A model generated the notes under the pieces. The model was not told where the DNA came from and did not search any database. It saw only the letters and a program-made list of their open reading frames with translations. This document shows positions 1 to 64,000 of a stretch of 64,000 nucleotides of DNA, piece by piece (position 1 is the first letter of the stretch; every line of letters starts with the position of its first letter). The stretch lies in IMG/VR virus record IMGVR_UViG_3300042473_001540, positions 245,757 through 309,756 of that record; one strand, given 5' to 3'. The translations under genes were made by a program, and so were the position numbers.

Positions 1-198
1 CTCATACTTATCTATCTCAATATGCCAAGTTTGGGTTATCCCATTGGCCAATTGGAGTTGGTTAAAGAGTGGCGCACTATTCTCTGTGAAGAGCTTGTGA
101 AACGGAAACCCATTCATTGGCGTCATTTCTTGAAAAGCCGTATGGACAAAAACGCTGCTGAGAAAACATCAGTTGACGAGCCCAGCCCTTCAGCGTAA
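1..198 (+). CDS. 3' end of hypothetical protein truncated by window edge
   Basis: Open frame 1 from base 1 to TAA at 196-198. Confidence 0.5.
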   Translation, partial: LILIYLNMPSLGYPIGQLELVKEWRTILCEELVKRKPIHWRHFLKSRMDKNAAEKTSVDEPSPSA

Positions 199-220
199 GT
201 TATCAAGGGACACGGAAGGA

Positions 221-679
221 ATGATTATGACCAAAGGTGAGCTGCTAGGCAAGTGTTTGGTTTTTGCCACCAACGCACATGCTGGTCAGTTTGACAAGGG
301 AGGTGCTCCATATTTGCTCCACGTCCTAAAGGTTATGCACTATTTGCGCACCGAGGACGAAGAGCTGCAATGCATTAGTTTGCTCCACGACGTGTGTGAA
401 GATACTGATGCCACCTACGCTGATCTCAGAGATATTGGCTGCACCGAGCGTGTGATTGCGGGCGTGAGGGCACTGACCAAAGTGCCGGGTGAAACACTCG
501 ACGAATACAAGGCTCGAGTTTTCGCCAACCCCGATGCCATGCGTGTGAAAAAGTGCGACCTGCGTCACAACTCGGATATCCGGCGCTTGAAAGGTGTCAC
601 AGAGAAGGACATTCGGCGCATGGCTCGCTACCATGAGTTTTACCTGGAGATTTGCGAGCGACTCAAGCTAGCTGATTGA
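221..679 (+). CDS. HD-domain small alarmone hydrolase (SpoT/Mesh1-like (p)ppGpp hydrolase)
   Basis: AHAGQFDKGGAPYLLH, LLHDVCEDT, VKKCDLRHN motifs; GGAAGG RBS before ATG 221. Confidence 0.85.
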   Translation: MIMTKGELLGKCLVFATNAHAGQFDKGGAPYLLHVLKVMHYLRTEDEELQCISLLHDVCEDTDATYADLRDIGCTERVIAGVRALTKVPGETLDEYKARVFANPDAMRVKKCDLRHNSDIRRLKGVTEKDIRRMARYHEFYLEICERLKLAD

Positions 680-703
680 CAATCCAATCAATACTGCTAT
701 AGT
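676..703 (+). promoter_or_regulatory. sigma70-type early promoter
   Basis: TTGACA-N16-TATAGT with TGC before -10. Confidence 0.75.
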
Positions 704-724
704 GCTGGGGAAAGGAACACGCTG

Positions 725-1312
725 ATGATCACCATTGTGAAAAAGTCCACACAAAATCGTCGAGCACTCTTGGGCCAAACTGGTAAACAGTTTGTGAGAA
801 TGTCGGGCGATGCCGTGCGCTCCATTGTGGAGAAAAATACTTTTGATCCCACTTTGGCTTTTTGGGTTCATTGGTACAATCAAGCACCTGCCCTTGATTT
901 CGATGCAACTGCGCTCACACCAAAGCAATGCCAAGATTTGATTGAGCTTGTGACGTTGCAGACCAAAAAAGATCTTGAAAATATTCTCAAGTATCTTGAT
1001 GAGATCAGGCTAGATCAAGAATATTGGCGCACCGTGTCAGAAAAGCTGAGCCAAGGGCTTGAACCACCCAACGCCCCATATTTCTTTTGGGACCCGCCTG
1101 TCGGCATCCCAGACTTCTCCCGGTGGACGCAAGCTGATGCGCCAAATCAAGAGTGGCTGGAACATGTAGACAATCGCCTCAAGAGACTGAAGGTAGTTGA
1201 GCGCGACTACCGCAAGTCAGCCAGGCTCCACCAGGATCGCTTGAACGACACATACATTTGGGCAGATGTGCAGACCGAAACTGTGCGCACCACTGTCATC
1301 ACTCCAGTTTGA
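725..1312 (+). CDS. hypothetical protein
   Basis: 195-aa ORF behind promoter and AGGA RBS. Confidence 0.7.
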   Translation: MITIVKKSTQNRRALLGQTGKQFVRMSGDAVRSIVEKNTFDPTLAFWVHWYNQAPALDFDATALTPKQCQDLIELVTLQTKKDLENILKYLDEIRLDQEYWRTVSEKLSQGLEPPNAPYFFWDPPVGIPDFSRWTQADAPNQEWLEHVDNRLKRLKVVERDYRKSARLHQDRLNDTYIWADVQTETVRTTVITPV

Positions 1313-1319
1313 GGGTCAC

Positions 1320-2138
1320 ATGAGCAAGGACAGTCTTGGCGACAGGATGAAGCTGCTGGAACAGCAGGAAACTGATCGACGCTTCCTGTTCAGCTTGCCC
1401 ATCTATGCGCGTATTGACGGACGGGGCTTCAGCAAGTTCACCAAGGACATGGAGCGACCTTACGACACTGGCATGACCACTAGCATGATCGAAACCACTC
1501 GAACCTTGGTGGAGAAAACCCAAGCTACTCTCGGGTATGTTCAAAGTGACGAGATCAGCTTGGTGTGGGTGCCCACAGGCAATGGCCATGGTTGGTTTGA
1601 TGGCAAGATAACCAAGATGACCAGTGTGCTGGCTGGCCTGGCCACAGCAGCATTCATTGAGAATGTTATTCAGTATTTTCCCAACTGGCAGCAGCTGGTG
1701 CTCCGCCTGCCGCACTTTGATGCAAGAGTCATCAGCATGCCCAGTTTGAGTGAGACGGCGAACATGTTACTTTGGCGCAATCTTGATTGTGCCAAAAATT
1801 CCGTGAGCATGGCTGCCCATCACTATCGCAGCCACAAAGAGCTGCAAGGCCTAGATCAAAAACAGCAACAGGAACTCATTTGGCAAAGTGGCGTCAACTG
1901 GAGCTCATATCCCGCAGCATTCAAGCGAGGAACTTGGGTACGTCGACGTGTAGTGCAACGCACGTTGAATGACTCTGAGCTGGGGTTGATTCCGGAAAAC
2001 TACAGGCCAGATCCCGGCACACTGTTTGCCCGGAGCGAGGTGCAAAGCTATGATCTGCCTCCTCTCAATCGAGTCACAAACCGAGTGGCTGTGCTGTTTG
2101 AAGACGCACCGCCTGAATACAAAACAGATAACCCTTGA
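1320..2138 (+). CDS. thg1: Thg1-like 3'-5' nucleotidyltransferase (tRNA-His guanylyltransferase family)
   Basis: LGDRMK, YARIDGRGFSKFT, YVQSDEISL, FDARV, KNSVSM motifs. Confidence 0.92.
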   Translation: MSKDSLGDRMKLLEQQETDRRFLFSLPIYARIDGRGFSKFTKDMERPYDTGMTTSMIETTRTLVEKTQATLGYVQSDEISLVWVPTGNGHGWFDGKITKMTSVLAGLATAAFIENVIQYFPNWQQLVLRLPHFDARVISMPSLSETANMLLWRNLDCAKNSVSMAAHHYRSHKELQGLDQKQQQELIWQSGVNWSSYPAAFKRGTWVRRRVVQRTLNDSELGLIPENYRPDPGTLFARSEVQSYDLPPLNRVTNRVAVLFEDAPPEYKTDNP

Positions 2139-2162
2139 CATACTCTCTGCCACTGCTATAAT
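2135..2162 (+). promoter_or_regulatory. sigma70-type early promoter
   Basis: TTGACA-N16-TATAAT. Confidence 0.85.
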
Positions 2163-2187
2163 CCGCGCATACAAAGGAGACAGGTTG

Positions 2188-3132
2188 ATGGGCAGCTGGA
2201 ACGAAACTTGTGGGATCACACGCTTGCCCATCCATTCAGGCGATCCTGTGGTGCTGATCATGTTGAGCCAGGTCACTGACTCTGGTGGTGCTGATGGCGC
2301 TTGCTATGCCAGCCACTACTGGAAGCCCTATGCGCTCCCGCTACGTGCAGTCTACAACGACTACGGTGGTATTGAAGATGTGGGCACAGAGTGGAATCAA
2401 CGCTGGATCCTGGGCAAAACTCGCGAAAGCATGGAGAGCATGCCAGAGGGAGAAAATCCCTACCACGAGCCCGCTGTGGATCCACTACAGCTTGACAGCA
2501 TGGAAACCCTCATGGAGTGGATTCGATCTGATCGGGTGTGGGTGAGAGGTGCTCGCAATCCCCGGGGCGGTGGGCATCTCCTGGGCTGGACCATGTGCCA
2601 CGCTTGGGCATGGGACCATCTAGCCCAGCAGAGTGAACACTGGAATGGCGATGTGACCACACTGGAGATGAACTACAAGCGGGGTCAGGAACGCTACCGC
2701 AGCCTCTTCAAGCTGGCACAGGATCACCCGGATGGTATGAACTTTGAGATGGCTTATTGGCGCTGGCGGGACACCCACTCCCTACGGGATCACTGGGCTG
2801 CCTTGCTAACTGGAGGCAGCAGCTTTGAAAGCTATGGTGGTGCCACAACTGGCATCCGCTCTTACGCTGATCTCATGCGGCTGTGGGCAGTGGCAGGACG
2901 TGACGTCGATCATCCCGAAGTTGACGACTTTCTCCGGGAGATGAGTGCCTTTCTGTTGGTATCAGACAACATGTGTGGACTGCGCATGACATGGCACCCG
3001 CAAACTGGCAAGGGCAGTCAGTGCGCCGAATACCCTCTCTACAAAAGTTTTTTTCTTCGCTGCCAGCAGCATGTGGACCTGATGCTGAACGGTGGCGACG
3101 ATGATGACTGCGACACTGATGACACTCTATAA
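2188..3132 (+). CDS. hypothetical protein
   Basis: Long ORF starting MGSWNETCGIT after AAGGAG RBS. Confidence 0.75.
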   Translation: MGSWNETCGITRLPIHSGDPVVLIMLSQVTDSGGADGACYASHYWKPYALPLRAVYNDYGGIEDVGTEWNQRWILGKTRESMESMPEGENPYHEPAVDPLQLDSMETLMEWIRSDRVWVRGARNPRGGGHLLGWTMCHAWAWDHLAQQSEHWNGDVTTLEMNYKRGQERYRSLFKLAQDHPDGMNFEMAYWRWRDTHSLRDHWAALLTGGSSFESYGGATTGIRSYADLMRLWAVAGRDVDHPEVDDFLREMSAFLLVSDNMCGLRMTWHPQTGKGSQCAEYPLYKSFFLRCQQHVDLMLNGGDDDDCDTDDTL

Positions 3133-3156
3133 CCTCAAAAACAAGGAAACCGTGCT

Positions 3157-3573
3157 GTGAACAACCTCAGCCTTCTCATCTACCTTGCTGGCGTAACAGG
3201 CAGTATTGGTAGCTTTCTGGTATTTGTTGCTGTTCTGTTTGGATTTGGAATAGCAGTCTGCGGTGTCGTTTGGGTCGTAAGTCTTGACGCTACCAATTTC
3301 CGCACTGTGGAATATGCCAATCACGTCAAAATCCACAGCTGGCGCTGGCTTTGGGCGTTTTTGGTGCTGATGATTTTTGTTGGTAGTGTGTCAGCACTGG
3401 TGCCCAGCCGACAGACAGTGCTGCTGATTGCTGGCAGTGAGATGGGCGAGCGAGTGCTCAATCACCCACGCTTCAACCAAGTTGTGGATCCTGGACTAGA
3501 GCTGGTGACAACCTGGATGCAAAAAGAAACGGCTGAGATCCGCCGGAGCATGGATCCTACCAAAAAGCAGTAA
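3157..3573 (+). CDS. membrane protein
   Basis: Two long hydrophobic segments; GTG start after AAGGA. Confidence 0.7.
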   Translation: MNNLSLLIYLAGVTGSIGSFLVFVAVLFGFGIAVCGVVWVVSLDATNFRTVEYANHVKIHSWRWLWAFLVLMIFVGSVSALVPSRQTVLLIAGSEMGERVLNHPRFNQVVDPGLELVTTWMQKETAEIRRSMDPTKKQ

Positions 3574-3577
3574 TAGG

Positions 3578-4405
3578 CTAGCCCAGCTGGCCCAGGCTGG
3601 TGACAAATCCCGGGCGCCCGGGCTGGTTGTGCAGGATGAACTCGCTTTGTCCTGCACGATCGGTTATCCAGATGATGCTGTTAACAGGTATGTCAGCTTG
3701 CAGGACTTTCTCAAGCTTGCGGTCTCTCTTTTGCAACAGCTCAGTGATCCAAGTTTGGTCTTCTCGGAACTGCTCCTCTAAATCGTCCCCATCAGTTATC
3801 ATGTCACCATCGCTGTCAAAGATGTGATAATAATAAGGGTCTAGGTCAGGGTCATTGGTGGGCTCATCAGTGCGCACATATTGTTTCCCTCTCCAAGTGA
3901 CTTTGCCCTTTTGGTTATACTCTTGCACTGCTTGTTGAATAGCCTGATCAGTTATGGGCTTGACCTTCATGAGCCTGGGATCTACTCCTGCAAACCAAGC
4001 TGCAACGCGGGGGTCACTTGTCCAGCTGAGTGTGTGCCGGGGACCACCTTTGTCACCCACAGGGGTTTGAGCTCGATAGAGACGTATGGTGTCGCCAAAC
4101 TTCCTCCGCAAGGCCGCTTGCACTGGCCTAAAACTCTGCTCCAGGCTGGCTCGGATCCGTTGGCCCCGCTCACTTGGCTGTGGGCTGTAGGCATCTTCCA
4201 GTTGAGCACTTTTCATGATTCCGCCCCACATGCCCTTGTTTTGGGCATCCGGTGGCACTCCTACAAATCCCTCTAGGGCATCAGCAGCCTCTCCGGTCAA
4301 ACTGTCATCAGCTTGGTCCACTAGATTTTTGATGCCCAACTGCTCAACGCTGATGTTGGAGAAGCTTTCCCGTAGGATCCGGGGATTGAGATCTGTTATA
4401 CGCAT
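3578..4405 (-). CDS. putative ADP-ribosyltransferase, late expressed, candidate virion-packaged
   Basis: R-S-E ART triad (IRLYRAQ, LSWTSD, QSEFIL); TAAATA at 4410-4415 just upstream; N-terminus MRITDL..ILRE. Confidence 0.65.
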   Translation of the reverse strand: MRITDLNPRILRESFSNISVEQLGIKNLVDQADDSLTGEAADALEGFVGVPPDAQNKGMWGGIMKSAQLEDAYSPQPSERGQRIRASLEQSFRPVQAALRRKFGDTIRLYRAQTPVGDKGGPRHTLSWTSDPRVAAWFAGVDPRLMKVKPITDQAIQQAVQEYNQKGKVTWRGKQYVRTDEPTNDPDLDPYYYHIFDSDGDMITDGDDLEEQFREDQTWITELLQKRDRKLEKVLQADIPVNSIIWITDRAGQSEFILHNQPGRPGFVTSLGQLG

Positions 4406-4427
4406 GGGATATTTACGCAAAAAATGG

Positions 4428-4456
4428 TTGACAGGCCAGCCTCCTTGTGCTACATT
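4428..4456 (+). promoter_or_regulatory. sigma70-type early promoter
   Basis: TTGACA-N17-TACATT. Confidence 0.7.
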
Positions 4457-4481
4457 CCTTACTGTAAACAAGGAGGCTGCT

Positions 4482-4676
4482 GTGAGCGATGAACCCCAAC
4501 TGGATGGCATGATCCCACTTTCTGCCCTAGCAGATTTCCTCCGTGATCATCTCACCGTTGAGGTGGAGGTGTATGAGGAGAACTACAGCCAAGGCTACGT
4601 TACCACTGAGGTCACCATTAAGTTGGGTGACATTGTGATCACCAGGGGCTCGGACAACCACAACTACACGCGCTAA
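4482..4676 (+). CDS. small hypothetical protein
   Basis: GTG start after AAGGAGG. Confidence 0.7.
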   Translation: MSDEPQLDGMIPLSALADFLRDHLTVEVEVYEENYSQGYVTTEVTIKLGDIVITRGSDNHNYTR

Positions 4677-4758
4677 CAGGCGATTTTTTCAGAACAAATG
4701 GTTGACAGGGTGGTCAACCCATGCTAGTATGCCTACATAAGCTAAAGGACGTAGAGAG

Positions 4759-4953
4759 ATGCAAGTTTCCGAGCTGATTGAACGGCTGCAAACCTTGAAG
4801 GAGCAGCACGGCGATGTTCCTGTGATGGTAGGCAATGACGATGGCGACGTATGGGATTGCATTATTGCTACCCATTATGTAACAGAGCAAGATGAGTTTC
4901 CCAGCAACTGGAACATGCCAGAAGGCTTTGAGTTTATCAAGCTCAGCAACTGA
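4759..4953 (+). CDS. small hypothetical protein
   Basis: MQVSELIERLQ, common phage N-terminus; promoter at 4702-4730. Confidence 0.7.
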   Translation: MQVSELIERLQTLKEQHGDVPVMVGNDDGDVWDCIIATHYVTEQDEFPSNWNMPEGFEFIKLSN

Positions 4954-4965
4954 AGGATCAAGATC

Positions 4966-5394
4966 ATGGACATCACTGCATTTGGCAAGACCCAACCGCT
5001 GGAACAGCATCTTTGGGAGATTGCCAACACCCGGCGAGATGAGTTTCCCAAGGATGTGATCAACCTCATGCTGGCAGCCTACTCTGTCATCGAAAGCCAA
5101 AAGATTTTCATCCAGCAAGGTGACGAGCGTGAGGCTCGGATAAACACCCAGCTCAATGCCAAGCTGGACCAACTGCTGAGTTGTGTGGATCAGCCTCGTT
5201 GGTTGGTGCAGGGCACGGTGAGCGTGAGCCACTACATGCAAGATGGGCGCGAGCAGAGAGTTGAGACCCTGGTGGTGCTGGCTGACACTGAGCAGGAAGC
5301 CTGTGACAAGTTTGTGGCTCATTGGGAGAGCAAGACCTCAGAATATGCCGTCTACTACACTGCCTGGGCTGACAAGGCCCATCAAACTGGTTGA
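4966..5394 (+). CDS. hypothetical protein
   Basis: ORF with AAGGA RBS. Confidence 0.65.
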   Translation: MDITAFGKTQPLEQHLWEIANTRRDEFPKDVINLMLAAYSVIESQKIFIQQGDEREARINTQLNAKLDQLLSCVDQPRWLVQGTVSVSHYMQDGREQRVETLVVLADTEQEACDKFVAHWESKTSEYAVYYTAWADKAHQTG

Positions 5395-5446
5395 CACTGA
5401 CTAGAGTTATGCTACAGTGCCAGAGACAGAGTAAGGACCTTTGCCC

Positions 5447-5608
5447 ATGACAGTAATCCGAGAAACATGCGAACTTTGTGAGCATAACAGGCTCTGCTAT
5501 TGCAGATCATGTGATTTGAGTGGCGAGCCCAACCCAGAAGCTTTCACCAGAAATGAACTGGTAGAGGCACTAATCTCCTACTACAGGGCCCCAAGGACCG
5601 CTGAGTAA
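5447..5608 (+). CDS. small Cys-rich protein (53 aa, not in ORF track)
   Basis: MTVIRETCELCEHNRLCYCRSC; TAATG coupling to next gene; promoter 5391-5418. Confidence 0.6.
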   Translation: MTVIRETCELCEHNRLCYCRSCDLSGEPNPEAFTRNELVEALISYYRAPRTAE

Positions 5609-6000
5609 TGAAACTTCTTCGATTCCGCGAGAAGCATGGCGATCGAGTTTTCCTTTTCAAAACCAAAGAGGAACTTCAGCTGATCCTAGCGCAGGTTGCA
5701 CAGGAAAGGCTGGACGAAGGCTATTGGTATGACACTGAGAATGGCAGTGATCAGGTTGACAGGCTGTGGCCCATGCGGCATCTCAGTGATGCGGACAAGA
5801 TCGCACTTCTGCTCAAGAGGCTGCACGACCCTTCTGCCCGGCCCAACACCAACCCTACCAGCTATTATCTGCACCAGGTTGCGCAATGGATGCGAGCTCG
5901 CCGGGACTATGAGTATGAGGGCTGGGATGAACTGCCTGTCGAACAGTGTCAACTCACCCACTACGAGGGCAGCGTGCGTCGCACCAGCTCTGCAACATAG
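5608..6000 (+). CDS. hypothetical protein, paralog of 6518-6931
   Basis: Shares RFREKH.DRVF and LILAQVAQERL..G.WYD.ENGSDQVD. Confidence 0.8.
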   Translation: MKLLRFREKHGDRVFLFKTKEELQLILAQVAQERLDEGYWYDTENGSDQVDRLWPMRHLSDADKIALLLKRLHDPSARPNTNPTSYYLHQVAQWMRARRDYEYEGWDELPVEQCQLTHYEGSVRRTSSAT

Positions 6001-6011
6001 AGGTTGATATC

Positions 6012-6199
6012 ATGAAAACACTGGCTAGGTTTGGTGTTTGAATGGAGTGTGGACAAGAACAATGTGCTGTGGATCAGCCCAAACCAAACTCGCAAGCAAG
6101 CTTTTTTTTGATCAACATCAAGCGGAGATCCAGCGCCTCACTCGGGAGGCTATCCAATCCATCTCTGCCAAAATCATTGCGGTGAACAACAACCCATAA
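6012..6199 (+). pseudogene. possible frameshifted gene, N-terminus paralogous to 6941-7261
   Basis: MKTLARFGV* then an open +1 frame to TAA 6197-6199. Confidence 0.35.
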
Positions 6200-6262
6200 G
6201 AGTCGTTGACAATCGTCTGTGGTGTGCTACACTAGGCACAGGAAACAAATGGGAGACATGCT

Positions 6263-6490
6263 GTGAAGAAACGTGTTGTTGTCACTTTGGAACTGATTTA
6301 CGACCATCCCGAGACTGTGACAGTGCGTGGCAAACAGGTGGCCTATCCCTTTGATGTAGGCTATGTGTTGAGCGAGATCAAGGGCACGCTAGAATGCAGC
6401 GACTATGGTGTTTGGGGCCTGCAGAAGGTGAACGGCGGCTGTGTGAGTCACCTGCAACTTGTGCTAGCTGACGACATTGTTGACGAGTAA
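6263..6490 (+). CDS. hypothetical protein
   Basis: GTG start after GGGAG; promoter 6206-6233. Confidence 0.65.
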   Translation: MKKRVVVTLELIYDHPETVTVRGKQVAYPFDVGYVLSEIKGTLECSDYGVWGLQKVNGGCVSHLQLVLADDIVDE

Positions 6491-6517
6491 TTCACTCATC
6501 ACACAAGGAACCCTCTG

Positions 6518-6931
6518 ATGCGACTGATTCGATTCCGCGAGAAGCATGACGACCGTGTGTTTGTTTACTCCACAGGATTGGAGAAGCAGCTGATCCTTGC
6601 CCAAGTGGCACAGGAACGCTTGCAGGACGGCACTTGGTATGATGATGAGAATGGCAGCGATCAAGTTGATCTCCTCAAGCCCAAGACTCATCTCAGCGAC
6701 GCGGAACGGATTGGCCAACTGCTGGAGAAGCTCTTTGATCCCAGCAACCGTAGCGATGCTAGCAAGGCATACAAGCTAGGTGAGCTCACTTATTATCTCG
6801 GCCTGGTCGAGCGTTGGATGGGTGGCCGCAGGCACTATGAATACGAGGATTGGGACGAGCGACCGGTTGACGCCCTAGAGCTCAAATGCCACCAAGGCAG
6901 TGTGCGCCGTAATACCAACCGGGAAGATTAG
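6518..6931 (+). CDS. hypothetical protein, paralog of 5608-6000
   Basis: Shared motifs as above. Confidence 0.8.
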   Translation: MRLIRFREKHDDRVFVYSTGLEKQLILAQVAQERLQDGTWYDDENGSDQVDLLKPKTHLSDAERIGQLLEKLFDPSNRSDASKAYKLGELTYYLGLVERWMGGRRHYEYEDWDERPVDALELKCHQGSVRRNTNRED

Positions 6932-6940
6932 GAAAACACC

Positions 6941-7261
6941 ATGCGAACTCTAGCCCGCTTTGCCATCCGCCCTGCTGACAACCAGTATTCAAAGGGTGAC
7001 CTTATCCTGGGCGCCATGTGTGAGGAACACGCCACCAACCTTCTCAAGCCCAACCATGTGTATGAGATCCGCGAGATTGATGGTGTGCTCACTATAGCGG
7101 ACATGGGCGAGAGTGCCATGGGCATGTATCCTGTTGAAGCCCGGGTAGACAGTCCTCTGAGGGGGCAGGTATCGCGTGTGGGTTGGTTCAACGAGATAGG
7201 CCATTTGTTGAGCGTGGGCGATGGCCAGCACTTGGTGACCCGAGAGGAGATAGGCAGGTAG
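6941..7261 (+). CDS. hypothetical protein
   Basis: ORF with AGGA RBS. Confidence 0.65.
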   Translation: MRTLARFAIRPADNQYSKGDLILGAMCEEHATNLLKPNHVYEIREIDGVLTIADMGESAMGMYPVEARVDSPLRGQVSRVGWFNEIGHLLSVGDGQHLVTREEIGR

Positions 7262-7279
7262 GCTGCGGGGAAAAACTGG

Positions 7280-7307
7280 TTGACAGCGCCCTGCATCGTG
7301 CTATAAT
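7280..7307 (+). promoter_or_regulatory. sigma70-type early promoter
   Basis: TTGACA-N16-TATAAT. Confidence 0.85.
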
Positions 7308-7333
7308 GCGCACACAAGCAAGGAGCCGACCTT

Positions 7334-7888
7334 ATGAGCCGCGGAAAATATAGCCCTGCAACTCCTCGCAAGAACAGTGACGCACGCATGAAGCTCGACG
7401 CGGTCGAACAGTTCGATCGCAACGCCTATGGTGAGGTTCCCTCTCCCTACCAGGCAGGGGTTGACCAATATGATGAGAAGATCCATTTCGTCAACTATGA
7501 CGAGTGGGGCTACGACAGCTATGGCTACTCGGCCTGGCTTGAGGATGGCACGTTTGTTGGCCTTGGGCAAGGTGTAGACAGGCTGGGCTACACTGAGGAT
7601 GACTACATCACCATGAGAGATGATGAGTGGGAGGATGTGTGCTGGAGCATTGATCCTGCGGTGTTCAAGCTTCCTTGCCCTGGTATCACACTCCGCCAAA
7701 CTCCCCGGGCCATTCTCAGCCAGCTTGAAGGAGAGATTCAGCATATTTTGAACCGTGCTGAGGATGAGATCAAAAAGGCAAAAGAAATAGGGTATCACAC
7801 CGAACTGTTTCACCAGCAAGGTCGACAGAGTGCTGCCAACGAGCTGCTTAAGGTTGTGGTTCGCCTACAGAAAGAACAAAACGGTTGA
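7334..7888 (+). CDS. hypothetical protein
   Basis: AAGGAG RBS; acidic Tyr/Gly-rich middle. Confidence 0.7.
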   Translation: MSRGKYSPATPRKNSDARMKLDAVEQFDRNAYGEVPSPYQAGVDQYDEKIHFVNYDEWGYDSYGYSAWLEDGTFVGLGQGVDRLGYTEDDYITMRDDEWEDVCWSIDPAVFKLPCPGITLRQTPRAILSQLEGEIQHILNRAEDEIKKAKEIGYHTELFHQQGRQSAANELLKVVVRLQKEQNG

Positions 7889-7912
7889 CAGCCCCTTGAG
7901 CTGTGCTATAAT
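7885..7912 (+). promoter_or_regulatory. sigma70-type early promoter
   Basis: TTGACA-N16-TATAAT. Confidence 0.85.
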
Positions 7913-7939
7913 GGGCATATAGAGACAGGAGCACGGGAC

Positions 7940-8353
7940 ATGAGCAAGAAACTGGAAGTAGGCGACGTGTTTGAGGCCTGCAAGAACATGAGTGTTTATG
8001 CCAAAATCCCCAGCCACTTTGCCTATGTCAACCGGCCCAACGATCCCACTCCTGCAAAAACTGAGGTGCGAGTGGGATGCCTCATGTGGCGAGACGATCA
8101 TGCACTGGATCTCGGCTACCTCAAGGGTCGCTATGTGGTGGAGCATGCTCGGAGTGAGGGCGGCGGCACTGGTCACGGACCCCATGACATTTACCCCGAC
8201 GGTTGGCACATCCGGGCTCGCAAGCTGAACGTAGATGGCAGCTACAATGCCACTGGTGTAGAGATCGAGTTCTACCAGAGCGGTGCGTTCACTGTGGTGA
8301 ACAAGGATGTGCCCGTGGTAGGCAAGCTGCACCGGATTTTTGTGGCTGAATAG
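7940..8353 (+). CDS. hypothetical protein
   Basis: AGGAG RBS, C/G-ending codon usage. Confidence 0.75.
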   Translation: MSKKLEVGDVFEACKNMSVYAKIPSHFAYVNRPNDPTPAKTEVRVGCLMWRDDHALDLGYLKGRYVVEHARSEGGGTGHGPHDIYPDGWHIRARKLNVDGSYNATGVEIEFYQSGAFTVVNKDVPVVGKLHRIFVAE

Positions 8354-8365
8354 ACAAAAAAGCGG

Positions 8366-8393
8366 TTGACAGCAGGCCAAACCCTGCTATAAT
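8366..8393 (+). promoter_or_regulatory. sigma70-type early promoter
   Basis: TTGACA-N16-TATAAT. Confidence 0.85.
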
Positions 8394-8421
8394 GGGCACA
8401 CAGAGAGAGGAAGCAACACCA

Positions 8422-8676
8422 ATGTTCAAGTTCGAGCTGGACCAGACTGTCTACTATCTCATGGACAACCGGGTGTGCAGTGCTCCGGTGTTGTGCCGCA
8501 TGCTGGTGGAGAATCAGCATCCCAAGTGGAATGCCACCGACAAGCAGGCGGAGTTTTTCCAGCGTTTTGGTCCCTGCCGTGTGGTGTATGCCACCTGCCA
8601 TGGAGAGCATGAAGAAGCCATGCTGTTTGAGAGCCGCGAGGCACTGGCTGCTGCCATCATTGCGGAACAGATCTAA
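8422..8676 (+). CDS. hypothetical protein
   Basis: MFKFELDQTVYY, GAGG RBS. Confidence 0.7.
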   Translation: MFKFELDQTVYYLMDNRVCSAPVLCRMLVENQHPKWNATDKQAEFFQRFGPCRVVYATCHGEHEEAMLFESREALAAAIIAEQI

Positions 8677-8915
8677 TGACTGCTGAAGGAAAAGTGCTGT
8701 ATCAGCGGAATACAATGGGCTATTGGATCTTGCGACATCCATCAGGGTTGTATCCTGTTGATACAACACAGGGTTTTTGGAGTAATCATAGGGTGGCAGC
8801 CATGAGATTCCACACAAAAGAGGAAGCTGATGCCTGTGCTGCCTATCTCTCCACGAGTGTTATAAGCGGGATCAAATGTAACATGCTCTTGGTGGAGATG
8901 TTGTTTCAGATGTAA
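8676..8915 (+). CDS. hypothetical protein
   Basis: TAATG coupling to upstream gene. Confidence 0.55.
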   Translation: MTAEGKVLYQRNTMGYWILRHPSGLYPVDTTQGFWSNHRVAAMRFHTKEEADACAAYLSTSVISGIKCNMLLVEMLFQM

Positions 8916-8955
8916 ACAACGCTTTTGGTATCAATATCTAACCCACGGGGTAATT

Positions 8956-9432
8956 ATGAACGGCGCCGGACATGCAGACTACTGTAACATACGAATCAGT
9001 CGAGAAGGGCTAGCACGCGGCAAGCTCGAGCTAGTGCATCGATATGTAATCTACTTTGCACGACAGTATGTGACTGATTATCTTACAGGAACTGTAAGCG
9101 GAGCACATCTCAAGATTGGCCAAAGCACTTTGTTCAATTCGCTGCAACGTGGCCGAAACCAAGCGGGTGGTGATTTTAGAATTCTAGCTGAGCTGTGTTT
9201 TCAATCAGCTGATGCTGCCAAACAGGCAGAAAAATATGCTCATTATCTTTTCATGAACGATCAGGTACGCGGTCCGCAAAATCAGCAAGAATTGTTCAAC
9301 ATCCCTGATCAAGATGTTGAAACCCGTGCAAAGGCGCTGATTGCCTATTGCACCACCAACAATGATCATCCGTTGCCTTTTGTTGAGGCCCTGTTGTTTA
9401 CAGGCGGACAAGAAACCGTGGATATTATCTGA
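8956..9432 (+). CDS. GIY-YIG-like / T5orf172-like domain protein
   Basis: YVIYF..LKIGQST..R..Q..AEKYAH pattern. Confidence 0.4.
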   Translation: MNGAGHADYCNIRISREGLARGKLELVHRYVIYFARQYVTDYLTGTVSGAHLKIGQSTLFNSLQRGRNQAGGDFRILAELCFQSADAAKQAEKYAHYLFMNDQVRGPQNQQELFNIPDQDVETRAKALIAYCTTNNDHPLPFVEALLFTGGQETVDII

Positions 9433-9439
9433 GGCAGAC

Positions 9440-9706
9440 ATGAGCAAAAATCCCACTTCCAACCAAATCATCTCTTGGGTCAAAGCCGAAGCGCAAGCTC
9501 GCCTAGACAATGCTGGTTATTCTGGACGTTATGATGATGGTGGATACGGCGCTCTGCTGCGTGAGGTAGAGGCTTATCAAGCCGGCCAGGCCGGCACAGT
9601 GCCAGGCTCTTGGGAACCCATCATTGAGAAACATGTTCGGCAGCAGGATGCTGAGTATCAAGAGTATCTCAGGCTAGCCAACAAGTTTGGTCCACCAAAA
9701 AATTAA
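9440..9706 (+). CDS. hypothetical protein
   Basis: GAGG RBS before ATG 9440. Confidence 0.65.
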   Translation: MSKNPTSNQIISWVKAEAQARLDNAGYSGRYDDGGYGALLREVEAYQAGQAGTVPGSWEPIIEKHVRQQDAEYQEYLRLANKFGPPKN

Positions 9707-9764
9707 GGCTAGACATAAAACAGCATCCTGCTATAATGCCCACATAGAGAAAAGGAACCCAGCC

Positions 9765-10439
9765 GTGAGTGACGAAATTGATCGCTTGCTGAAGTTTGAC
9801 CCACTGGACACAGCTGAGCGCATGCTGGGCCGCAACAATCCCGATAGTGTCAACCTTGGTATGGCGCTGCACGTCAGCCACAACCAGCGCAAGCAAAGGG
9901 CTCTAGAGGAGTTGGGCGACACCACCTTCAGCAACCGGCTGGTTCGCTACCAGGAGATCATCACCCTCATGGGTTTTGAGTTGGCGCTGGAGCTGCCCTT
10001 TGTGGTACGGGGATACGACAGCACTGATCCCGATCGTGAAGAACGCTATTTCATCTACGCTCACCGGGACGGGCTGCTGCTGTGTTTCGACACCTTCTGC
10101 GGTGACCATGTGAACGGTGCAAAAGTCTACTACAACTGGATTCCTCACAGCGGCACAGACCGTTGGTGCTACACCAGCAGCGGGCATTTTGAGGGCTATG
10201 TAGACCAGGAAAATCCCGGTGTGTGGTGTGGCGACCATGATGCTCGCGAGGCACTGCGCCACAAGATCCAAGGCCTGCAGAGTGCTGGCGATCTCCTGCC
10301 CCAGTGGAGGCATCGTCCTTGGCTTTGGTTGCTGCACTACCAGGACACCAAGGACACCAACTACGATCATGCAGCCATCACCCAGAGCCGTATCAAGATG
10401 TGCCCCGAGTGGGTGCAAAACATGATTGGCGCAGTATGA
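9765..10439 (+). CDS. hypothetical protein
   Basis: GTG start after AAGGA; promoter 9710-9737. Confidence 0.75.
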   Translation: MSDEIDRLLKFDPLDTAERMLGRNNPDSVNLGMALHVSHNQRKQRALEELGDTTFSNRLVRYQEIITLMGFELALELPFVVRGYDSTDPDREERYFIYAHRDGLLLCFDTFCGDHVNGAKVYYNWIPHSGTDRWCYTSSGHFEGYVDQENPGVWCGDHDAREALRHKIQGLQSAGDLLPQWRHRPWLWLLHYQDTKDTNYDHAAITQSRIKMCPEWVQNMIGAV

Positions 10440-10527
10440 AGCAGCACACGTTGATCTACTGAAAAAGTCCTAGACACAACTCAGCAACCTTGCTATAGTC
10501 ACACAACAGTTGAAAGAAACACACCCT

Positions 10528-12504
10528 ATGACAGCTGATTTCCCCAGCTTCAGCACTGCTGTAGCCAATCGAGTCAAGAGCCTCAGCCAGCATGAGCTGT
10601 ATGTGGTAGAGGGTATTGACCTCTTCACCAGCTACCTGCTGAGTTTTCCCGAGGGCACTGACCCCATGTTCCGGGTTCGCACCACGCATGACTGCTCTTG
10701 CTGCAAGAACTTTGTGCGCAACATGGGCGGTGTGGTGGCTATCGTCAACGGCCGCAAGGAAAGCGTGTGGAGCGTTCCCAACCTCCCCGAGCCCTATGCC
10801 ACTGTGGCTGCGGCCATGGATGCACTAGTGCAACAGCTTCCCATCAAAAGCGTGTTCCGCACCAAGGAAACTCGCTTTGGTGCCTCACACACCTATGACA
10901 GTGACAACCGACGCTGGGACCACTTCCATGCTGAGGTGGCAACTCGTCACCGCTGTGCTCGTCCCGACGAAGAGCGAGGCAGCATCAACACCACTGCTCA
11001 AGTGCTGCGTCGCGGCCTAGACACCTTGGGTGACGACACCTTCCAGACAGTGCTGGACCTCATCGACAGCAACGCCCTCTACCGTGGTAGTGAGCACCGT
11101 CGAGCTGTGCAGGAGTTTCAAAGCCTCCAGCGTGCCTACCGTGCCTCAGGTGACGGCAGCCTGCATGTGTGGAGCAACGTCGGCAACCCTGTGGCACGCT
11201 TTCGCAACACGGTGATTGGCACGCTGATCCAGGACCTCAGTGATGGTGTGGACCTCGAGCGTGCCGTGCGCGGTTTTGAGCAGAAGGTGGCCCCCACCAA
11301 CTACAAGCGCACCACTGCACTCATCACGCCTGCCATGGTCACCAAGGCAGTGGAGAAGTTGCGTGAGCTGGATCTGGAGCGGAGCATCGAGCGGCGGTTT
11401 GCCCGACTGGAAGATGTGAGTGTCAACGACGTGCTGTTTGTGGACAACAGTGTGCAGGCACAGATGCGAGATGGTCTCACCAGCCTGCTCATGGAGGCAG
11501 TCGGCTCAGCGCCGCCCAAGAACGTGAGTGGTGTCACTGGCATCCCGGTGGCTGAGTTTGTGAGCGATGTGCTGCCCAAGGCGCGCCGAGTTGAGGTGCT
11601 GCTGAAGAATCAGCACCTGGGCAACTTTGTGAGCGTGACTGCACCTGTGCATGTGCATGTGGATGCTGGTCGGCTGTTCCGCTGGAACAACGATTTTGCG
11701 TGGAGCTATGATGGCGAGGTCGCAGACAGCATCAAGGCTCGTGTCAAGCGGGCAGGTGGCAACACCAATGCAGCACTCCGAGTGAGTTTGGCCTGGAGCA
11801 ACTATGACGACCTTGACATCCATGCTCACTGCCCTGACGGTCACATCTACTACGGCAACCCTGGGCGCATCCTGGACGTGGACATGAATGCAGGCCGAGG
11901 CACCACTCGAGAGCCTGTGGAGAACCTCAGCTGGACTCGTCCGCTTGATGGTGTCTACCGCATTCAGGTCAACCAGTTCAGTCAGCGTGAGACTGACAAC
12001 GTGGGCTTCACACTGGAGATTGAGTGCGAGGGCAAGGTCTCTCAGCTGAGCTATCCACTAGGTGTCAAAGGCACGGTGGACTGCATCACCTTCCAGATGG
12101 TGCGTGGCGAACTCACTGATCTCAAGATTGTCAACAAGTCAATCCGAGGCGGTGACGTGTCAACCCAGAAGTGGGGTGTGGCTACGGAAAACTTTGTGCC
12201 GGTCAGCACGCTGATGTGCAGTCCCAACCACTGGGAAAACGCAGGCGGTGTGGGCAACCAGCATTGGTTCTTCATCCTGGAAGGCTGCAAGAATCCCGAG
12301 GCCACTCGAGGCATCTACAACGAGTTCCTGCGAGGCGACCTCGAGCCTCATCGCAAGGTGTTTGAGGTGCTAGGCAACAAGACCAAGTGTGCACCCTCAG
12401 ATCAGCAACTCAGTGGCGTGGGCTTCTCACGTGGACGCAACGACGAGGTCACTGTGCGAGTCTCAACCAACAACTCAACTCGTGCCTACAACATCATTTT
12501 TTGA
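10528..12504 (+). CDS. large protein with N-terminal HDCSCC motif and C-terminal YfaP/DUF2135-like domain
   Basis: THDCSCCKNF; VSLAWSNYDDLDIH; LDVDMNAG; PVENL. Confidence 0.6.
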   Translation: MTADFPSFSTAVANRVKSLSQHELYVVEGIDLFTSYLLSFPEGTDPMFRVRTTHDCSCCKNFVRNMGGVVAIVNGRKESVWSVPNLPEPYATVAAAMDALVQQLPIKSVFRTKETRFGASHTYDSDNRRWDHFHAEVATRHRCARPDEERGSINTTAQVLRRGLDTLGDDTFQTVLDLIDSNALYRGSEHRRAVQEFQSLQRAYRASGDGSLHVWSNVGNPVARFRNTVIGTLIQDLSDGVDLERAVRGFEQKVAPTNYKRTTALITPAMVTKAVEKLRELDLERSIERRFARLEDVSVNDVLFVDNSVQAQMRDGLTSLLMEAVGSAPPKNVSGVTGIPVAEFVSDVLPKARRVEVLLKNQHLGNFVSVTAPVHVHVDAGRLFRWNNDFAWSYDGEVADSIKARVKRAGGNTNAALRVSLAWSNYDDLDIHAHCPDGHIYYGNPGRILDVDMNAGRGTTREPVENLSWTRPLDGVYRIQVNQFSQRETDNVGFTLEIECEGKVSQLSYPLGVKGTVDCITFQMVRGELTDLKIVNKSIRGGDVSTQKWGVATENFVPVSTLMCSPNHWENAGGVGNQHWFFILEGCKNPEATRGIYNEFLRGDLEPHRKVFEVLGNKTKCAPSDQQLSGVGFSRGRNDEVTVRVSTNNSTRAYNIIF

Positions 12505-12517
12505 AAGGACACCCAAC

Positions 12518-12922
12518 ATGAACGATCTTTTTGTTACCGCTTCTCGACAGGCTTGGCGCTTTCCCAGCACTCGTGGCGAGCTCACCACCGAGCAACTGTG
12601 GAGCATGCCACTCCTAGCCAAGAATGGCTTTGACCTCAACTCCGTGGCTCGGGGCCTCAACCAAGAGGTCAAGGACCTAGGCGAGGAAAGCTTTGTGGAA
12701 ACACGGAGCAACCCTGCTCGCTCCACTGCTGAAGGCAAGCTGGAACTGGTCAAATCCATCATCGCTGTGCGACAGGAAGAGAACCGGCTGGCCGAGCAGC
12801 GTGCCCAGCGTGCTGTGGAGCGTGCTCGCATCCTGGATGCACTGGCAGCTCGCGAATCCGAAGAGCTCACCAAGGCCAGCAAGGATGAGCTGCTGGCCCG
12901 CCTGGCCCAGCTGGACGGCTGA
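12518..12922 (+). CDS. coiled-coil hypothetical protein, partner of upstream gene
   Basis: AAGGA RBS; RFPSTRGELTTEQLWSMPL. Confidence 0.75.
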   Translation: MNDLFVTASRQAWRFPSTRGELTTEQLWSMPLLAKNGFDLNSVARGLNQEVKDLGEESFVETRSNPARSTAEGKLELVKSIIAVRQEENRLAEQRAQRAVERARILDALAARESEELTKASKDELLARLAQLDG

Positions 12923-12928
12923 TTGCTC

Positions 12929-12963
12929 AAGTGAGGGGTGTGACCGTGCCCCTCACTTTTTCT
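12929..12963 (+). terminator. rho-independent terminator
   Basis: AAGTGAGGGG/CCCCTCACTT stem followed by T tract. Confidence 0.85.
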
Positions 12964-13019
12964 CTTGACTCAGTCTATGTCTGTGCTACTATGCCTATTG
13001 ACACGCAAGAGGTGAGAAC

Positions 13020-13715
13020 GTGAGCCTGATCAACAAGCGTATTGCAGACAGCATCCGACGCTACCCCACTCTTTATCGCTGCCGTACTGATGTGCTGGAA
13101 CAGTGGTTTTGTGTGATTGGCAATGGCATGGAATGGCAGGATGGACAGCTAGTGAGCATATTTGACGAGCCACCTTTGCGCACTGTGGAACAGCTGGTAG
13201 CAGAAAACACCAAGTGGATGAGAGAGCGGCTGGAGGAAGATGCCAACGAGATGGATGCCTCTACTTTGGCTCGATATCGTGTGATGATCCAGCAGGAGAG
13301 CATGCGGATTAGGGCCACCGTCGAAAATGCCAATGATCTGGCACTAGTGGAGTGGAGCCACAACACACCGACCAGGCTCAGAGACAGCTTCTCAGCCAAA
13401 AGCATTTATCCTCTCTGTGCCTACAGCCGGATGAGCCAGGTGCCAGATGATGTTGACCCCGAATGGCTTGCAGCAGTGCGTGAGATGATTTTTGTAGTGT
13501 TTCGCAGTGAGCCTGACCAGTATGGATTTGACCCTGAAACCAATGCGAAACAGCACGAGGCCAACATCCAGTTTGCGAGCCAAACTTCGGCTCACTTGGC
13601 TCAACGTTTTGGTGATGGTGGTCGGCCAGCCAGCTATGAATCTTGGTGCTCACGCCAACGGGCATTCAACATCAAGGTCAAGGCAATGATTCAAGACATT
13701 TTGACAGGAGTGTAA
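13020..13715 (+). CDS. hypothetical protein
   Basis: GTG start after GAGG; promoter 12965-12992. Confidence 0.7.
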   Translation: MSLINKRIADSIRRYPTLYRCRTDVLEQWFCVIGNGMEWQDGQLVSIFDEPPLRTVEQLVAENTKWMRERLEEDANEMDASTLARYRVMIQQESMRIRATVENANDLALVEWSHNTPTRLRDSFSAKSIYPLCAYSRMSQVPDDVDPEWLAAVREMIFVVFRSEPDQYGFDPETNAKQHEANIQFASQTSAHLAQRFGDGGRPASYESWCSRQRAFNIKVKAMIQDILTGV

Positions 13716-13718
13716 ACC

Positions 13719-14201
13719 GTGCAAGTCAACAGTGATCAATGGTATGTGAAGTGGTTCCTATGGAACTGCAATATTCTGGACCGGTGGCTCAATCCAGGAT
13801 ACGCTAGTCGACGAGTAGAGAGGGCTATGAATAAGGGCACCGACCTCTGCACCTTCTTCCGCACAATCCTGCTGGGCACCCTGGTGGCCCTGCTGAACTT
13901 GGCTGTGTGGGCGTGGGTGGCGTTTGTGATGCTGGTGATGCCCTTCCTGCTGTTCAATGTCACAACGGTGGCCATGACTGTGGGACTTTTTGTTGGTGTG
14001 TTTGCTGCCGCTATGTTGGTGGCAACGGCTGTTGTGGGAGCACCTGAGGCCATCCGGTGGGTGGCAAGAAAGACCAGCAGCGCAGTCAAGAAAGCTCCTC
14101 AGCGTGCGCCCACATTCCTACAGGTGTTTGGGCGCTATCTCATTGGCGTCAAACAGCGTTTTTGCCCCACCATCACCATTAAGGACAACAACAATGATTA
14201 A
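13719..14201 (+). CDS. membrane protein
   Basis: Two hydrophobic helices. Confidence 0.7.
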   Translation: MQVNSDQWYVKWFLWNCNILDRWLNPGYASRRVERAMNKGTDLCTFFRTILLGTLVALLNLAVWAWVAFVMLVMPFLLFNVTTVAMTVGLFVGVFAAAMLVATAVVGAPEAIRWVARKTSSAVKKAPQRAPTFLQVFGRYLIGVKQRFCPTITIKDNNND

Positions 14202-14523
14202 CATCATCCGCAACGGCAGCTTTTTGATCCCCCCAATGGGAGCAGTGGTGGCTGTGGCTGTCACCAGCCTGGCGCTGTTTTTCATGGTCCTAGGCAGCAA
14301 AGAAACTCGAGTGCGAACCTCTGACGCACGGTGTGAGGTGGGCGAAGTTGTCAGCGGCAGCGAGACCATCCGCGTCAAGCTGCTGTGTGATGAGGCGGGT
14401 GAGAAGACAGCCACCAGCACCGGCCAGGCCGAAACTGTGCTGGCCATCCTCAAAACCAACCCCGCCACTGTGGTGTGCAATGTCATGCATACTGGCTGGG
14501 CACGGGACTGCCGCGTGCCCTAA
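14194..14523 (+). CDS. membrane-anchored hypothetical protein
   Basis: N-terminal hydrophobic helix, AAGGA RBS. Confidence 0.65.
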   Translation: MINIIRNGSFLIPPMGAVVAVAVTSLALFFMVLGSKETRVRTSDARCEVGEVVSGSETIRVKLLCDEAGEKTATSTGQAETVLAILKTNPATVVCNVMHTGWARDCRVP

Positions 14524-14535
14524 AGGATAGAGTAG

Positions 14536-14727
14536 ATGGTAAGGATCATTGGCAAGGACGAGCGGGAGATGCGGCGTGTGACCTGTCGGTTCTGCGCCAG
14601 CATTTTGGAGTACACCCAGAGCGAGACCACCACACGGTGGGTAGGAGACTACAGCGGTGACCGTGAGCAGATTAGAGAGCTGGCTTGCCCGGGATGCGGC
14701 AACAAAATTCCGGTGAAATTTTATTGA
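14536..14727 (+). CDS. small Zn-ribbon protein
   Basis: CRFC...CPGC. Confidence 0.7.
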   Translation: MVRIIGKDEREMRRVTCRFCASILEYTQSETTTRWVGDYSGDREQIRELACPGCGNKIPVKFY

Positions 14728-14786
14728 AAATTCCAGTTGACACCTCTGTGATTTGTGCTATTATCCAGGCGTAGAGCAAAGGCTAG

Positions 14787-15104
14787 GTGATGCCAAACGA
14801 GTGCCCAGACTGTGACAGCATGTGGTGCAGACAGCGTGGCTGCCAAGGCAGCATTCCACAACTTCCCCCATATGAGGAGATCCGTCCCATGACCAAGCGT
14901 TTTACCATCGAGCGTGTGATCAAGGTCTATGATGAGGACACCGGTAACCACTTTTATGTGGGTCCCGATGCTGACGGACTTGATGGTATGGAGATTCGAG
15001 ATGTCAATAGCGAGGGCAAGATTGACGCTCGCTTCTTCATAGGGCGCGAGCAAGCTGTGCTGGTGGCACAGGCCATCCTCGAGCTATATGGGGACAAGCA
15101 GTGA
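14787..15104 (+). CDS. hypothetical protein (true start may be 14889)
   Basis: Promoter 14737-14764; GAGGAG before ATG 14889. Confidence 0.6.
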   Translation: MMPNECPDCDSMWCRQRGCQGSIPQLPPYEEIRPMTKRFTIERVIKVYDEDTGNHFYVGPDADGLDGMEIRDVNSEGKIDARFFIGREQAVLVAQAILELYGDKQ

Positions 15105-15337
15105 GCCGGGCTGCACTCAAGCCCAAGCTTGATGATCAGGATCTTGCAGAGATCCGCAAGGATCACGATTGGTGGATGGCAGCCGCTCCTCCCAACTGCG
15201 TGTTGATTGGGTGGACCGATCGAGAAAGCGCAGTGTTTCAACAGGGTCCTGGTCCGTTTCCCAAAACCATCACCATTCCTGGTGTGGCAGCCGAATACAT
15301 CCACACTCTTCTCAAAGGCAAGGAACTCACACCATGA
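15101..15337 (+). CDS. hypothetical protein
   Basis: GTGA overlap with upstream stop. Confidence 0.6.
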   Translation: MSRAALKPKLDDQDLAEIRKDHDWWMAAAPPNCVLIGWTDRESAVFQQGPGPFPKTITIPGVAAEYIHTLLKGKELTP

Positions 15338-15690
15338 GCAAGCCCAATGCTAGAGACCGGCGCACTGTTGAACGTCGTCGTGATCTTGACCAATACAGCG
15401 GACCTTACCGTCTAGAGGACCTACCTGAGCTGCAACATGGTGCTGTATTGGTTCTTGACAGCTGGTATGATGAAACCTCAGTGTATCTTGCCTGGGAAGA
15501 GCTAGAGAGTGAGGAAGAGTGGAGGGCTCGAGTCAAAAAGCTCGATGCGGCTGCTGCTCGTCGCGCCCAGAATCCCACACCACGCAAAAGCAAGGAGCAG
15601 AGGCTGCTGGAGCAGGCTCGCCAAAAGCTCACGCCAGAAGAGTTGGCTGCCTTGGTTCGAGATGCCAGGAATAGCTTGACAATGTCCTAA
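15334..15690 (+). CDS. hypothetical protein
   Basis: ATGA overlap; AAGGA RBS. Confidence 0.65.
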   Translation: MSKPNARDRRTVERRRDLDQYSGPYRLEDLPELQHGAVLVLDSWYDETSVYLAWEELESEEEWRARVKKLDAAAARRAQNPTPRKSKEQRLLEQARQKLTPEELAALVRDARNSLTMS

Positions 15691-15726
15691 AGCCTGCTAT
15701 AGTGGTCACACAAACGAGGAAAGCTC

Positions 15727-15954
15727 ATGAATCACCAGCAGGACAGAGATCTACAAGTTTGGCTTGTCACGCTCGATGGAACTCAACAGGCCCATAATGT
15801 GGTTGTTGAGCTCAAGAAACTAGGATTCTTGCAGTTGACGGTAATGGATGCAATTGGCGTGATCACCGGCAGGGCAGATCAGTCTATTGCCGAGGCAGCT
15901 CGCATCCTCCCGGGTGTTTTGGATGTGGAACCAGAAACTCCAGTGTCAGTTTGA
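15727..15954 (+). CDS. small hypothetical protein
   Basis: GAGGA RBS; promoter 15676-15703. Confidence 0.7.
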   Translation: MNHQQDRDLQVWLVTLDGTQQAHNVVVELKKLGFLQLTVMDAIGVITGRADQSIAEAARILPGVLDVEPETPVSV

Positions 15955-15975
15955 TATCTCAAGGAGTACCGGATA

Positions 15976-16194
15976 GTGCAGGACGTATTTGGTCAGGATT
16001 TGAACGTTGGCGATAAGGTGGCTCTGACCCCGCACGGATACAAGAGCCTGGTTGTTGGCACGATTGTAGGATTCACAGCACAGCAGGTGCGAGTCAGCTA
16101 TGAGCGACGACGCCGGTATGGCGATACGGAGGAGACCACAATCCTTCGACCTCCCGGTGATTTGGTCAAAGCCCCAGAACATTTTACCTCTTGA
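15976..16194 (+). CDS. small SH3/KOW-like beta-barrel protein
   Basis: DVFGQDLNVGDKVA..GTIVGFT pattern; AAGGAG RBS. Confidence 0.6.
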   Translation: MQDVFGQDLNVGDKVALTPHGYKSLVVGTIVGFTAQQVRVSYERRRRYGDTEETTILRPPGDLVKAPEHFTS

Positions 16195-16218
16195 CATTCA
16201 GCTCGAGTCTGCTATAAT
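16191..16218 (+). promoter_or_regulatory. sigma70-type early promoter
   Basis: TTGACA-N16-TATAAT. Confidence 0.85.
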
Positions 16219-16243
16219 CCCCACATCAAGCGAGGACAGCACC

Positions 16244-16513
16244 ATGTCAATCAACACCAGTGAGCTTTGGGTTGTGGTCTATATCCACAATAATCCCTAC
16301 AGCTTTGACACTGGCATGCCGGACACGGTCTACCTCAAGCGGGAGGAGGCTGAAGCTGCCTGCCGTGAGCTCAACAGCATGCCCAAAACTTTCAGTTGGG
16401 AACGCGAAAATCCCTATTCTGCTGAAAGCCTGTATGATCGCATGCTGACTATTCGGGACGAGAGTCGGCGAGAAGGTGAGCGAGACGAGCGTCGCAACGC
16501 TGACGGCTACTAG
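16244..16513 (+). CDS. hypothetical protein
   Basis: GAGGA RBS. Confidence 0.7.
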   Translation: MSINTSELWVVVYIHNNPYSFDTGMPDTVYLKREEAEAACRELNSMPKTFSWERENPYSAESLYDRMLTIRDESRREGERDERRNADGY

Positions 16514-16521
16514 GGGGAAAA

Positions 16522-16746
16522 GTGACCATCAACCGCAAGGCGTTTCAAACACCACAGAAAACTTGGCATGCAGTCAAGTGGACTCGCAAGGGGCGAGGAT
16601 CCTACACTGATTTCGAAGCGGCCAAAAGGTGGTGCAACGCTCATGCTGGAGTCTACAGAGGTGACTGGTGTTACCATTATGGCCCTTGGGAATTCAAGTT
16701 TCGCGACCCCGCTATAGCCTTGATGTTTCAACTTACATGGTGCTAG
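16522..16746 (+). CDS. small protein of the F....(D)A..F.L.W paralog family
   Basis: C-terminus FKFRDPAIALMFQLTWC. Confidence 0.65.
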   Translation: MTINRKAFQTPQKTWHAVKWTRKGRGSYTDFEAAKRWCNAHAGVYRGDWCYHYGPWEFKFRDPAIALMFQLTWC

Positions 16747-16747
16747 T

Positions 16748-17002
16748 ATGAAATGGGAATGGACTCTGTCCGTAGTTGCTGAGCGTGATGCCTCAGGCAA
16801 GCGTCGTCGACTTGAGGAGCATGAGACAGCCGTGGAGGTGCAAGATGGTGGACAGGCACAGCTTGTGGAGTTTGCAAACACCAGTGAGACCGGGCTGTTT
16901 GTGCGCTTGCAGAGCTGGGATGATCAGCGCGAGCATACCGAAATGGCTCAGTTGCTGAACAAGCGAGTGCGAGTCACTGTGGAGGTGCTGGACGATGAAT
17001 GA
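16748..17002 (+). CDS. hypothetical protein
   Basis: ORF packed between neighbours. Confidence 0.6.
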   Translation: MKWEWTLSVVAERDASGKRRRLEEHETAVEVQDGGQAQLVEFANTSETGLFVRLQSWDDQREHTEMAQLLNKRVRVTVEVLDDE

Positions 17003-17309
17003 AGTTTCAAAGATGATTTGTGTGGGCATGATCCTGGCTTCAAAAAAGCGCAAGCCTGACAGCTTGTTTGTGGTCACGCATCTCTATCAGCGAGAGTACG
17101 CCAATGGTAATCTCGCTGATAGAGCAACAGGATTGATAATTAGCAAAAAGCGTGACCCTGAACCTTGGCTCGAAACTCGGGCTCACGGTGCTCCCCCTCC
17201 GGGGATTGATGGGAGTGAGCTCCGCGACCTAGATGTTAGAAGTCTCGAGCAGATGTTTCCCCATGTGTGGTTTGATCCAGTTGTGCCAGAGCATGAGGAA
17301 GACAAGTGA
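16995..17309 (+). CDS. hypothetical protein
   Basis: Overlaps upstream stop; GGAGG RBS. Confidence 0.6.
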   Translation: MNEVSKMICVGMILASKKRKPDSLFVVTHLYQREYANGNLADRATGLIISKKRDPEPWLETRAHGAPPPGIDGSELRDLDVRSLEQMFPHVWFDPVVPEHEEDK

Positions 17310-17373
17310 ATTTTTCTGGTTGACAATCTTCTCTAGGCTGCTACAATGGCGGGGCAAGCAAGGAGCTAGAGCG

Positions 17374-17529
17374 ATGGACGACCTCAGCAAACTGATTGGG
17401 CGCACTGTAGCCAAAGCCGAAATGTTTGGAGACGGTTATTTCCGGCTCACGTTTGAGGACGGAAGCGAGCTGGATGTGATGGCGCACGGCACTGAGCCGC
17501 AGTGGTTGAGTGTTGACTTCACCGATTGA
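17374..17529 (+). CDS. small protein, paralog of 19124-19285
   Basis: LIGRTV..FGDGYFRLTFEDGSEL..WLSVD; promoter 17320-17347. Confidence 0.7.
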   Translation: MDDLSKLIGRTVAKAEMFGDGYFRLTFEDGSELDVMAHGTEPQWLSVDFTD

Positions 17530-17579
17530 CAGAGCAGTAGCCTTCAGCTAGTATGCGCTACCAAAAGAGGAGTTGTGCT

Positions 17580-17888
17580 ATGCAGTTTGTTGTTATTGAT
17601 CTCAAGACTCGCTGCCTGGTGAAGCATCCGCGCACTCGGAAGGAAACCTACAGCACTGAGCGTGCTGCCAAAGCGGCGAAGACCCGCTTGACCAAAATTG
17701 ATATGGACGCCTATCTCGCAGGCAAAAAGTATCCTCGCTCCGACTATGAGGTTATGGACGAGGCAACATACAAGGCACAGGTGCCCATGCGGGAGGTCAC
17801 TAATCTTATGACGGGAGCCACCGTGCTCGAGCGTGCTGACACACCGTGGCACTGTTCAGTCGGTAGTGAGAGTTACTGGAGCAGCTGA
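17580..17888 (+). CDS. hypothetical protein
   Basis: GAGGAG RBS; promoter 17526-17554. Confidence 0.7.
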   Translation: MQFVVIDLKTRCLVKHPRTRKETYSTERAAKAAKTRLTKIDMDAYLAGKKYPRSDYEVMDEATYKAQVPMREVTNLMTGATVLERADTPWHCSVGSESYWSS

Positions 17889-17889
17889 C

Positions 17890-18207
17890 GTGAGTAAACT
17901 GGTGACAGATGGTCATGTGGCTGTGCTCTACAGCCCAGGTTTTGGATCATGTTGGTATGACCCCAGCTTTCCCTCCTGCCTAACTGATCCCGCAGTAGTA
18001 GATTGGGTGATGGCGGGAAAACCCAAAAGCCAATTGAGAGAAATTATAACCTATCTCGCTCTAGCTTACGGTGAGGAATTCGGGATTGGCGGGTTGGATC
18101 AGCTCGCAGTCTCATGGATCCCTGAGGGCACACGGTTTGTGGTGCATGACTATGATGGCAGCGAATATATCTTGCGAGAAGATAAAATGCCGTGGAGTGT
18201 GGCATAA
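17890..18207 (+). CDS. conserved-type phage hypothetical protein
   Basis: VAVLYSPGFGSCW..WIPEGTRFVVHDYDGSE pattern. Confidence 0.7.
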   Translation: MSKLVTDGHVAVLYSPGFGSCWYDPSFPSCLTDPAVVDWVMAGKPKSQLREIITYLALAYGEEFGIGGLDQLAVSWIPEGTRFVVHDYDGSEYILREDKMPWSVA

Positions 18208-18301
18208 TCCAGAAAAAACTGGTTGACTGAAACCAAAACTTTGCTAATATGTGAGCACGCAAGCAGCAGGGGCTGGTTGCACAACAGGAAAGAAGGTTAC
18301 A

Positions 18302-18532
18302 ATGGGTATCAGCACTGAACTGGCTCGGAAGATCCTCTCGGACGAGATCGACATCTATGATGCGGTGGCATATGGTGAAGGCTGCACCAACGAGGAGCAT
18401 AACTACCTGCAGAACATGTATGACGAGATTGCTGCTGAGCACTTCCTGCATCGGGACGATGCCTCTGAAGAGATCATGGAACGCATCTACGATTGCATTT
18501 ATGACGACTTTGGCGAGGAGGCTGTGGCGTAA
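18302..18532 (+). CDS. highly acidic small protein
   Basis: 21 D/E versus 4 K/R in 76 aa (hand count); promoter 18223-18250. Confidence 0.7.
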   Translation: MGISTELARKILSDEIDIYDAVAYGEGCTNEEHNYLQNMYDEIAAEHFLHRDDASEEIMERIYDCIYDDFGEEAVA

Positions 18533-18576
18533 CAGCCACACCCACCACAGCAACAAGCAGAACTGAGGTACCAAAA

Positions 18577-18858
18577 ATGAACACGCAAACTTCTGTTTCC
18601 GAATGCCTCCAGGAAGCTGACGAGGTGATCCAGAGCCTGAAGGAAGCAGGCTATGACTACAGCCACAAGCGTGCCGAGATTGCTCTGCTGTTTGATACTC
18701 AGCTCTACAACGGCAACTGGGACTGCACCACGGACTTTGACGATGGTACCCCGGACCTCCGATTGATCCAGGAGGACGAGTATGACCAGCACATGGATGA
18801 TGAGGACAAGCCTGACTCAGTCACCTATGCTGCCGGGCACTATGTGATGCTGGCCTAG
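18577..18858 (+). CDS. highly acidic small protein
   Basis: 22 D/E versus 5 K/R in 93 aa (hand count); GAGGT RBS. Confidence 0.7.
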   Translation: MNTQTSVSECLQEADEVIQSLKEAGYDYSHKRAEIALLFDTQLYNGNWDCTTDFDDGTPDLRLIQEDEYDQHMDDEDKPDSVTYAAGHYVMLA

Positions 18859-18868
18859 GAACACAAAA

Positions 18869-19111
18869 ATGATAGCCACCATCACACTTTGGACCATGCT
18901 GCTGTGGGCCGAATCTCGAGCATCCAGCAGTTCCTTGGAATCTACCCAGATAAATGGGTTTGCGACCCAAGAGGCGTGTTTGACCGCCCTGGCACAAATC
19001 ACCGGGATCAACAAGCGTCTCCAAAATGAGAGAGGGAGTGCAAGGTCAGGCGAGACTGGTGTGGACTTCAAGCTGACGATGTGCATTCCTGTCGAAACTC
19101 CCAAGAGTTGA
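18869..19111 (+). CDS. small protein with hydrophobic N-terminus
   Basis: AGGA RBS; two Cys. Confidence 0.55.
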   Translation: MIATITLWTMLLWAESRASSSSLESTQINGFATQEACLTALAQITGINKRLQNERGSARSGETGVDFKLTMCIPVETPKS

Positions 19112-19123
19112 TGGAGACAGCAA

Positions 19124-19285
19124 ATGTGGGACGAAGAGCTTAGGAAGTTTGTGGGTCGCACTGTGGAGAGCATCACTCGCTATGGTGATGAGTATCTCGA
19201 GATTCGCTTTGATGATGGCACCTGTCTCACTGTGGGCTCTCGGGGCAGTGAGGAAAGTTGGCTGGATGTAGATTCTTTGGGTTGA
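19124..19285 (+). CDS. small protein (53 aa, not in ORF track), paralog of 17374-17529
   Basis: FVGRTV..YGDEYLEIRFDDGTCL..WLDVD; GGAG RBS. Confidence 0.7.
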   Translation: MWDEELRKFVGRTVESITRYGDEYLEIRFDDGTCLTVGSRGSEESWLDVDSLG

Positions 19286-19336
19286 CCCCTGCTCAAACCC
19301 TGCTATAGTGTGGTTGCAAGAGAGGAGACCGCAGAC

Positions 19337-19588
19337 ATGATGAGGGCTGTGAAAGCGTTGATGGGCTGGCGTAAGGTGGTTAATGACAGCCTTACAGATG
19401 TGTCGTTTGGGTCAAACGGTGGAGGCGAGTGGATGGCACAGGAACTGCTCTCCATGTCAGACGCTGACCGTATCGCCCTTGCTGCCGAACTGCTGGCAGG
19501 GACGGGATACGAGACCCGGCGTACGGAGCGTGCAGGCTCTGATGTGGCGGATTTTTTGCTGTGCGGCGCTTCAATGAAGAGGGAGTAG
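19337..19588 (+). CDS. hypothetical protein
   Basis: GAGGAG RBS; promoter 19282-19309. Confidence 0.6.
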   Translation: MMRAVKALMGWRKVVNDSLTDVSFGSNGGGEWMAQELLSMSDADRIALAAELLAGTGYETRRTERAGSDVADFLLCGASMKRE

Positions 19589-19593
19589 TAGAG

Positions 19594-19845
19594 ATGAACC
19601 TCAGCAAGCTCAAAGTGATCCAGACCACATATGCGCTAGAGCGTGAGGACTACGTGTATCGCATTACAGTGGACGAGGATGGTTGGGTCATCATCAAGAG
19701 GACTGACTCCCAGCATCCCATGTGGACGCATGGGGCTCTCACCCAGGCTTATGACGCGGTCTGTGAAAAGTTTGTGGTGATGATCCGTGTGGAAAACATG
19801 CGTCTCCGTCCCGATGAGGCTGAAAAAGTGCTTGCAGGGCTTTGA
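19594..19845 (+). CDS. hypothetical protein
   Basis: GGGAG RBS. Confidence 0.6.
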   Translation: MNLSKLKVIQTTYALEREDYVYRITVDEDGWVIIKRTDSQHPMWTHGALTQAYDAVCEKFVVMIRVENMRLRPDEAEKVLAGL

Positions 19846-19887
19846 AGCTGGTGCTATATTGAGTTTGCACAACAGGGACACGGTGAT

Positions 19888-20319
19888 ATGGCCTACATGA
19901 ACCAAACTCGCAAGAATGAGATCACTCCTGCTGTGAAGCGTGTGCTGAGCAAGTATAAGATCAAGGGCACGCTGAGTGTGCGCAATCACAGCACCTTGGT
20001 GCTGAGCATCAAATCCGGCAGCATTGATTTCTGCCAGAATTGGTATGACAAGTGGACTGCCGAACATGCGCGCCGCCCCACTGCACATCAGCCCACAGAG
20101 GTTCCGGACCACATTGATGTGAATGTGCATCACATTGGGAGCCACTTTTCCGGACGTGCAGAAAAGTGCCTCCAGGAGTTGCTGAACGCTATGAACGAAG
20201 GCAACTGGAACCGGAGCGATGTCCAGACCGATTATTTTGACCGTGGATGGCACGTTTCAATGGGCATTGGTCGTTGGAACAAGCCCTACGTTTTTGAGAA
20301 GGTTAGCAAAGGTGTTTGA
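19888..20319 (+). CDS. conserved phage early protein with SD.QTDYFD motif (LPD29-like, tentative)
   Basis: NWNRSDVQTDYFDRGWHVSMGIGRWNKPY. Confidence 0.5.
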   Translation: MAYMNQTRKNEITPAVKRVLSKYKIKGTLSVRNHSTLVLSIKSGSIDFCQNWYDKWTAEHARRPTAHQPTEVPDHIDVNVHHIGSHFSGRAEKCLQELLNAMNEGNWNRSDVQTDYFDRGWHVSMGIGRWNKPYVFEKVSKGV

Positions 20320-20545
20320 AAAGCGTCTATGGCTGGTCAAACTCAGCTTTAGAGATGATCGTCAGAGAGAGTTGGGCACTAGTGAGTTCTCAGTGATGGC
20401 TCGAACTCATTGGGGTGCTCAGAGAGAAGTACGTCGTCAGGTAGAGATCATGCGACACAGCTATGGCCAGATGTATCCAGGCCAATCAGTGTCGATCTAC
20501 AGCACTGTGAGCCTAGGAGTTGGTGAGTTCATCTGCGTAGCCTAG
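20312..20545 (+). CDS. hypothetical protein
   Basis: GTG start overlapping upstream stop. Confidence 0.5.
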   Translation: MFEKRLWLVKLSFRDDRQRELGTSEFSVMARTHWGAQREVRRQVEIMRHSYGQMYPGQSVSIYSTVSLGVGEFICVA

Positions 20546-20595
20546 TTTGGAAAACATGCGCCTTAACCCTGCATTGCGATAGCGAGGAAACATAC

Positions 20596-20994
20596 ATGAC
20601 TCGAAACGAGTTTGACGGTTACATTCGGCTGGTGTTCAGCAGCGCAAGCAATTGGCGCGGCGAAGACCACATTTGGTGGCCACATGGAACCGATCTCTAC
20701 TACGAGGTCACATGGATCACAGGTGGGATGACAGGGGGCAACTGTTGGGGGGACAGTGCTGAGCACAGTGTGAGCAGTGAGCCTGAGCCCTCTCTTGAAC
20801 TGCTGGATCAATTCTTGGATGAGGTGTGCCCAGATCTCACTGCTCGGCAGTATCGCCGGCTACTTGCAGAGGTTCCTTATCGAGACAGCTACACTGACTA
20901 CGAGTATTATGGCAACCACACCACACGTGGCAAGAAGGTTGTATCCTTCAAGGACCTCTACAAGTGGTTGTGCCAGGAAGTTTGGAAGTGCTGA
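20596..20994 (+). CDS. hypothetical protein
   Basis: GAGGA RBS. Confidence 0.7.
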   Translation: MTRNEFDGYIRLVFSSASNWRGEDHIWWPHGTDLYYEVTWITGGMTGGNCWGDSAEHSVSSEPEPSLELLDQFLDEVCPDLTARQYRRLLAEVPYRDSYTDYEYYGNHTTRGKKVVSFKDLYKWLCQEVWKC

Positions 20995-21395
20995 TTACCT
21001 GTATCGCTGGCCTGCCCGGCAGTGGCAAAACCCATCTCATGGACAAGATTAGCGACCAATACCCACCGCTCAGAGCATGGGCGGTAGATGACATAACCGA
21101 GCTGGGGCAGTTGCCAGGAGTGCATGCTGTATTCCATCTTGACCATCTCATTATCGCCGATCCTCACTTCTGTAGAGAGAGCACCAGGGTACGTGCAGAG
21201 ACTTTGCTGACGGGTTGGTATAACCGGCCCATAGAATGGATCTTTTTTGAGAACAATCCCCAACGATGCCGCGAGAACGTGCACTGTAGGAACGATCAAC
21301 GGAGGGTGTTGGGGATGATCCACATCCTAAGTCAACTCTATACCATTCCAGCAGGGGCTGATGTGCGGCCAGTATATTGTCGCATAGACTCATAA
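20988..21395 (+). CDS. small P-loop NTPase/kinase (AAA_33-like)
   Basis: IAGLPGSGKT Walker A; LIIAD Walker B-like. Confidence 0.7.
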   Translation: MLITCIAGLPGSGKTHLMDKISDQYPPLRAWAVDDITELGQLPGVHAVFHLDHLIIADPHFCRESTRVRAETLLTGWYNRPIEWIFFENNPQRCRENVHCRNDQRRVLGMIHILSQLYTIPAGADVRPVYCRIDS

Positions 21396-21447
21396 TTTTT
21401 AGGTCTTGATCAAGACTCCTGCTATACTCAAGGCAGGAGAAACATGA

Positions 21448-22389
21448 ATGAAGAAAATACTTGTAACTGGTGGGGCTGGGTTTTTGGGCAGCCACTTGTG
21501 TGAAAGACTTGTGGCCCGAGGACACCATGTGCTGTGTGTGGACAACTATTTTACTGGATCAAAATCCAACATACAGCATTTGTTAAGCAGTTCCAATTTT
21601 GAGGTCATACGTCATGACGTCTGTGTGCCCTTATATGTGGAGGTAGATGAAATCTATAATCTTGCCTGTCCTGCAAGTCCCAAAAGTTATCAAAAAGATC
21701 CTATTCAAACCATGAAAACCAGTTTTATGGGATCTTATAATCTATTAGGCTTGGCCAAACGCACAAAAGCAAAGATCTTTCAAGCCAGCACTAGCGAAAT
21801 TTATGGCGATCCTTTTGTTCATCCGCAACCAGAATCCTACTGGGGCAATGTAAATCCTCTGGGCCCGCGTGCCTGTTACGATGAAGGCAAACGTGCTGCT
21901 GAAACACTTTTTATGGACTATAACCGGCAACACAATGTTGACGTTCGGGTGGCTAGGATCTTCAACACCTACGGACCGCGCATGAGTGTTGATGATGGGA
22001 GAGTAGTTAGTAATTTTATTGTGCAGGCGTTACAAGGGCTGCCTTTGAGTGTGTATGGTGAAGGCACCCAAACACGTAGCTTCTGTTATGTTGATGACCT
22101 AATTGATGGCATTTTGACATTGATGGAGTCCACATCTTCTGGCTCACAACCTGTGAATTTAGGCAATCCTCATGAGGTAACAGTCAGGAGCCTTGCAGAG
22201 CAAATCCAACGCCTCACAGGGTCCACTAGCCGGATTTTAAATTTACCGTTGCCTGTAGATGATCCACAACAGCGTCAAGCTGATATTACTAGAGCAACAA
22301 GCATACTGGGTTGGGAGCCAAAAATCCCTCTTGAGCAAGGACTACAAAAAACTATAGCCTATTTCCAACAGGTGCTGACCAATGCCTAA
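21448..22389 (+). CDS. uxs: UDP-glucuronate decarboxylase (UDP-xylose synthase), extended SDR
   Basis: [55 protein letters not shown]. Confidence 0.92.
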
Positions 22390-23017
22390 GGTAACAACCG
22401 CAGTTTTTATCAGTGGACGAGGCAGCAATCTCTTGAGCCTTCTCAAGGCACAAAATGATTCCCATTGCCCCTTTCAAATTCAATTGGTGGTTAGTAACAA
22501 TGAGGATGCGGGCGGATTGAAACTAGCACAAGATCATGGCGTGCAATGGGCAATCTTTCCCAACAGTGCGTACAAAAAAGATAGGGAAGGTCAAGAGGGG
22601 GCTATTCACCAACTTTTGGTGGAACAAAAGATTGAGCTAGTTGCGCTGGCTGGCTACATGCGGGTTTTGACTCCGTGGTTTGTTGCACAATGGAGTCAAC
22701 GAATTATCAATATTCATCCCAGCTTGTTGCCCAAATATCCTGGATTACACACTCACCAAAGGGCTTTGGCAGCAGGGGATCAAGAACACGGTTGCACGGT
22801 ACACTATGTTACAAAAGTGTTGGATGCTGGTCCTATTATCCTACAAGCCAAGGTTCCTGTAGAGCCTGGAGATACAGAATCTGATTTGAGTCTTAGGGTA
22901 TTGGTGCAAGAACACCTAATCTATCCCCAGGCATTGTCCTTGGTTTCCCAGCAACTCTGCGACAAAAAAATAGTGGGAGAAAAAGGCATTTCGCTGGAAA
23001 AACCGGTAGACAGCTGA
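22382..23017 (+). CDS. purN: phosphoribosylglycinamide formyltransferase
   Basis: [40 protein letters not shown]. Confidence 0.95.
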
Positions 23018-23069
23018 GATGGTGATGCTATTATGCGGTTGTAGGCAACGAAACAGAGGATGCTACACG

Positions 23070-23552
23070 ATGAACACCAAGCAGTTCAACATCATTGGTA
23101 TTAGCCGCTTCCAGGGCGTGCTGACCTTCCGCGTTAGCAACGGCAGCATCAAGCACCGTGAGACTGTGCTGGCACGCGAAGGGCACACTGAGGTGCAGTT
23201 CAAGACCCTCCCGCAGCCCATGACCAAGGCTGATGCTGTGGCTTGGATGCGCAGCCAGGGCGTGGACGCTGTGGTGCCGGCCAAGAATCTCAAGAAGAAG
23301 ATTGAGGCCATCTTGGCTGCTGAGCGGGAAGCTGCTGCTCAGAAGGCTGCCAAGGATTGGGCCGAGATGCAGACCAACAGCATGAGCAAGCTGGCTGCCA
23401 AGCGGGCCCGGGACGCTGCTCGCAAGCGGGAGAAGCGTGCTGCTGAGCGTGCGGCTCAAGAGGCTGCTAAGCAGCAGGGCATCAACCAGCTGATGGGGGC
23501 GGTTGACCAGGAGTTTGGGGTGGATGTGGAGCGTGAGCTGGCGGGGGAGTAA
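23070..23552 (+). CDS. hypothetical protein with basic Ala-rich helical C-terminus
   Basis: GAGGA RBS; promoter 23007-23034; strongly C/G-ending codons. Confidence 0.75.
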   Translation: MNTKQFNIIGISRFQGVLTFRVSNGSIKHRETVLAREGHTEVQFKTLPQPMTKADAVAWMRSQGVDAVVPAKNLKKKIEAILAAEREAAAQKAAKDWAEMQTNSMSKLAAKRARDAARKREKRAAERAAQEAAKQQGINQLMGAVDQEFGVDVERELAGE

Positions 23553-23566
23553 GCAGAGGAATATGG

Positions 23567-23655
23567 AACTGGTGGGGTGACGAACCCGTAAACCCAGTTT
23601 GACACCAAGAAAGCGGCTGGTGGGGTGATGAACCCGTAAACCCAGCCGCTTTCTT
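23567..23655. repeat. two tandem copies of 29-nt motif CTGGTGGGGTGAYGAACCCGTAAACCCAG, each closing a hairpin
   Basis: Copies 23569-23597 and 23617-23645, one mismatch; different outer stems (AACTGG/CCAGTT; AAGAAAGCGGCTGG/CCAGCCGCTTTCTT). Confidence 0.9.
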
Positions 23656-23660
23656 GTGAG

Positions 23661-23666
23661 TAAATA
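23661..23666 (+). promoter_or_regulatory. T4-type late promoter core TAAATA
   Basis: Upstream of ParB-like gene. Confidence 0.6.
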
Positions 23667-23690
23667 GGGGAACAAACAAAGGATGGGTCA

Positions 23691-24092
23691 GTGAGAGCAA
23701 GTGATTTTTTGTCGCCAAAAATTCAGTTAACTGAAAGCATAACTGGTAGCGAAATGCTGACTCTCTACAAAAGCATGCATCACGAAGAGCCCACTAATCC
23801 TGCTATGGTCAACTGGATCAAAAGTCAAGACTGGGGCATAAAAATGATCAACCCGCAAGACTTTCCAGATCACTATGGTGATGTGCTGCCAGATGATCCT
23901 TTTAATCGGGTAATTGATATTGACGATGAGATTGTGAAAAAGCTAACCATCAAACTAGAGCGTGGAGAGCAAGTGGACCCTGTGATTATGGGACCAAATG
24001 GCAGTGTTGTTGACGGCAACCACCGAGCGCAAGCTGCCAAGGAGGCTAGTGTAAGCATCTTGGCATATGTTCCCATGGGGCAAACTGTTTGA
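23691..24092 (+). CDS. ParB/Sulfiredoxin-like domain protein, candidate virion-packaged
   Basis: VDPVIM..VVDGNHRAQAA; N-terminus MRASDF..LTE. Confidence 0.7.
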   Translation: MRASDFLSPKIQLTESITGSEMLTLYKSMHHEEPTNPAMVNWIKSQDWGIKMINPQDFPDHYGDVLPDDPFNRVIDIDDEIVKKLTIKLERGEQVDPVIMGPNGSVVDGNHRAQAAKEASVSILAYVPMGQTV

Positions 24093-24123
24093 CGCAAGCT
24101 TGATAAGATCGCATACTTGACCC

Positions 24124-25122
24124 ATGAGCACATATCAAGAAGCTGGCGTTAACATAACTGCTGGAGAAGAGTTTGTTGACCAAATAAGGCCCTTGGCCCA
24201 ATCCACACACCGAAAGGGCGTGTTGGGCACAATAGGCGGCTTTGGCGCAGTGTTTGACATCGGCAGCTTGGGCATGCGTGACCCCCTGCTGGTTAGCACA
24301 ACTGATGGCGTGGGAACAAAGCTGTCACTTGTCAAAGAGGCAGGCACACGCCTTCAAGGCTTGGGGCAAGACCTAGTTGCTATGTGTGTGAATGATCTTG
24401 TGACAACAGGTGCAACGCCACTTTATTTCTTGGACTATCTGGCTGTGAACAAGCTGGATCCCTCTACGCATGTTGATATCATAGAGGGCATTGCAGAAGC
24501 TTGCAGAACATCTGGTTGTGCACTAGTGGGCGGTGAAACAGCAGAAATGCCAGGAGTCTACAGCCCAGGCGATTTTGATTTGGCTGGATTCGCTGTGGGT
24601 GCTGTAGAGCGCAACAGGCTGCTTCCTAAAAATGTTTCTGTAGGTGATGCAGTAATTGCTCTGCCCAGCAGCGGAGTGCACAGCAATGGGTTCAGCCTCG
24701 TGAGGAAAATCCTTCACGACAGTGGCACAAGTCTTGATGCGCTTGTGCCTTGGGACCTTACAAAAACTTTTGGTCAAGTGTTATCTACTCCCACTGCCCT
24801 TTATGTCAGCACAATTTTGGAACTGCACACAAAAGGCCTACTTACGGCTGCTGCACACATCACTGGTGGAGGCCTGTATAGCAATCTCAAGCGTGTGTTG
24901 CCAAGTGATCTTGATTTTGAAAAAACCAGAGGTTGTCCGGTGCCTGAAGTATTTCGTTGGCTACAAACCGCAGGGCATGTCTCAGACACTGAAATGCACT
25001 CTGTGTTCAATATGGGCGTGGGCATGTGTTTGATCTCCAACCAACCCAGCAAAGTAGTTGAGCTGTTGTGGGCGCAAGATCAAGCCTGTTACCTTATTGG
25101 GCATGTAATCAATAAGCGATGA
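24124..25122 (+). CDS. purM: phosphoribosylformylglycinamidine cyclo-ligase (AIR synthetase)
   Basis: YQEAGV, GGFG, DGVGTK, CVNDL, GGETAEMPG, SSGVHSNGFSL, HITGGG. Confidence 0.95.
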   Translation: MSTYQEAGVNITAGEEFVDQIRPLAQSTHRKGVLGTIGGFGAVFDIGSLGMRDPLLVSTTDGVGTKLSLVKEAGTRLQGLGQDLVAMCVNDLVTTGATPLYFLDYLAVNKLDPSTHVDIIEGIAEACRTSGCALVGGETAEMPGVYSPGDFDLAGFAVGAVERNRLLPKNVSVGDAVIALPSSGVHSNGFSLVRKILHDSGTSLDALVPWDLTKTFGQVLSTPTALYVSTILELHTKGLLTAAAHITGGGLYSNLKRVLPSDLDFEKTRGCPVPEVFRWLQTAGHVSDTEMHSVFNMGVGMCLISNQPSKVVELLWAQDQACYLIGHVINKR

Positions 25123-25316
25123 AGTATCGTGTGGAGATTTGGGAGGCAGTGCGTGGTTTAGAGCCCACTCTTATTCACGTATTGCTGTTCAACACCTTAG
25201 ATGACGCCCTTACAAGAGCTAGATCCACTACCTTAGCCAACACCTTGCCTTTGGCTCCTGATTGGTACTCATTCAGTAAGGGACCATATGTTCAAACCGA
25301 AAGCATTACAATATGA
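25119..25316 (+). CDS. small hypothetical protein
   Basis: ATGA overlaps at both ends. Confidence 0.6.
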   Translation: MKYRVEIWEAVRGLEPTLIHVLLFNTLDDALTRARSTTLANTLPLAPDWYSFSKGPYVQTESITI

Positions 25317-26212
25317 CCCTTCCTCACTTGCTGAGCATTGATCAGTTTGACCTCACAAGTATACACACATTATTCACAACTGTGAAAGGCATTGAACTGG
25401 GCCTCACCCAACCAGTAGCTCAAGGGAAGGTATGTACTAACCTCTTCTACGAGCCCAGCACACGCACCAGCAGTAGTTTTTATTCAGCCATGGTGCGGCT
25501 AGGTGGCGCTGTCATCCCCATCAATGATGTCAGCTTCAGCTCTGTCAGCAAGGGTGAGAACCTAGAAGACACTATTCGCACTTTGGCCAGCTATTCAGAC
25601 TGCATTGTGTTGCGCCATCCCGAAAAAGGGGCAGCTCAATGGGCTGCGGCTGTAAGTCCTGTTCCTATCATCAATGCAGGCGATGGAGTTGGTGAGCATC
25701 CCACACAAGCTCTCCTAGACCTCTATACCATCCAGCGGCATGTGGGCTTGACTCGTCCCATTGACGTGTGCCTAATGGGTGACTTGCGTCATGGTCGAAC
25801 TGTGCACAGCCTCACCAGGTTACTGCGTCTATATGATGTGAGACTGCACATGGTGAGTCCACCAGGTCTGGAGATGCCGCAAGAACTCACAGAGGAAACA
25901 GACAAGCTTTACACCAGCATTGACGAATGTGTGGACAAGGTGGATGTGATCTATGTTACCCGTGTGCAGAAGGAGCGGATTGCGCCGAATCTACAAAGCA
26001 CGATGGGCAAGTATCAGCTCACTCCTCAGCACATGAGCCAGGCCAAGAGCAGCAGCATCATCATGCACCCTTTGCCGCGTGTTGACGAGCTGCCCAGCAG
26101 CTTGGACAGTGATCCCCGGGCCGTGTACTTCAAGCAGATGCGCTATGGTCTCTATGTGCGTCAAGCTATCTTTCTCCACATGTTCAGTGACAGCGTGCCT
26201 TGGAAGTTTTAG
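25313..26212 (+). CDS. pyrB: aspartate carbamoyltransferase catalytic subunit
   Basis: FYEPSTRT, SKGENLEDT, INAGDG.GEHPTQALLD, HPLPR. Confidence 0.96.
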   Translation: MTLPHLLSIDQFDLTSIHTLFTTVKGIELGLTQPVAQGKVCTNLFYEPSTRTSSSFYSAMVRLGGAVIPINDVSFSSVSKGENLEDTIRTLASYSDCIVLRHPEKGAAQWAAAVSPVPIINAGDGVGEHPTQALLDLYTIQRHVGLTRPIDVCLMGDLRHGRTVHSLTRLLRLYDVRLHMVSPPGLEMPQELTEETDKLYTSIDECVDKVDVIYVTRVQKERIAPNLQSTMGKYQLTPQHMSQAKSSSIIMHPLPRVDELPSSLDSDPRAVYFKQMRYGLYVRQAIFLHMFSDSVPWKF

Positions 26213-26267
26213 GTTGACATCTAAACACTTCTCTGTATAGTGCGCTTGAATCCGCAAAGAGGCAACT

Positions 26268-26615
26268 ATGTTTGGCTTCATGAAAAGTTGGTTTACTCAG
26301 CCGTCTCTGTCCGTCAGATCCGCCCAGGATCTCAGCTACTTAGAGCTAATTGAAGAACTGCGAACCAGGGATGATATTGAAATCTTTGCCCGCTTGCGGT
26401 TTCGAGATCAGTGGGTGAAGAATTTTCACGAGAAAAATCCTGGTGCAAAAGTTCCAAGTGGTTTCCTCATGAGGTTTGGTGCACTGGACAGAGTGGCCTC
26501 AGAACGCATGCTGAAACTGATGAACGAACTCAGAGTCATGCGTGAGCTACCAGAAATCAGCCATGAAAAGCTGGAGAAGCACCTTGCGGGCTCCTATCCA
26601 AAGAGCATGCGATGA
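26268..26615 (+). CDS. hypothetical protein
   Basis: GAGG RBS; promoter 26214-26241. Confidence 0.65.
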   Translation: MFGFMKSWFTQPSLSVRSAQDLSYLELIEELRTRDDIEIFARLRFRDQWVKNFHEKNPGAKVPSGFLMRFGALDRVASERMLKLMNELRVMRELPEISHEKLEKHLAGSYPKSMR

Positions 26616-26788
26616 ACCAATTGATCGAGTTGAGTTTTTTCCTGCCCGAAATGGTTCTTTTTGGGGCAGGGCTATACACTTGGTATCATCTTTTCACCTC
26701 CATTGGAAAGTGGAGCTGGAAGCGAGTGGCTCTATACCTCTACGGTGCAGCTTGTGTCTACAGCCTTTGGATCATGGGTTACCAATAG
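26612..26788 (+). CDS. small membrane protein (58 aa, not in ORF track)
   Basis: MNQLIELSFFLPEMVLFGAGLYTW..; ATGA overlap. Confidence 0.55.
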   Translation: MNQLIELSFFLPEMVLFGAGLYTWYHLFTSIGKWSWKRVALYLYGAACVYSLWIMGYQ

Positions 26789-26846
26789 CTGGTTGACATG
26801 CCATCAAAAGCTGCTATATTGGCGGGGTAGAGCACGGAGACAGTAG

Positions 26847-27569
26847 ATGAGCAACTGGAAGGTAGAACCTGCTGCACCGCACACGGTGGAAGGCATGATC
26901 TGCTCTCTTGCAGGCGTGTGCGACGGTGCAAGGCAGCATGACCAACAAGGGTTTTCTGGTGCAGACACTGAGTTTGGCCACAGCTTGGCCAATCGTGCTC
27001 AGCAAGGTAGGCCCTTCACGCTGAAGCAAGCGCAGGCTGCATTGAAGCTCGTGAACAAATACCGCCGACAAATTGGTGGGACGGACTTTGTGAAAGCGTT
27101 CCTGGAACAGCCAGTGTTCAAGCTTGCACCGCTGGATCCCAACGCAGCAGTTGGCAACCTCGAAGGCAGGCATCACAATCCGCGGCGTATCATCAGCGAA
27201 CAGAAGACTGCGGTGTTCCACTTCCCTTACAATCCGGACTTGGTGGCTGCGCTGAAGATGGTCCGAGGCGAGCACAAGGGCGAAAAGTATCGGGCACAGT
27301 GGGAGCCCTCCCGCAAGGTTTGGTTGTGCCCTGTGAACGAAAGCAGCATCTGGAGCATCATGGATGTTGCAGATAAGTTTGAGTTTGAGGTGGAAGATCG
27401 TTTCACCACTTACTTGGAGCGTGTGCGAGAAAAGACGGAAGAAAGTCGAGTTCATCTCATGCTGACAGGCGGCCAGCATGTGACATTGGCAGGCGACACA
27501 CTGATTGTGTCGGTTGACGACGCTGCCATTCTCAAGGAGATCGAAGATGAGCTCAACACTGACGCCTGA
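26847..27569 (+). CDS. N-terminal module of HARP/SMARCAL1-like helicase (CDGA domain plus HARP domain)
   Basis: CDGA..D..GF..D..FG.SLA..KQ..KY motif; FHFPYNPDLVAALK..AQWEPSRKVW HARP-like; promoter 26793-26820. Confidence 0.55.
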   Translation: MSNWKVEPAAPHTVEGMICSLAGVCDGARQHDQQGFSGADTEFGHSLANRAQQGRPFTLKQAQAALKLVNKYRRQIGGTDFVKAFLEQPVFKLAPLDPNAAVGNLEGRHHNPRRIISEQKTAVFHFPYNPDLVAALKMVRGEHKGEKYRAQWEPSRKVWLCPVNESSIWSIMDVADKFEFEVEDRFTTYLERVREKTEESRVHLMLTGGQHVTLAGDTLIVSVDDAAILKEIEDELNTDA

Positions 27570-27828
27570 TTGGATTGACAGAGACCTACTGGCAGAGGCA
27601 TTTCGAGAGATGCCTACCCCACATGGTGCCACCTTCGACGATGGCCGCCGCTGGTGTGGACGGTGTGAGAAGCCTGTGCTCACATGTGAGGCAGTGGTTG
27701 GGGATGGTTGGGCTGACAAGATCTGTCAGCGTTGCACCAGCATCTGGCCCGAGTTCAGCGACCTCTACCAGCTGCAACTGCTGATGGCGGATGAGGATGA
27801 AGATTATTTTCCGGATACTATGCATTGA
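27547..27828 (+). CDS. small Cys-rich (Zn-binding) protein
   Basis: CGRC, CQRC; AAGGAG RBS. Confidence 0.6.
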   Translation: MSSTLTPDWIDRDLLAEAFREMPTPHGATFDDGRRWCGRCEKPVLTCEAVVGDGWADKICQRCTSIWPEFSDLYQLQLLMADEDEDYFPDTMH

Positions 27829-28106
27829 CGCTGACAGCTCTAGACCAAATTCAATTCCCTCTCAATCTGCTCAAAACCCGTGACGCTGATCAGTGGCCCT
27901 ATATGATTGAGGTTTTAGACGTGCCCAATATTACTTTGAAAAGAAACCAAACACTGGGGCTACAGCTTTTTGGCACTCCTGATGCAGAGAGTTGCAGCAG
28001 CCGATGGTCATGGCATGCCATCAGCATCCATAATTTCTCATGTGTGAGGTTTTGGTTCCGGTCCAAGGATGACTTGACACAATTTGCGTTGATGATGGAA
28101 AGGTAG
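27825..28106 (+). CDS. F....D...F.L paralog family protein
   Basis: C-terminus FWFRSKDDLTQFALMM. Confidence 0.6.
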   Translation: MTLTALDQIQFPLNLLKTRDADQWPYMIEVLDVPNITLKRNQTLGLQLFGTPDAESCSSRWSWHAISIHNFSCVRFWFRSKDDLTQFALMMER

Positions 28107-28109
28107 AAT

Positions 28110-28481
28110 ATGGGTATCGAAGATCTCAAGGGCATCACTCTGCTCAACATTGAGCTTGAACGCGAGCCAGACCAGCTCATGTTTTACAGCGAGTGCGGGC
28201 GTAGGTGGCGAATGTGGCACTGTCAAGACTGCTGTGAGAATGTTGTCCTCCAAGACATCATTGGCGAGCTAAGTGACCTCGTTGGTGCGCCTATTCTTGT
28301 GGCTGAGGAGCGTGTGAATGGAAGCGAGACTGAATGGGGGCACGAGACCTGGACATTTTCCGAACTAGCTACCATCAAGGGCAGCGTGACACTGAGATGG
28401 CTGGGTGAGAGCAACGGCTACTACAGCGAAGCAGTGGATTTTGAACAGTTGATGAGTGTAGAGGAGAGTCTCCGAGCATGA
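28110..28481 (+). CDS. conserved phage protein (CCE.V / GESNGYYSE family)
   Basis: QDCCENV, TWTF, WLGESNGYYSE. Confidence 0.75.
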   Translation: MGIEDLKGITLLNIELEREPDQLMFYSECGRRWRMWHCQDCCENVVLQDIIGELSDLVGAPILVAEERVNGSETEWGHETWTFSELATIKGSVTLRWLGESNGYYSEAVDFEQLMSVEESLRA

Positions 28482-28675
28482 GCAGCTACCTAGTGATCCG
28501 TCAAGACGACAACGGTGTGTGCACAATTTTGGCCGACAAGCTCAGTGAGCACGAAAGCCGGCGCTTGGTTGAGATGATGACCAAGCGTGGACACAAGGCC
28601 ACTTACTTTGCCCAACTATATCTCAACCCTCATCAGCGCCAGCAGATTCTCATCACTCATCATGTGAATCTCTAG
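28478..28675 (+). CDS. small hypothetical protein
   Basis: YLVIRQDDNG..GHKATYF; ATGA overlap. Confidence 0.65.
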   Translation: MSSYLVIRQDDNGVCTILADKLSEHESRRLVEMMTKRGHKATYFAQLYLNPHQRQQILITHHVNL

Positions 28676-28735
28676 ATTTAGGATTGACCATCCCTTCAAA
28701 CCTGCTACAATGCAGGGGTAGGAAGGAGAGCTTAC

Positions 28736-30343
28736 ATGTTGACTGTTCCAGCCTCGATTGAGAATGCTCGCAAGGTGCTGCGACTCAGCACCAAGCACAA
28801 CCTCAAGGTTGATCCCCGAGTTGAAGCTTTCTTGAACAGCATCCCTCGGGTCACCCAGCTGGAAGGTTTCAACTTCAAGCTGAAGCCTTACCAGGCAGAG
28901 GCTGTTGCGTGGTTGGAGAGCCAGCTGGGAGTTGGACTGTTGGCTGAAGAACAGGGACTGGGAAAGACCGTTGAGGTTATGGCCTACGCCCACAAGAATC
29001 AGCTGTTTCCTATGATGGTAGTGCTGCCCAATACTCTTAAGTTGAATTGGCGGAATGAAATCATCGCGATGACTGGCACTCGGTACCAAATCAATGTGGT
29101 GGGCACTTCCTACAGCAAGCGTGCCACTGCTGAGCGAGCTGCTCGGCATCCCAATGTCATCTACAGCAAGCGGCCCACAGCCGGTTGCGACATCTACCTT
29201 GTGAACTACGACATCCTCAGTAGCAACCTCGACGACATCGAGGCATTGAATCTCAAGTTCATGGCGGTGGATGAGAGCCACAAGATCAAGAATCCCAGTG
29301 CCAAGCGCACACAGGCTTACATGCGGCTAGCTACTGGTGAGGTGGAGGAAAAGCTCAAGGGCGGTGTGCGCAAGACTCACAAGGTCAGCAAGCCTGTGCC
29401 GCGTGTGGTTCTGATTTCAGGCACTCCAATGGTAAACAGGCCGGCAGAGCTGTGGAGCACTGTCAGGAGCTTGGCCAGCTATGTGCCGCAGTTCAGCACT
29501 TGGAACAAGTTCGCATGGCGCTTCTGCAACCCGGTGAATAACGGGCATGGTTGGAACTTCGGTGGCAGCTCGAACATGGATGAACTGCACCAGCTGCTGA
29601 CAAGCCACCTCATGCTGCGTCGCTTGAAGCGGGACGTGCTGAAGGAGCTGCCGCCCAAGGTGTATCAGGTTATCCCACTGGAGTTTGACCGTGCGGAGTA
29701 TGACAGCGTAGAGCGAGCCTTCAAGGGAATTGATTGGAAAGCTGGCCTTGAGACTATGATCCGCTTGGGCAGCAATGCTCCCAAGAGCGATGAGCGCATT
29801 GTTGCGATGCAGAAGCTGCGTGAGGTGGCTGCGCTCAGCAAGCTCGCCAGCACTGTAGAGTGGATTCGAGATTATACTGAAAACGGCGAGAAGCTGGTGG
29901 TGTTTGCCCACAACCGGGCGGTGATTGACCATATCCAAGGTGCGCTAGCTGCGGACCAGGAGTGGGGCGGAAAGGTTGGAGTTATCTACGGTGGGGTCAG
30001 CAACGAAGAGCGTGCACAGGCTGTTGAGGCTTTTCAGAATGATCCCAAGACCCGAGTGATTTTGGTTAGCATCTCTGCTGGTGGTTTTGGCCTTACCCTT
30101 ACGGCTGCAAATGCGGTGGCGTTTGTGCAGACGCCGTGGAGCCCTGGAGAAATTCAGCAGTGTGCAGACCGTGTGCACCGCATTGGTCAAACTAGCGACC
30201 AGGTTACGATTTTCAACTTGGTGGCTGAAAATACTATCGAAGAGATGATGGCAGACATGCTGTTCAGCAAGGGGCAGGTGCTGGATGCGGGATTGGATGG
30301 TGGGGCTGTGGTGAACACAGTGGACTTGCGTGCAGCGGGTTAA
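28736..30343 (+). CDS. SNF2-family helicase/ATPase (HARP/SMARCAL1-like catalytic part)
   Basis: KPYQ, LAEEQGLGKT, DESH, SGTPMVNRP, RRLKRDV, QCADRVHRIGQ; own promoter 28684-28711. Confidence 0.92.
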   Translation: MLTVPASIENARKVLRLSTKHNLKVDPRVEAFLNSIPRVTQLEGFNFKLKPYQAEAVAWLESQLGVGLLAEEQGLGKTVEVMAYAHKNQLFPMMVVLPNTLKLNWRNEIIAMTGTRYQINVVGTSYSKRATAERAARHPNVIYSKRPTAGCDIYLVNYDILSSNLDDIEALNLKFMAVDESHKIKNPSAKRTQAYMRLATGEVEEKLKGGVRKTHKVSKPVPRVVLISGTPMVNRPAELWSTVRSLASYVPQFSTWNKFAWRFCNPVNNGHGWNFGGSSNMDELHQLLTSHLMLRRLKRDVLKELPPKVYQVIPLEFDRAEYDSVERAFKGIDWKAGLETMIRLGSNAPKSDERIVAMQKLREVAALSKLASTVEWIRDYTENGEKLVVFAHNRAVIDHIQGALAADQEWGGKVGVIYGGVSNEERAQAVEAFQNDPKTRVILVSISAGGFGLTLTAANAVAFVQTPWSPGEIQQCADRVHRIGQTSDQVTIFNLVAENTIEEMMADMLFSKGQVLDAGLDGGAVVNTVDLRAAG

Positions 30344-30578
30344 CCGGGATCTGGAAGCGGACTACAGCCAGTGGCACGAGGTGCCTATTGAGGCAGACAA
30401 CCCAGTGCCTTTGCCCCATCTTTTGGACGTGTTGGGCGAGCTGCGATGGAGTTGGCTGAAGAAGACACCTGGAGGCAGCTACTGGCTCCAGTGGCACAGT
30501 GGGGTCAACCCCAAACGATATCAACTGGTGTTTGAGCGTGAAGAAGATGCTCTGCTGTTCAGGTTGACGTGGACCTAG
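30330..30578 (+). CDS. F....DA..F.L.W paralog family protein
   Basis: C-terminus VFEREEDALLFRLTWT. Confidence 0.65.
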   Translation: MQRVNRDLEADYSQWHEVPIEADNPVPLPHLLDVLGELRWSWLKKTPGGSYWLQWHSGVNPKRYQLVFEREEDALLFRLTWT

Positions 30579-30581
30579 CGC

Positions 30582-30824
30582 ATGTATGAGACCACAGTCT
30601 TGCCTCAATGGCCACATATGGTAGTGCTGGAAGGCATGTCTCTTGCTGAGCACGAAAACATGCTGCTGTGGTTGATAGATACCTTGGGCCAACCGGACTT
30701 TTTCAAAGCAAGTAGCCGATGGAGCTATCGTTCTCTGTCATCTCACCAACATTATGAAAAAATTTGGGTGAGCTTTCGGAGCCAAGAGGATGCCAGCTTG
30801 TTTGCCCTCTTGTGGGGAAGGTAG
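30582..30824 (+). CDS. F....DA..F.L.W paralog family protein
   Basis: C-terminus SFRSQEDASLFALLWGR. Confidence 0.7.
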   Translation: MYETTVLPQWPHMVVLEGMSLAEHENMLLWLIDTLGQPDFFKASSRWSYRSLSSHQHYEKIWVSFRSQEDASLFALLWGR

Positions 30825-30863
30825 CATATTGACAACCTTTGGGGTTTCTGATACGCTTTAAGT

Positions 30864-31529
30864 ATGACACTTGATTATTCCATTTGGCTTATTTCACAAA
30901 ATTTTGACGATTTACAATTTGCCAACAGCAAATTACAAAACAATACAGTGAATTGGTTCAATGGCAGCAATTATCCCAGTTTTTCCCTGCTGGTGAACGA
31001 TTGTGTTCACCAGAGTCCTACAGAAACAACTATCATACTTTGTAATCGCGTTGCCCCCTCTGACGAAAATATTCAATTGATTTTACAAAAGCTGGATGAA
31101 GGGTTTGCCTTTGTGGCGTTGTATGATTTCCGTTTTTTTGGTATCAAAAAGGAATTGTTTAGGCAAATAGGTGGCTTGGACGAGAAGTTTCCTGGAGGCT
31201 TTGAAGACGATGATTTCATATTGCGATTGATTGGCAACAATCTAGCCTGCTATATTACACAAGAGGCTGAGTATTTCTGGGCCCCCAGCACTTGGGCCCC
31301 TTCAGGACAATATCTTGGCATAAGCTATTTTCAAGAAAAATGGATCAGTTGGCCGGATGCAGTCAACACAACTGAGATGTATAAAAGATTGCCCGACAGT
31401 TTTAAACAACGAGATTGGGGACCCAGGACGCCAGGTGAGTTCTTGTCATGCAAGGAACACAGCTATGTTCAGTCTTGGTTATGCAAGTATTTTTACTTGA
31501 ACTCAATCAGGAAAATTTGTGATTTTTAA
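30864..31529 (+). CDS. GT2/GT-A-like glycosyltransferase
   Basis: KELFRQIGGLDEKF..GFEDDDFILR motif. Confidence 0.7.
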   Translation: MTLDYSIWLISQNFDDLQFANSKLQNNTVNWFNGSNYPSFSLLVNDCVHQSPTETTIILCNRVAPSDENIQLILQKLDEGFAFVALYDFRFFGIKKELFRQIGGLDEKFPGGFEDDDFILRLIGNNLACYITQEAEYFWAPSTWAPSGQYLGISYFQEKWISWPDAVNTTEMYKRLPDSFKQRDWGPRTPGEFLSCKEHSYVQSWLCKYFYLNSIRKICDF

Positions 31530-31579
31530 GATATGTTATGCCTCTACATACAGGCCGGTGGCATACCAACCAGTGACAT

Positions 31580-31615
31580 GTGAACTACTACGCCCTAAAG
31601 GCACCTAGCTTTCCG
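31580..31615 (-). mobile_element. orphan IS200/IS605 (IS1341-like) right-end-like hairpin
   Basis: Minus strand GGAAAGCTAGGTGCCTTTAGGGCGTAGTAGTTCAC resembles GAAGC-hairpin-GTAGTTCAC right ends; no tnpA/tnpB adjacent. Confidence 0.45.
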
Positions 31616-31699
31616 CGGCAGATTGTAACTAGCCATGTATTGAAATTCATACCTCCTTTTAATTTTTTCCAAGAGTGATTGTCAATTTAAATAAGTGTT

Positions 31700-32923
31700 A
31701 TGAATCAACCAATAGATCCTTGCCAGGGCGTGAGCCTCACAGTTACATTTCCAAAGTTTGAATGCACTGATGGTGTATTACCCAATTTCAACAATCTTGA
31801 TGAGTTTGGCCGAGGGCTAGGCAGCATACCAGGGCAATTGGGTCAGATAGCTCAATGCACTGTTACTGCCACAGCCAAACAAATTTCGGATGCAATAGAC
31901 AGTTTACTGAAATTATTTGACAAAACCTTTGGGACCACACTAGGCAGCGTGGACAATCCTGTGTACGGCCCTAACCTCAAAGTCCCAGAACAAGAAATGG
32001 GTGTACGACTGCGAGCACTGTTTAATGAGTTCAAACTCTATTTGGAACTCAAGTTATTGGACATTTTGGGCAGGATTATTCCCAACTTGAGCTTTTTGAA
32101 TATACCGTTGCCGTTCCTGCCCAACTGTACAGTGCGTGATCTTCTTAGTGCAGAGGGTAGAGCTAAAATAAGAGCTGCAATTGGCGCTCGCCAAGATCAA
32201 ATAGCAAAAGCCTTGGGCCTACCTTGGAATATCACATTTGATGGAACATTGGGTTTGAAGAACGATGAAATGCGCCAACAAAGCCTAATCAGTAGAGTAT
32301 GGAGTGAGTTCCACAAAGGTTTATTGAGCCTAATCAACAGAGGTTTCCGAGCACTAAGAGCTTTGACTGAACCGATCAAAAAAATTTGGCAAGCCCTGCG
32401 CTTACCAGACCTTCCCAATTTGGTGGCCCTAAATTTTGAAGAGCTTTTCAATAGTGTGTGGCAACCCATCAAAGACTTGGCCATCAGTGCTAATGAAAAA
32501 ATGCAGCGCATGATTGATTACTTTCTTGAGTTTGATATAAAAAACTTTTTGGACAAGGCATTTAGTCCCTTGTTGAAATTCATAGCTTGGCCTTTTCCCA
32601 CAAAAGTCAAACAGCTTCTCAAAATATCTGACCCACCCAAAGATCTCAATCTTGAGAGCAAGGAAACCCGCTTCAACAGCATAATGCAGGCTGTGAAAGA
32701 CTTGTTTGAACAAATTCCTACTCTGATATTGGAACTGTGGATGAAGCTTGTCGTGGGGTTCTTCAAAGCTATCTTGAAGTTTGTTCCCATACTCAAAGAA
32801 ATCTTCAAGTACATTCCCTTCACCTTCTGCACATTTATTGGGCTGGTGTTAAGTCCCATTTTGGGACTGGGAAGTGCAGTGGCTGGCCTTATTCCTCCTG
32901 GAATCTCAGTGCAACAAACTTAG
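31700..32923 (+). CDS. late hypothetical protein, hydrophobic Leu/Phe-rich
   Basis: TAAATA at 31688-31693; convergent with baseplate hub gene. Confidence 0.75.
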   Translation: MNQPIDPCQGVSLTVTFPKFECTDGVLPNFNNLDEFGRGLGSIPGQLGQIAQCTVTATAKQISDAIDSLLKLFDKTFGTTLGSVDNPVYGPNLKVPEQEMGVRLRALFNEFKLYLELKLLDILGRIIPNLSFLNIPLPFLPNCTVRDLLSAEGRAKIRAAIGARQDQIAKALGLPWNITFDGTLGLKNDEMRQQSLISRVWSEFHKGLLSLINRGFRALRALTEPIKKIWQALRLPDLPNLVALNFEELFNSVWQPIKDLAISANEKMQRMIDYFLEFDIKNFLDKAFSPLLKFIAWPFPTKVKQLLKISDPPKDLNLESKETRFNSIMQAVKDLFEQIPTLILELWMKLVVGFFKAILKFVPILKEIFKYIPFTFCTFIGLVLSPILGLGSAVAGLIPPGISVQQT

Positions 32924-35697
32924 CCGCACTGAGTTCCATTCAGTTGATCAAAAATGGTCTTTGCTGTATTGAATCTGTTTTGAGCTTCTGGGGTAATTGT
33001 TCCCTGCCGTCCCAACAGCCCTGATGAACTGATCTCGTAGTATTCATTTACTGCTCTAGCTGCTGACTCAGGACTGTTGGTTGCCAACATCTTGGAGTAG
33101 GCACTGCGATGTGTGTTCTTGAATTCCCAATCCACAAAGTCTAGGCTTTTATACAAGGCAGTGTCGTTTGATAGTTGACTCAATTGTGGCCAACTTACAC
33201 CAATAGCCCGTGGCATATTTTTGAAACGATCGGAATTCCATTGAGCCAAGCCTTTGAAGGTGGGGTTGCTGTCCACTCGGGGATTCAAGGCACTTTCAAT
33301 AGTGAAATTGCCCAGCAAGCCAGCAATGTGTTCGGGTTGATAACCTTTGCCCTTCAAGTAACACCAAGCTTTTTTGGCTTGATTGGAATCAAATCCTTTG
33401 CCAGCCCCACTTGCTGCTGCACTGAAGTCTGCATCAGGTCTAGCTTGGCCACTGAACAAAAATGCGTTGTTGAGACGGCGAGTTTTGAGTTCAAACTTTT
33501 CTTCGTTGTTACAAGCCAAAATCCATCGACTCATTTCATTTGGAACTTTGTTGTAGTCTCCGCTGCTGATCATGCCAGTGATGCCGCTCTTGTCAAAGTT
33601 GTCAGAGCCAATGTTGTAGATGAAGTCTGCTAAACTATTGAACTGATCTTGTGTTAATAGGTTGCTACCAATGCTGCTGTGAATCTTGCCTTCAATTTTT
33701 TTGATGTCTGTTTTCAACAACACCTTCATATTGGTTTCGCTTATACCCTCTCCAACATTCAATTGCGTGCTGATCTGAGTGCCAGAATCGTCTGTTGCAT
33801 TCAAGGTAACTGTGTTGTTTTGAAGTTCTTCACTTGATAACAAATGACCATAACCCAACAGCTTTTGCCCGCTTTTGCATGCATCGTCAAAGGGCTTGCC
33901 AATCAAATTGCCACCCAAACCTTCATGATCAATTATGATTTGAATACCACGGTTGTTAACTGTCCACTCTGTGGAGGGGAGCAATACTCTGGGACCCAAC
34001 GGTTTGAATTCATATTGTGGAGTCCCACCTTCGTCCCAACTTTGCCCAATGTGCAAGCCAGTTTGACCATTCACTATTCCATATACTTGGAGTGGTTTGT
34101 CTTGTGCTGGACTCACTTGCCCCACTTTGTAAGTGCTTTCAGGTGGAGTGATTTTCCTCTGCACTAGGCCTGTGTTGGAATAACCTGGGCCTGAAACACT
34201 TCTTTGTCTCCAAGGATCAGCTCCTGGCAGTCTGCTGACAATGGTTTGAACAATCTGAATGCTTCTTGCAGGACTCACTACATTCTGCAACTGCACTCTT
34301 TCTTCCGTTCGAATGTCAGGCGATAATGCAACTACTCCTGGTACAGCAGTTATGGGATTATCTGGATTGGTGGGCTTGGCTGCATCTGGTAAATTAGCAA
34401 CATTCAAGACTGTTTTTGGACCAGTGTTCACACTTCCTGCACCAGAACGCAAGTTTACAGATCCATTGCCTTGAACTTTGACATCAGCACCACCTACTAA
34501 ATTCAAGGTACCTGTGCTTTGAACTTTTACATCAGCACTGGCAACTAAATTTAAGTTACCATTTGTGCTTCTTAACCTTACGTCACCTGTGCTGCTGGCA
34601 TCAACATTGCCTCCTGCAAACAAGCGAATATTACCAGTCAAGTTTTTGATGTCAATGTTGCTTTCTTGAGTGGTGAGAAATATGCCATAATTGCTTCTGT
34701 ATTGTAGGCTGCCTACAGCAGTGTTGTAGATATTTGAATTACTGACAAGATGCATATTTCCTTGACTGAACAACAAAACATCTCCACCACTGCTGATGTT
34801 GAAGGGCTTTTTGCTGAACATGCGTGTTTCATCTAGGCTTCTCATTTTGATGCTGCCACCAGCTTCAATATTCACATCTCTGTCAGCATGTAAATTGATG
34901 TCTTGTCCGGCACTGACACTTACACTCTTTTGTCCAAAAATGTCAATGTTGCCTTCTTTGTCCATCTCTATCCTGGCTCTGTTTGGACCAGTGTTGATTA
35001 TGATTCTATCTTTTGTATCATGAATAACAATTTGAGCTAGGCCACGAGTTTGCAGGCGGATGAAAGCGTCTTCTGGGGTGTCGTCCATAACGAAGGTGTG
35101 CCCATATGGGGTTCGGATACCCATAGTGCGAATACCCTGTTGCATACCTCTCGGTGCTGGTCCACCTTGTTCAATAGGGAGGTTAACTCCTCCAGATTCT
35201 CGAGCTGCATCGTAACCTGATAAAAACGTTGGTGATTCACCAGTGAATATATTTGGGTTCTGCTCTTGTGGATTGCTGGCAGGAGTGCTGGCAGGAGTGC
35301 TGGGAGTCATATGATTGCGGTCAACTTGGAACAAACATCCAAACCAAACCCCTCGGCTAGGATCGCCATTTATGAAACAAACCAGCACTTGGTTATTGAG
35401 GTCAGGTGGTATGAATGTCATACCATAGTCTGTTTGTGAGCTTGTGGGATTTAGGTTTACATCAGCTACGTTTGATGCCCCAGCAAATGGACTGGCGTAA
35501 TCACAAATGATCCACGTTGCTTCATTATTGATTGCTCCACCAAGTTCAGGGATCCAAACTCGGATACGTCCCATGTTGCGAGCATCATTTACGTCTCGTA
35601 TTAGGCCAAGATAAATTTTGTCCCAGGTGGCACGTAGCCCCCCAGGCTCTAGCTCATAAGCTCCAGGTAAATTTACTGTTTGTTTTAATGTTGCCAT
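32920..35697 (-). CDS. gp5: baseplate hub/tail lysozyme (gp5-like OB fold, beta-helix, GH24 lysozyme and phage-tail lysozyme domains)
   Basis: GRIRVWIP..YASPF..VLVCFINGDPSRGVW; RTPYGHTFVMDD; HEG..GYGH..QFNSLADFIYNIG; IAGLLGNFTIES..GLAQW. Confidence 0.85.
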   Translation of the reverse strand: MATLKQTVNLPGAYELEPGGLRATWDKIYLGLIRDVNDARNMGRIRVWIPELGGAINNEATWIICDYASPFAGASNVADVNLNPTSSQTDYGMTFIPPDLNNQVLVCFINGDPSRGVWFGCLFQVDRNHMTPSTPASTPASNPQEQNPNIFTGESPTFLSGYDAARESGGVNLPIEQGGPAPRGMQQGIRTMGIRTPYGHTFVMDDTPEDAFIRLQTRGLAQIVIHDTKDRIIINTGPNRARIEMDKEGNIDIFGQKSVSVSAGQDINLHADRDVNIEAGGSIKMRSLDETRMFSKKPFNISSGGDVLLFSQGNMHLVSNSNIYNTAVGSLQYRSNYGIFLTTQESNIDIKNLTGNIRLFAGGNVDASSTGDVRLRSTNGNLNLVASADVKVQSTGTLNLVGGADVKVQGNGSVNLRSGAGSVNTGPKTVLNVANLPDAAKPTNPDNPITAVPGVVALSPDIRTEERVQLQNVVSPARSIQIVQTIVSRLPGADPWRQRSVSGPGYSNTGLVQRKITPPESTYKVGQVSPAQDKPLQVYGIVNGQTGLHIGQSWDEGGTPQYEFKPLGPRVLLPSTEWTVNNRGIQIIIDHEGLGGNLIGKPFDDACKSGQKLLGYGHLLSSEELQNNTVTLNATDDSGTQISTQLNVGEGISETNMKVLLKTDIKKIEGKIHSSIGSNLLTQDQFNSLADFIYNIGSDNFDKSGITGMISSGDYNKVPNEMSRWILACNNEEKFELKTRRLNNAFLFSGQARPDADFSAAASGAGKGFDSNQAKKAWCYLKGKGYQPEHIAGLLGNFTIESALNPRVDSNPTFKGLAQWNSDRFKNMPRAIGVSWPQLSQLSNDTALYKSLDFVDWEFKNTHRSAYSKMLATNSPESAARAVNEYYEISSSGLLGRQGTITPEAQNRFNTAKTIFDQLNGTQCG

Positions 35698-35712
35698 TTA
35701 TAGCTTCTCAAA

Positions 35713-38022
35713 TTATTGATTTATACCTGTTCTCAAAACTGCCGGTACAGTACCAAACTCTGTTCGCGAGTCGCCCAAATTACTCAAAAGGTCACGGGTT
35801 GCTTCACATCGTTGGGTAAATTTCCCGTCTCTGAATATGTGTGTTACTTGCACCATCATATAGAGAGCATTGAAAAAATCAACATCATCACGCAAGTCCA
35901 TAAACCCTGTGTTTTCGTCAGGAATAGTTCCTGCCCGGAAAGCCAACATAAAAAATGCATCGTAAGGTTGGTAAACGGCGTATTCATCTATATAGACTGG
36001 AACTCCTGACTGTTGACCAAAATATGTCTGTTGTATATAACTTCTCAACTGTCTATCTCTTTCTATATTTGAAGCCCCTAACCAGTAAGGATCACCACGT
36101 ATCTCCATTGTGATATTCACCATATCTTGCATGCGAGCATAAATTTGTTGTGTTACACTGGCATAAACTTTACGAACATCCGTATCAGTAGCAGTCTGAG
36201 GCCTTAGTTGATTTATAATATCTCTAGTATCTTGGATGTAGGTAAGCTGAGCAGGCAATGTCCTATTATTACTACTAAATTCGTCCTCACTAAATTCAAC
36301 ACGTCTTCGCCTTGTTCGTGCAGCATCCCGCTCTCTTTGGAGCTGCTCCCGTAAGCCGGTTACTGGAGATTGATCTTGACCAAAACGTCCATATGCGTCT
36401 TCTAATGTCTGAGCCACATTTGGGTCAAATACTACTAACGACCCTTGAGCTAAGGCACGGCGCGCTGCCTCATCTTCTTGTTCTATTTCTCGTAAACGAC
36501 GCTCACCAGCAGCAATTTGAGTGTCTAATACAACAGCATCAGACGCCTGTGCGCCAGCCCTAAGCCTCCGCAATCTAAGTAACTCTTGTTGAGTTTGATC
36601 GTATTCTTGAAGCGCAGTCTGTCTACGAGCTAAGGCGCTTTGTAAGTCGCCTAGAGAAGTACGCAGTGCACTAAATGCACTTGGCAAAACTGTTTCATTT
36701 GTCATAGGCAAAGGTATCCAATGCAGTGCATTGAATTGAACATCAAGATTTATAATCTCTGTGTTGTTTCCTGTGTAAAAATACAAATAAGCCTTTTTCA
36801 GTAGCTTAACAGTCCCAGTATTAATACTTGCTAATCTAGCATCGTGAAATTCGTTTACAAGTTGGAAAGCTCGGCCAAATTCTTGGCTAGCTATAGCTCT
36901 GCGGGTCTGTTTAACTCCAATATAAAATTGGAATTGCCTTATATAATCATTTCTTATGTAGTCCCACCCAATGTTTTTTACTACACACTCAATCCAAGGA
37001 ACTTTTATGATACCTGACCTATCATCTGGTATAAAAAATGTAATGTCTTGAATTGATGCACAGACGTCATCTACTAACGCACCAATGCTTATGCCTTTAC
37101 CAGCAATAAATTGAACTTTGTCTCCTACTTGCCTAAAACTAGCACGCCGGTTGTTGATTTGTGGGCTAAACTGGATTTTTTGATTTCTCAATGCCTCCTC
37201 AATGAAAAATTGATAAATTACAACCTGTGTTTGTTGATCTTGTGGCCGTTGACTACTTCTTAAATCAATATAAAACTGATTTAGTTCATCTTCCAATTTT
37301 CCAAAAAATTCACCAACTGTTTTATCAAAGTCTATAATATTTTGCCCAGGCAGTACCCCTCCTGGATCAGAAATGCCTATCCTTCCACTTCCTAGTTCAA
37401 TAGTATAAGTTTGTGGTAAAAGATAGAATGAGTTTTTGAATGCCATATTATTATTAACAGCGGCTTTCATTCTATAAATGGTTCCTGCAGCCGTAAGTGT
37501 ATTCGACAAATCAACTATATTAAGTTTGTAGACTTTAAAAAACTTTCTTTGGGCATTGGCAACTATATTTCCGTCAGCATCGTAATAGTTGAACCATAAC
37601 ATCAAAAATATAGGAGCTAATCGCCAATTAAGGTTACCTAGTTGCTTGCTGCTTTCAAAAATTTTGTCAGGTAAGCTCATATTATACGGTTCTGCAATCA
37701 CCATGTCTACTTCTACTGAGGTTGCATTTTTAGTACGAAAATTATGGCTTACAGCATCTTTTATTTCACATTCTATTATATTGAACCCAGCCGTAACTCC
37801 ACTTTCAGCCACAACAACATATCTAACCTCATTTAGGTACAATTTTTCATCAATATCATCTTCATCAGCTTCTCTATCATTTACCAAAACTAATTGTAAA
37901 TGATATGTGTATCTGTCATGAGAATTTAGCATATTATCTTCTGGGCTGAAATTTAGGCCTTTAAGAGCGAGCTCACTTAAAATGCGTCGAAGATAATGAT
38001 TAGTCACAAGTGGGGTAGCCAT
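35713..38022 (-). CDS. baseplate hub / tail protein (gp27-like, tentative)
   Basis: N.L..Y.Y.L.L start; EIRGDPYWLG; Y..QVTHIFRDGKFTQ C-terminal motif; operon position. Confidence 0.65.
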   Translation of the reverse strand: MATPLVTNHYLRRILSELALKGLNFSPEDNMLNSHDRYTYHLQLVLVNDREADEDDIDEKLYLNEVRYVVVAESGVTAGFNIIECEIKDAVSHNFRTKNATSVEVDMVIAEPYNMSLPDKIFESSKQLGNLNWRLAPIFLMLWFNYYDADGNIVANAQRKFFKVYKLNIVDLSNTLTAAGTIYRMKAAVNNNMAFKNSFYLLPQTYTIELGSGRIGISDPGGVLPGQNIIDFDKTVGEFFGKLEDELNQFYIDLRSSQRPQDQQTQVVIYQFFIEEALRNQKIQFSPQINNRRASFRQVGDKVQFIAGKGISIGALVDDVCASIQDITFFIPDDRSGIIKVPWIECVVKNIGWDYIRNDYIRQFQFYIGVKQTRRAIASQEFGRAFQLVNEFHDARLASINTGTVKLLKKAYLYFYTGNNTEIINLDVQFNALHWIPLPMTNETVLPSAFSALRTSLGDLQSALARRQTALQEYDQTQQELLRLRRLRAGAQASDAVVLDTQIAAGERRLREIEQEDEAARRALAQGSLVVFDPNVAQTLEDAYGRFGQDQSPVTGLREQLQRERDAARTRRRRVEFSEDEFSSNNRTLPAQLTYIQDTRDIINQLRPQTATDTDVRKVYASVTQQIYARMQDMVNITMEIRGDPYWLGASNIERDRQLRSYIQQTYFGQQSGVPVYIDEYAVYQPYDAFFMLAFRAGTIPDENTGFMDLRDDVDFFNALYMMVQVTHIFRDGKFTQRCEATRDLLSNLGDSRTEFGTVPAVLRTGINQ

Positions 38023-38321
38023 TACAAACTACTTTCTATACTAAGCTGGTTAGGTGCATAAATTGTTATCCCAGGAACGAAATCATAAATTGGATCCACA
38101 ATTTGATCAGGATTTAGGATAGCAAACGCCCACCATGCCCGGGGATTCTGATATAGTTCAAAACTCAATAAGTCAGGCCGATGTAGATGCCGTTGTGCCA
38201 AAGTAACAATTAGATCGTCAGTTGTTCTTGTGAGCAATGGAGGTCGCCAAAAATCCAGATATGTAGTGTTTTGTGGAGTACGATAGTAAGGACTACTGCG
38301 TAGATAAGTTACTGTTGTCAT
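38022..38321 (-). CDS. gp53: baseplate wedge subunit, LysM-like
   Basis: RPDLLSFELY..WWAFAILNPD..DPIYDF.PG..IYAP. Confidence 0.85.
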   Translation of the reverse strand: MTTVTYLRSSPYYRTPQNTTYLDFWRPPLLTRTTDDLIVTLAQRHLHRPDLLSFELYQNPRAWWAFAILNPDQIVDPIYDFVPGITIYAPNQLSIESSL

Positions 38322-39280
38322 TAGATGAAATCACTTTGACTTGGGTCACCATTGATGTATTTGGGCAACTCGAATCTCTTCCGCAATGTGGTAGGAGTGT
38401 GTTGCACAATCAATGTTACTGAAATTTTAAACAAGCTGGGTAACCAAACACCTTTTGTAGCTGACGGTGTTTGTTGTTGAACACTGGCTCCAGGAGGATT
38501 GTTCAATGGATCGTCCCAATTCCGGTTTGCAGGCTGGGTAACACCAGGCAAACCTTGCAACGCTAGGCCAGGTTCGCCAGCATCTTCAAGCTGTTGTGGC
38601 GACCTAATTATTGGTGTGGGTCGCACTGTAGGTTGATTAGTAGCAGGCAGCCCACTAGCCACTTGAACATAGTCTACATCATCTGGAAATCCAATACTAT
38701 AGCTCTTGACTATGACTGGCAAGTTGTTGAACACAAAGGGACCGTAGGCATTGAACAAGAGAATAGGAGGAGGTGTGCCTGCATCTTTGTCATTTTCACC
38801 AAAATGCATCTTGCTCATGGTTCTCAAAAAGTGTATGCATGCCAAGGCATAGCGTCCTTCTTTTTGATTTTGAACAGTGAATTGACCATCCACACTGAAT
38901 GAAGTTGCAGGAGTACGTGCAAATATATGAAAGTCTTGGTTTGTATGTACAGTGCTAATGGTTTGATAATCAATGTCTTGTTGATAGTTGATTGTAGGTG
39001 TGTAGGGCCAAACCATGCCATTGTTTGTTTCTCGCAAAGGATCCAATAATCCCTTGCCCAACACGCGATTAGCAGCAGCTGGTCTGGGCCGCAGGCTTAC
39101 ACGTCGGTTAGTGGGATCTTGATTGTTGAGTGTTCCCAACAAATTCACACCATCTCCAATTCCAAAACCGCCAAACACCCCGCGTGGAAAAATAGCAGAG
39201 GCAGCCGACCCCACAACGTTGTTTACAAGTCCACCAACCAAAGAACCAGTGTTAACACCAAAACCACCAAATCTAGGCAT
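38321..39280 (-). CDS. baseplate-tail tube junction protein (gp48/54-like)
   Basis: GMVWPYTPTI, H.NQ, ACIHFLRTMSKMHFG, GTPPPIL, PVIVKS; TAAATA on minus at 39311-39316. Confidence 0.75.
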   Translation of the reverse strand: MPRFGGFGVNTGSLVGGLVNNVVGSAASAIFPRGVFGGFGIGDGVNLLGTLNNQDPTNRRVSLRPRPAAANRVLGKGLLDPLRETNNGMVWPYTPTINYQQDIDYQTISTVHTNQDFHIFARTPATSFSVDGQFTVQNQKEGRYALACIHFLRTMSKMHFGENDKDAGTPPPILLFNAYGPFVFNNLPVIVKSYSIGFPDDVDYVQVASGLPATNQPTVRPTPIIRSPQQLEDAGEPGLALQGLPGVTQPANRNWDDPLNNPPGASVQQQTPSATKGVWLPSLFKISVTLIVQHTPTTLRKRFELPKYINGDPSQSDFI

Positions 39281-39352
39281 GCAATTCTTTCCTCAAAAAT
39301 ATTAGCCAAATATTTATGTGCTGGAAACCAGCTGGAATCTAAATACTAGATC

Positions 39353-40186
39353 ATGAAACAGTTTGAACTCTCCCCACAATTAGTTTTTGAAGGCGGCAAC
39401 GTATTCAAAACCTCAGATGGCTATCCACGCACCACTCGTATCCCACTGGCTTTGATCAGTCCCACGTTGGATTGGCTGGAAAAAATCACAGGGCTGCCTA
39501 TGCATGGCATGACCTTGGGCAGTGTTGGCAAAAAAGCCAGCAGTGGGGATATCGACATTGTAGTCGACAGCAAGAAAATGTCAAAAGCCCAATTTGCCCA
39601 AAGTCTCCAAAACTGGGTGTTGAGCCAAGGTTTGAACCCCAAAGAGTATGTGAAGCCTGCTGGAGAAGTTCATCTGTTGACACCAATTGCAGGTGATCCC
39701 AAGAATGGCTTCGTGCAAACTGACTTTTTCTTCCATGATGATCCTCAATGGATGAAATTCAGCATGCAGAGTCCAGGAGACGCCAGCAACTACACTGGTG
39801 CAGAAAGAAATCAACTCATGAGCAGTATTGCCAAAGCATTGGGAATGAAATACAGTTGGCAACGTGGACTGTTGAATCGGGAAGATGAATCTGTTATCTC
39901 CACTGATCCTGATGTGATTGCACAAAAGCTATTGGGGCCCAGATTCACTCACGACAGCTTCCAAAGTGTTGAAACTATTCAACGAGCCATCAAAGGCAAT
40001 AGGGCTATTCATCAAGGGTTGACTGAGTTGATTCAAACTCTAAGGAGCTTGGATAAATTAGGGCCCACTGGCAAACCCACAATGGATGTGAAAACTGGGA
40101 AGTTTAAGCAGAAATCTCCCAGTGAGCAACGCAAATCAGAAGAAGAAGCTGCAAGGATTGAGCAGTTGACAGGTGTAGCTGTTTAG
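39353..40186 (+). CDS. Pol-beta superfamily nucleotidyltransferase, candidate virion-packaged
   Basis: LGSVGKKASSGDIDIVVD (GS..DxD) and VQTDF; TAAATA 39340-39345. Confidence 0.75.
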   Translation: MKQFELSPQLVFEGGNVFKTSDGYPRTTRIPLALISPTLDWLEKITGLPMHGMTLGSVGKKASSGDIDIVVDSKKMSKAQFAQSLQNWVLSQGLNPKEYVKPAGEVHLLTPIAGDPKNGFVQTDFFFHDDPQWMKFSMQSPGDASNYTGAERNQLMSSIAKALGMKYSWQRGLLNREDESVISTDPDVIAQKLLGPRFTHDSFQSVETIQRAIKGNRAIHQGLTELIQTLRSLDKLGPTGKPTMDVKTGKFKQKSPSEQRKSEEEAARIEQLTGVAV

Positions 40187-42402
40187 CTTTTGTTTCCGTA
40201 TCGGGGATCAATTGGCTTGACATGAATCTGATCAAACAGCAGAGGAAAGTTGGGCAAAACTTTTGGTAGGTCTGTTCTCTCCAACCAATTGTAATTTACG
40301 CTGCTGTGTGGAATGAAGTTGGGGAAATCGTGAGTTCCGCCCTTGCTCTTCAAATGATGATGAAATTTGTGTGCCAGGTCACAATCTAGGTCTAGGCACA
40401 GGGCTTTGTCGCCCATTTTGGTCCAACCTTTTATTTGTGCTGGCACAACCACAGTGTTACCATGCATGCTCATGAGGTGAGGCACTGGTTTTTGGCTATA
40501 CAAAACAGTCATGTGAAGATCATCAGTATTCATACAGGGAACACCTTGACTTTCACACCATTCTTTGAGCTCTCGAGCATTTTTGGGACTCATGCTCAAA
40601 ACAACTATGGTGCCAGCAGCGTGCTCATGAGCTTCCATTACTGTGTTCCTAGGGTGCTTGAGATAGCGTCGAACTGATTGGAACAGCCTATTGGAAAGTT
40701 CATCATCCAAACCCACAGCTTGGTGGAAAGCCTTTTTGTCTTTGTTCAAAACAGCCTCACGTGCCTTGGTGCCGCTTATTCCACTAACGCCAATGCCATC
40801 TGGATGCCGTTCTCCAGCTGATACAATTTCAATCGTCACTGGTTGACGTTGATGTTTTTCACGTATTTCTGGACTGTTCCAAGAGTCAAAAAGGTCTTTC
40901 ATGCCCTGCACACGATCTTCGCCGGCAACAAATACAAAATGTCTATAGCCTTTGTTGTAGAGCCATTCTGCGGCTTGCAGCGGAGTTTTGATGCTCTCAT
41001 CCTGCACCACATGATCTTGGTGTTGAGACATAATCTCTTGGAAAAACTCCAGCTTTTCCGCCCAAGGCAATGGATTCTTTTTTCCGTCTTGACTGTGACT
41101 CAAAAAGATCCAATAGTCACCCTTGCCAGCGTGTTTGGCCATTGTGTTAACCAAGTGCTGATGACCACGAGTGGGAGGATTCATCCTCCCAAAGGTCCAA
41201 ACTACCCGGTTGTGTTCTTGTTCCATCAATGAATCAGGCTCGCCTTTTCTCATAAATTGGGCACGATTTACAAACTTCACTATTCCAGTGGGAGTTACAG
41301 CCACAAATCCCTCATGTCCTGGATCTCCACCCAAACTAGCACCCACTGTCCCATCTGTTTGACGGTCCATTTGTTTCTTGAGATCCAGCTTCAAACTTGT
41401 TAACAAACTTACTATCCGCCACACGCTATTGTAACCATGGATGTGGCTTTGAATCCATTTCAAACACTTGGCCTGCATTGCAGGGCTAGCAGTACTGTTG
41501 AGCCCTGTAAGCCACTCCAAAAACTCTCTACTCACATGGCTAAATGTGGAACTACCACGTTCTGCCTTTTTGGCCAAAAAGCTTTTCATCAAGCCAGGAA
41601 GGCTCAAGATTTCATGACTGGCTAGTTGTCCTCTGTCCAAAAATGATTTCACACTTACAGCATGCACTCTAAACAAGTGGGATAATTTGTCAACTAAGTT
41701 TTTATCCAGGTTCAAACTTTTGAGCATGGTGGCTTCATGAGGTAGGATAGCCAGTCCTTGATCAGTGCGAAAGCCATATTGACTAATGTTTCGCAAGGCT
41801 TCTGGTTCCTGATCTTCAGGGCTTTGATAAACACTGTGCATGACCACGCCAGCACTGCTGTTGGCAATCATTTCACCATATTGACTGTTGACAGGCACAC
41901 GATAAGTTATTTTGTTGGGTGTAAATTCATATGCCCCATCTACAATGGGAGGTACACCAGTCCACAACAAATCCGCTTGAACGTAACCGATAAATCCTTT
42001 TGGGGTAACTTTTTTCAACAATGGGTAGAGACTGGCTATTTTGTTGGCATATGCCAGTCGAGCACTCTTTGCACTGGGGCTGGTGTCTTTCATTTTCCTG
42101 CTCATGAGCATATTGACAATATCCTCAGGGCTTGTGGTTAAACCATTGTATTTTTTACTGCTGAATCCAGCTTTGTCTGTTAACACAAATTTATAGTCTT
42201 TCCATCCAGAAATCAAGGCTGGTGTTCCATCCATTTTTATACTAACATACTCGGGTTGATGAGCAGTTGTGCTCAGTATATGAAAAGCTCTTTTGGCACC
42301 ATCTAACCCCTCATCGAAGATCATGTCTTCTGGATGCTCGATACGGGCTTTGGCCTCAGTCAAAGAGAGATTTACTACTGGTAATAAGTCAAACAGCTTC
42401 AT
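40183..42402 (-). CDS. three-domain protein: unknown N-domain, HIGH-type cytidylyltransferase-like domain, Acb1-like 2H phosphoesterase
   Basis: FGRMNPPTRGH (HIGH-like), VAGEDR; LHMTVLYS and FIPHSSVNY (two HxT/S motifs); TAAATA on minus at 42442-42447. Confidence 0.75.
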   Translation of the reverse strand: MKLFDLLPVVNLSLTEAKARIEHPEDMIFDEGLDGAKRAFHILSTTAHQPEYVSIKMDGTPALISGWKDYKFVLTDKAGFSSKKYNGLTTSPEDIVNMLMSRKMKDTSPSAKSARLAYANKIASLYPLLKKVTPKGFIGYVQADLLWTGVPPIVDGAYEFTPNKITYRVPVNSQYGEMIANSSAGVVMHSVYQSPEDQEPEALRNISQYGFRTDQGLAILPHEATMLKSLNLDKNLVDKLSHLFRVHAVSVKSFLDRGQLASHEILSLPGLMKSFLAKKAERGSSTFSHVSREFLEWLTGLNSTASPAMQAKCLKWIQSHIHGYNSVWRIVSLLTSLKLDLKKQMDRQTDGTVGASLGGDPGHEGFVAVTPTGIVKFVNRAQFMRKGEPDSLMEQEHNRVVWTFGRMNPPTRGHQHLVNTMAKHAGKGDYWIFLSHSQDGKKNPLPWAEKLEFFQEIMSQHQDHVVQDESIKTPLQAAEWLYNKGYRHFVFVAGEDRVQGMKDLFDSWNSPEIREKHQRQPVTIEIVSAGERHPDGIGVSGISGTKAREAVLNKDKKAFHQAVGLDDELSNRLFQSVRRYLKHPRNTVMEAHEHAAGTIVVLSMSPKNARELKEWCESQGVPCMNTDDLHMTVLYSQKPVPHLMSMHGNTVVVPAQIKGWTKMGDKALCLDLDCDLAHKFHHHLKSKGGTHDFPNFIPHSSVNYNWLERTDLPKVLPNFPLLFDQIHVKPIDPRYGNKS

Positions 42403-42522
42403 TGTTACGCCCCAACATAATCTTTTGGCAATCTATTGAATTATTTAACAGATCAAGGCGTCCATTTTGACTTCTTCTGTAACCAATTACAAAATTTAGG
42501 GTTTCAAACACAAAGGACTATA

Positions 42523-43368
42523 ATGGCATTGGTTCCCAAGATCAAATATCTAACAAACAAAGATTTATTGTCTGCAATCCATGAAAGTAAGCTTACTTTT
42601 TGTGAATTTGTTGACAAAAAATACACTGATTTTGATGTCATTGTATATGATCTTGCAGCAGCAACTCCAGAAGTTTTGGACGCTGCTCGACACAAAAAGC
42701 TAGCTAACAAAATGGCTGAAGAAAAGAAAGCCAGCGGCAGCAAGACTTTTGAATCTTCATTAACATTGGATAATGTGCCTTTGGATGAAATTGTTGTGAG
42801 GCTTATGACTTTTGTGCACATTCCGTTAAACCCTGCCAAAGCTGACAAAGCCAAAAATCAGGCAGAAAAACACATCAGATGCAATTTCCCTCCTTTTCAA
42901 CATTGGATTTTCCAAAACAATGAATGGAAATGTGTGGGCAAGAGTCATCACAAAAAGGGTGAATTCACCTTAACTGGCGGTAGGATTACTGATAGACTGG
43001 CTGCTATGTGGATCAAATTGGTTGATCGCTATGGGCATAGAGGCAACTGGAGAGGTTACACTTATCTTGACGAAATGAAAGCGCAAGCACTGGTGCAATT
43101 GGCACAAGTGGGACTTCAATTTGATGAAGCTAAAAGCTCAAACCCCTTTGCTTATTATACTACCGTAAGTAGTACAAGTTTTCTCAAGATATTACAACTG
43201 GAAAAGAGAAGTCAACACATAAGAGATGATCTTTTGATCATGCATGGTGCAACACCCAGTCACACCCGACAGACCGAGGATCAGTTGGCACAACAACTGG
43301 GATTTGACAATGCAGAAGCAGCAGTCCCACTTGTTGTGCCCCAAATGAGCCCAACTGGCCCCATCTAG
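42523..43368 (+). CDS. gp55: late-transcription sigma factor
   Basis: YLTNKDLL; NWRGYTYLDEMKAQAL; FDEAKSSNPFAYYT. Confidence 0.85.
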   Translation: MALVPKIKYLTNKDLLSAIHESKLTFCEFVDKKYTDFDVIVYDLAAATPEVLDAARHKKLANKMAEEKKASGSKTFESSLTLDNVPLDEIVVRLMTFVHIPLNPAKADKAKNQAEKHIRCNFPPFQHWIFQNNEWKCVGKSHHKKGEFTLTGGRITDRLAAMWIKLVDRYGHRGNWRGYTYLDEMKAQALVQLAQVGLQFDEAKSSNPFAYYTTVSSTSFLKILQLEKRSQHIRDDLLIMHGATPSHTRQTEDQLAQQLGFDNAEAAVPLVVPQMSPTGPI

Positions 43369-45086
43369 TATTTTTTGATCCACACTGCGTTGCCTGCATC
43401 ATAAAAACGATTGTAGCCCAAATTTTTGGCAATTTCTTGCTCTGTATTGCCCGCAGCTAAGCCTTGTATTTTGTGTTTTTGAAATTTAAGTCGGCTCTGA
43501 ACGTCATTTATATTTTTCCAATACCAATAATTGGGTGGACTGATATGACTTAACTCAAAGCCTGTTTTTTCGTAACCATTTCCCAGTCCCCAGTTCAAGT
43601 TACTGTAGGACACCAAGCTTTTGAATCCCAACTCCTGATGTGCATGATTCAAAAGCTTGCTAAGCCCTCCTGGCACATGATACCCAGGCAAAATACAATA
43701 ACGGGCCAGCTCATAATCACTCCCTTTGCTATACCTAGTTTTGACAAAGCTAGCAAGTGCAACAAGCGACCCGTTGTGTTCCAAACCCCAAATATGTTTG
43801 GTTGGTATGTTGCCCTGCAAGTGTGAGTTCTGAATAAATGTTTTAGCTGTTCCAAAATCCACAACTGTAATGTTGCATTTACGTGCACCAACAATTGTTT
43901 TTTTCAAACCCACTACGTGTGACAATCTGTCAAATATAATATTGGGTTTTTGCACCATCTCATGTTCCCAAATTTGAACAAGCCTTACACCTTTTTCAAG
44001 AGCTTGTTTCCATTTATTTTGATGATATTTTTTGTCTCCTATTTGGCAATCTGAATGATAAAAGATGCCATTAAACTCAATACCCACATTTAAATCTGGA
44101 AGATAAAAGTCAATCTCCAATGGCTTGATAACTTGCCTATTCCATTGCTCAAAAGATATGTTATTATCCCACAACCATTGTTTGATCTTTGTTTCTCCCC
44201 AACTTTCTTTTCTTGGATAACAAGCAAAACAACGCAAATCAGATTCTCTTTTCAAGGCAACACTGAATTGGTTATGGCATTTTTGGCAAACAAACGAATG
44301 TTCAGAATAACGATGTGAGTCCAAAAATTCTTCTTGAGTGAATAACGGAGTGTAATCAGTCCTATTTGTAATATAGGAATCCCAAGATTTTTGCCGAAAA
44401 GTTTTCCTATTGGTCTCCCTATGCTCTGTTGTCAAAAACGGGGCCACAACACCATATTTTGAGAGGTTGGTTTTTTTGGTTTTAACTAACACCTCCAGGT
44501 TTTGAGCAGGAACAGGTGCTCCATAAGTGTTTTGAAACACCTCTATAGTTTTGGTTCTTATATCAGGATGTTGCTGAGGAAAGTTTACTCCCCAATTTTC
44601 CTGGATCGTTTTTTGTGCTTTGTCTAAAACAACAGGATTTAAGGTTGGAGCTTTTGCGCCATACTTTTCAAAACATGTGGTCTCAGCTTTGGCTTTGACC
44701 TTGTCATGTTGACTTGCATACTCAAAACCATACTTTTGAAGGTTGGTATTTTTACGTTTTTCGTGAATATGATTTATTTCATCTCTAGTGCGGCTGTGTC
44801 GAACGCTTTCCTGATATTCACGATTACAGGAGCATTGAGATTGATTACCACAGAATTTTCTGAACCCTAGAACCATATTATTGAAAGTCCTGAACTTACC
44901 ACTCTGTTCACACCAACTGTTTTCTGCATTAGTGTTATGAACGTATGCATAAAATTTAGCTGCAATTGGGCCTTCACAAGGAAATAATTTGTCTAGCTCT
45001 TCTTTGTGTATAGGCAACAACTTTGTCAACCTATTTGGTGTAATCTCCTTGTTCAACCAAAGTTCTTTCAATTCTGCCAAATTCAC
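43365..45086 (-). CDS. Hef-like homing endonuclease (KYG repeats, Zn ribbon, PD-(D/E)xK nuclease, GNAT-like C-domain)
   Basis: Repeated T(C/N)L.KYG units; CQKC/CFAC; LEIDFYLPDLNVGIEFNG; ARKC..YELARYC..GGLSKL; TATAAATA on minus at 45113-45120. Confidence 0.75.
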   Translation of the reverse strand: MNLAELKELWLNKEITPNRLTKLLPIHKEELDKLFPCEGPIAAKFYAYVHNTNAENSWCEQSGKFRTFNNMVLGFRKFCGNQSQCSCNREYQESVRHSRTRDEINHIHEKRKNTNLQKYGFEYASQHDKVKAKAETTCFEKYGAKAPTLNPVVLDKAQKTIQENWGVNFPQQHPDIRTKTIEVFQNTYGAPVPAQNLEVLVKTKKTNLSKYGVVAPFLTTEHRETNRKTFRQKSWDSYITNRTDYTPLFTQEEFLDSHRYSEHSFVCQKCHNQFSVALKRESDLRCFACYPRKESWGETKIKQWLWDNNISFEQWNRQVIKPLEIDFYLPDLNVGIEFNGIFYHSDCQIGDKKYHQNKWKQALEKGVRLVQIWEHEMVQKPNIIFDRLSHVVGLKKTIVGARKCNITVVDFGTAKTFIQNSHLQGNIPTKHIWGLEHNGSLVALASFVKTRYSKGSDYELARYCILPGYHVPGGLSKLLNHAHQELGFKSLVSYSNLNWGLGNGYEKTGFELSHISPPNYWYWKNINDVQSRLKFQKHKIQGLAAGNTEQEIAKNLGYNRFYDAGNAVWIKKY

Positions 45087-45213
45087 AATTTTTCTCCAAC
45101 CCTATTGCATATTATTTATATATCATAATGAATATCACAAATCTAGGTCCTGCCCACCTGTTGAACTAACAGTTTTTATCAGCTATACTCTGACTCAAGG
45201 AGACTTTTGAGTC

Positions 45214-46245
45214 ATGACTATCAATCTAGACAATGTTGATTTTTCAAAAGTAATTGCCATAACTGATGTGCATTTTGGCATGCGGAACAACTCCAAACAG
45301 CACAACACTTGGTGTACTGAGTTTTTGGAGTTTGTGGTCAAACGAGCACAAGAGCTGAAAATCAAAACACTCTTGTTTTTGGGCGACTGGAGTCACAACC
45401 GCAACAGTGTGAACATCAGCACACTCAATTACAGCCACAATGGCATGAAACTGCTAAACAACAATTTTGACAATGTGATAATGCTCTTGGGCAACCATGA
45501 TCTCTATTTTCGAGATACTCTAGAGCTGCACAGTATTCCCTATGCACAGGATTTTTCAAATATTCACCTAATTGACAAAATCACCACAGTCAAAGACTAT
45601 TGTTTTGTTCCTTGGTTGGTGGGTGATGAGTATAAGTTGATTCAAAAAATCAAACAGCCTTATTTGTTTTGTCATGCTGAAATTGCCAAGTTCCGGATGA
45701 ATGCCATGGTGGAAATGCCCGATCATGGCGGCTTGAACAGTGAACACTTTCAAAATCAAAAATTGGTGTTCAGTGGGCATTTTCACAAAAGGCAGCGAAA
45801 GGGCAACATTTGTTATATTGGCAATGCCTTTCCTCACAACTTTGCAGATGCGGGAGACGATGATAGAGGGTTGATGATCTGGACTCCTGGAACTGATCCC
45901 ATATTTGAAAAATGGCTTAGTGCACCCAAGTATCGCACGTATAACCTTACAGAGGCACTTCAGGATCCTACCGGCTTGATAGACAACAAAACTTTCGCAC
46001 GGATAACAGTAGATGCTGACTTAACTTATGAAGACCTTGCCTTCATTAGAGAGTTATTTGAAACTCAGCTAGCTGCCTTGGATGTGAGTTTTATTCATGG
46101 CAGAAGTGATGGAGATGACACTGTTCTTGATGATAGTGAAATCAATTTTGAAAGCGTTGACTCAATTGTGGTGTCACATTTGAATAGTATTGAAAGCACT
46201 ACAATGAACAAACAACGCTTGATTGAAATCTATCAGAGTATTTGA
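45214..46245 (+). CDS. gp47: recombination endonuclease subunit (Mre11/SbcD-like)
   Basis: TDVHFG, GDWSH, GNHD, SGHFH; promoter 45161-45189. Confidence 0.93.
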   Translation: MTINLDNVDFSKVIAITDVHFGMRNNSKQHNTWCTEFLEFVVKRAQELKIKTLLFLGDWSHNRNSVNISTLNYSHNGMKLLNNNFDNVIMLLGNHDLYFRDTLELHSIPYAQDFSNIHLIDKITTVKDYCFVPWLVGDEYKLIQKIKQPYLFCHAEIAKFRMNAMVEMPDHGGLNSEHFQNQKLVFSGHFHKRQRKGNICYIGNAFPHNFADAGDDDRGLMIWTPGTDPIFEKWLSAPKYRTYNLTEALQDPTGLIDNKTFARITVDADLTYEDLAFIRELFETQLAALDVSFIHGRSDGDDTVLDDSEINFESVDSIVVSHLNSIESTTMNKQRLIEIYQSI

Positions 46246-48023
46246 ACTTGATCATCCTCAAAAACGTCACAATCAAAAACTTCATGAGTGTGGGTGCTGT
46301 TACACAATCAGTTACTCTCACACAACCTGGCTTGACTCTTGTATTGGGCGAGAATCTAGACTTGGGCGGCAACGGCAACCGGAATGGTGTTGGCAAATCG
46401 ACGCTGATTTCAGCCATTTGTTATGCCCTGTATGGTCAAGCTCTTACTAACATCAAGAAAAACAATCTCATCAACAGCATCAACAAAAAGAACATGGTGG
46501 TGAGTATTGAGTTTGAAGCCCACGGCAACAGCTACAAAATTGAACGTGGCCGTGCCCCTAGTTTTTTCCGCTATGTTGTAAATGATGAATCAGTAAATGA
46601 AAACAAAAGTGCAGACGAAGCTCAAGGCGAAAACAAAGATACTCAGAAAGAGATTGAGAAGGTATTGGGCATCAGCCACACCATGTTCAAACACATTGTG
46701 GCTTTGAACACCTATACTGAGCCATTTTTGAGCATGGGTGCTGGAAAACAGCGAGAAATAATTGAAGAGCTGTTGGGAATTACATTACTGTCTCAGAAGG
46801 CAGAAAACCTCAAAAAGCTTATTCAAACAACCAAACAAACTATTGAACAAGAAGAGTTCAAAATACATACTATCAAAAACAGCAATACACGTATTTTGAG
46901 CACTATTGAAAGTTTGAATCAAAAAACCCAACAGTGGGATACTCAACATCAGAACAAAATTCAAGACTTGGAAAATGCACTAGATGCTTTGAGTCATCTT
47001 GATGTTGAGCAGGAAATTCAAAGTCACAAAGACAATCTTGTGTATCGTGAACTTCAAACAGCATTGAAGAATGTGCGCAGCCAAAGCCAAACAAAAACAC
47101 AGCATGGAACACAGCTGAAGGCGCAACAAAACAACTGGTTAACTCAGTATAGTCAAATTCAAGACCACAACTGCGCAATGTGTGGTCAAAAGATTCATGA
47201 CGAGAAACAAACACATCTGCTGGACGACCTTGAGCACAAAATTACCAAACTGGACAGCAGCATTCAAACACTGGAACAGGAATGCCTGAGTTTGACACAA
47301 GAACTGGATGAGCTCATGGGTCTGTCTAGTGCTGTATCGCTAAACCAAACATTTTACAAAAGCATTGATGAGGCATATGAGCATCGAAACAGTCTCACAC
47401 TTCTTAGTGGTGAACTGGACAAACTTAAGCTTGAAACCAATCCTTATCAAGCCCAAGTGGGTAATTTAAATGACACACTGCAAGAAGTCACTTATGATTC
47501 ACTAAATGAACTCAGCCAACTCAAAGACCATCAAGAGTTTCTCTTGAAGCTGCTAACAAACAAAGACAGCTTCATCCGAAAGCGTATTATTGATCAAAAC
47601 CTCAGCTACTTGAATCACAGACTGGGTGAATATCTAGCTGGATTGATGTTGCCACACCAAGTTAAATTCAGCAACGACTTGGGAGTTGAGATCATGCATA
47701 TGGGCGTAGACTTTGACTTTGACAGTCTCAGCCGAGGTGAACGCACAAGAGTTTGTTTGGCACTCAGCTGGGCATTCCGAGACATTTTTGAAAACATGAA
47801 CACCAGCATCAACTTCATGGCTGTTGATGAGATCCTTGATGTGGGACTTGACAGCACAGGACTTGAAAGATCTCTAGAGACGCTTAAGGCTATGAGCAGA
47901 GATCGGAACAAGAACATTTTGTTGATCTCACATAGAGAAGAGCTAACAAGTCGCTGCGATCGAGTTTTGTATGTTATCAAAGAGTTAGGTTTCACTCGTT
48001 TCAGCTATGAAAGCGGTGAGTAA
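46242..48023 (+). CDS. gp46: recombination ATPase subunit (Rad50/SbcC-like)
   Basis: NGVGKST Walker A, CAMC zinc hook, LSRGE signature, AVDEILD Walker B, ISH. Confidence 0.93.
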   Translation: MNLIILKNVTIKNFMSVGAVTQSVTLTQPGLTLVLGENLDLGGNGNRNGVGKSTLISAICYALYGQALTNIKKNNLINSINKKNMVVSIEFEAHGNSYKIERGRAPSFFRYVVNDESVNENKSADEAQGENKDTQKEIEKVLGISHTMFKHIVALNTYTEPFLSMGAGKQREIIEELLGITLLSQKAENLKKLIQTTKQTIEQEEFKIHTIKNSNTRILSTIESLNQKTQQWDTQHQNKIQDLENALDALSHLDVEQEIQSHKDNLVYRELQTALKNVRSQSQTKTQHGTQLKAQQNNWLTQYSQIQDHNCAMCGQKIHDEKQTHLLDDLEHKITKLDSSIQTLEQECLSLTQELDELMGLSSAVSLNQTFYKSIDEAYEHRNSLTLLSGELDKLKLETNPYQAQVGNLNDTLQEVTYDSLNELSQLKDHQEFLLKLLTNKDSFIRKRIIDQNLSYLNHRLGEYLAGLMLPHQVKFSNDLGVEIMHMGVDFDFDSLSRGERTRVCLALSWAFRDIFENMNTSINFMAVDEILDVGLDSTGLERSLETLKAMSRDRNKNILLISHREELTSRCDRVLYVIKELGFTRFSYESGE

Positions 48024-48052
48024 TTATCTGTACTCCATAAATATAGATATAT

Positions 48053-48082
48053 GCCGGTCACGACCCTGGCAGGTCCACCGGC
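48053..48082 (+). promoter_or_regulatory. leader hairpin between late promoter (TAAATA 48038-48043) and homing endonuclease RBS
   Basis: GCCGGT/ACCGGC outer and GACC/GGTC inner stems. Confidence 0.55.
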
Positions 48083-48108
48083 TCTATCGCTTTAAGGGAG
48101 CAACAGCT

Positions 48109-48933
48109 ATGTCTATTTATCGTAATATCAAACCCTTTGGGTTTTATGTGTATGCCTACTTAAGAAAAACAACATCCAACAATGGTCCTGCAGGAACCCC
48201 TTATTATATTGGAAAAGGGACCGGCATACGTTACAAAGAAAACCACGGAACTCTACCTGTACCAAAAGAAGCATGGAGGATTGTTGTCCTTGAACAAGGA
48301 TTAACTAATCTTGGTGCTGTTGCGCTCGAAAGAAGGCTGATACTCTGGTGGGGACGCCTGGATAATAACACAGGTATATTACACAATCGAACTGATGGCG
48401 GGGATGGGGCAGTTGGGAAGATAGTCTCTGATGAATCAAGAATGAAAGCAAGTGTTAACAATTGTGGCAAAAAAAGAAGTGCAGAAACAATCAAGAACAT
48501 AAAAGATGCATTATCTCTTATCGACAGGTCAGGAGAGAATCATCCGTTATATGGCAAAAAGCATTCTGATGAAGCTAGATCTAAAATGAGCGAAGCTAAA
48601 AAAGGCAGGTCCTATGAAGAAATTTATGGCCCAAAAGCAGAAGAGATGCGAGCTGCACGCTCACAAAAATCTCGGGGACGAAGTCTGTCTGCTGAGACCA
48701 AAGAAAAGATAAGTTTAGCAAATCGAGGCAAGAAAAAACCTGCAGGCTTTGGAGTCCGAATGTCCGCAGTAAGGTCTGGCCAAAAAGTCTCTGAAGAAAT
48801 TTTGAAGAAGAGAGCACAGATATTCGAAGCAACAAAACAAACTTGTGAACATTGCGGGAATATCTTTGGTTTAGCGAACTATATCAGATGGCATGGTCCT
48901 AATTGCAAAACTCAACCTAACCAACTACTATAG
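48109..48933 (+). CDS. GIY-YIG homing endonuclease with NUMOD3 repeats
   Basis: FYVYAY..YYIGKG..RY; N.TDGGDG; HPLYGKKHSDE.R.KMSEAKKG. Confidence 0.9.
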   Translation: MSIYRNIKPFGFYVYAYLRKTTSNNGPAGTPYYIGKGTGIRYKENHGTLPVPKEAWRIVVLEQGLTNLGAVALERRLILWWGRLDNNTGILHNRTDGGDGAVGKIVSDESRMKASVNNCGKKRSAETIKNIKDALSLIDRSGENHPLYGKKHSDEARSKMSEAKKGRSYEEIYGPKAEEMRAARSQKSRGRSLSAETKEKISLANRGKKKPAGFGVRMSAVRSGQKVSEEILKKRAQIFEATKQTCEHCGNIFGLANYIRWHGPNCKTQPNQLL

Positions 48934-48948
48934 GCGATTCGATTGGGA

Positions 48949-49464
48949 TTATACACCAGCAGTATAACTCAGTTCAGCAATCTTCAGCTTGTTTTGTTCA
49001 AAAAATGGCTCAAACTCTGTTATTACAAAGGTTTTGTAACGTGCGTGGTTTTCAACCGTGAAGTCAGCCAAATGTTTTTGATCAAAACAAGCATAACTTC
49101 CTTTGTGATTGATGCGTATGACAACAAACCACAAATCTTCTGGATCACATGTGTCAAGTGTTTGCTCTATCCAAGCATCCAGTTGTTTGATATCTCCATT
49201 GCACATGAGTCGATGCCACGGAAAGTCTTGATAAAACTTACTTTCAATCACCAGCTTTTTCATATGGGAAGGTGGAATGAGATCACTTTTGAAGTAGCTG
49301 ATTTGCGTAGCATCCATAGTGTCTTTTCTCTTGGTGTTTGCTCCTCCAATGAAGGCACCAGAATTAGGAACCCTAATAAATTTGGCTTCATATAACGTTG
49401 TGAGAAACTTGGCTATCCGTAATTCGCCTGCATTTCCTTTTGCCTTGCCTTTGGACCCTGCCAT
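48949..49464 (-). CDS. Holliday junction resolvase (Hjc-like PD-(D/E)xK)
   Basis: KGNAGELRIA, RVPNSGA, SDL, VIESKFY. Confidence 0.8.
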   Translation of the reverse strand: MAGSKGKAKGNAGELRIAKFLTTLYEAKFIRVPNSGAFIGGANTKRKDTMDATQISYFKSDLIPPSHMKKLVIESKFYQDFPWHRLMCNGDIKQLDAWIEQTLDTCDPEDLWFVVIRINHKGSYACFDQKHLADFTVENHARYKTFVITEFEPFFEQNKLKIAELSYTAGV

Positions 49465-49503
49465 ATGTTTTTTCCTGTAATCCAGAAAAAGCTCTGGAAG
49501 TCT

Positions 49504-49532
49504 TTGATTTTATAGTTTTAGATGGCTATAAT
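49504..49532 (+). promoter_or_regulatory. sigma70-type promoter of the TnpB-like gene
   Basis: TTGATT-N17-TATAAT preceded by GC. Confidence 0.6.
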
Positions 49533-49556
49533 CAAAATAACAAAAGAGCATTTCAA

Positions 49557-50366
49557 ATGAAGCACAACAAGCCACAACACCGCAGCATTTTTATTGTAGT
49601 TGATCCAGTAGATCAAAATCGGCTCAATAGTTTTTTCCGACAAGAGTTGGGATTTTACAATACCCTTGTAGGAACCTTTGGAAGTCGTGTAAGAGCATTT
49701 CCACAAACTATTCTCAACATCACACACGATCAAGCATCACTCTTTTGTGATCTAGCCAAATACAATCTCAACATTCGCGAATTGGTGAAAAAGCCTCAAG
49801 AATGGCCTGAACAACTGAAAAGTTATTTTCCAGTTGCTTTTGACAGACTCACACAAAAAACAATTTTGACCGAAGCGCAAATTATGATGTTTGAATCTGC
49901 CGGAGCCAATCGCTGGATTATGATTCCAGAAGCCAAAAAACAGATGGCTAGAGCAGTTATTGATTTTTACAAAGAGCAAGCAGACATTTTGGCTCATCCC
50001 CAATCAAGCGATATAATTGAGGTGGCTTACAAGACACCACCCAGCAGCTTGAGTGAGTTGGAAATCAGCAACAAACGTCATGCACAGATCCCTCGTAATG
50101 AAATCAAATACAAATACAACAACACTGAACAACATACAGAAATTTGGACTCCGTTAACTACAAAACCCATTATTATTCCGCATTTTAACCTTAACGAATA
50201 CAATCGATGGACAACAGCAATAGTCAAGCAAGAGAGTGGTAGATTCTGTGAATACAACACACCTTGGGTAATTGACTTCAAAAATACAAAAAACAATTAT
50301 CTTTTGAAATATCTAGACAGCACAGCACGTAGTCCAGGCAATTATAGAATCAGCAACTACGCATAA
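49557..50366 (+). CDS. TnpB/Cas12-like WED-REC protein lacking RuvC (putative RNA-binding or RNA-guided, nuclease-free)
   Basis: N-terminus RSIFIVVDP..RLNSFF..FYNTL resembles HTH_OrfB_IS605; KQMARAVIDFYK REC helix; beta-rich WED-like end; no GIDxG or CxxC. Confidence 0.55.
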   Translation: MKHNKPQHRSIFIVVDPVDQNRLNSFFRQELGFYNTLVGTFGSRVRAFPQTILNITHDQASLFCDLAKYNLNIRELVKKPQEWPEQLKSYFPVAFDRLTQKTILTEAQIMMFESAGANRWIMIPEAKKQMARAVIDFYKEQADILAHPQSSDIIEVAYKTPPSSLSELEISNKRHAQIPRNEIKYKYNNTEQHTEIWTPLTTKPIIIPHFNLNEYNRWTTAIVKQESGRFCEYNTPWVIDFKNTKNNYLLKYLDSTARSPGNYRISNYA

Positions 50367-50388
50367 CAGAGTATATTTTTAAAACATA

Positions 50389-50752
50389 GTGGCTTTATAT
50401 GATGGTGTAGTGTCCATCCGTATCTACCAGGCGCGAAGGCCGGGGAAAATTGCGTATGAGGGTTTACGGTTCTATGCCCTCGCCACAAAAGTGAACAAAA
50501 AGGATCCAGCCTCTCACTGTCCCGTGACGCTGGAAGGGGTTCAGTCAACAGCCTGTCTGACTGAATTCCCTGCGTGTGTGATGAGCACATAACCGAGAAG
50601 GCAGCTCCATGAGCATAAGTCCGAGAAGAGAGTCAGGAACGCTGGAAATAGGTTCTCCGCCAGCTGGAAGCAATTCCCAAGACGAGACAGGCAGGCCGAA
50701 GCCCTATACGAAAGCCTTTTCACACTTCTCCTCCCGGTGGGGAGAAGTGTGA
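50389..50752 (+). ncRNA. large structured non-coding RNA downstream of the TnpB-like gene
   Basis: At least 6 local hairpins, long-range stems 50389-93/50482-86 and 50443-53/50670-78, 8-bp pairing 50551-58/50685-92; G-U pairs favour + strand. Confidence 0.75.
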
Positions 50753-50872
50753 CTTCCTCCCTAACGAAATACCCAGAACTATTATCAGTCCAACAAGTAT
50801 CCTATTCCAGATCCAATAATATCATCAATAAGATCATTGAGATTCATACTAGATCACGCCCAGCTAAAATTA

Positions 50873-51040
50873 TCACTTCTTTGATTGAGCCTTCCTATAA
50901 GCTTCGGCTTGCATCTCATAGTGTTTGGAAATAGTTCCACTCAAAGATTTCATCTGTGAAGTGGTGAGACGCCAAGCTTCACTGTAGGTGAGTCCTCCGT
51001 TCATGTAATACACTAGGTTGGCAATATCGCTTTCAATCAT
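50873..51040 (-). CDS. gp51-like baseplate hub assembly protein; may be translated as -1 frameshift extension of upstream gene (not in ORF track)
   Basis: MIESDIANLVYYMNGGLTYSEAWRLT..; frame open back to the T TTT TTC heptamer at 51112-51118. Confidence 0.7.
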   Translation of the reverse strand: MIESDIANLVYYMNGGLTYSEAWRLTTSQMKSLSGTISKHYEMQAEAYRKAQSKK

Positions 51041-51105
51041 TTCCACTTCTTTTTCGCAGCTTCTCAGTACTTGGGTGATGGCTACATGATCACCCCTGAG
51101 AAGCT

Positions 51106-51939
51106 TTAGTCGAAAAAACTTGTGGGATCAAAGTCAATTGACTGGCTCCAAGTGTGTGAGCAACCGTCGCATTGAAAAGAGGTTTCGGTATCAATACCAG
51201 TTTTGTTGAGCTCTTTCAACTTGTCGATGATGGCGTTGGCACTGGTTGTGGGAATACCTTTCACAAACTCTTGAATGTATTCTTGATTGGTGACCAGTTC
51301 ACCACTACTGATTATTTTGATTTCAGTTATGCTCATGGCCATGATGTCCAATGTGCGTTTGGCCATGTGATTCACTTGTTTGGTCACACTACTGATCTTT
51401 TCTGCATCAGTTGTGTCTGTTTCTTGTAACACTTTGATGCTTCTGGCTTGTTCCACTTCATTCAACAGTTGTAGATTTCTCTGCTCAAAGTTGTAAGGAC
51501 GCAGGAAAACTTGGAGTGCTCCATCTATTTCAATATAGGTGGGGCCTTCAACATAAGTTTGTGTTTCGATAAATGCAGAGAGGTCTATACCAAAGTTGTG
51601 CTCTTTTCCACAACTGGGACATGTGGTGTCTATTTCCATAGTTGACCCTGCACTGGCAATTCTTATGGCAACAAGTAGGGTGTTGATGTCAGGCTCCACA
51701 AGCTTCTTGGGATCTTTGACTCCAGGAACACAGTTTCGGAAAACACTCAACAATGCATCGCCATTCAACAGCGCATCAGGAGTTTTCAACATGATTTGAT
51801 CAATAGCAGTCAACGGATACACTGCCATTTCGCCATTGGCTGAAGTCTCAAGGAAATCACTAGGATAAAATTTGCCTCGTGTTGGCAATTGTGCATAGGC
51901 CTTGGGTGTGTGAAAGTATTGACTCAATGGATTACTCAT
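51106..51939 (-). CDS. baseplate hub assembly chaperone (gp26-like)
   Basis: NPL..YF..P..Y..LPTRGKFY, T.DE/Q..LKTPDALLNG, D...LLVAIRIAS, CPSC..CDGC; TAAATA on minus at 51977-51982. Confidence 0.8.
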   Translation of the reverse strand: MSNPLSQYFHTPKAYAQLPTRGKFYPSDFLETSANGEMAVYPLTAIDQIMLKTPDALLNGDALLSVFRNCVPGVKDPKKLVEPDINTLLVAIRIASAGSTMEIDTTCPSCGKEHNFGIDLSAFIETQTYVEGPTYIEIDGALQVFLRPYNFEQRNLQLLNEVEQARSIKVLQETDTTDAEKISSVTKQVNHMAKRTLDIMAMSITEIKIISSGELVTNQEYIQEFVKGIPTTSANAIIDKLKELNKTGIDTETSFQCDGCSHTWSQSIDFDPTSFFD

Positions 51940-52025
51940 TACTGGCGCCCTATTATCTAAGTATGTTATTCCCTAGTATTTAAGGGGCTTAAATATGGGT
52001 AGTCTCCTGTTGTGAGAAAATTTGT

Positions 52026-54350
52026 ATGAGTTTTACAGCTAGTGAATTGAAAGATATCAGCAAGAATTGGGCCCAGGAGCGCACTCTCGGAGAGTTGCGT
52101 GACAAGATGGCGTCAAACAACAGTATTTTGGCTGCTATTGCTAAAGAAAAGTTCAACTTAGATGCTGCAACTATTCGCTCATTTGAAGATGCTATTGATG
52201 ATGCCAAAGATGGCTTGACAGAACTTCAAAATAGTGCGGAGAAAGCTAAAAGGGCTCAGGTCAATCAACTGCGTCATGAACAACGCATGCAAGGCTATGA
52301 ACAGGAAATCAAAGGCAATTACAAACGCAGTGTTGATGATTTACGCTCAAGCTTAGACAAAATGAGTCGATTTGACAGCAGTAGACTGTATGAAGGTGTC
52401 ACAAGTGGTATCAACAGCTTAAGCTATAATTTCCGTAAGGCAGATGGTAGTGCAACTGGGTTAAGCACAGCATTTGCTGGCTTGAACAAAGTGGTGGCTG
52501 TTGTTGCTGCTGGTGTGGGAATTTTTGCTAGCGGAATGCCAGCTTTTCAGGCCATGGCAAACACCGGTGTTACTTTTGGCGGCAGTCTTGAAAAGATGCA
52601 GGAAATGGTTGGTCGTACAGGTTTGAAGCTGGAAGAGTTTCAAGGACTTGTTGGGCAATTTGGTACTACAATTGGTGGAGTGGGTGAAGAAAATTTTGCC
52701 AAATTGATTCGGGCAACACAAACAGCTACTAGGGAGTTTGGTATGTACGGCCAGACGTCTCAACAACAGGCTGAGTCCGTTAGTTTCTTTGTGAACAGCT
52801 TAGTCGAAGGTGGGCTTTCATTCCAGCAAGCAAGCGCAATGAACGAACAAGGCACTGCACAATATTTGCGTGAGCTTACAGCACTTACTATTTTAACTGG
52901 CAAAGATAGAAAAACATTAGAGGCTAGACAAAAAGAGCTAGATCAAGATAGATTTATTAGACTTCGGGTTAGGCAATTGGAACAGACCAATCCTGAAGCG
53001 GCAGCAACATTTAAGAAAAACACTGGCCAATTGGCAATGGACATAGGGCCTAAATTGACAAGAGCCATAGCAGGCATGCAATATGGGCTTATGCCTCCTG
53101 ACGAGCAAATGCGCGCCTTTATGAGCATAGGCGGGACAATGTCTGGAATGGAGCAATTGTCTAGGCAGCTAACATCAGGATCTACCTTAGACATGATGGA
53201 AGGAGCTGGGAATTTAAAACGTAATTTTAGCCAAGGACAGGGCTTAAATGATTTTGTAACACAGGCGTATCTGGGAAGTAAGTACGCAGGAGCAGGTGAC
53301 ATAGCTGATGAATTATATGGAGACGCAGCACGGGCAAAGGCGGCTGAAGCGCAGCCAGGAGGTATGCAGAGGATACTTGATATCTTCACCGGAAGAGGTG
53401 GAAACTTAGATCAAGCTACTACTGCCATGCAAAAAGTGACTATGGATACTGCTCGTATCACTGGTGACTTCAAGGCAGCGCTCTGGGCAGCTACACAACA
53501 GTTGGGCTTGTTTACGAAAGTTCTTGAACCCTTGGCAGCAGCAACTGGCGCAGGCGCAGGAGCAGCAAACTCATTTTATGGAATGGCTGCCAGTGGTATG
53601 TCCGGAGCAGCTTCGGCCTTAATGACAGGAGCTGCTGTGGCATTGATGCCTAAATTGCTGGCAAGTACAGCTTTAAAAGCTGCAATACCACGGTTACTGG
53701 GAGGAGGAGGCTTGGGTTTGACTTCAATGCTGGGCTCAACAGGAATGATGTCTGGTATGATGGGCGGGGCTGGTAATCTTGCTGCTAGAGGAGGGTTGTT
53801 AGGAATGACAGGAAATCGCTTACTAGGTTCGGGGTTAAGTAGAGGCATTTTAGGAGGAGGTTTAGGAGGACTCGCAGGAGGGATGGCGGGCGCAGGACTT
53901 GGTAGCATGCTGGGCCTTGGCTCATTTGGTAGTGGTGCCTTAGGCGTATTAGGTGGGGCAGCAGGCGGCTTCTTGATGGGTGGGCCGGTGGGGGCACTTG
54001 TAGGTGGTCTGGGTGCTGCACTACCTATGCTTATAAGTTCAGCAAGTGCATCAGAAGCAAGGCCAGGTGATCAAACTGGCAATGCTGGTGGTTTATTACA
54101 AGATTCAACTGCACTTGTTGAAATGCAAGCAAGCAGCACGTCATATGTTTCTGCTATGGCTGCACTTGTAAGTAGAGTAGCAGCACAAGCCACTATGACT
54201 AGTCTTGCTCCACCAATAGCACCGCAAAACGATGCACTATTAGGTATGGTCACTACCTTGAACAGCACAGTGGCAGCACAAACACCCTACATCCAAGATC
54301 AAGCAAGACAAGCACGTATCACAGCTGGAATAATTGGTGACTTTGCCTAG
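52026..54350 (+). CDS. tape measure protein (gp29-like)
   Basis: Long helical Ala/Gly-rich protein with GG..GG hydrophobic tract; divergent from gp26-like; TAAATA 51990-51995. Confidence 0.65.
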   Translation: MSFTASELKDISKNWAQERTLGELRDKMASNNSILAAIAKEKFNLDAATIRSFEDAIDDAKDGLTELQNSAEKAKRAQVNQLRHEQRMQGYEQEIKGNYKRSVDDLRSSLDKMSRFDSSRLYEGVTSGINSLSYNFRKADGSATGLSTAFAGLNKVVAVVAAGVGIFASGMPAFQAMANTGVTFGGSLEKMQEMVGRTGLKLEEFQGLVGQFGTTIGGVGEENFAKLIRATQTATREFGMYGQTSQQQAESVSFFVNSLVEGGLSFQQASAMNEQGTAQYLRELTALTILTGKDRKTLEARQKELDQDRFIRLRVRQLEQTNPEAAATFKKNTGQLAMDIGPKLTRAIAGMQYGLMPPDEQMRAFMSIGGTMSGMEQLSRQLTSGSTLDMMEGAGNLKRNFSQGQGLNDFVTQAYLGSKYAGAGDIADELYGDAARAKAAEAQPGGMQRILDIFTGRGGNLDQATTAMQKVTMDTARITGDFKAALWAATQQLGLFTKVLEPLAAATGAGAGAANSFYGMAASGMSGAASALMTGAAVALMPKLLASTALKAAIPRLLGGGGLGLTSMLGSTGMMSGMMGGAGNLAARGGLLGMTGNRLLGSGLSRGILGGGLGGLAGGMAGAGLGSMLGLGSFGSGALGVLGGAAGGFLMGGPVGALVGGLGAALPMLISSASASEARPGDQTGNAGGLLQDSTALVEMQASSTSYVSAMAALVSRVAAQATMTSLAPPIAPQNDALLGMVTTLNSTVAAQTPYIQDQARQARITAGIIGDFA

Positions 54351-54415
54351 AGGTAATCTTTTTTCTGGGTATTTTTCTCACATAAATATCAAAAACCGAG
54401 AGAAACAGAACCCTG

Positions 54416-56173
54416 ATGGCTTGGAAAAAATATTTCACAACAGTACCGAGTCAAGCTAGACTCACTGCAAGACTAGCAGAAATCAACAAAGACAACAGTC
54501 AAGGTGCAACCACTACAAAATTCAGCAGTTATTTGCCTGAAGTCTATGCTGGTGCTCCAAACCGAGTTGAACGCTATGTGGCTTATGAACAAGCTGATTT
54601 AGATAGTGAAATCAATCGCAGCTTGGACACTATTGCTGAGTTCTGCACACAAAACCAAAGTGATGATGAGCCTATTCCTTTCCGATTTATTTGGAAAGGT
54701 GATGTTACTGAAACTGAAACAGAACTTTTGGCCAGTGCACTTCAACAATGGTGCAGCATCAATAAACTGAATCAACGAATCTTCAAAATATTCCGTAATA
54801 CTGTCAAATACGGTGATCAATTTTTCGTCCGAGATCCAGAAACCTATGAGCTGTTGTGGGTAGATTCAGCCAAAGTGGAAAAAATCATTGTCAATGAGGC
54901 ACAAGGCAAAAAAATTGAACAATATGTGATTAGAGATTTGGATTTCAATTTACAAAGTCTAGTGGCAACCAACCCTCTTGTGCATGATCAATACAGTTTC
55001 CCAGGAGGTTACCCTCGTAGTGCGAACCCAGCAGCTGGTGCAGGCAACATCAACTATGGACAGCCCACAACACCTGGCGGCCGTACCAGCAGATTTTACA
55101 ATCCAGCCAACAGCATGGCAATTGATGCCAACCACGTGGTGCATCTCAGTTTAAGTGAAGGCTTGGATCAATATTGGCCTTTTGGCACCAGCATCATTGA
55201 AGCAGTTTACAAAACTTACAAACAAAAAGACCTTTTGGAAGACTGCATTCTCATTTACCGTATTGTGCGTGCACCTGAGCGCAGAGTGTTTAAGATTGAC
55301 GTGGGTCAGCTGCAAGGTCAACGTGCCATGCAGTATGTTGAAAGAGTCAAAAACGAAATTTACCAAAGGCGACTCCCAAACCGCACAGGTGGTGGCTCAA
55401 GTATTATTGACAGCGCCTATAATCCCATAAGCATTACAGAAGATTTCTTCCTTGCAACCAACAGTGAACAACGCGGCACAACTATTGACACTTTGAACGC
55501 TGGCGAAAACTTGGGCACTATTGACGACTTGAAATACTTCAACAACAAGTTGATGCGCGGGCTGGGTATTCCCAGCAGCTATTTGCCCACTGGACCAGAT
55601 GATGGCACAGCAGTTTACAACGATGGCAAAGTGGGAACAGCATTTATCCAAGAGTATAGATTCAACAAATATTGCCAAAGATTGCAGAACAGTCTTGCGC
55701 CAACATTGGATATGGAATTTAAATTGTTTTTGAAGTTCCGTGGCATTGAGGTACACAGCAGTTTGTTTGAGTTGGCATTTAACGTTCCACAAAGTTTCAG
55801 TCAATATCGCAACATGAGCATTGACACTGAGCGTGTTAACCTCTTCAGTTCAGCTATGAACAGTGATGCAAGAGCTTACATGAGCAAGAGATATGCGCTC
55901 AAGCGTTATCTAGGATGGACAGAAGAAGATATTCTGGAAAATGAGCGGATGTGGAAAGAAGAAAACAACGACAAAGTCAAAGGCAAGACTGGCACCAGCC
56001 CCATTGAAGACAGGGGTGTGGGACTGGGATCAATAGGGATACGCCCTTCACCAGAGCCTGATTTTGGTATGGGTGGACCTGAGATGCCTCCTGAAGCCCC
56101 GCTTGAGACACCGGGATTTGAAACACCTGAAGTTGCTCCAGGTGCTGAAACACCTCCAACTGAAACACAGTAA
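54416..56173 (+). CDS. gp20: portal protein
   Basis: W.KYF, ALD.IAEF, KYGDQFF, LEDCILIYRIVRAPERRVFKIDVG, EDFF..RGT.IDTL.GE; TAAATA 54383-54388. Confidence 0.95.
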   Translation: MAWKKYFTTVPSQARLTARLAEINKDNSQGATTTKFSSYLPEVYAGAPNRVERYVAYEQADLDSEINRSLDTIAEFCTQNQSDDEPIPFRFIWKGDVTETETELLASALQQWCSINKLNQRIFKIFRNTVKYGDQFFVRDPETYELLWVDSAKVEKIIVNEAQGKKIEQYVIRDLDFNLQSLVATNPLVHDQYSFPGGYPRSANPAAGAGNINYGQPTTPGGRTSRFYNPANSMAIDANHVVHLSLSEGLDQYWPFGTSIIEAVYKTYKQKDLLEDCILIYRIVRAPERRVFKIDVGQLQGQRAMQYVERVKNEIYQRRLPNRTGGGSSIIDSAYNPISITEDFFLATNSEQRGTTIDTLNAGENLGTIDDLKYFNNKLMRGLGIPSSYLPTGPDDGTAVYNDGKVGTAFIQEYRFNKYCQRLQNSLAPTLDMEFKLFLKFRGIEVHSSLFELAFNVPQSFSQYRNMSIDTERVNLFSSAMNSDARAYMSKRYALKRYLGWTEEDILENERMWKEENNDKVKGKTGTSPIEDRGVGLGSIGIRPSPEPDFGMGGPEMPPEAPLETPGFETPEVAPGAETPPTETQ

Positions 56174-56181
56174 ATATCAAG

Positions 56182-58158
56182 ATGAATACAAATATCACAA
56201 AGACCAATGGCACTACGCTGGCAAGTATTCCGCCAGGACAGTATAACAGCACAGTTTCCAGTTTGATCCTATTTGGTAAGAATTTTGCCAATTACGGTAC
56301 TTATTTGAATGAAAATCTTGTTCATCTCATGGAAAATTTTGCCGACCAAAGTCCTCCACAAAGTCCCACACAAGGACAGCTTTGGTACAAAACCACAGAC
56401 AAACAAATGTATGTTTGGGAAGGCAGTGTTTGGAAACTGCTAAATGCAGAAAGCCTGCAACAGATTGCTGATGCAATTGTTAAAAATCGCATTTACGTTG
56501 CAGAAAGTGGTAATGATACCAACAGTGGACAAAGTTGGTATAGCGCCAAGCGAACTGTGAAAGCTGCATGTGCTGAAGCAGCTAGACAAATTGCCACAGG
56601 TGCATTCCGACCTGATCACACAGCTATATTAGTAGCAGCTGGTGACTATACTGAAGACTGTCCTATTGAAATTCCGCCAGGTGTCAGCATTATTGGCGAT
56701 AATCTTAGAGCTGTTTCCATACGACCAAGAGTCGCAACTACTGATGTATTTTATTTGAACAGCAAGTGTTATGTGTATGGCATTACTGTAAGAGATCATA
56801 GATTGAATCCATCAGCATTGGATATAACTCCAGCAGGTTATGCCAACACAAGTGGAGTGAATACATCTGCACTGATCTCTACAACTCGACAAACAGGATT
56901 TGCCTTTGGCTTTGCTCCAGGTGCAGACATCTTGGTCAGTCCCTATGTACAAAACTGTTCCAGCATTAGTGGCGATCCAGACACTGGATCAGGGATTTAC
57001 CCAGGTGGTGGCGGTGTGTTGATTGATCCCAGTGTTTTGGGACCCAATAATAGGATTCACAGCATTGTTATTGACGCATTTACTCAAATCAATCTTGGTG
57101 GTATCGGCGTCAAAGTCATTGGCAAAGGCTACATGCAGTTGGTGAGTTTTTTCGTTAACTTCTGCCAGTTTGGCTTGCTGTGCCTTGATGGTGGTCACGT
57201 GACTGCATTGAACAGCAATTGCAGTTTTGGCAATTATGCTCTTTGGAGTCAAGGACACCGGTATCTTGAAACCACTGACAGCCCTGTGGCTGTAAATCAA
57301 ACTTGGGCCACCAATGGTGTCAGTTCTGATTTTGTCACAACGGGTGGCACTTATGTTTTGCCAAATCAATTCAGTGACTTGGAAGTGCAATTTTTAGACA
57401 CTGCAACACCGTTGCTGCCCACTGTTGACTATACAATATCAAAAGGTGTAACAGCGGGTGGTTTGCCTTGTTCAGTTATTAGCTTGAAGTCTTTGCCCAT
57501 AGCTGGCCGGCAATTGCGAGCCAGGATCAAGTTTGGCTCCTTGATTGAAGCCAGCGGCTATACCATGAGCTATGCTGGTGCTGGCTTGGATTATGCCAAA
57601 CTCAGCCCCAGTCAAGATGGCAGTGGCTACGCTGATCCCAACAAATATACTATTGCACTAGCTGGTGGACGTGTATTCCATACCACAACTGACGAAAGCG
57701 GAGACTTTTATGTGGGGGCTGTGACACCCAATCCAGCGTTTCAAGTTGGCGGATTGACTATTGCCAATGGCGGAGGCAGCTATAACGTAGGGGATACATT
57801 GAATTTCATTACCCCAGCCAACGTTAACAGCACCTATGCTGTGCCCACAACACTTAAGGTTTTGAGTGTGTCCAGTGGTGTTATTACAAGTGTTGCGATT
57901 CTTATTCCTGGATACTATCTACTTTCGGCGCCAGGTAGCACAACAATTGGCAGTTTGCCCACAAATCCCATTAGTGCAACGTCAACAAGTGGTGGTGGAT
58001 CGTCAGCTACTTTTAACTTCGTGTGGGAGAAACCTCCTGCCAGACCCAGTTTCCGCATAAATCAGAGACGAGGTGCTATTGATGGACGCAGCTTTTATCA
58101 AAGCATCTTTGGATTTATGACTCCCTTTATACTTGCTCTTTCACGCAAAGGATCTTAA
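56182..58158 (+). CDS. tail fibre/spike-like structural protein with pectin-lyase-like beta-helix
   Basis: LFGKN..YG..LNENLVHLMENFA..P..GQLWY anchor; IYVAESGND..AKRTVKAA; SPYVQNCS; TAAATA 56171-56176. Confidence 0.7.
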   Translation: MNTNITKTNGTTLASIPPGQYNSTVSSLILFGKNFANYGTYLNENLVHLMENFADQSPPQSPTQGQLWYKTTDKQMYVWEGSVWKLLNAESLQQIADAIVKNRIYVAESGNDTNSGQSWYSAKRTVKAACAEAARQIATGAFRPDHTAILVAAGDYTEDCPIEIPPGVSIIGDNLRAVSIRPRVATTDVFYLNSKCYVYGITVRDHRLNPSALDITPAGYANTSGVNTSALISTTRQTGFAFGFAPGADILVSPYVQNCSSISGDPDTGSGIYPGGGGVLIDPSVLGPNNRIHSIVIDAFTQINLGGIGVKVIGKGYMQLVSFFVNFCQFGLLCLDGGHVTALNSNCSFGNYALWSQGHRYLETTDSPVAVNQTWATNGVSSDFVTTGGTYVLPNQFSDLEVQFLDTATPLLPTVDYTISKGVTAGGLPCSVISLKSLPIAGRQLRARIKFGSLIEASGYTMSYAGAGLDYAKLSPSQDGSGYADPNKYTIALAGGRVFHTTTDESGDFYVGAVTPNPAFQVGGLTIANGGGSYNVGDTLNFITPANVNSTYAVPTTLKVLSVSSGVITSVAILIPGYYLLSAPGSTTIGSLPTNPISATSTSGGGSSATFNFVWEKPPARPSFRINQRRGAIDGRSFYQSIFGFMTPFILALSRKGS

Positions 58159-58161
58159 CAT

Positions 58162-58632
58162 ATGCCTGCACCTATTTTTAACTTTCGTAATGTCAAAGTT
58201 AGAGTTACAAATGATCAACCCACAACCATTTACAAAGTTTCAAGTTACGATCAAACTATTCCCAACACAACATTGCCTCCAGGTGTAGATCCAACTGAAG
58301 TCAGTATTGTGTTGTTGACTGTTCAATGCAGCAACATTACAGGCAGTCCCAGCAGTCCTACTCTACGGAAAACCATCAATCTCAGTGTATGGATTGATAA
58401 TCCTCCTGATCCAGCCTATCTGCCCACTGGTAGACGTTACCTTGTTAACAATTACACAATTATTCCCAACAACGCTTTTGACCCCTTGAATGGCAATTTG
58501 ATCATGAGCAGCGGAGATACCTTGGTTGTACAAGTAAGTAATCCTCCAGCAGAAACAACCAATACCAGTACTGATAACTGTGTTGATGTTGTTGTAAGCC
58601 TATTGGAAATTGCCAATGCGACTGCCAATTAA
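58162..58632 (+). CDS. small virion structural protein
   Basis: F.FRN..L...GDTL..D..VSLLE pattern; co-transcribed with fibre genes. Confidence 0.6.
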   Translation: MPAPIFNFRNVKVRVTNDQPTTIYKVSSYDQTIPNTTLPPGVDPTEVSIVLLTVQCSNITGSPSSPTLRKTINLSVWIDNPPDPAYLPTGRRYLVNNYTIIPNNAFDPLNGNLIMSSGDTLVVQVSNPPAETTNTSTDNCVDVVVSLLEIANATAN

Positions 58633-58641
58633 GGACTAAGC

Positions 58642-59196
58642 ATGCCAAAGCTACTTGATAACCGCGTTGTTGGATCAGCTGATCTTATTGATGTGCAACT
58701 GGAAGGTGTTCCAGCTGGCTTGGTATTGAAAGTCTCTGCCAACGGAGAGCAATTCTTTTTTGGGCAACAAATTGGACCACCTGGACCTCCAGGTATTATT
58801 GGCACAGCAGGGAGCCCTGGCCCTCAAGGACCACCAGGAGATGACACATTTGTTGTTGGTCCACCTGGGCCTCCTGGTCCTCCTGGTATGGGAGGGGGAA
58901 TTCCTGGAAGCCCAGGAGTTCAAGGACCTCCAGGTCCAAACAAAGGCCCGCCAGGCGATCAAGGACCCAATGGTGATACTGGGCCAACAGGACCACAAAT
59001 AACTGATCAACAACATTATGCAGCAGTTTTCAGCACTGCTGGTCCACAAACATGGACAGCGCCACCTGGTGTTAGGCGTGCTAGAATAACACTGATCGGT
59101 GGAGGGGCTGGGGGAACGTTGGGCATTTATGTGCCTCCAGGTTCAGTTCCACCTACAGAAGGTGGCCCTGGGGCTGGCGGCGGAGGACTATTTTGA
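58642..59196 (+). CDS. collagen-like fibre paralog 1, N-terminal part
   Basis: [11 protein letters not shown]; Gly-X-Y repeats; [20 protein letters not shown]; stops inside Gly-rich domain. Confidence 0.8.
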
Positions 59197-59322
59197 TTAC
59201 CATAAGTAGTAACAGAGTCGTAGCATAAGACAGCCATTGTCTATTATAGGGATTTAAGGCTATGCAACGCTGGGACTAAACAGTTGGGGTGTAACAATGG
59301 ATAGCTATAGAGGATTACTGTT

Positions 59323-59703
59323 ATGAGTGGAAGCATTGGCGGATGGTTTACTGGCCTGGCTGGAGGCTCTGGAGCAATTTTACGGCTGTGGGTAGATATA
59401 ATCCCAAATGCCACCTATAATCTTCAAGTTGGTGCTGGAGGTCAAGGGCAAACATCTGCCACAGTTCCTCCAACAAATGGAGGCAACACTACTATGAGCG
59501 GACCAGGTGGAGTATTTTATTCTGCTGGAGGCGGCGTAGCAGTGAGTGGAGGCAATGCAGGCACGACACCAAACATAATTTGGCCCTTGGTACCTGGATC
59601 ATATCTCCATGGTTTGGCAGGTGCAGGAGGCGATCCCACTAAGCCAAATCCTGCAGGGTCAAATGGCTCAGCTGGCCTTATTTTGATTGAATGGATTAAC
59701 TAA
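59323..59703 (+). CDS. C-terminal half of Gly-rich domain of fibre paralog 1
   Basis: [21 protein letters not shown] matches C-halves of paralogs 2 and 3; same frame as 58642. Confidence 0.75.
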
Positions 59704-60632
59704 TGCCTCGCTTACTTGATAACCGTATTGTTGGCCCATCACGAGACGTTTTGACTACAACATTATATGGGGCACCTGCCGGGTATGTGTTACGAGTATC
59801 CCCCACAGGAGATACACTTGTGGTCACAACCCCAGGTGGCCCACTGGGTCCTCCAGGTCCTCCTGGCCCCGCTGGACTAGCAGGGCCTGTTGGGCCACCT
59901 GGAGCCAGCAGTGCATTAGTAGGTGATACAGGTCCCCCAGGTCCTCCTGGTCCTGCAGGAGGACCTCCTGGTCCTGCAGGTTTAACTGGACCAACGGGAC
60001 CAGGCGGGGGACCAGTGGGTCCTCCAGGACCGCCTGGAATTACTGGACCTATTGGGCCGCCTAGTGGCAATCAAGATATAAATGCAGCACAACTTGTGTC
60101 TCCTGGTGTATGGACAGCACCCCCAGGTGTGTTTTCTGTTAAGCTGACACTTATTGGAGCAGGGGGAGGCGGTAGTTTGCCCGTGAGTGGGGGTAGTCCA
60201 ATTGAATTTGACAATAGTGCTCAATCTGGTTGGACAATACAAGGTATTCCTGGAAGCAGTGGTGGCGTAAATGAACAATGGGTAACTGTGCAGGGCGGAC
60301 AAAATTACAATGTCACAATAGGAGTTGGGGGTAGTGGAGCTATAATATCTGGAGGTGGGGTGTACCCCAATGAAAATAATATTCCAACATATTACCCACA
60401 ATATATATACGTTCCACCAAGTCCTGGCACCCCTACAACATGGAGTGGTCCAGGCAGTCCCACAGTCGTAGCAGGCGGCGGCCCATCAGCAGGCACCCCC
60501 GCAGGAATTCTGGGTACTCCTGGAGTGAATTCCCCCTTAAGTGTGGGATTGGGTGTGGCAACAGTCTATGGATTTGGGGCAGGAGCAGAACAACAGGGCG
60601 GCCCTGGTGCAGCACTTATAGAATGGATTTAA
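59703..60632 (+). CDS. collagen-like fibre paralog 2
   Basis: MPRLLDNR; GPP repeats; WTAPPGV..IGAGGGG..AALIEW. Confidence 0.8.
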
Positions 60633-60635
60633 AAG

Positions 60636-61571
60636 ATGCCAAAACTTCTTGATAAGCGTATAATAGGCGGGTCTGCAGACGTCCTGAATACAATACTGAT
60701 TGGTGTGCCTGCTGGGTTGCCCCTTATAGTGGCGCCAACAGGCGCCGCTTTGCTGTTGGGTCCAGCCACAAGTTTTCCAGGCGTAAGGGGGCCTACAGGG
60801 CCTACAGGATTGGGAGGAGCGCCAGGATTTGGTGGATTTCCTGCCCCTCCAGGTGTAAAAGGTGCCACTGGGTCTGCTGGGCAGCCTGGCCCATTAGCAG
60901 GACCACCAGGCACACTAGGGGCAACCGGGCCAGTAGGTGGCGCTGGCCCGACCGGAGACCCAGGGGCAACAGGAACTCTTGGTTTTCCAGGACCCCAAGG
61001 GACAGGCCAAAAATTAGCAGTAGCTGGCTTTTTGTCTCCCAGTACATGGGCTGTGCCTGCTACAACTACTAATGTAAAAATCACAACTGTGGGCGGAGGA
61101 GGAGCAGGTGGTTGGGGAGCAATTTATACAACACAGGATTACACAGGTGCTGACGGCGGCTATGCTGATGGTCCCACTATAAAACTAATTGGAGGCAAGG
61201 GTGGACCAGGTGCCGCTATAGAAACATGGATACCGGTCACGGCAGGCAGTAATTTGCAAGTAATAGTTGGAGGTGGTGGGGCTGCTAACATTAGTAATTC
61301 TGGAAACCCTGGCACGCCCAGCCAACTTTTGGATCAAAGTGGAATAGCCCTTGTTACAGCAGGTGGTGGAAGCGGCGGCCTCAATGCCAACATCTTCACA
61401 CCCGGTGCCAATGGTGCGAGAGGAACTGCCACCAGCATAGGCCCGCTGGTTTACTTGAATGCTGACTTAGGCCTTAGGTTTGGTTACGGGGGCGTGGGCC
61501 GAGACGATACATCAGCATCAGGTGGACAACCAGGTGCAGTTCTTATAGAATATGTTGCTGTAGGTCCTTAA
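60636..61571 (+). CDS. collagen-like fibre paralog 3
   Basis: MPKLLDKR; Gly-X-Y repeats; WAVPA..VGGGG..AVLIEY. Confidence 0.8.
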
Positions 61572-62176
61572 CGCAGTGCTGGACCAGTTAACCAAGCCAC
61601 CAAAGTGCGGCGTAACCCACTTGTAACGGGTGTTACTCTATGCAGAACAAAGCTGGGAAAAACGGCTACAAGGCCTAGATCCTTGCTAATGGTTTGTGGA
61701 TCAGCGCCTAACTTAACTTGTAGATTGCCACCTTCATACTCACAGGGATCGCTCAATTGTAAAACTACACTGAGTTTTCGAGGACCGTGGTTTGTGGAAG
61801 TGATGCCACTGTCAATATGCCAGGTGTAGTGACCCTCATCATCCCCGTAGTATTCAGTGTATTGCAGGTGTTCACCAAATCCCCACAAATCAAAGCGAAA
61901 ATGCTGGCCATTTAAATTACGAACAATATTACCCAAGCGTTGATAAATCCAATCAGTGTCAGGACTGGCTTCAATCCAACTGGTTTTGCTTTTGCGTATT
62001 TGTTCATAATTTTGAGCGGGATCAAATCCACCAATTACCGCTTTTCCTGGCTGTCTAGCCTGCCCTAGTTGAATTATCTTTTTTATATCATCTCCTGAAA
62101 ATCCATCTTTCCAGGTTGCTACGTTTGCCTCACCAGCGCCAAAGCTGGGACTTGGTAAAAATTGATAAATTGACAC
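61568..62176 (-). CDS. 2OG-Fe(II) oxygenase (prolyl-4-hydroxylase-like)
   Basis: [38 protein letters not shown]; GTG start after AAGGGAG; promoter TTGCAG-N17-TATAGT (62227-62199). Confidence 0.85.
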
Positions 62177-62238
62177 TCTGTTGCTCCCTTTGATTTGAAC
62201 TATACAAGGGCCTTTGTTTCTCTGCAATAAATAGATTT

Positions 62239-62466
62239 ATGAGAGCAATGGATTTAGATAGTGCTGGCTATTACAGCCCAGACCAAGATCATTATACTAT
62301 GCAAAATCAGTATGACCCGCGTCGACCCAAGATTACAATCGCACATTTAAATCAAATGAAAAGAATGCGTAGTGCCAAGAAATTGGAAAATCTTGTGCGC
62401 AGAGATCTTTTGGGCCTGTTGTATGGCGCTCCCTCTGCTGAAGGCGGCGGAATGCCAGGCATGTAG
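62239..62466 (+). CDS. small prohead-cluster protein
   Basis: TAAATA 62228-62233; RRPKITI.HLN.M..R motif; precedes scaffold. Confidence 0.65.
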   Translation: MRAMDLDSAGYYSPDQDHYTMQNQYDPRRPKITIAHLNQMKRMRSAKKLENLVRRDLLGLLYGAPSAEGGGMPGM

Positions 62467-62562
62467 TCTAAAATTGCCTTATTTTCCATATAAATCCAAG
62501 TTATTCTTCAACTCCTTCTAAATAAACACAGAGTCTATCAACTTTACCAAAGGAGACAAACT

Positions 62563-63924
62563 ATGGCTAATAGCAAGCTGTTGAAGGTAATGGATTACCT
62601 TATCAACGAGCAAGAAGACAAGGCTCGTGACCTGTTGCACCAAATCTTCATTGAGAAGGCACGTGCAATTCACGAGGAAATGCTAAGTGACGACGAGCAT
62701 GAAATGGACAGGGACGAGGGCAGAAATCTCGGAGATGACATTGAATTTCACAAAGAAGAAATTGAGAATGAAGAGCATTATGGCGACGGCACAATGGAAG
62801 ATGTTGACCTCGATGACGCGGTTGAAGATCTCACAGTAAGTGCTGGCGATGATGAAGATGCTGACGATGTTGATGTTGACGTGGAAGACGATGACATAGA
62901 CATGGACGCTGAAGACGACATGGACGATGAAGACGACATGGACGATGAAGAAATGGATGCTGATGAAGCTGAAATGGATGCAGACATGGACCACGACGAG
63001 GAAGCTGAAGGCGAGCGTCTAAAAGACATTGAGCAAGCAATTGAAGAGTTGACTGCTGAATTTGAAGCTATGAAGGCTGAACTACATGGTGAACATGGTG
63101 ATGCAGAGGGAGATAAAATGCCCCTGCAGGAAATGGCAGATTCGGGCACTACGCCTGGTGGTAAACAGTACAAAATTAGCGGCGATTTTGAAACCGTGAC
63201 TGTTAATGGAACTTCTTACCCAATCCGCAAACTGAGTGGTCAAGGGGACAACCCCGACTACGTAATAGATGACATCCATATTGGTCAAACATATCAGGAC
63301 ATGCCACACCCTGACGCGGATGAGGAAGACTATGAGGAAGAATATGAAGTCTGGACAGAAGCACCAGGACAAGCAGATAACACCCTACACGTTGGTACGT
63401 GGGATGAGTGCTGGAACTTTTTAATTGATCAACTAGGAAGTGAAGACCATTCGCGTTTGAAAAGACGCCTACAGCGCGATGCTAGCGGTGGTGGCATGAG
63501 AGAAGGCTGGATGGACAACACTGACGACCTTGATGAAGACTATGATGATCTTGATGAAGCCATTGCCCTCGATACAGTTCATGTTGATCTCAAGAAAGTT
63601 GGCGAAGTTGGCTCAGGAAAGTTTTCTCGTAGTGATGTAAGCAAGCATAGCCCAGTGCCCAAAGGCGTTCAAAGCCCTGTTCCAGGTGCCAAGCCAGTTG
63701 TGACAGGCAAGGGATCAAAGGCTGATGGATATCATCTTCAATCTGCCCCCACAAGTGCCAGTATGAACTTGTCCAACCGTCGCAAGAAGGCTAGTGAAGA
63801 CATGACTCATGTCAGCAAGGAAGGCAGCACAAAGGCCATGTTGAACAAAGATCGTTCAGAAGGTTTTGGCGCCGCCAACGTTCGCAGCCCACTGGGCAGC
63901 ACCGGCACAACACCAAAGAAGTAA
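62563..63924 (+). CDS. acidic prohead core/scaffolding protein
   Basis: L.KVMDYLINEQEDKARDLLHQIFIEKAR.IHE; very D/E-rich; LKDIEQAIEELTAEFEAM; AAGGAG RBS; TAAATA 62519-62524. Confidence 0.75.
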   Translation: MANSKLLKVMDYLINEQEDKARDLLHQIFIEKARAIHEEMLSDDEHEMDRDEGRNLGDDIEFHKEEIENEEHYGDGTMEDVDLDDAVEDLTVSAGDDEDADDVDVDVEDDDIDMDAEDDMDDEDDMDDEEMDADEAEMDADMDHDEEAEGERLKDIEQAIEELTAEFEAMKAELHGEHGDAEGDKMPLQEMADSGTTPGGKQYKISGDFETVTVNGTSYPIRKLSGQGDNPDYVIDDIHIGQTYQDMPHPDADEEDYEEEYEVWTEAPGQADNTLHVGTWDECWNFLIDQLGSEDHSRLKRRLQRDASGGGMREGWMDNTDDLDEDYDDLDEAIALDTVHVDLKKVGEVGSGKFSRSDVSKHSPVPKGVQSPVPGAKPVVTGKGSKADGYHLQSAPTSASMNLSNRRKKASEDMTHVSKEGSTKAMLNKDRSEGFGAANVRSPLGSTGTTPKK

Positions 63925-63940
63925 TTTATCAACAAGAAAT

Positions 63941-63969
63941 TATGCTGTAACTCAAAAGGTTACAGCATA
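63941..63969 (+). terminator. hairpin after scaffold gene (terminator or processing site)
   Basis: TATGCTGTAAC/GTTACAGCATA 11-bp stem; weak T tract follows. Confidence 0.6.
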
Positions 63970-64000
63970 GTTCTTTGAAAAAACACTGGTTTCTTACTGG

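What the first reader, a model, noticed from the sequence alone, without database searches (positions are those of the whole stretch)
58642..62176. Prolyl-hydroxylase-like oxygenase tail-to-tail with three GPP-rich collagen fibre genes
Three paralogs share MP(K/R)LLD(N/K)R, Gly-X-Y runs rich in GPP, and a Gly-rich C-domain. The converging gene has the HxD..H..R 2OG-Fe(II) motif set (WHID, LHRV, G.RR) of P4H-like enzymes and its own sigma70-type promoter. Established: 4-hydroxyproline at the Y position stabilises collagen triple helices. Inference: the phage hydroxylates its own fibres, which may form homo- or heterotrimers.
Basis: inference. Interest (0 to 1): 0.62.

Follow-up and report, generated by a model that had tools for sequence, protein, structure and literature searches.

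The report
Phage collagen fibres with prolyl hydroxylase
A giant lake-water phage carries three collagen-like fibre genes back-to-back with a small prolyl-hydroxylase-type enzyme, and the same pairing recurs across many uncultured phages, so phages may make hydroxyproline-stabilised collagen, which is not yet shown chemically.

Summary
Three paralogous fibre genes each have an MP(K/R)LLD(N/K)R N-terminus, about 23-25 interrupted Gly-X-Y triplets and a glycine-rich C-terminal domain. They converge on a 202-aa 2OG-Fe(II) oxygenase, and the two stop codons overlap.

Corrections:
- Paralog 1 is split into two ORFs (184 + 126 aa), and relatives share the split.
- Only two paralogs are GPP-rich (8, 9 and 1 GPP).
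- The "sigma70 promoter" is no better than chance.

The oxygenase has the full HxD...H...R set. Its model (pLDDT 92) is closest to protein prolyl 4-hydroxylases, including the Chlorella-virus collagen P4H (Z 18.3).

- In 62 non-redundant phage loci with this enzyme, a collagen-like ORF ends within 1.5 kb upstream in 32/58 and starts within 1.5 kb downstream in 7/55.
- In the window's 35-member clade, no locus with enough flank lacks one.
- Enzyme-adjacent collagens carry Pro at the Y position, the P4H target (33/48 at 10% or more). Distant collagens in the same loci and genome do not (0/12).

Best reading: a dedicated collagen prolyl hydroxylase for the phage's own fibres (confidence about 0.6). 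Hydroxyproline itself is untested. I found no cultured phage with this clade and no paper describing the pairing.

The parts
56182..58158 (+). 658-aa fibre-like protein, the first gene of the conserved cassette downstream of the portal gene
   Evidence: It matches PHROG tail-fibre and baseplate-wedge families at E down to 2e-42. A 650-, 577- or 658-aa gene sits at the same position in relatives L010, L012 and L096. The PA5oct head module has no such gene.
58162..58632 (+). 156-aa protein of unknown function, a conserved cassette member
   Evidence: It has no Pfam, PHROG or NCBIfam hit. A 150-, 138- or 156-aa gene occupies the same position in L010, L012 and L096.
58642..59196 (+). col1a: N-terminal anchor motif, collagen-like region (residues 45-119) and the first part of the glycine-rich domain
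   Evidence: Gly-X-Y runs of 8+5+4+6 triplets, 8 GPP, Pro at X 58% and at Y 42%. PF01391 scores E=8e-4, below the cut-off. It aligns with col2 and col3.
59197..59322 (.). Spacer that splits paralog 1. It is in frame with both halves; counting col1a's own TGA, the 129 nt at 59194-59322 hold five stop codons. A GAGGA ribosome-binding site precedes the col1b ATG.
   Evidence: Sequence read directly. It has no copy elsewhere in the genome and no Rfam hit. In two lake strains 59165-59279 is replaced by 99 unrelated letters, a third strain shows dense substitutions, and no joined form was seen.
59323..59703 (+). col1b: the C-terminal remainder of the glycine-rich domain of paralog 1, translated separately
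   Evidence: It aligns with the C-terminal 125-130 residues of col2 and col3 and ends LILIEWIN. The same split is found in L010 (195+132 aa) and L096 (205+132 aa).
59703..60632 (+). col2: collagen-like fibre protein with a glycine-rich C-terminal domain
   Evidence: Gly-X-Y runs of 8+5+5+5 triplets, 9 GPP, Pro at Y 43%. In the model, the C-terminal domain (residues 127-309) has a core pLDDT of 70-90. It matches viral 'glycine-rich domain' proteins and minor tail proteins (BFVD E=3e-10). It also matches, weakly, the Bxb1 tail tip, the ALK glycine-rich domain and the Pam3 fibre.
60636..61571 (+). col3: collagen-like fibre protein with a glycine-rich C-terminal domain
   Evidence: Gly-X-Y runs of 7+5+12 triplets, 1 GPP, Pro at Y 25%. 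PF21722 Gly_rich_2 scores E=2e-4 and PF01391 E=3e-4, both below their cut-offs. Homologues at 54% identity lie in the same cassette elsewhere.
61568..62176 (-). 202-aa 2OG-Fe(II) oxygenase of the prolyl-4-hydroxylase type; its stop codon overlaps that of col3
   Evidence: PF13640 at 53 bits and phrog_61. H120, D122, H179 and R189 are invariant. The model has pLDDT 92. VIA-align gives Z 19.3 to P. putida P4H, 18.3 to PBCV-1 vCPH and 16.2 to Chlamydomonas P4H. A PDB profile search matches B. anthracis P4H over the full length.
62177..62238 (.). 62-nt divergent intergenic region between the oxygenase and the 75-aa head-module gene; it would hold the oxygenase promoter
   Evidence: On the minus strand it reads TTGCAG-17 nt-TATAGT, then AAGGGAG, then the GTG start. 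The consensus scan did not call it.

Best explanation
The region is a fibre cassette inserted into the head-gene cluster of a freshwater jumbo phage, between the portal gene and the small head proteins, scaffold and protease. It encodes a beta-helix-type fibre protein, a 156-aa unknown protein and three paralogous short collagen-like fibre proteins. Each paralog has a conserved N-terminal anchor, about 75 residues of interrupted Gly-X-Y and a glycine-rich, TNF/ALK-GRD-like tip domain.

The converging 202-aa gene encodes a soluble, single-domain Fe(II)/2-oxoglutarate prolyl hydroxylase. The proposed mechanism is as follows. The enzyme is made in the host cytoplasm from its own strand and hydroxylates Y-position prolines (X-Pro-Gly) of the still unfolded fibre chains. 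This raises the stability of their short, interrupted triple helices before or during trimerisation, which the C-terminal domain nucleates.

Shown here:
- the gene anatomy;
- the catalytic residues;
- the P4H-type fold;
- conserved linkage to collagen-like genes across many phages;
- restriction of Y-position proline to the enzyme-adjacent collagens.

Inferred, not shown:
- that proline is the residue modified and C4 the position;
- that the effect is helix stabilisation;
- that the proteins are virion fibres, and whether they sit on the head, neck or tail.
For: 1. Enzyme class.
- PF13640 at 53 bits against a cut-off of 27.
- HxD...H plus Arg at +10 are invariant in 43 homologues.
- R189 aligns with the 2OG-binding Lys of B. 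anthracis P4H, in a shared PVT.G motif.
- The model has pLDDT 92.
- The nine best structural neighbours are, PiuC apart, protein prolyl hydroxylases: P. putida P4H at Z 19.3, Trichoplax PHD 19.2, PBCV-1 viral collagen P4H 18.3, P4H-TM 16.6, OGFOD1 16.5, PHD2 16.5 and Chlamydomonas P4H 16.2. Human C-P4H-II follows at Z 14.8, and generic 2OG oxygenases such as AlkB score about 13 (Foldseek).

2. Linkage (62 clusters of oxygenases at 80% identity, from IMG/VR and other metagenome contigs).
- A collagen-like ORF ends within 1.5 kb upstream on the same strand in 32/58, and starts within 1.5 kb downstream in 7/55 (binomial p=7e-5).
- Collagen ORFs cover 34% of bases in the 3 kb upstream and 4% downstream.
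- On the oxygenase tree the window sits in a 35-row clade. There, every locus with enough flank has an adjacent collagen-like ORF (23 with Y-Pro, 8 with low Pro, 4 with flanks too short, 0 without). The label is clustered more than in any of 500 shuffles.

3. Substrate signature.
- Adjacent collagen ORFs have Pro at Y at 10% or more in 33/48. Collagen ORFs more than 2.1 kb away or elsewhere in the genome reach this in 0/12 (Fisher p=1.2e-5; Mann-Whitney p=1.7e-5).
- In the window's own genome col1, col2 and col3 have 42, 43 and 25% Pro at Y. Five other collagen-like ORFs have 1-9%, with Thr or Ser at Y instead.
- Y-position Pro is the only feature shared between the window's GPP-type collagens and the GNP/GSP/GTA-type collagens of other loci.

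4. The whole cassette, including the convergent oxygenase with overlapping or near-abutting stop codons, is conserved in three further lineages. Their oxygenase or col3 identity to the window is 54-79% (L010, L012, L096).

5. Established knowledge, not tested here: collagen P4Hs act on Y-position Pro in X-Pro-Gly, and 4-Hyp raises triple-helix stability.
Against: - There is no chemical evidence for hydroxyproline, and no cultured phage carries this clade. The best identity to any isolate genome is 46% or less.
- The 2OG-binding residue is Arg, as in PHD- and PKHD-type enzymes, not the Lys of canonical collagen P4Hs.
- By sequence, the strongest PDB hits are PKHD-type proteins of unknown substrate (Sbal_3634, PiuC).
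- By fold, enzymes that hydroxylate EF-Tu or HIF rank as high as the viral collagen P4H.
- About a third of adjacent collagens have under 10% Pro at Y, and one (L092) has none but 30% Lys at Y.
- More distant homologues in cyanophages, pelagiphages and a huge phage show no comparable adjacent collagen gene: at most 10 to 17 triplets, 1.6 kb or more away.
- The clusters are not fully independent phylogenetically.
- The complex prediction gave no verdict.
- No RNA data exist for this phage.
Confidence: 0.6

Rival explanations
1. The oxygenase modifies the adjacent collagen-like fibres, but not as a stabilising 4-hydroxylase of Y-position proline. It could make 3-Hyp, or hydroxylate Lys or Asn. 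Alternatively the hydroxyl group could mainly serve as an anchor for glycosylation, as in plant HRGPs and mimivirus collagen.
For: - The linkage evidence shows only that collagen is the partner, not which atom is modified.
- Many linked collagens have 30-46% Asn at X, and L092 has 30% Lys at Y with no Pro.
- The mimivirus lysyl hydroxylase is also a structural neighbour (Z 13.9).
- Extra genes often sit between the collagen gene and the oxygenase: a second PF13640 oxygenase, or a DUF6065-like protein of phrog_7084. This suggests multi-step modification in some phages.
Against: - In the window's own collagens Lys at Y is 0-4% and Asn is rare, while Pro at Y is 25-43%.
- Y-position Pro is the only feature common to the linked collagens.
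- The closest folds are prolyl 4-hydroxylases, ahead of lysyl and prolyl-3 hydroxylases (Z 19-16 against 13.9-12.4).
- No glycosyltransferase lies in the window cassette.
Confidence: 0.15
2. The oxygenase is an auxiliary or host-takeover enzyme acting on a host protein, for example EF-Tu or a ribosomal protein as with PPHD and OGFOD1, or on another phage protein. It lies next to fibre genes only because both ride in variable accessory cassettes.
For: - It belongs to phrog_61, which is categorised as 'moron, auxiliary metabolic gene and host takeover'.
- The top fold matches include the EF-Tu hydroxylase PPHD and OGFOD1.
- Distant homologues in cyanophages and pelagiphages sit in oxygenase arrays with no comparable adjacent collagen gene.
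- In the window the gene is on the opposite strand from the fibre genes.
- A virome paper states that the use of P4H by viruses 'remains cryptic' (PMC9301287).
Against: - Adjacency is directional and clade-wide: 32 upstream against 7 downstream, and no locus without a collagen in the 35-row clade.
- Gene gaps are often only 9-24 nt.
- Chance co-location would not explain why only the adjacent collagens carry Y-position Pro.
Confidence: 0.15
3. The oxygenase acts on a non-protein substrate, such as a nucleic acid base or a small molecule.
For: The 2OG oxygenase fold is shared with AlkB-type and small-molecule enzymes (Z about 12-13). The sequence-nearest PKHD proteins (PiuC, YbiX) have no established substrate.
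Against: - Protein prolyl hydroxylases stand about 3-6 Z units above AlkB and small-molecule enzymes.
- The profile aligns with B. anthracis P4H over its full length.
- The collagen linkage and the Y-Pro signature would be left unexplained.
Confidence: 0.05

Closest known systems
PBCV-1 (Chlorella virus) viral collagen prolyl 4-hydroxylase vCPH, PDB 5c5t
   Same: It is a small, single-domain, virus-encoded P4H. The fold is very similar (Z 18.3, rmsd 2.9 A over 166 residues). The idea that a virus hydroxylates its own proline-rich proteins is the same (Eriksson et al. 1999, as cited in PMC9301287).
   Different: Its host is a eukaryotic alga, not a bacterium. Sequence identity is only about 18%. 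From memory, canonical collagen-type P4Hs use Lys to bind 2OG, whereas this enzyme has Arg189. No tight gene pairing with a Gly-X-Y fibre gene is known to me for PBCV-1.
Bacillus anthracis P4H (PDB 3itq, 5hv0, 5iax)
   Same: It is a bacterial-world P4H of about 200 aa. It is the only collagen-type P4H detected over the full length by sequence profile (E=3e-5, residues 18-196). The two share a PVT.G motif before the 2OG-binding residue. It is reported to modify collagen-like peptides (Schnicker and Dey 2016, listed in PMC8968730).
   Different: It has Lys where this enzyme has Arg. Structural similarity is lower than to PHD-type enzymes (Z 14.4). It is a chromosomal gene rather than part of a phage fibre cassette.
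PKHD-type hydroxylases (YbiX, PiuC, Sbal_3634) and PHD/PPHD prolyl hydroxylases
   Same: These give the best sequence matches over the catalytic barrel (E=5e-14 to 2e-12) and the top fold matches. They share the Arg-type 2OG binding. JGI names many homologues 'PKHD-type hydroxylase'.
   Different: The NCBIfam equivalog scores are far below their cut-offs (64.6 against 143). The sequence match covers only the C-terminal half. Their substrates are EF-Tu, HIF or unknown, and none is linked to collagen-like genes.
Mimivirus collagen modification (L230 lysyl hydroxylase/glycosyltransferase, PDB 6ax6)
   Same: A virus encodes both collagen-like fibre proteins and a 2OG oxygenase that modifies them (stated in PMC8968730). 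It is a structural neighbour at Z 13.9. Giant-virus collagen-like and glycine-rich-domain proteins resemble the col2 model.
   Different: It targets Lys rather than Pro and is a bifunctional multidomain enzyme in a eukaryotic host. The window's collagens have almost no Lys at Y.
Ordinary phage and bacterial collagen-like fibre proteins (E. coli prophage collagens; mycobacteriophage glycine-rich minor tail proteins)
   Same: They have Gly-X-Y stalks with a C-terminal trimeric or glycine-rich tip. The col2 model matches glycine-rich-domain proteins, minor tail proteins and the Bxb1 tail tip.
   Different: The usual pattern is Pro at X with Thr, Ser or Gln at Y, as in the five other collagen-like ORFs of this same genome (Pro at Y 1-9%). 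The cassette collagens have 25-43% Pro at Y and a dedicated oxygenase next door.

Membership tests
2OG-Fe(II) oxygenase, P4Hc-type (Pfam PF13640) | Profile score above the curated threshold | tested here: met
   53.4 bits against a cut-off of 27, E=5e-14.
2OG-Fe(II) oxygenase, P4Hc-type (Pfam PF13640) | HxD...H iron triad plus a basic 2OG-binding residue about 10 residues after the distal His | tested here: met
   H120, D122, H179 and R189 are invariant in 43 homologues. R189 aligns with the 2OG-binding Lys of B. anthracis P4H.
2OG-Fe(II) oxygenase, P4Hc-type (Pfam PF13640) | Double-stranded beta-helix fold with an N-terminal alpha/beta extension, as in P4Hs | tested here: met
   The model has pLDDT 92. 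Z is 14-19 to protein prolyl hydroxylases over residues about 8-202.
Collagen prolyl 4-hydroxylase (C-P4H, vCPH, CrP4H, BaP4H) | Forms trans-4-hydroxyproline at X-Pro-Gly | not testable with these tools
   This needs an enzyme assay or mass spectrometry.
Collagen prolyl 4-hydroxylase (C-P4H, vCPH, CrP4H, BaP4H) | Lys as the 2OG C5-carboxylate ligand (from memory, for the canonical members) | tested here: not met
   The position is Arg189, invariant in the family.
Collagen prolyl 4-hydroxylase (C-P4H, vCPH, CrP4H, BaP4H) | Association with substrates that carry Pro at the Y position of Gly-X-Y | tested here: met
   Adjacent collagen ORFs have Pro at Y at 10% or more in 33/48, against 0/12 for distant ones. 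The window's three have 42, 43 and 25%.
PKHD-type hydroxylase YbiX/PiuC (NCBIfam NF003972-NF003975) | Equivalog score above the curated cut-off, with full-length match | tested here: not met
   The best score is 64.6 bits against a cut-off of 143, and only residues about 130-213 of the 219-aa ORF match.
Collagen triple-helix repeat protein (Pfam PF01391) | Profile score above threshold | tested here: not met
   19.6 and 21 bits against a cut-off of 27.2 for col1a and col3, and no hit for col2.
Collagen triple-helix repeat protein (Pfam PF01391) | Runs of strict Gly-X-Y periodicity rich in Pro | tested here: met
   There are 23-24 triplets per paralog, in 3-4 runs separated by breaks of 1-4 residues. 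Pro is 29-70% at X and 25-43% at Y. Triple-helix formation itself was not tested.
Glycine-rich domain (Pfam PF21722 Gly_rich_2; ALK-GRD-like fibre tips) | Profile score above threshold | tested here: not met
   Only col3 hits, at 22 bits against a cut-off of 24.3.
Glycine-rich domain (Pfam PF21722 Gly_rich_2; ALK-GRD-like fibre tips) | Fold resemblance to known glycine-rich domains of phage fibres | tested here: inconclusive
   BFVD hits to 'glycine-rich domain-containing' and minor tail proteins reach E=3e-10, but TM-scores are only about 0.3. PDB hits (Bxb1 tail tip, ALK GRD, Pam3 fibre) are at E of 1e-3 or weaker. The model has a mean pLDDT of 60.

The most novel reading that the evidence does not exclude
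A large clade of the abundant aquatic-phage '2OG-Fe(II) oxygenase / P4HA auxiliary metabolic genes' may not be metabolic at all. These genes may instead be dedicated collagen prolyl hydroxylases that co-evolved with a distinct class of Y-proline collagen-like fibre proteins. If so, hydroxyproline-stabilised collagen is made inside bacterial cells and built into bacteriophage virions, by a 200-aa single-domain enzyme that uses Arg rather than Lys for 2OG binding.
Probability: 0.5. Interest if true: 0.78.

Novelty: new variant of a known kind. Interest (0 to 1): 0.66.

Why it matters
Prokaryotic and phage collagen-like proteins are generally treated as hydroxyproline-free, and stabilised by other means. 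The review read here says only that giant viruses hydroxylate and glycosylate their collagen, and it sets phage collagens aside (PMC8968730). Virome studies count P4H-like genes as auxiliary metabolic genes whose use 'remains cryptic' (PMC9301287).

A conserved enzyme-substrate gene pair in phages would do three things:
1. Give that abundant gene family a concrete job in virion maturation.
2. Extend collagen hydroxylation to the bacterial-virus world.
3. Offer a small, soluble P4H that has evolved to work in bacterial cytoplasm, together with its natural substrates. That would be useful for making hydroxylated recombinant collagen in E. coli.

The claim is directly testable by co-expression and mass spectrometry.

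Tried and rejected
- Megablast of 54416-62300 against isolate phages found no match.
- Rfam and tRNA scans of the whole window found nothing, so the 129-nt spacer in paralog 1 is not a known RNA or intron family.
- The spacer as a mobile repeat is rejected: it has no second copy in the 310-kb genome.
- The spacer as a recent disruption or assembly error is rejected. The split recurs in L010 and L096 and in four lake strains, none of which shows a joined form. Readthrough or bypass is unlikely, given five in-frame stops and a ribosome-binding site plus ATG for the second half.
- The promoter and terminator scan gave nothing above shuffled expectation, and no terminator lies between the convergent genes.
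- A word-based homologue search with the col3 C-terminal domain returned only 4 close relatives, because low-complexity candidates swamped it. It says nothing about the domain's real range.
- The complex prediction for the oxygenase with col2 residues 40-125 gave no verdict (score 0.00). It is evidence neither for nor against binding.
- No RNA-seq run holds this phage, so expression and timing could not be examined.
- The second PF13640 gene of the genome (G000:C1:29230-29820) was considered as a partner. It is very divergent and has no adjacent collagen gene.
- Searches of isolate phage genomes with two other clade members found only cyanophage and pelagiphage homologues at 39% identity or less.
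- Literature searches for phage P4H plus collagen-like proteins found no paper describing this pairing. The library lacks most subscription journals.


Full report
**Where the window lies.** The window is the last 64 kb of a 309,756-bp IMG/VR virus record that CheckV rates 76% complete. It has a T4-type portal gene at 54416-56173 (PF07230, E=8e-101). The nearest cultured relatives of that portal are jumbo phages such as PA5oct and Atu_ph07, at about 50% identity. The region is near-identical in lake-water metagenomes from about 20 studies, and no RNA run holds it. There is no nucleotide-level match to any isolate phage.

**Check of the observation.** The finding's coordinates are accurate.

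- Layout after the portal gene, on the plus strand:
  - a 658-aa fibre-like protein (56182-58158) that matches PHROG tail-fibre and baseplate families;
  - a 156-aa unknown protein (58162-58632);
  - the collagen-like genes col1a (58642-59196), col1b (59323-59703), col2 (59703-60632) and col3 (60636-61571).
- The three paralogs begin MP(K/R)LLD(N/K)R and align throughout.
- Strict Gly-X-Y runs are 8+5+4+6, 8+5+5+5 and 7+5+12 triplets. GPP counts are 8, 9 and 1.
- The C-terminal halves are Gly-rich and end in a shared G.(V/L/I)LIE(W/Y) motif.
  - The col2 model has a beta-rich C-terminal domain with a core pLDDT of 70-90.
  - It resembles viral 'glycine-rich domain' proteins, mycobacteriophage minor tail proteins and giant-virus collagen-like proteins (BFVD E down to 3e-10).
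  - It also resembles, weakly, the Bxb1 tail tip, the ALK glycine-rich domain and the cyanophage Pam3 fibre.
  - Calling these fibre proteins is therefore reasonable.
- The converging gene (61568-62176, minus strand) most likely starts at the GTG at 62176.
  - That GTG is preceded by AAGGGAG.
  - Homologues are about 200 aa, and one at 98% identity is 202 aa.
  - Its stop codon overlaps that of col3.

Three corrections are needed.

1. Paralog 1 is split into two ORFs. The separating stretch is 129 nt, in frame, and holds five stop codons counting col1a's own TGA.
2. Only two paralogs are GPP-rich.
3. The proposed sigma70 promoter (TTGCAG-17-TATAGT) was not called by the scan. Promoter-like sites in the region are no more frequent than in shuffled sequence.

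**The enzyme.** It scores well above threshold for PF13640, the P4H-type 2OG-Fe(II) family, and belongs to phrog_61.

- In an alignment of 43 homologues, H120, D122, H179 and R189 are invariant.
- A profile search of the PDB matches PKHD-type proteins over the catalytic barrel, and B. anthracis P4H over nearly the whole length.
  - R189 aligns with that enzyme's 2OG-binding lysine, in a shared PVT.G motif.
- The AlphaFold model is confident (pLDDT 92).
- An exhaustive structural comparison puts protein prolyl hydroxylases at the top.

| Structure | Z |
|---|---|
| P. putida P4H | 19.3 |
| Trichoplax PHD | 19.2 |
| PBCV-1 viral collagen P4H | 18.3 |
| P4H-TM | 16.6 |
| OGFOD1 | 16.5 |
| PHD2 | 16.5 |
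| Chlamydomonas P4H | 16.2 |
| C-P4H-II | 14.8 |
| B. anthracis P4H | 14.4 |
| Unrelated 2OG oxygenases | about 13 and below |

Foldseek agrees with this ranking. The enzyme is therefore prolyl-hydroxylase-like by every available criterion. It is not a canonical collagen P4H, because it has Arg rather than Lys. It fails the curated thresholds for YbiX/PiuC equivalogs.

- Sampling and dereplication. I fetched 80 IMG/VR loci that encode relatives of the oxygenase and three contigs found by exact-protein look-up.
  - I scanned them for ORFs with at least 10 Gly-X-Y triplets in runs of five or more.
  - Dereplication at 80% oxygenase identity left 62 clusters.
- Position relative to the oxygenase.
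  - A collagen-like ORF ends within 1.5 kb upstream, on the same strand, in 32 of 58 clusters. One starts within 1.5 kb downstream in 7 of 55 (binomial p=7e-5).
  - Many gaps are only 9-24 nt, which suggests an operon.
  - Collagen-like ORFs cover 34% of the 3 kb upstream, 15% further upstream and 4% downstream.
- Position on the oxygenase tree.
  - The window groups with L010 and L012 (SH-aLRT 95) inside a 35-row clade.
  - In that clade, every locus with enough flank has an adjacent collagen-like ORF.
  - Loci without one lie in more distant clades.
- The window's own lineage is unusual only in orientation. Portal, fibre gene, small gene, collagen gene(s) and convergent oxygenase, followed by small head protein, scaffold-like protein, protease and major capsid protein, recur in L010, L012 and L096.
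- PA5oct has the same head module without the cassette. The cassette is therefore an insertion between the portal gene and the small head proteins.

**The substrate signature.** Position-specific composition of the Gly-X-Y runs separates two kinds of collagen-like ORF.

- ORFs next to the oxygenase carry Pro at Y, typically 10-50%.
  - In most phages these have almost no Pro at X and are of Gly-Asn-Pro, Gly-Ser-Pro or Gly-Thr-Ala type.
  - In the window's lineage they also have Pro at X.
- ORFs more than 2.1 kb away, and the five other collagen-like ORFs of the window's own genome, show the ordinary phage and bacterial pattern. That pattern is Pro at X with Thr, Ser or Gln at Y, and Pro at Y of only 0-9%.
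- Pro at Y of 10% or more occurs in 33/48 adjacent ORFs and 0/12 distant ones (Fisher p=1.2e-5; Mann-Whitney p=1.7e-5).
- Y-position proline in X-Pro-Gly is exactly the site that collagen P4Hs hydroxylate (established knowledge). It is also the only compositional feature shared by all the linked collagens.
- This covariation is hard to explain if the oxygenase acted on something else.

**Caveats.**

- Nothing here shows hydroxyproline.
- The clusters share ancestry, so the p-values overstate independence.
- About a third of the adjacent collagens fall below 10% Y-Pro. One (L092) has Lys rather than Pro at Y, which suggests some family members may be lysyl hydroxylases.
- More distant homologues in cyanophages, pelagiphages and a 735-kb phage sit in oxygenase arrays or other contexts and have no comparable collagen neighbour (at most 10 to 17 triplets, 1.6 kb or more away). 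The inference therefore applies to this clade and not to all phage 2OG oxygenases.
- The complex prediction gave no verdict.
- Whether the fibres sit on the head, neck or tail is unknown.
- Whether they form homo- or heterotrimers is also unknown.
  - col1 and col2 share an almost identical pattern of helix interruptions, which would allow mixed trimers but also follows simply from paralogy.
  - L012 manages with a single collagen gene.

**Comparison with what is known.** Virus-encoded collagen modification is established for eukaryotic viruses: the PBCV-1 P4H and the mimivirus lysyl hydroxylase/glycosyltransferase (cited in PMC9301287 and PMC8968730). B. anthracis P4H modifies collagen-like peptides.

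For bacteriophages, the papers I could search treat P4H-like genes as auxiliary metabolic genes of 'cryptic' use. Reviews of prokaryotic collagens set phage collagens aside. I found no paper describing an oxygenase-collagen gene pair in phages, but the library lacks most subscription journals. No cultured phage in the 2025 isolate collection carries a member of this clade above 46% identity.

I therefore rate it a new variant of a known kind. The chemistry is familiar and the fold is a familiar one, in a new host domain. It uses a distinct Arg-type enzyme lineage and has a distinct class of Y-Pro phage collagens as its apparent substrate.

**Verdict.** The P4H-like identity and the functional link to the adjacent collagen fibres are well supported by comparative evidence. 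The chemistry, the promoter and the trimer composition are not established.

- Confidence in 'dedicated prolyl hydroxylase of the phage's own collagen-like fibres': about 0.6.
- Interest: 0.66.

Noticed in passing
window 59194-59322 (between col1a and col1b); L010:8828-8857; L096:5635-5648: Paralog 1 is split within its glycine-rich domain into two separately translated ORFs, and three phage lineages share the split (184+126, 195+132 and 205+132 aa). The spacer is in frame but holds stop codons: five in the window, one in L010. It is the fastest-changing stretch among lake strains: two strains have 99 unrelated letters in its place, and none shows a joined form.
   Followed up: partly
L023:7264-7998, L064:7225-7998, L043:7255-7998 and about 12 other loci; L019:2779-3381, L039:5732-6382, L072:5537-6133: In many phages a third gene sits between the collagen gene and the oxygenase. 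It is either a roughly 245-aa protein of phrog_7084 (DUF6065-like by the ESM Atlas, no Pfam hit, motif EFLC..ED.G.IP.PYPA.K) or a second PF13640 oxygenase. This suggests a larger fibre-modification module. The window's genome has no homologue of the 245-aa protein.
   Followed up: partly
L092:1-1503 (collagen-like ORF 117 nt upstream of the oxygenase): This linked collagen has 30% Lys and 0% Pro at the Y position. Its oxygenase may be a lysyl rather than a prolyl hydroxylase.
   Followed up: no
L056:6464-7951; Pelagibacter phage HTVC008M locus L094:462-1856: A tryptophan-halogenase-family gene lies beside the oxygenase in L056 and in the HTVC008M locus. That locus also has a run of five 2OG or phytanoyl-CoA-type dioxygenase genes next to neck genes. 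'Ferrochelatase' annotations next to cyanophage oxygenases probably refer to oxygenase paralogs, since phrog_3531 also hits the window enzyme.
   Followed up: no
window 40183-42402 (-): A 739-aa protein combines DUF6267, a cytidylyltransferase-like domain and a C-terminal anti-CBASS Acb1 domain (E=1e-18). This looks like a fused counter-defence gene.
   Followed up: no
window about 30000-32000: G+C content drops from about 0.52 (1-30 kb, many short ORFs and an SNF2-type helicase at 28736-30343) to about 0.38-0.45 (32-56 kb, baseplate hub/lysozyme at 32920-35697, gp46/47-like nuclease genes at 45214-48023).
   Followed up: no
G000:C1:29230-29820 (outside the window): The genome has a second, very divergent PF13640 oxygenase with no collagen-like neighbour.
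   Followed up: partly
G000:C1:14476-18564, 51360-53024, 60396-62636, 69227-73204, 98253-100295 (outside the window): The same genome has five further collagen-like ORFs of 103-321 triplets. All are of the ordinary type, with Thr or Ser at Y and 1-9% Pro at Y.
   Followed up: partly
L012:9453-12606 and L096:1-2505: The portal genes of two related phages carry an intein (PF14890). The window's portal gene (585 aa) does not.
   Followed up: no
window 62563-63924 (+): A 453-aa, extremely acidic protein with long Asp/Glu runs has no family hit. It lies where relatives have a 323-436-aa gene before the prohead protease, so it is probably a scaffold or prohead-core protein. The 75-aa gene at 62239-62466 matches phrog_13986, and PA5oct has a 73-aa virion protein at the same position.
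   Followed up: no
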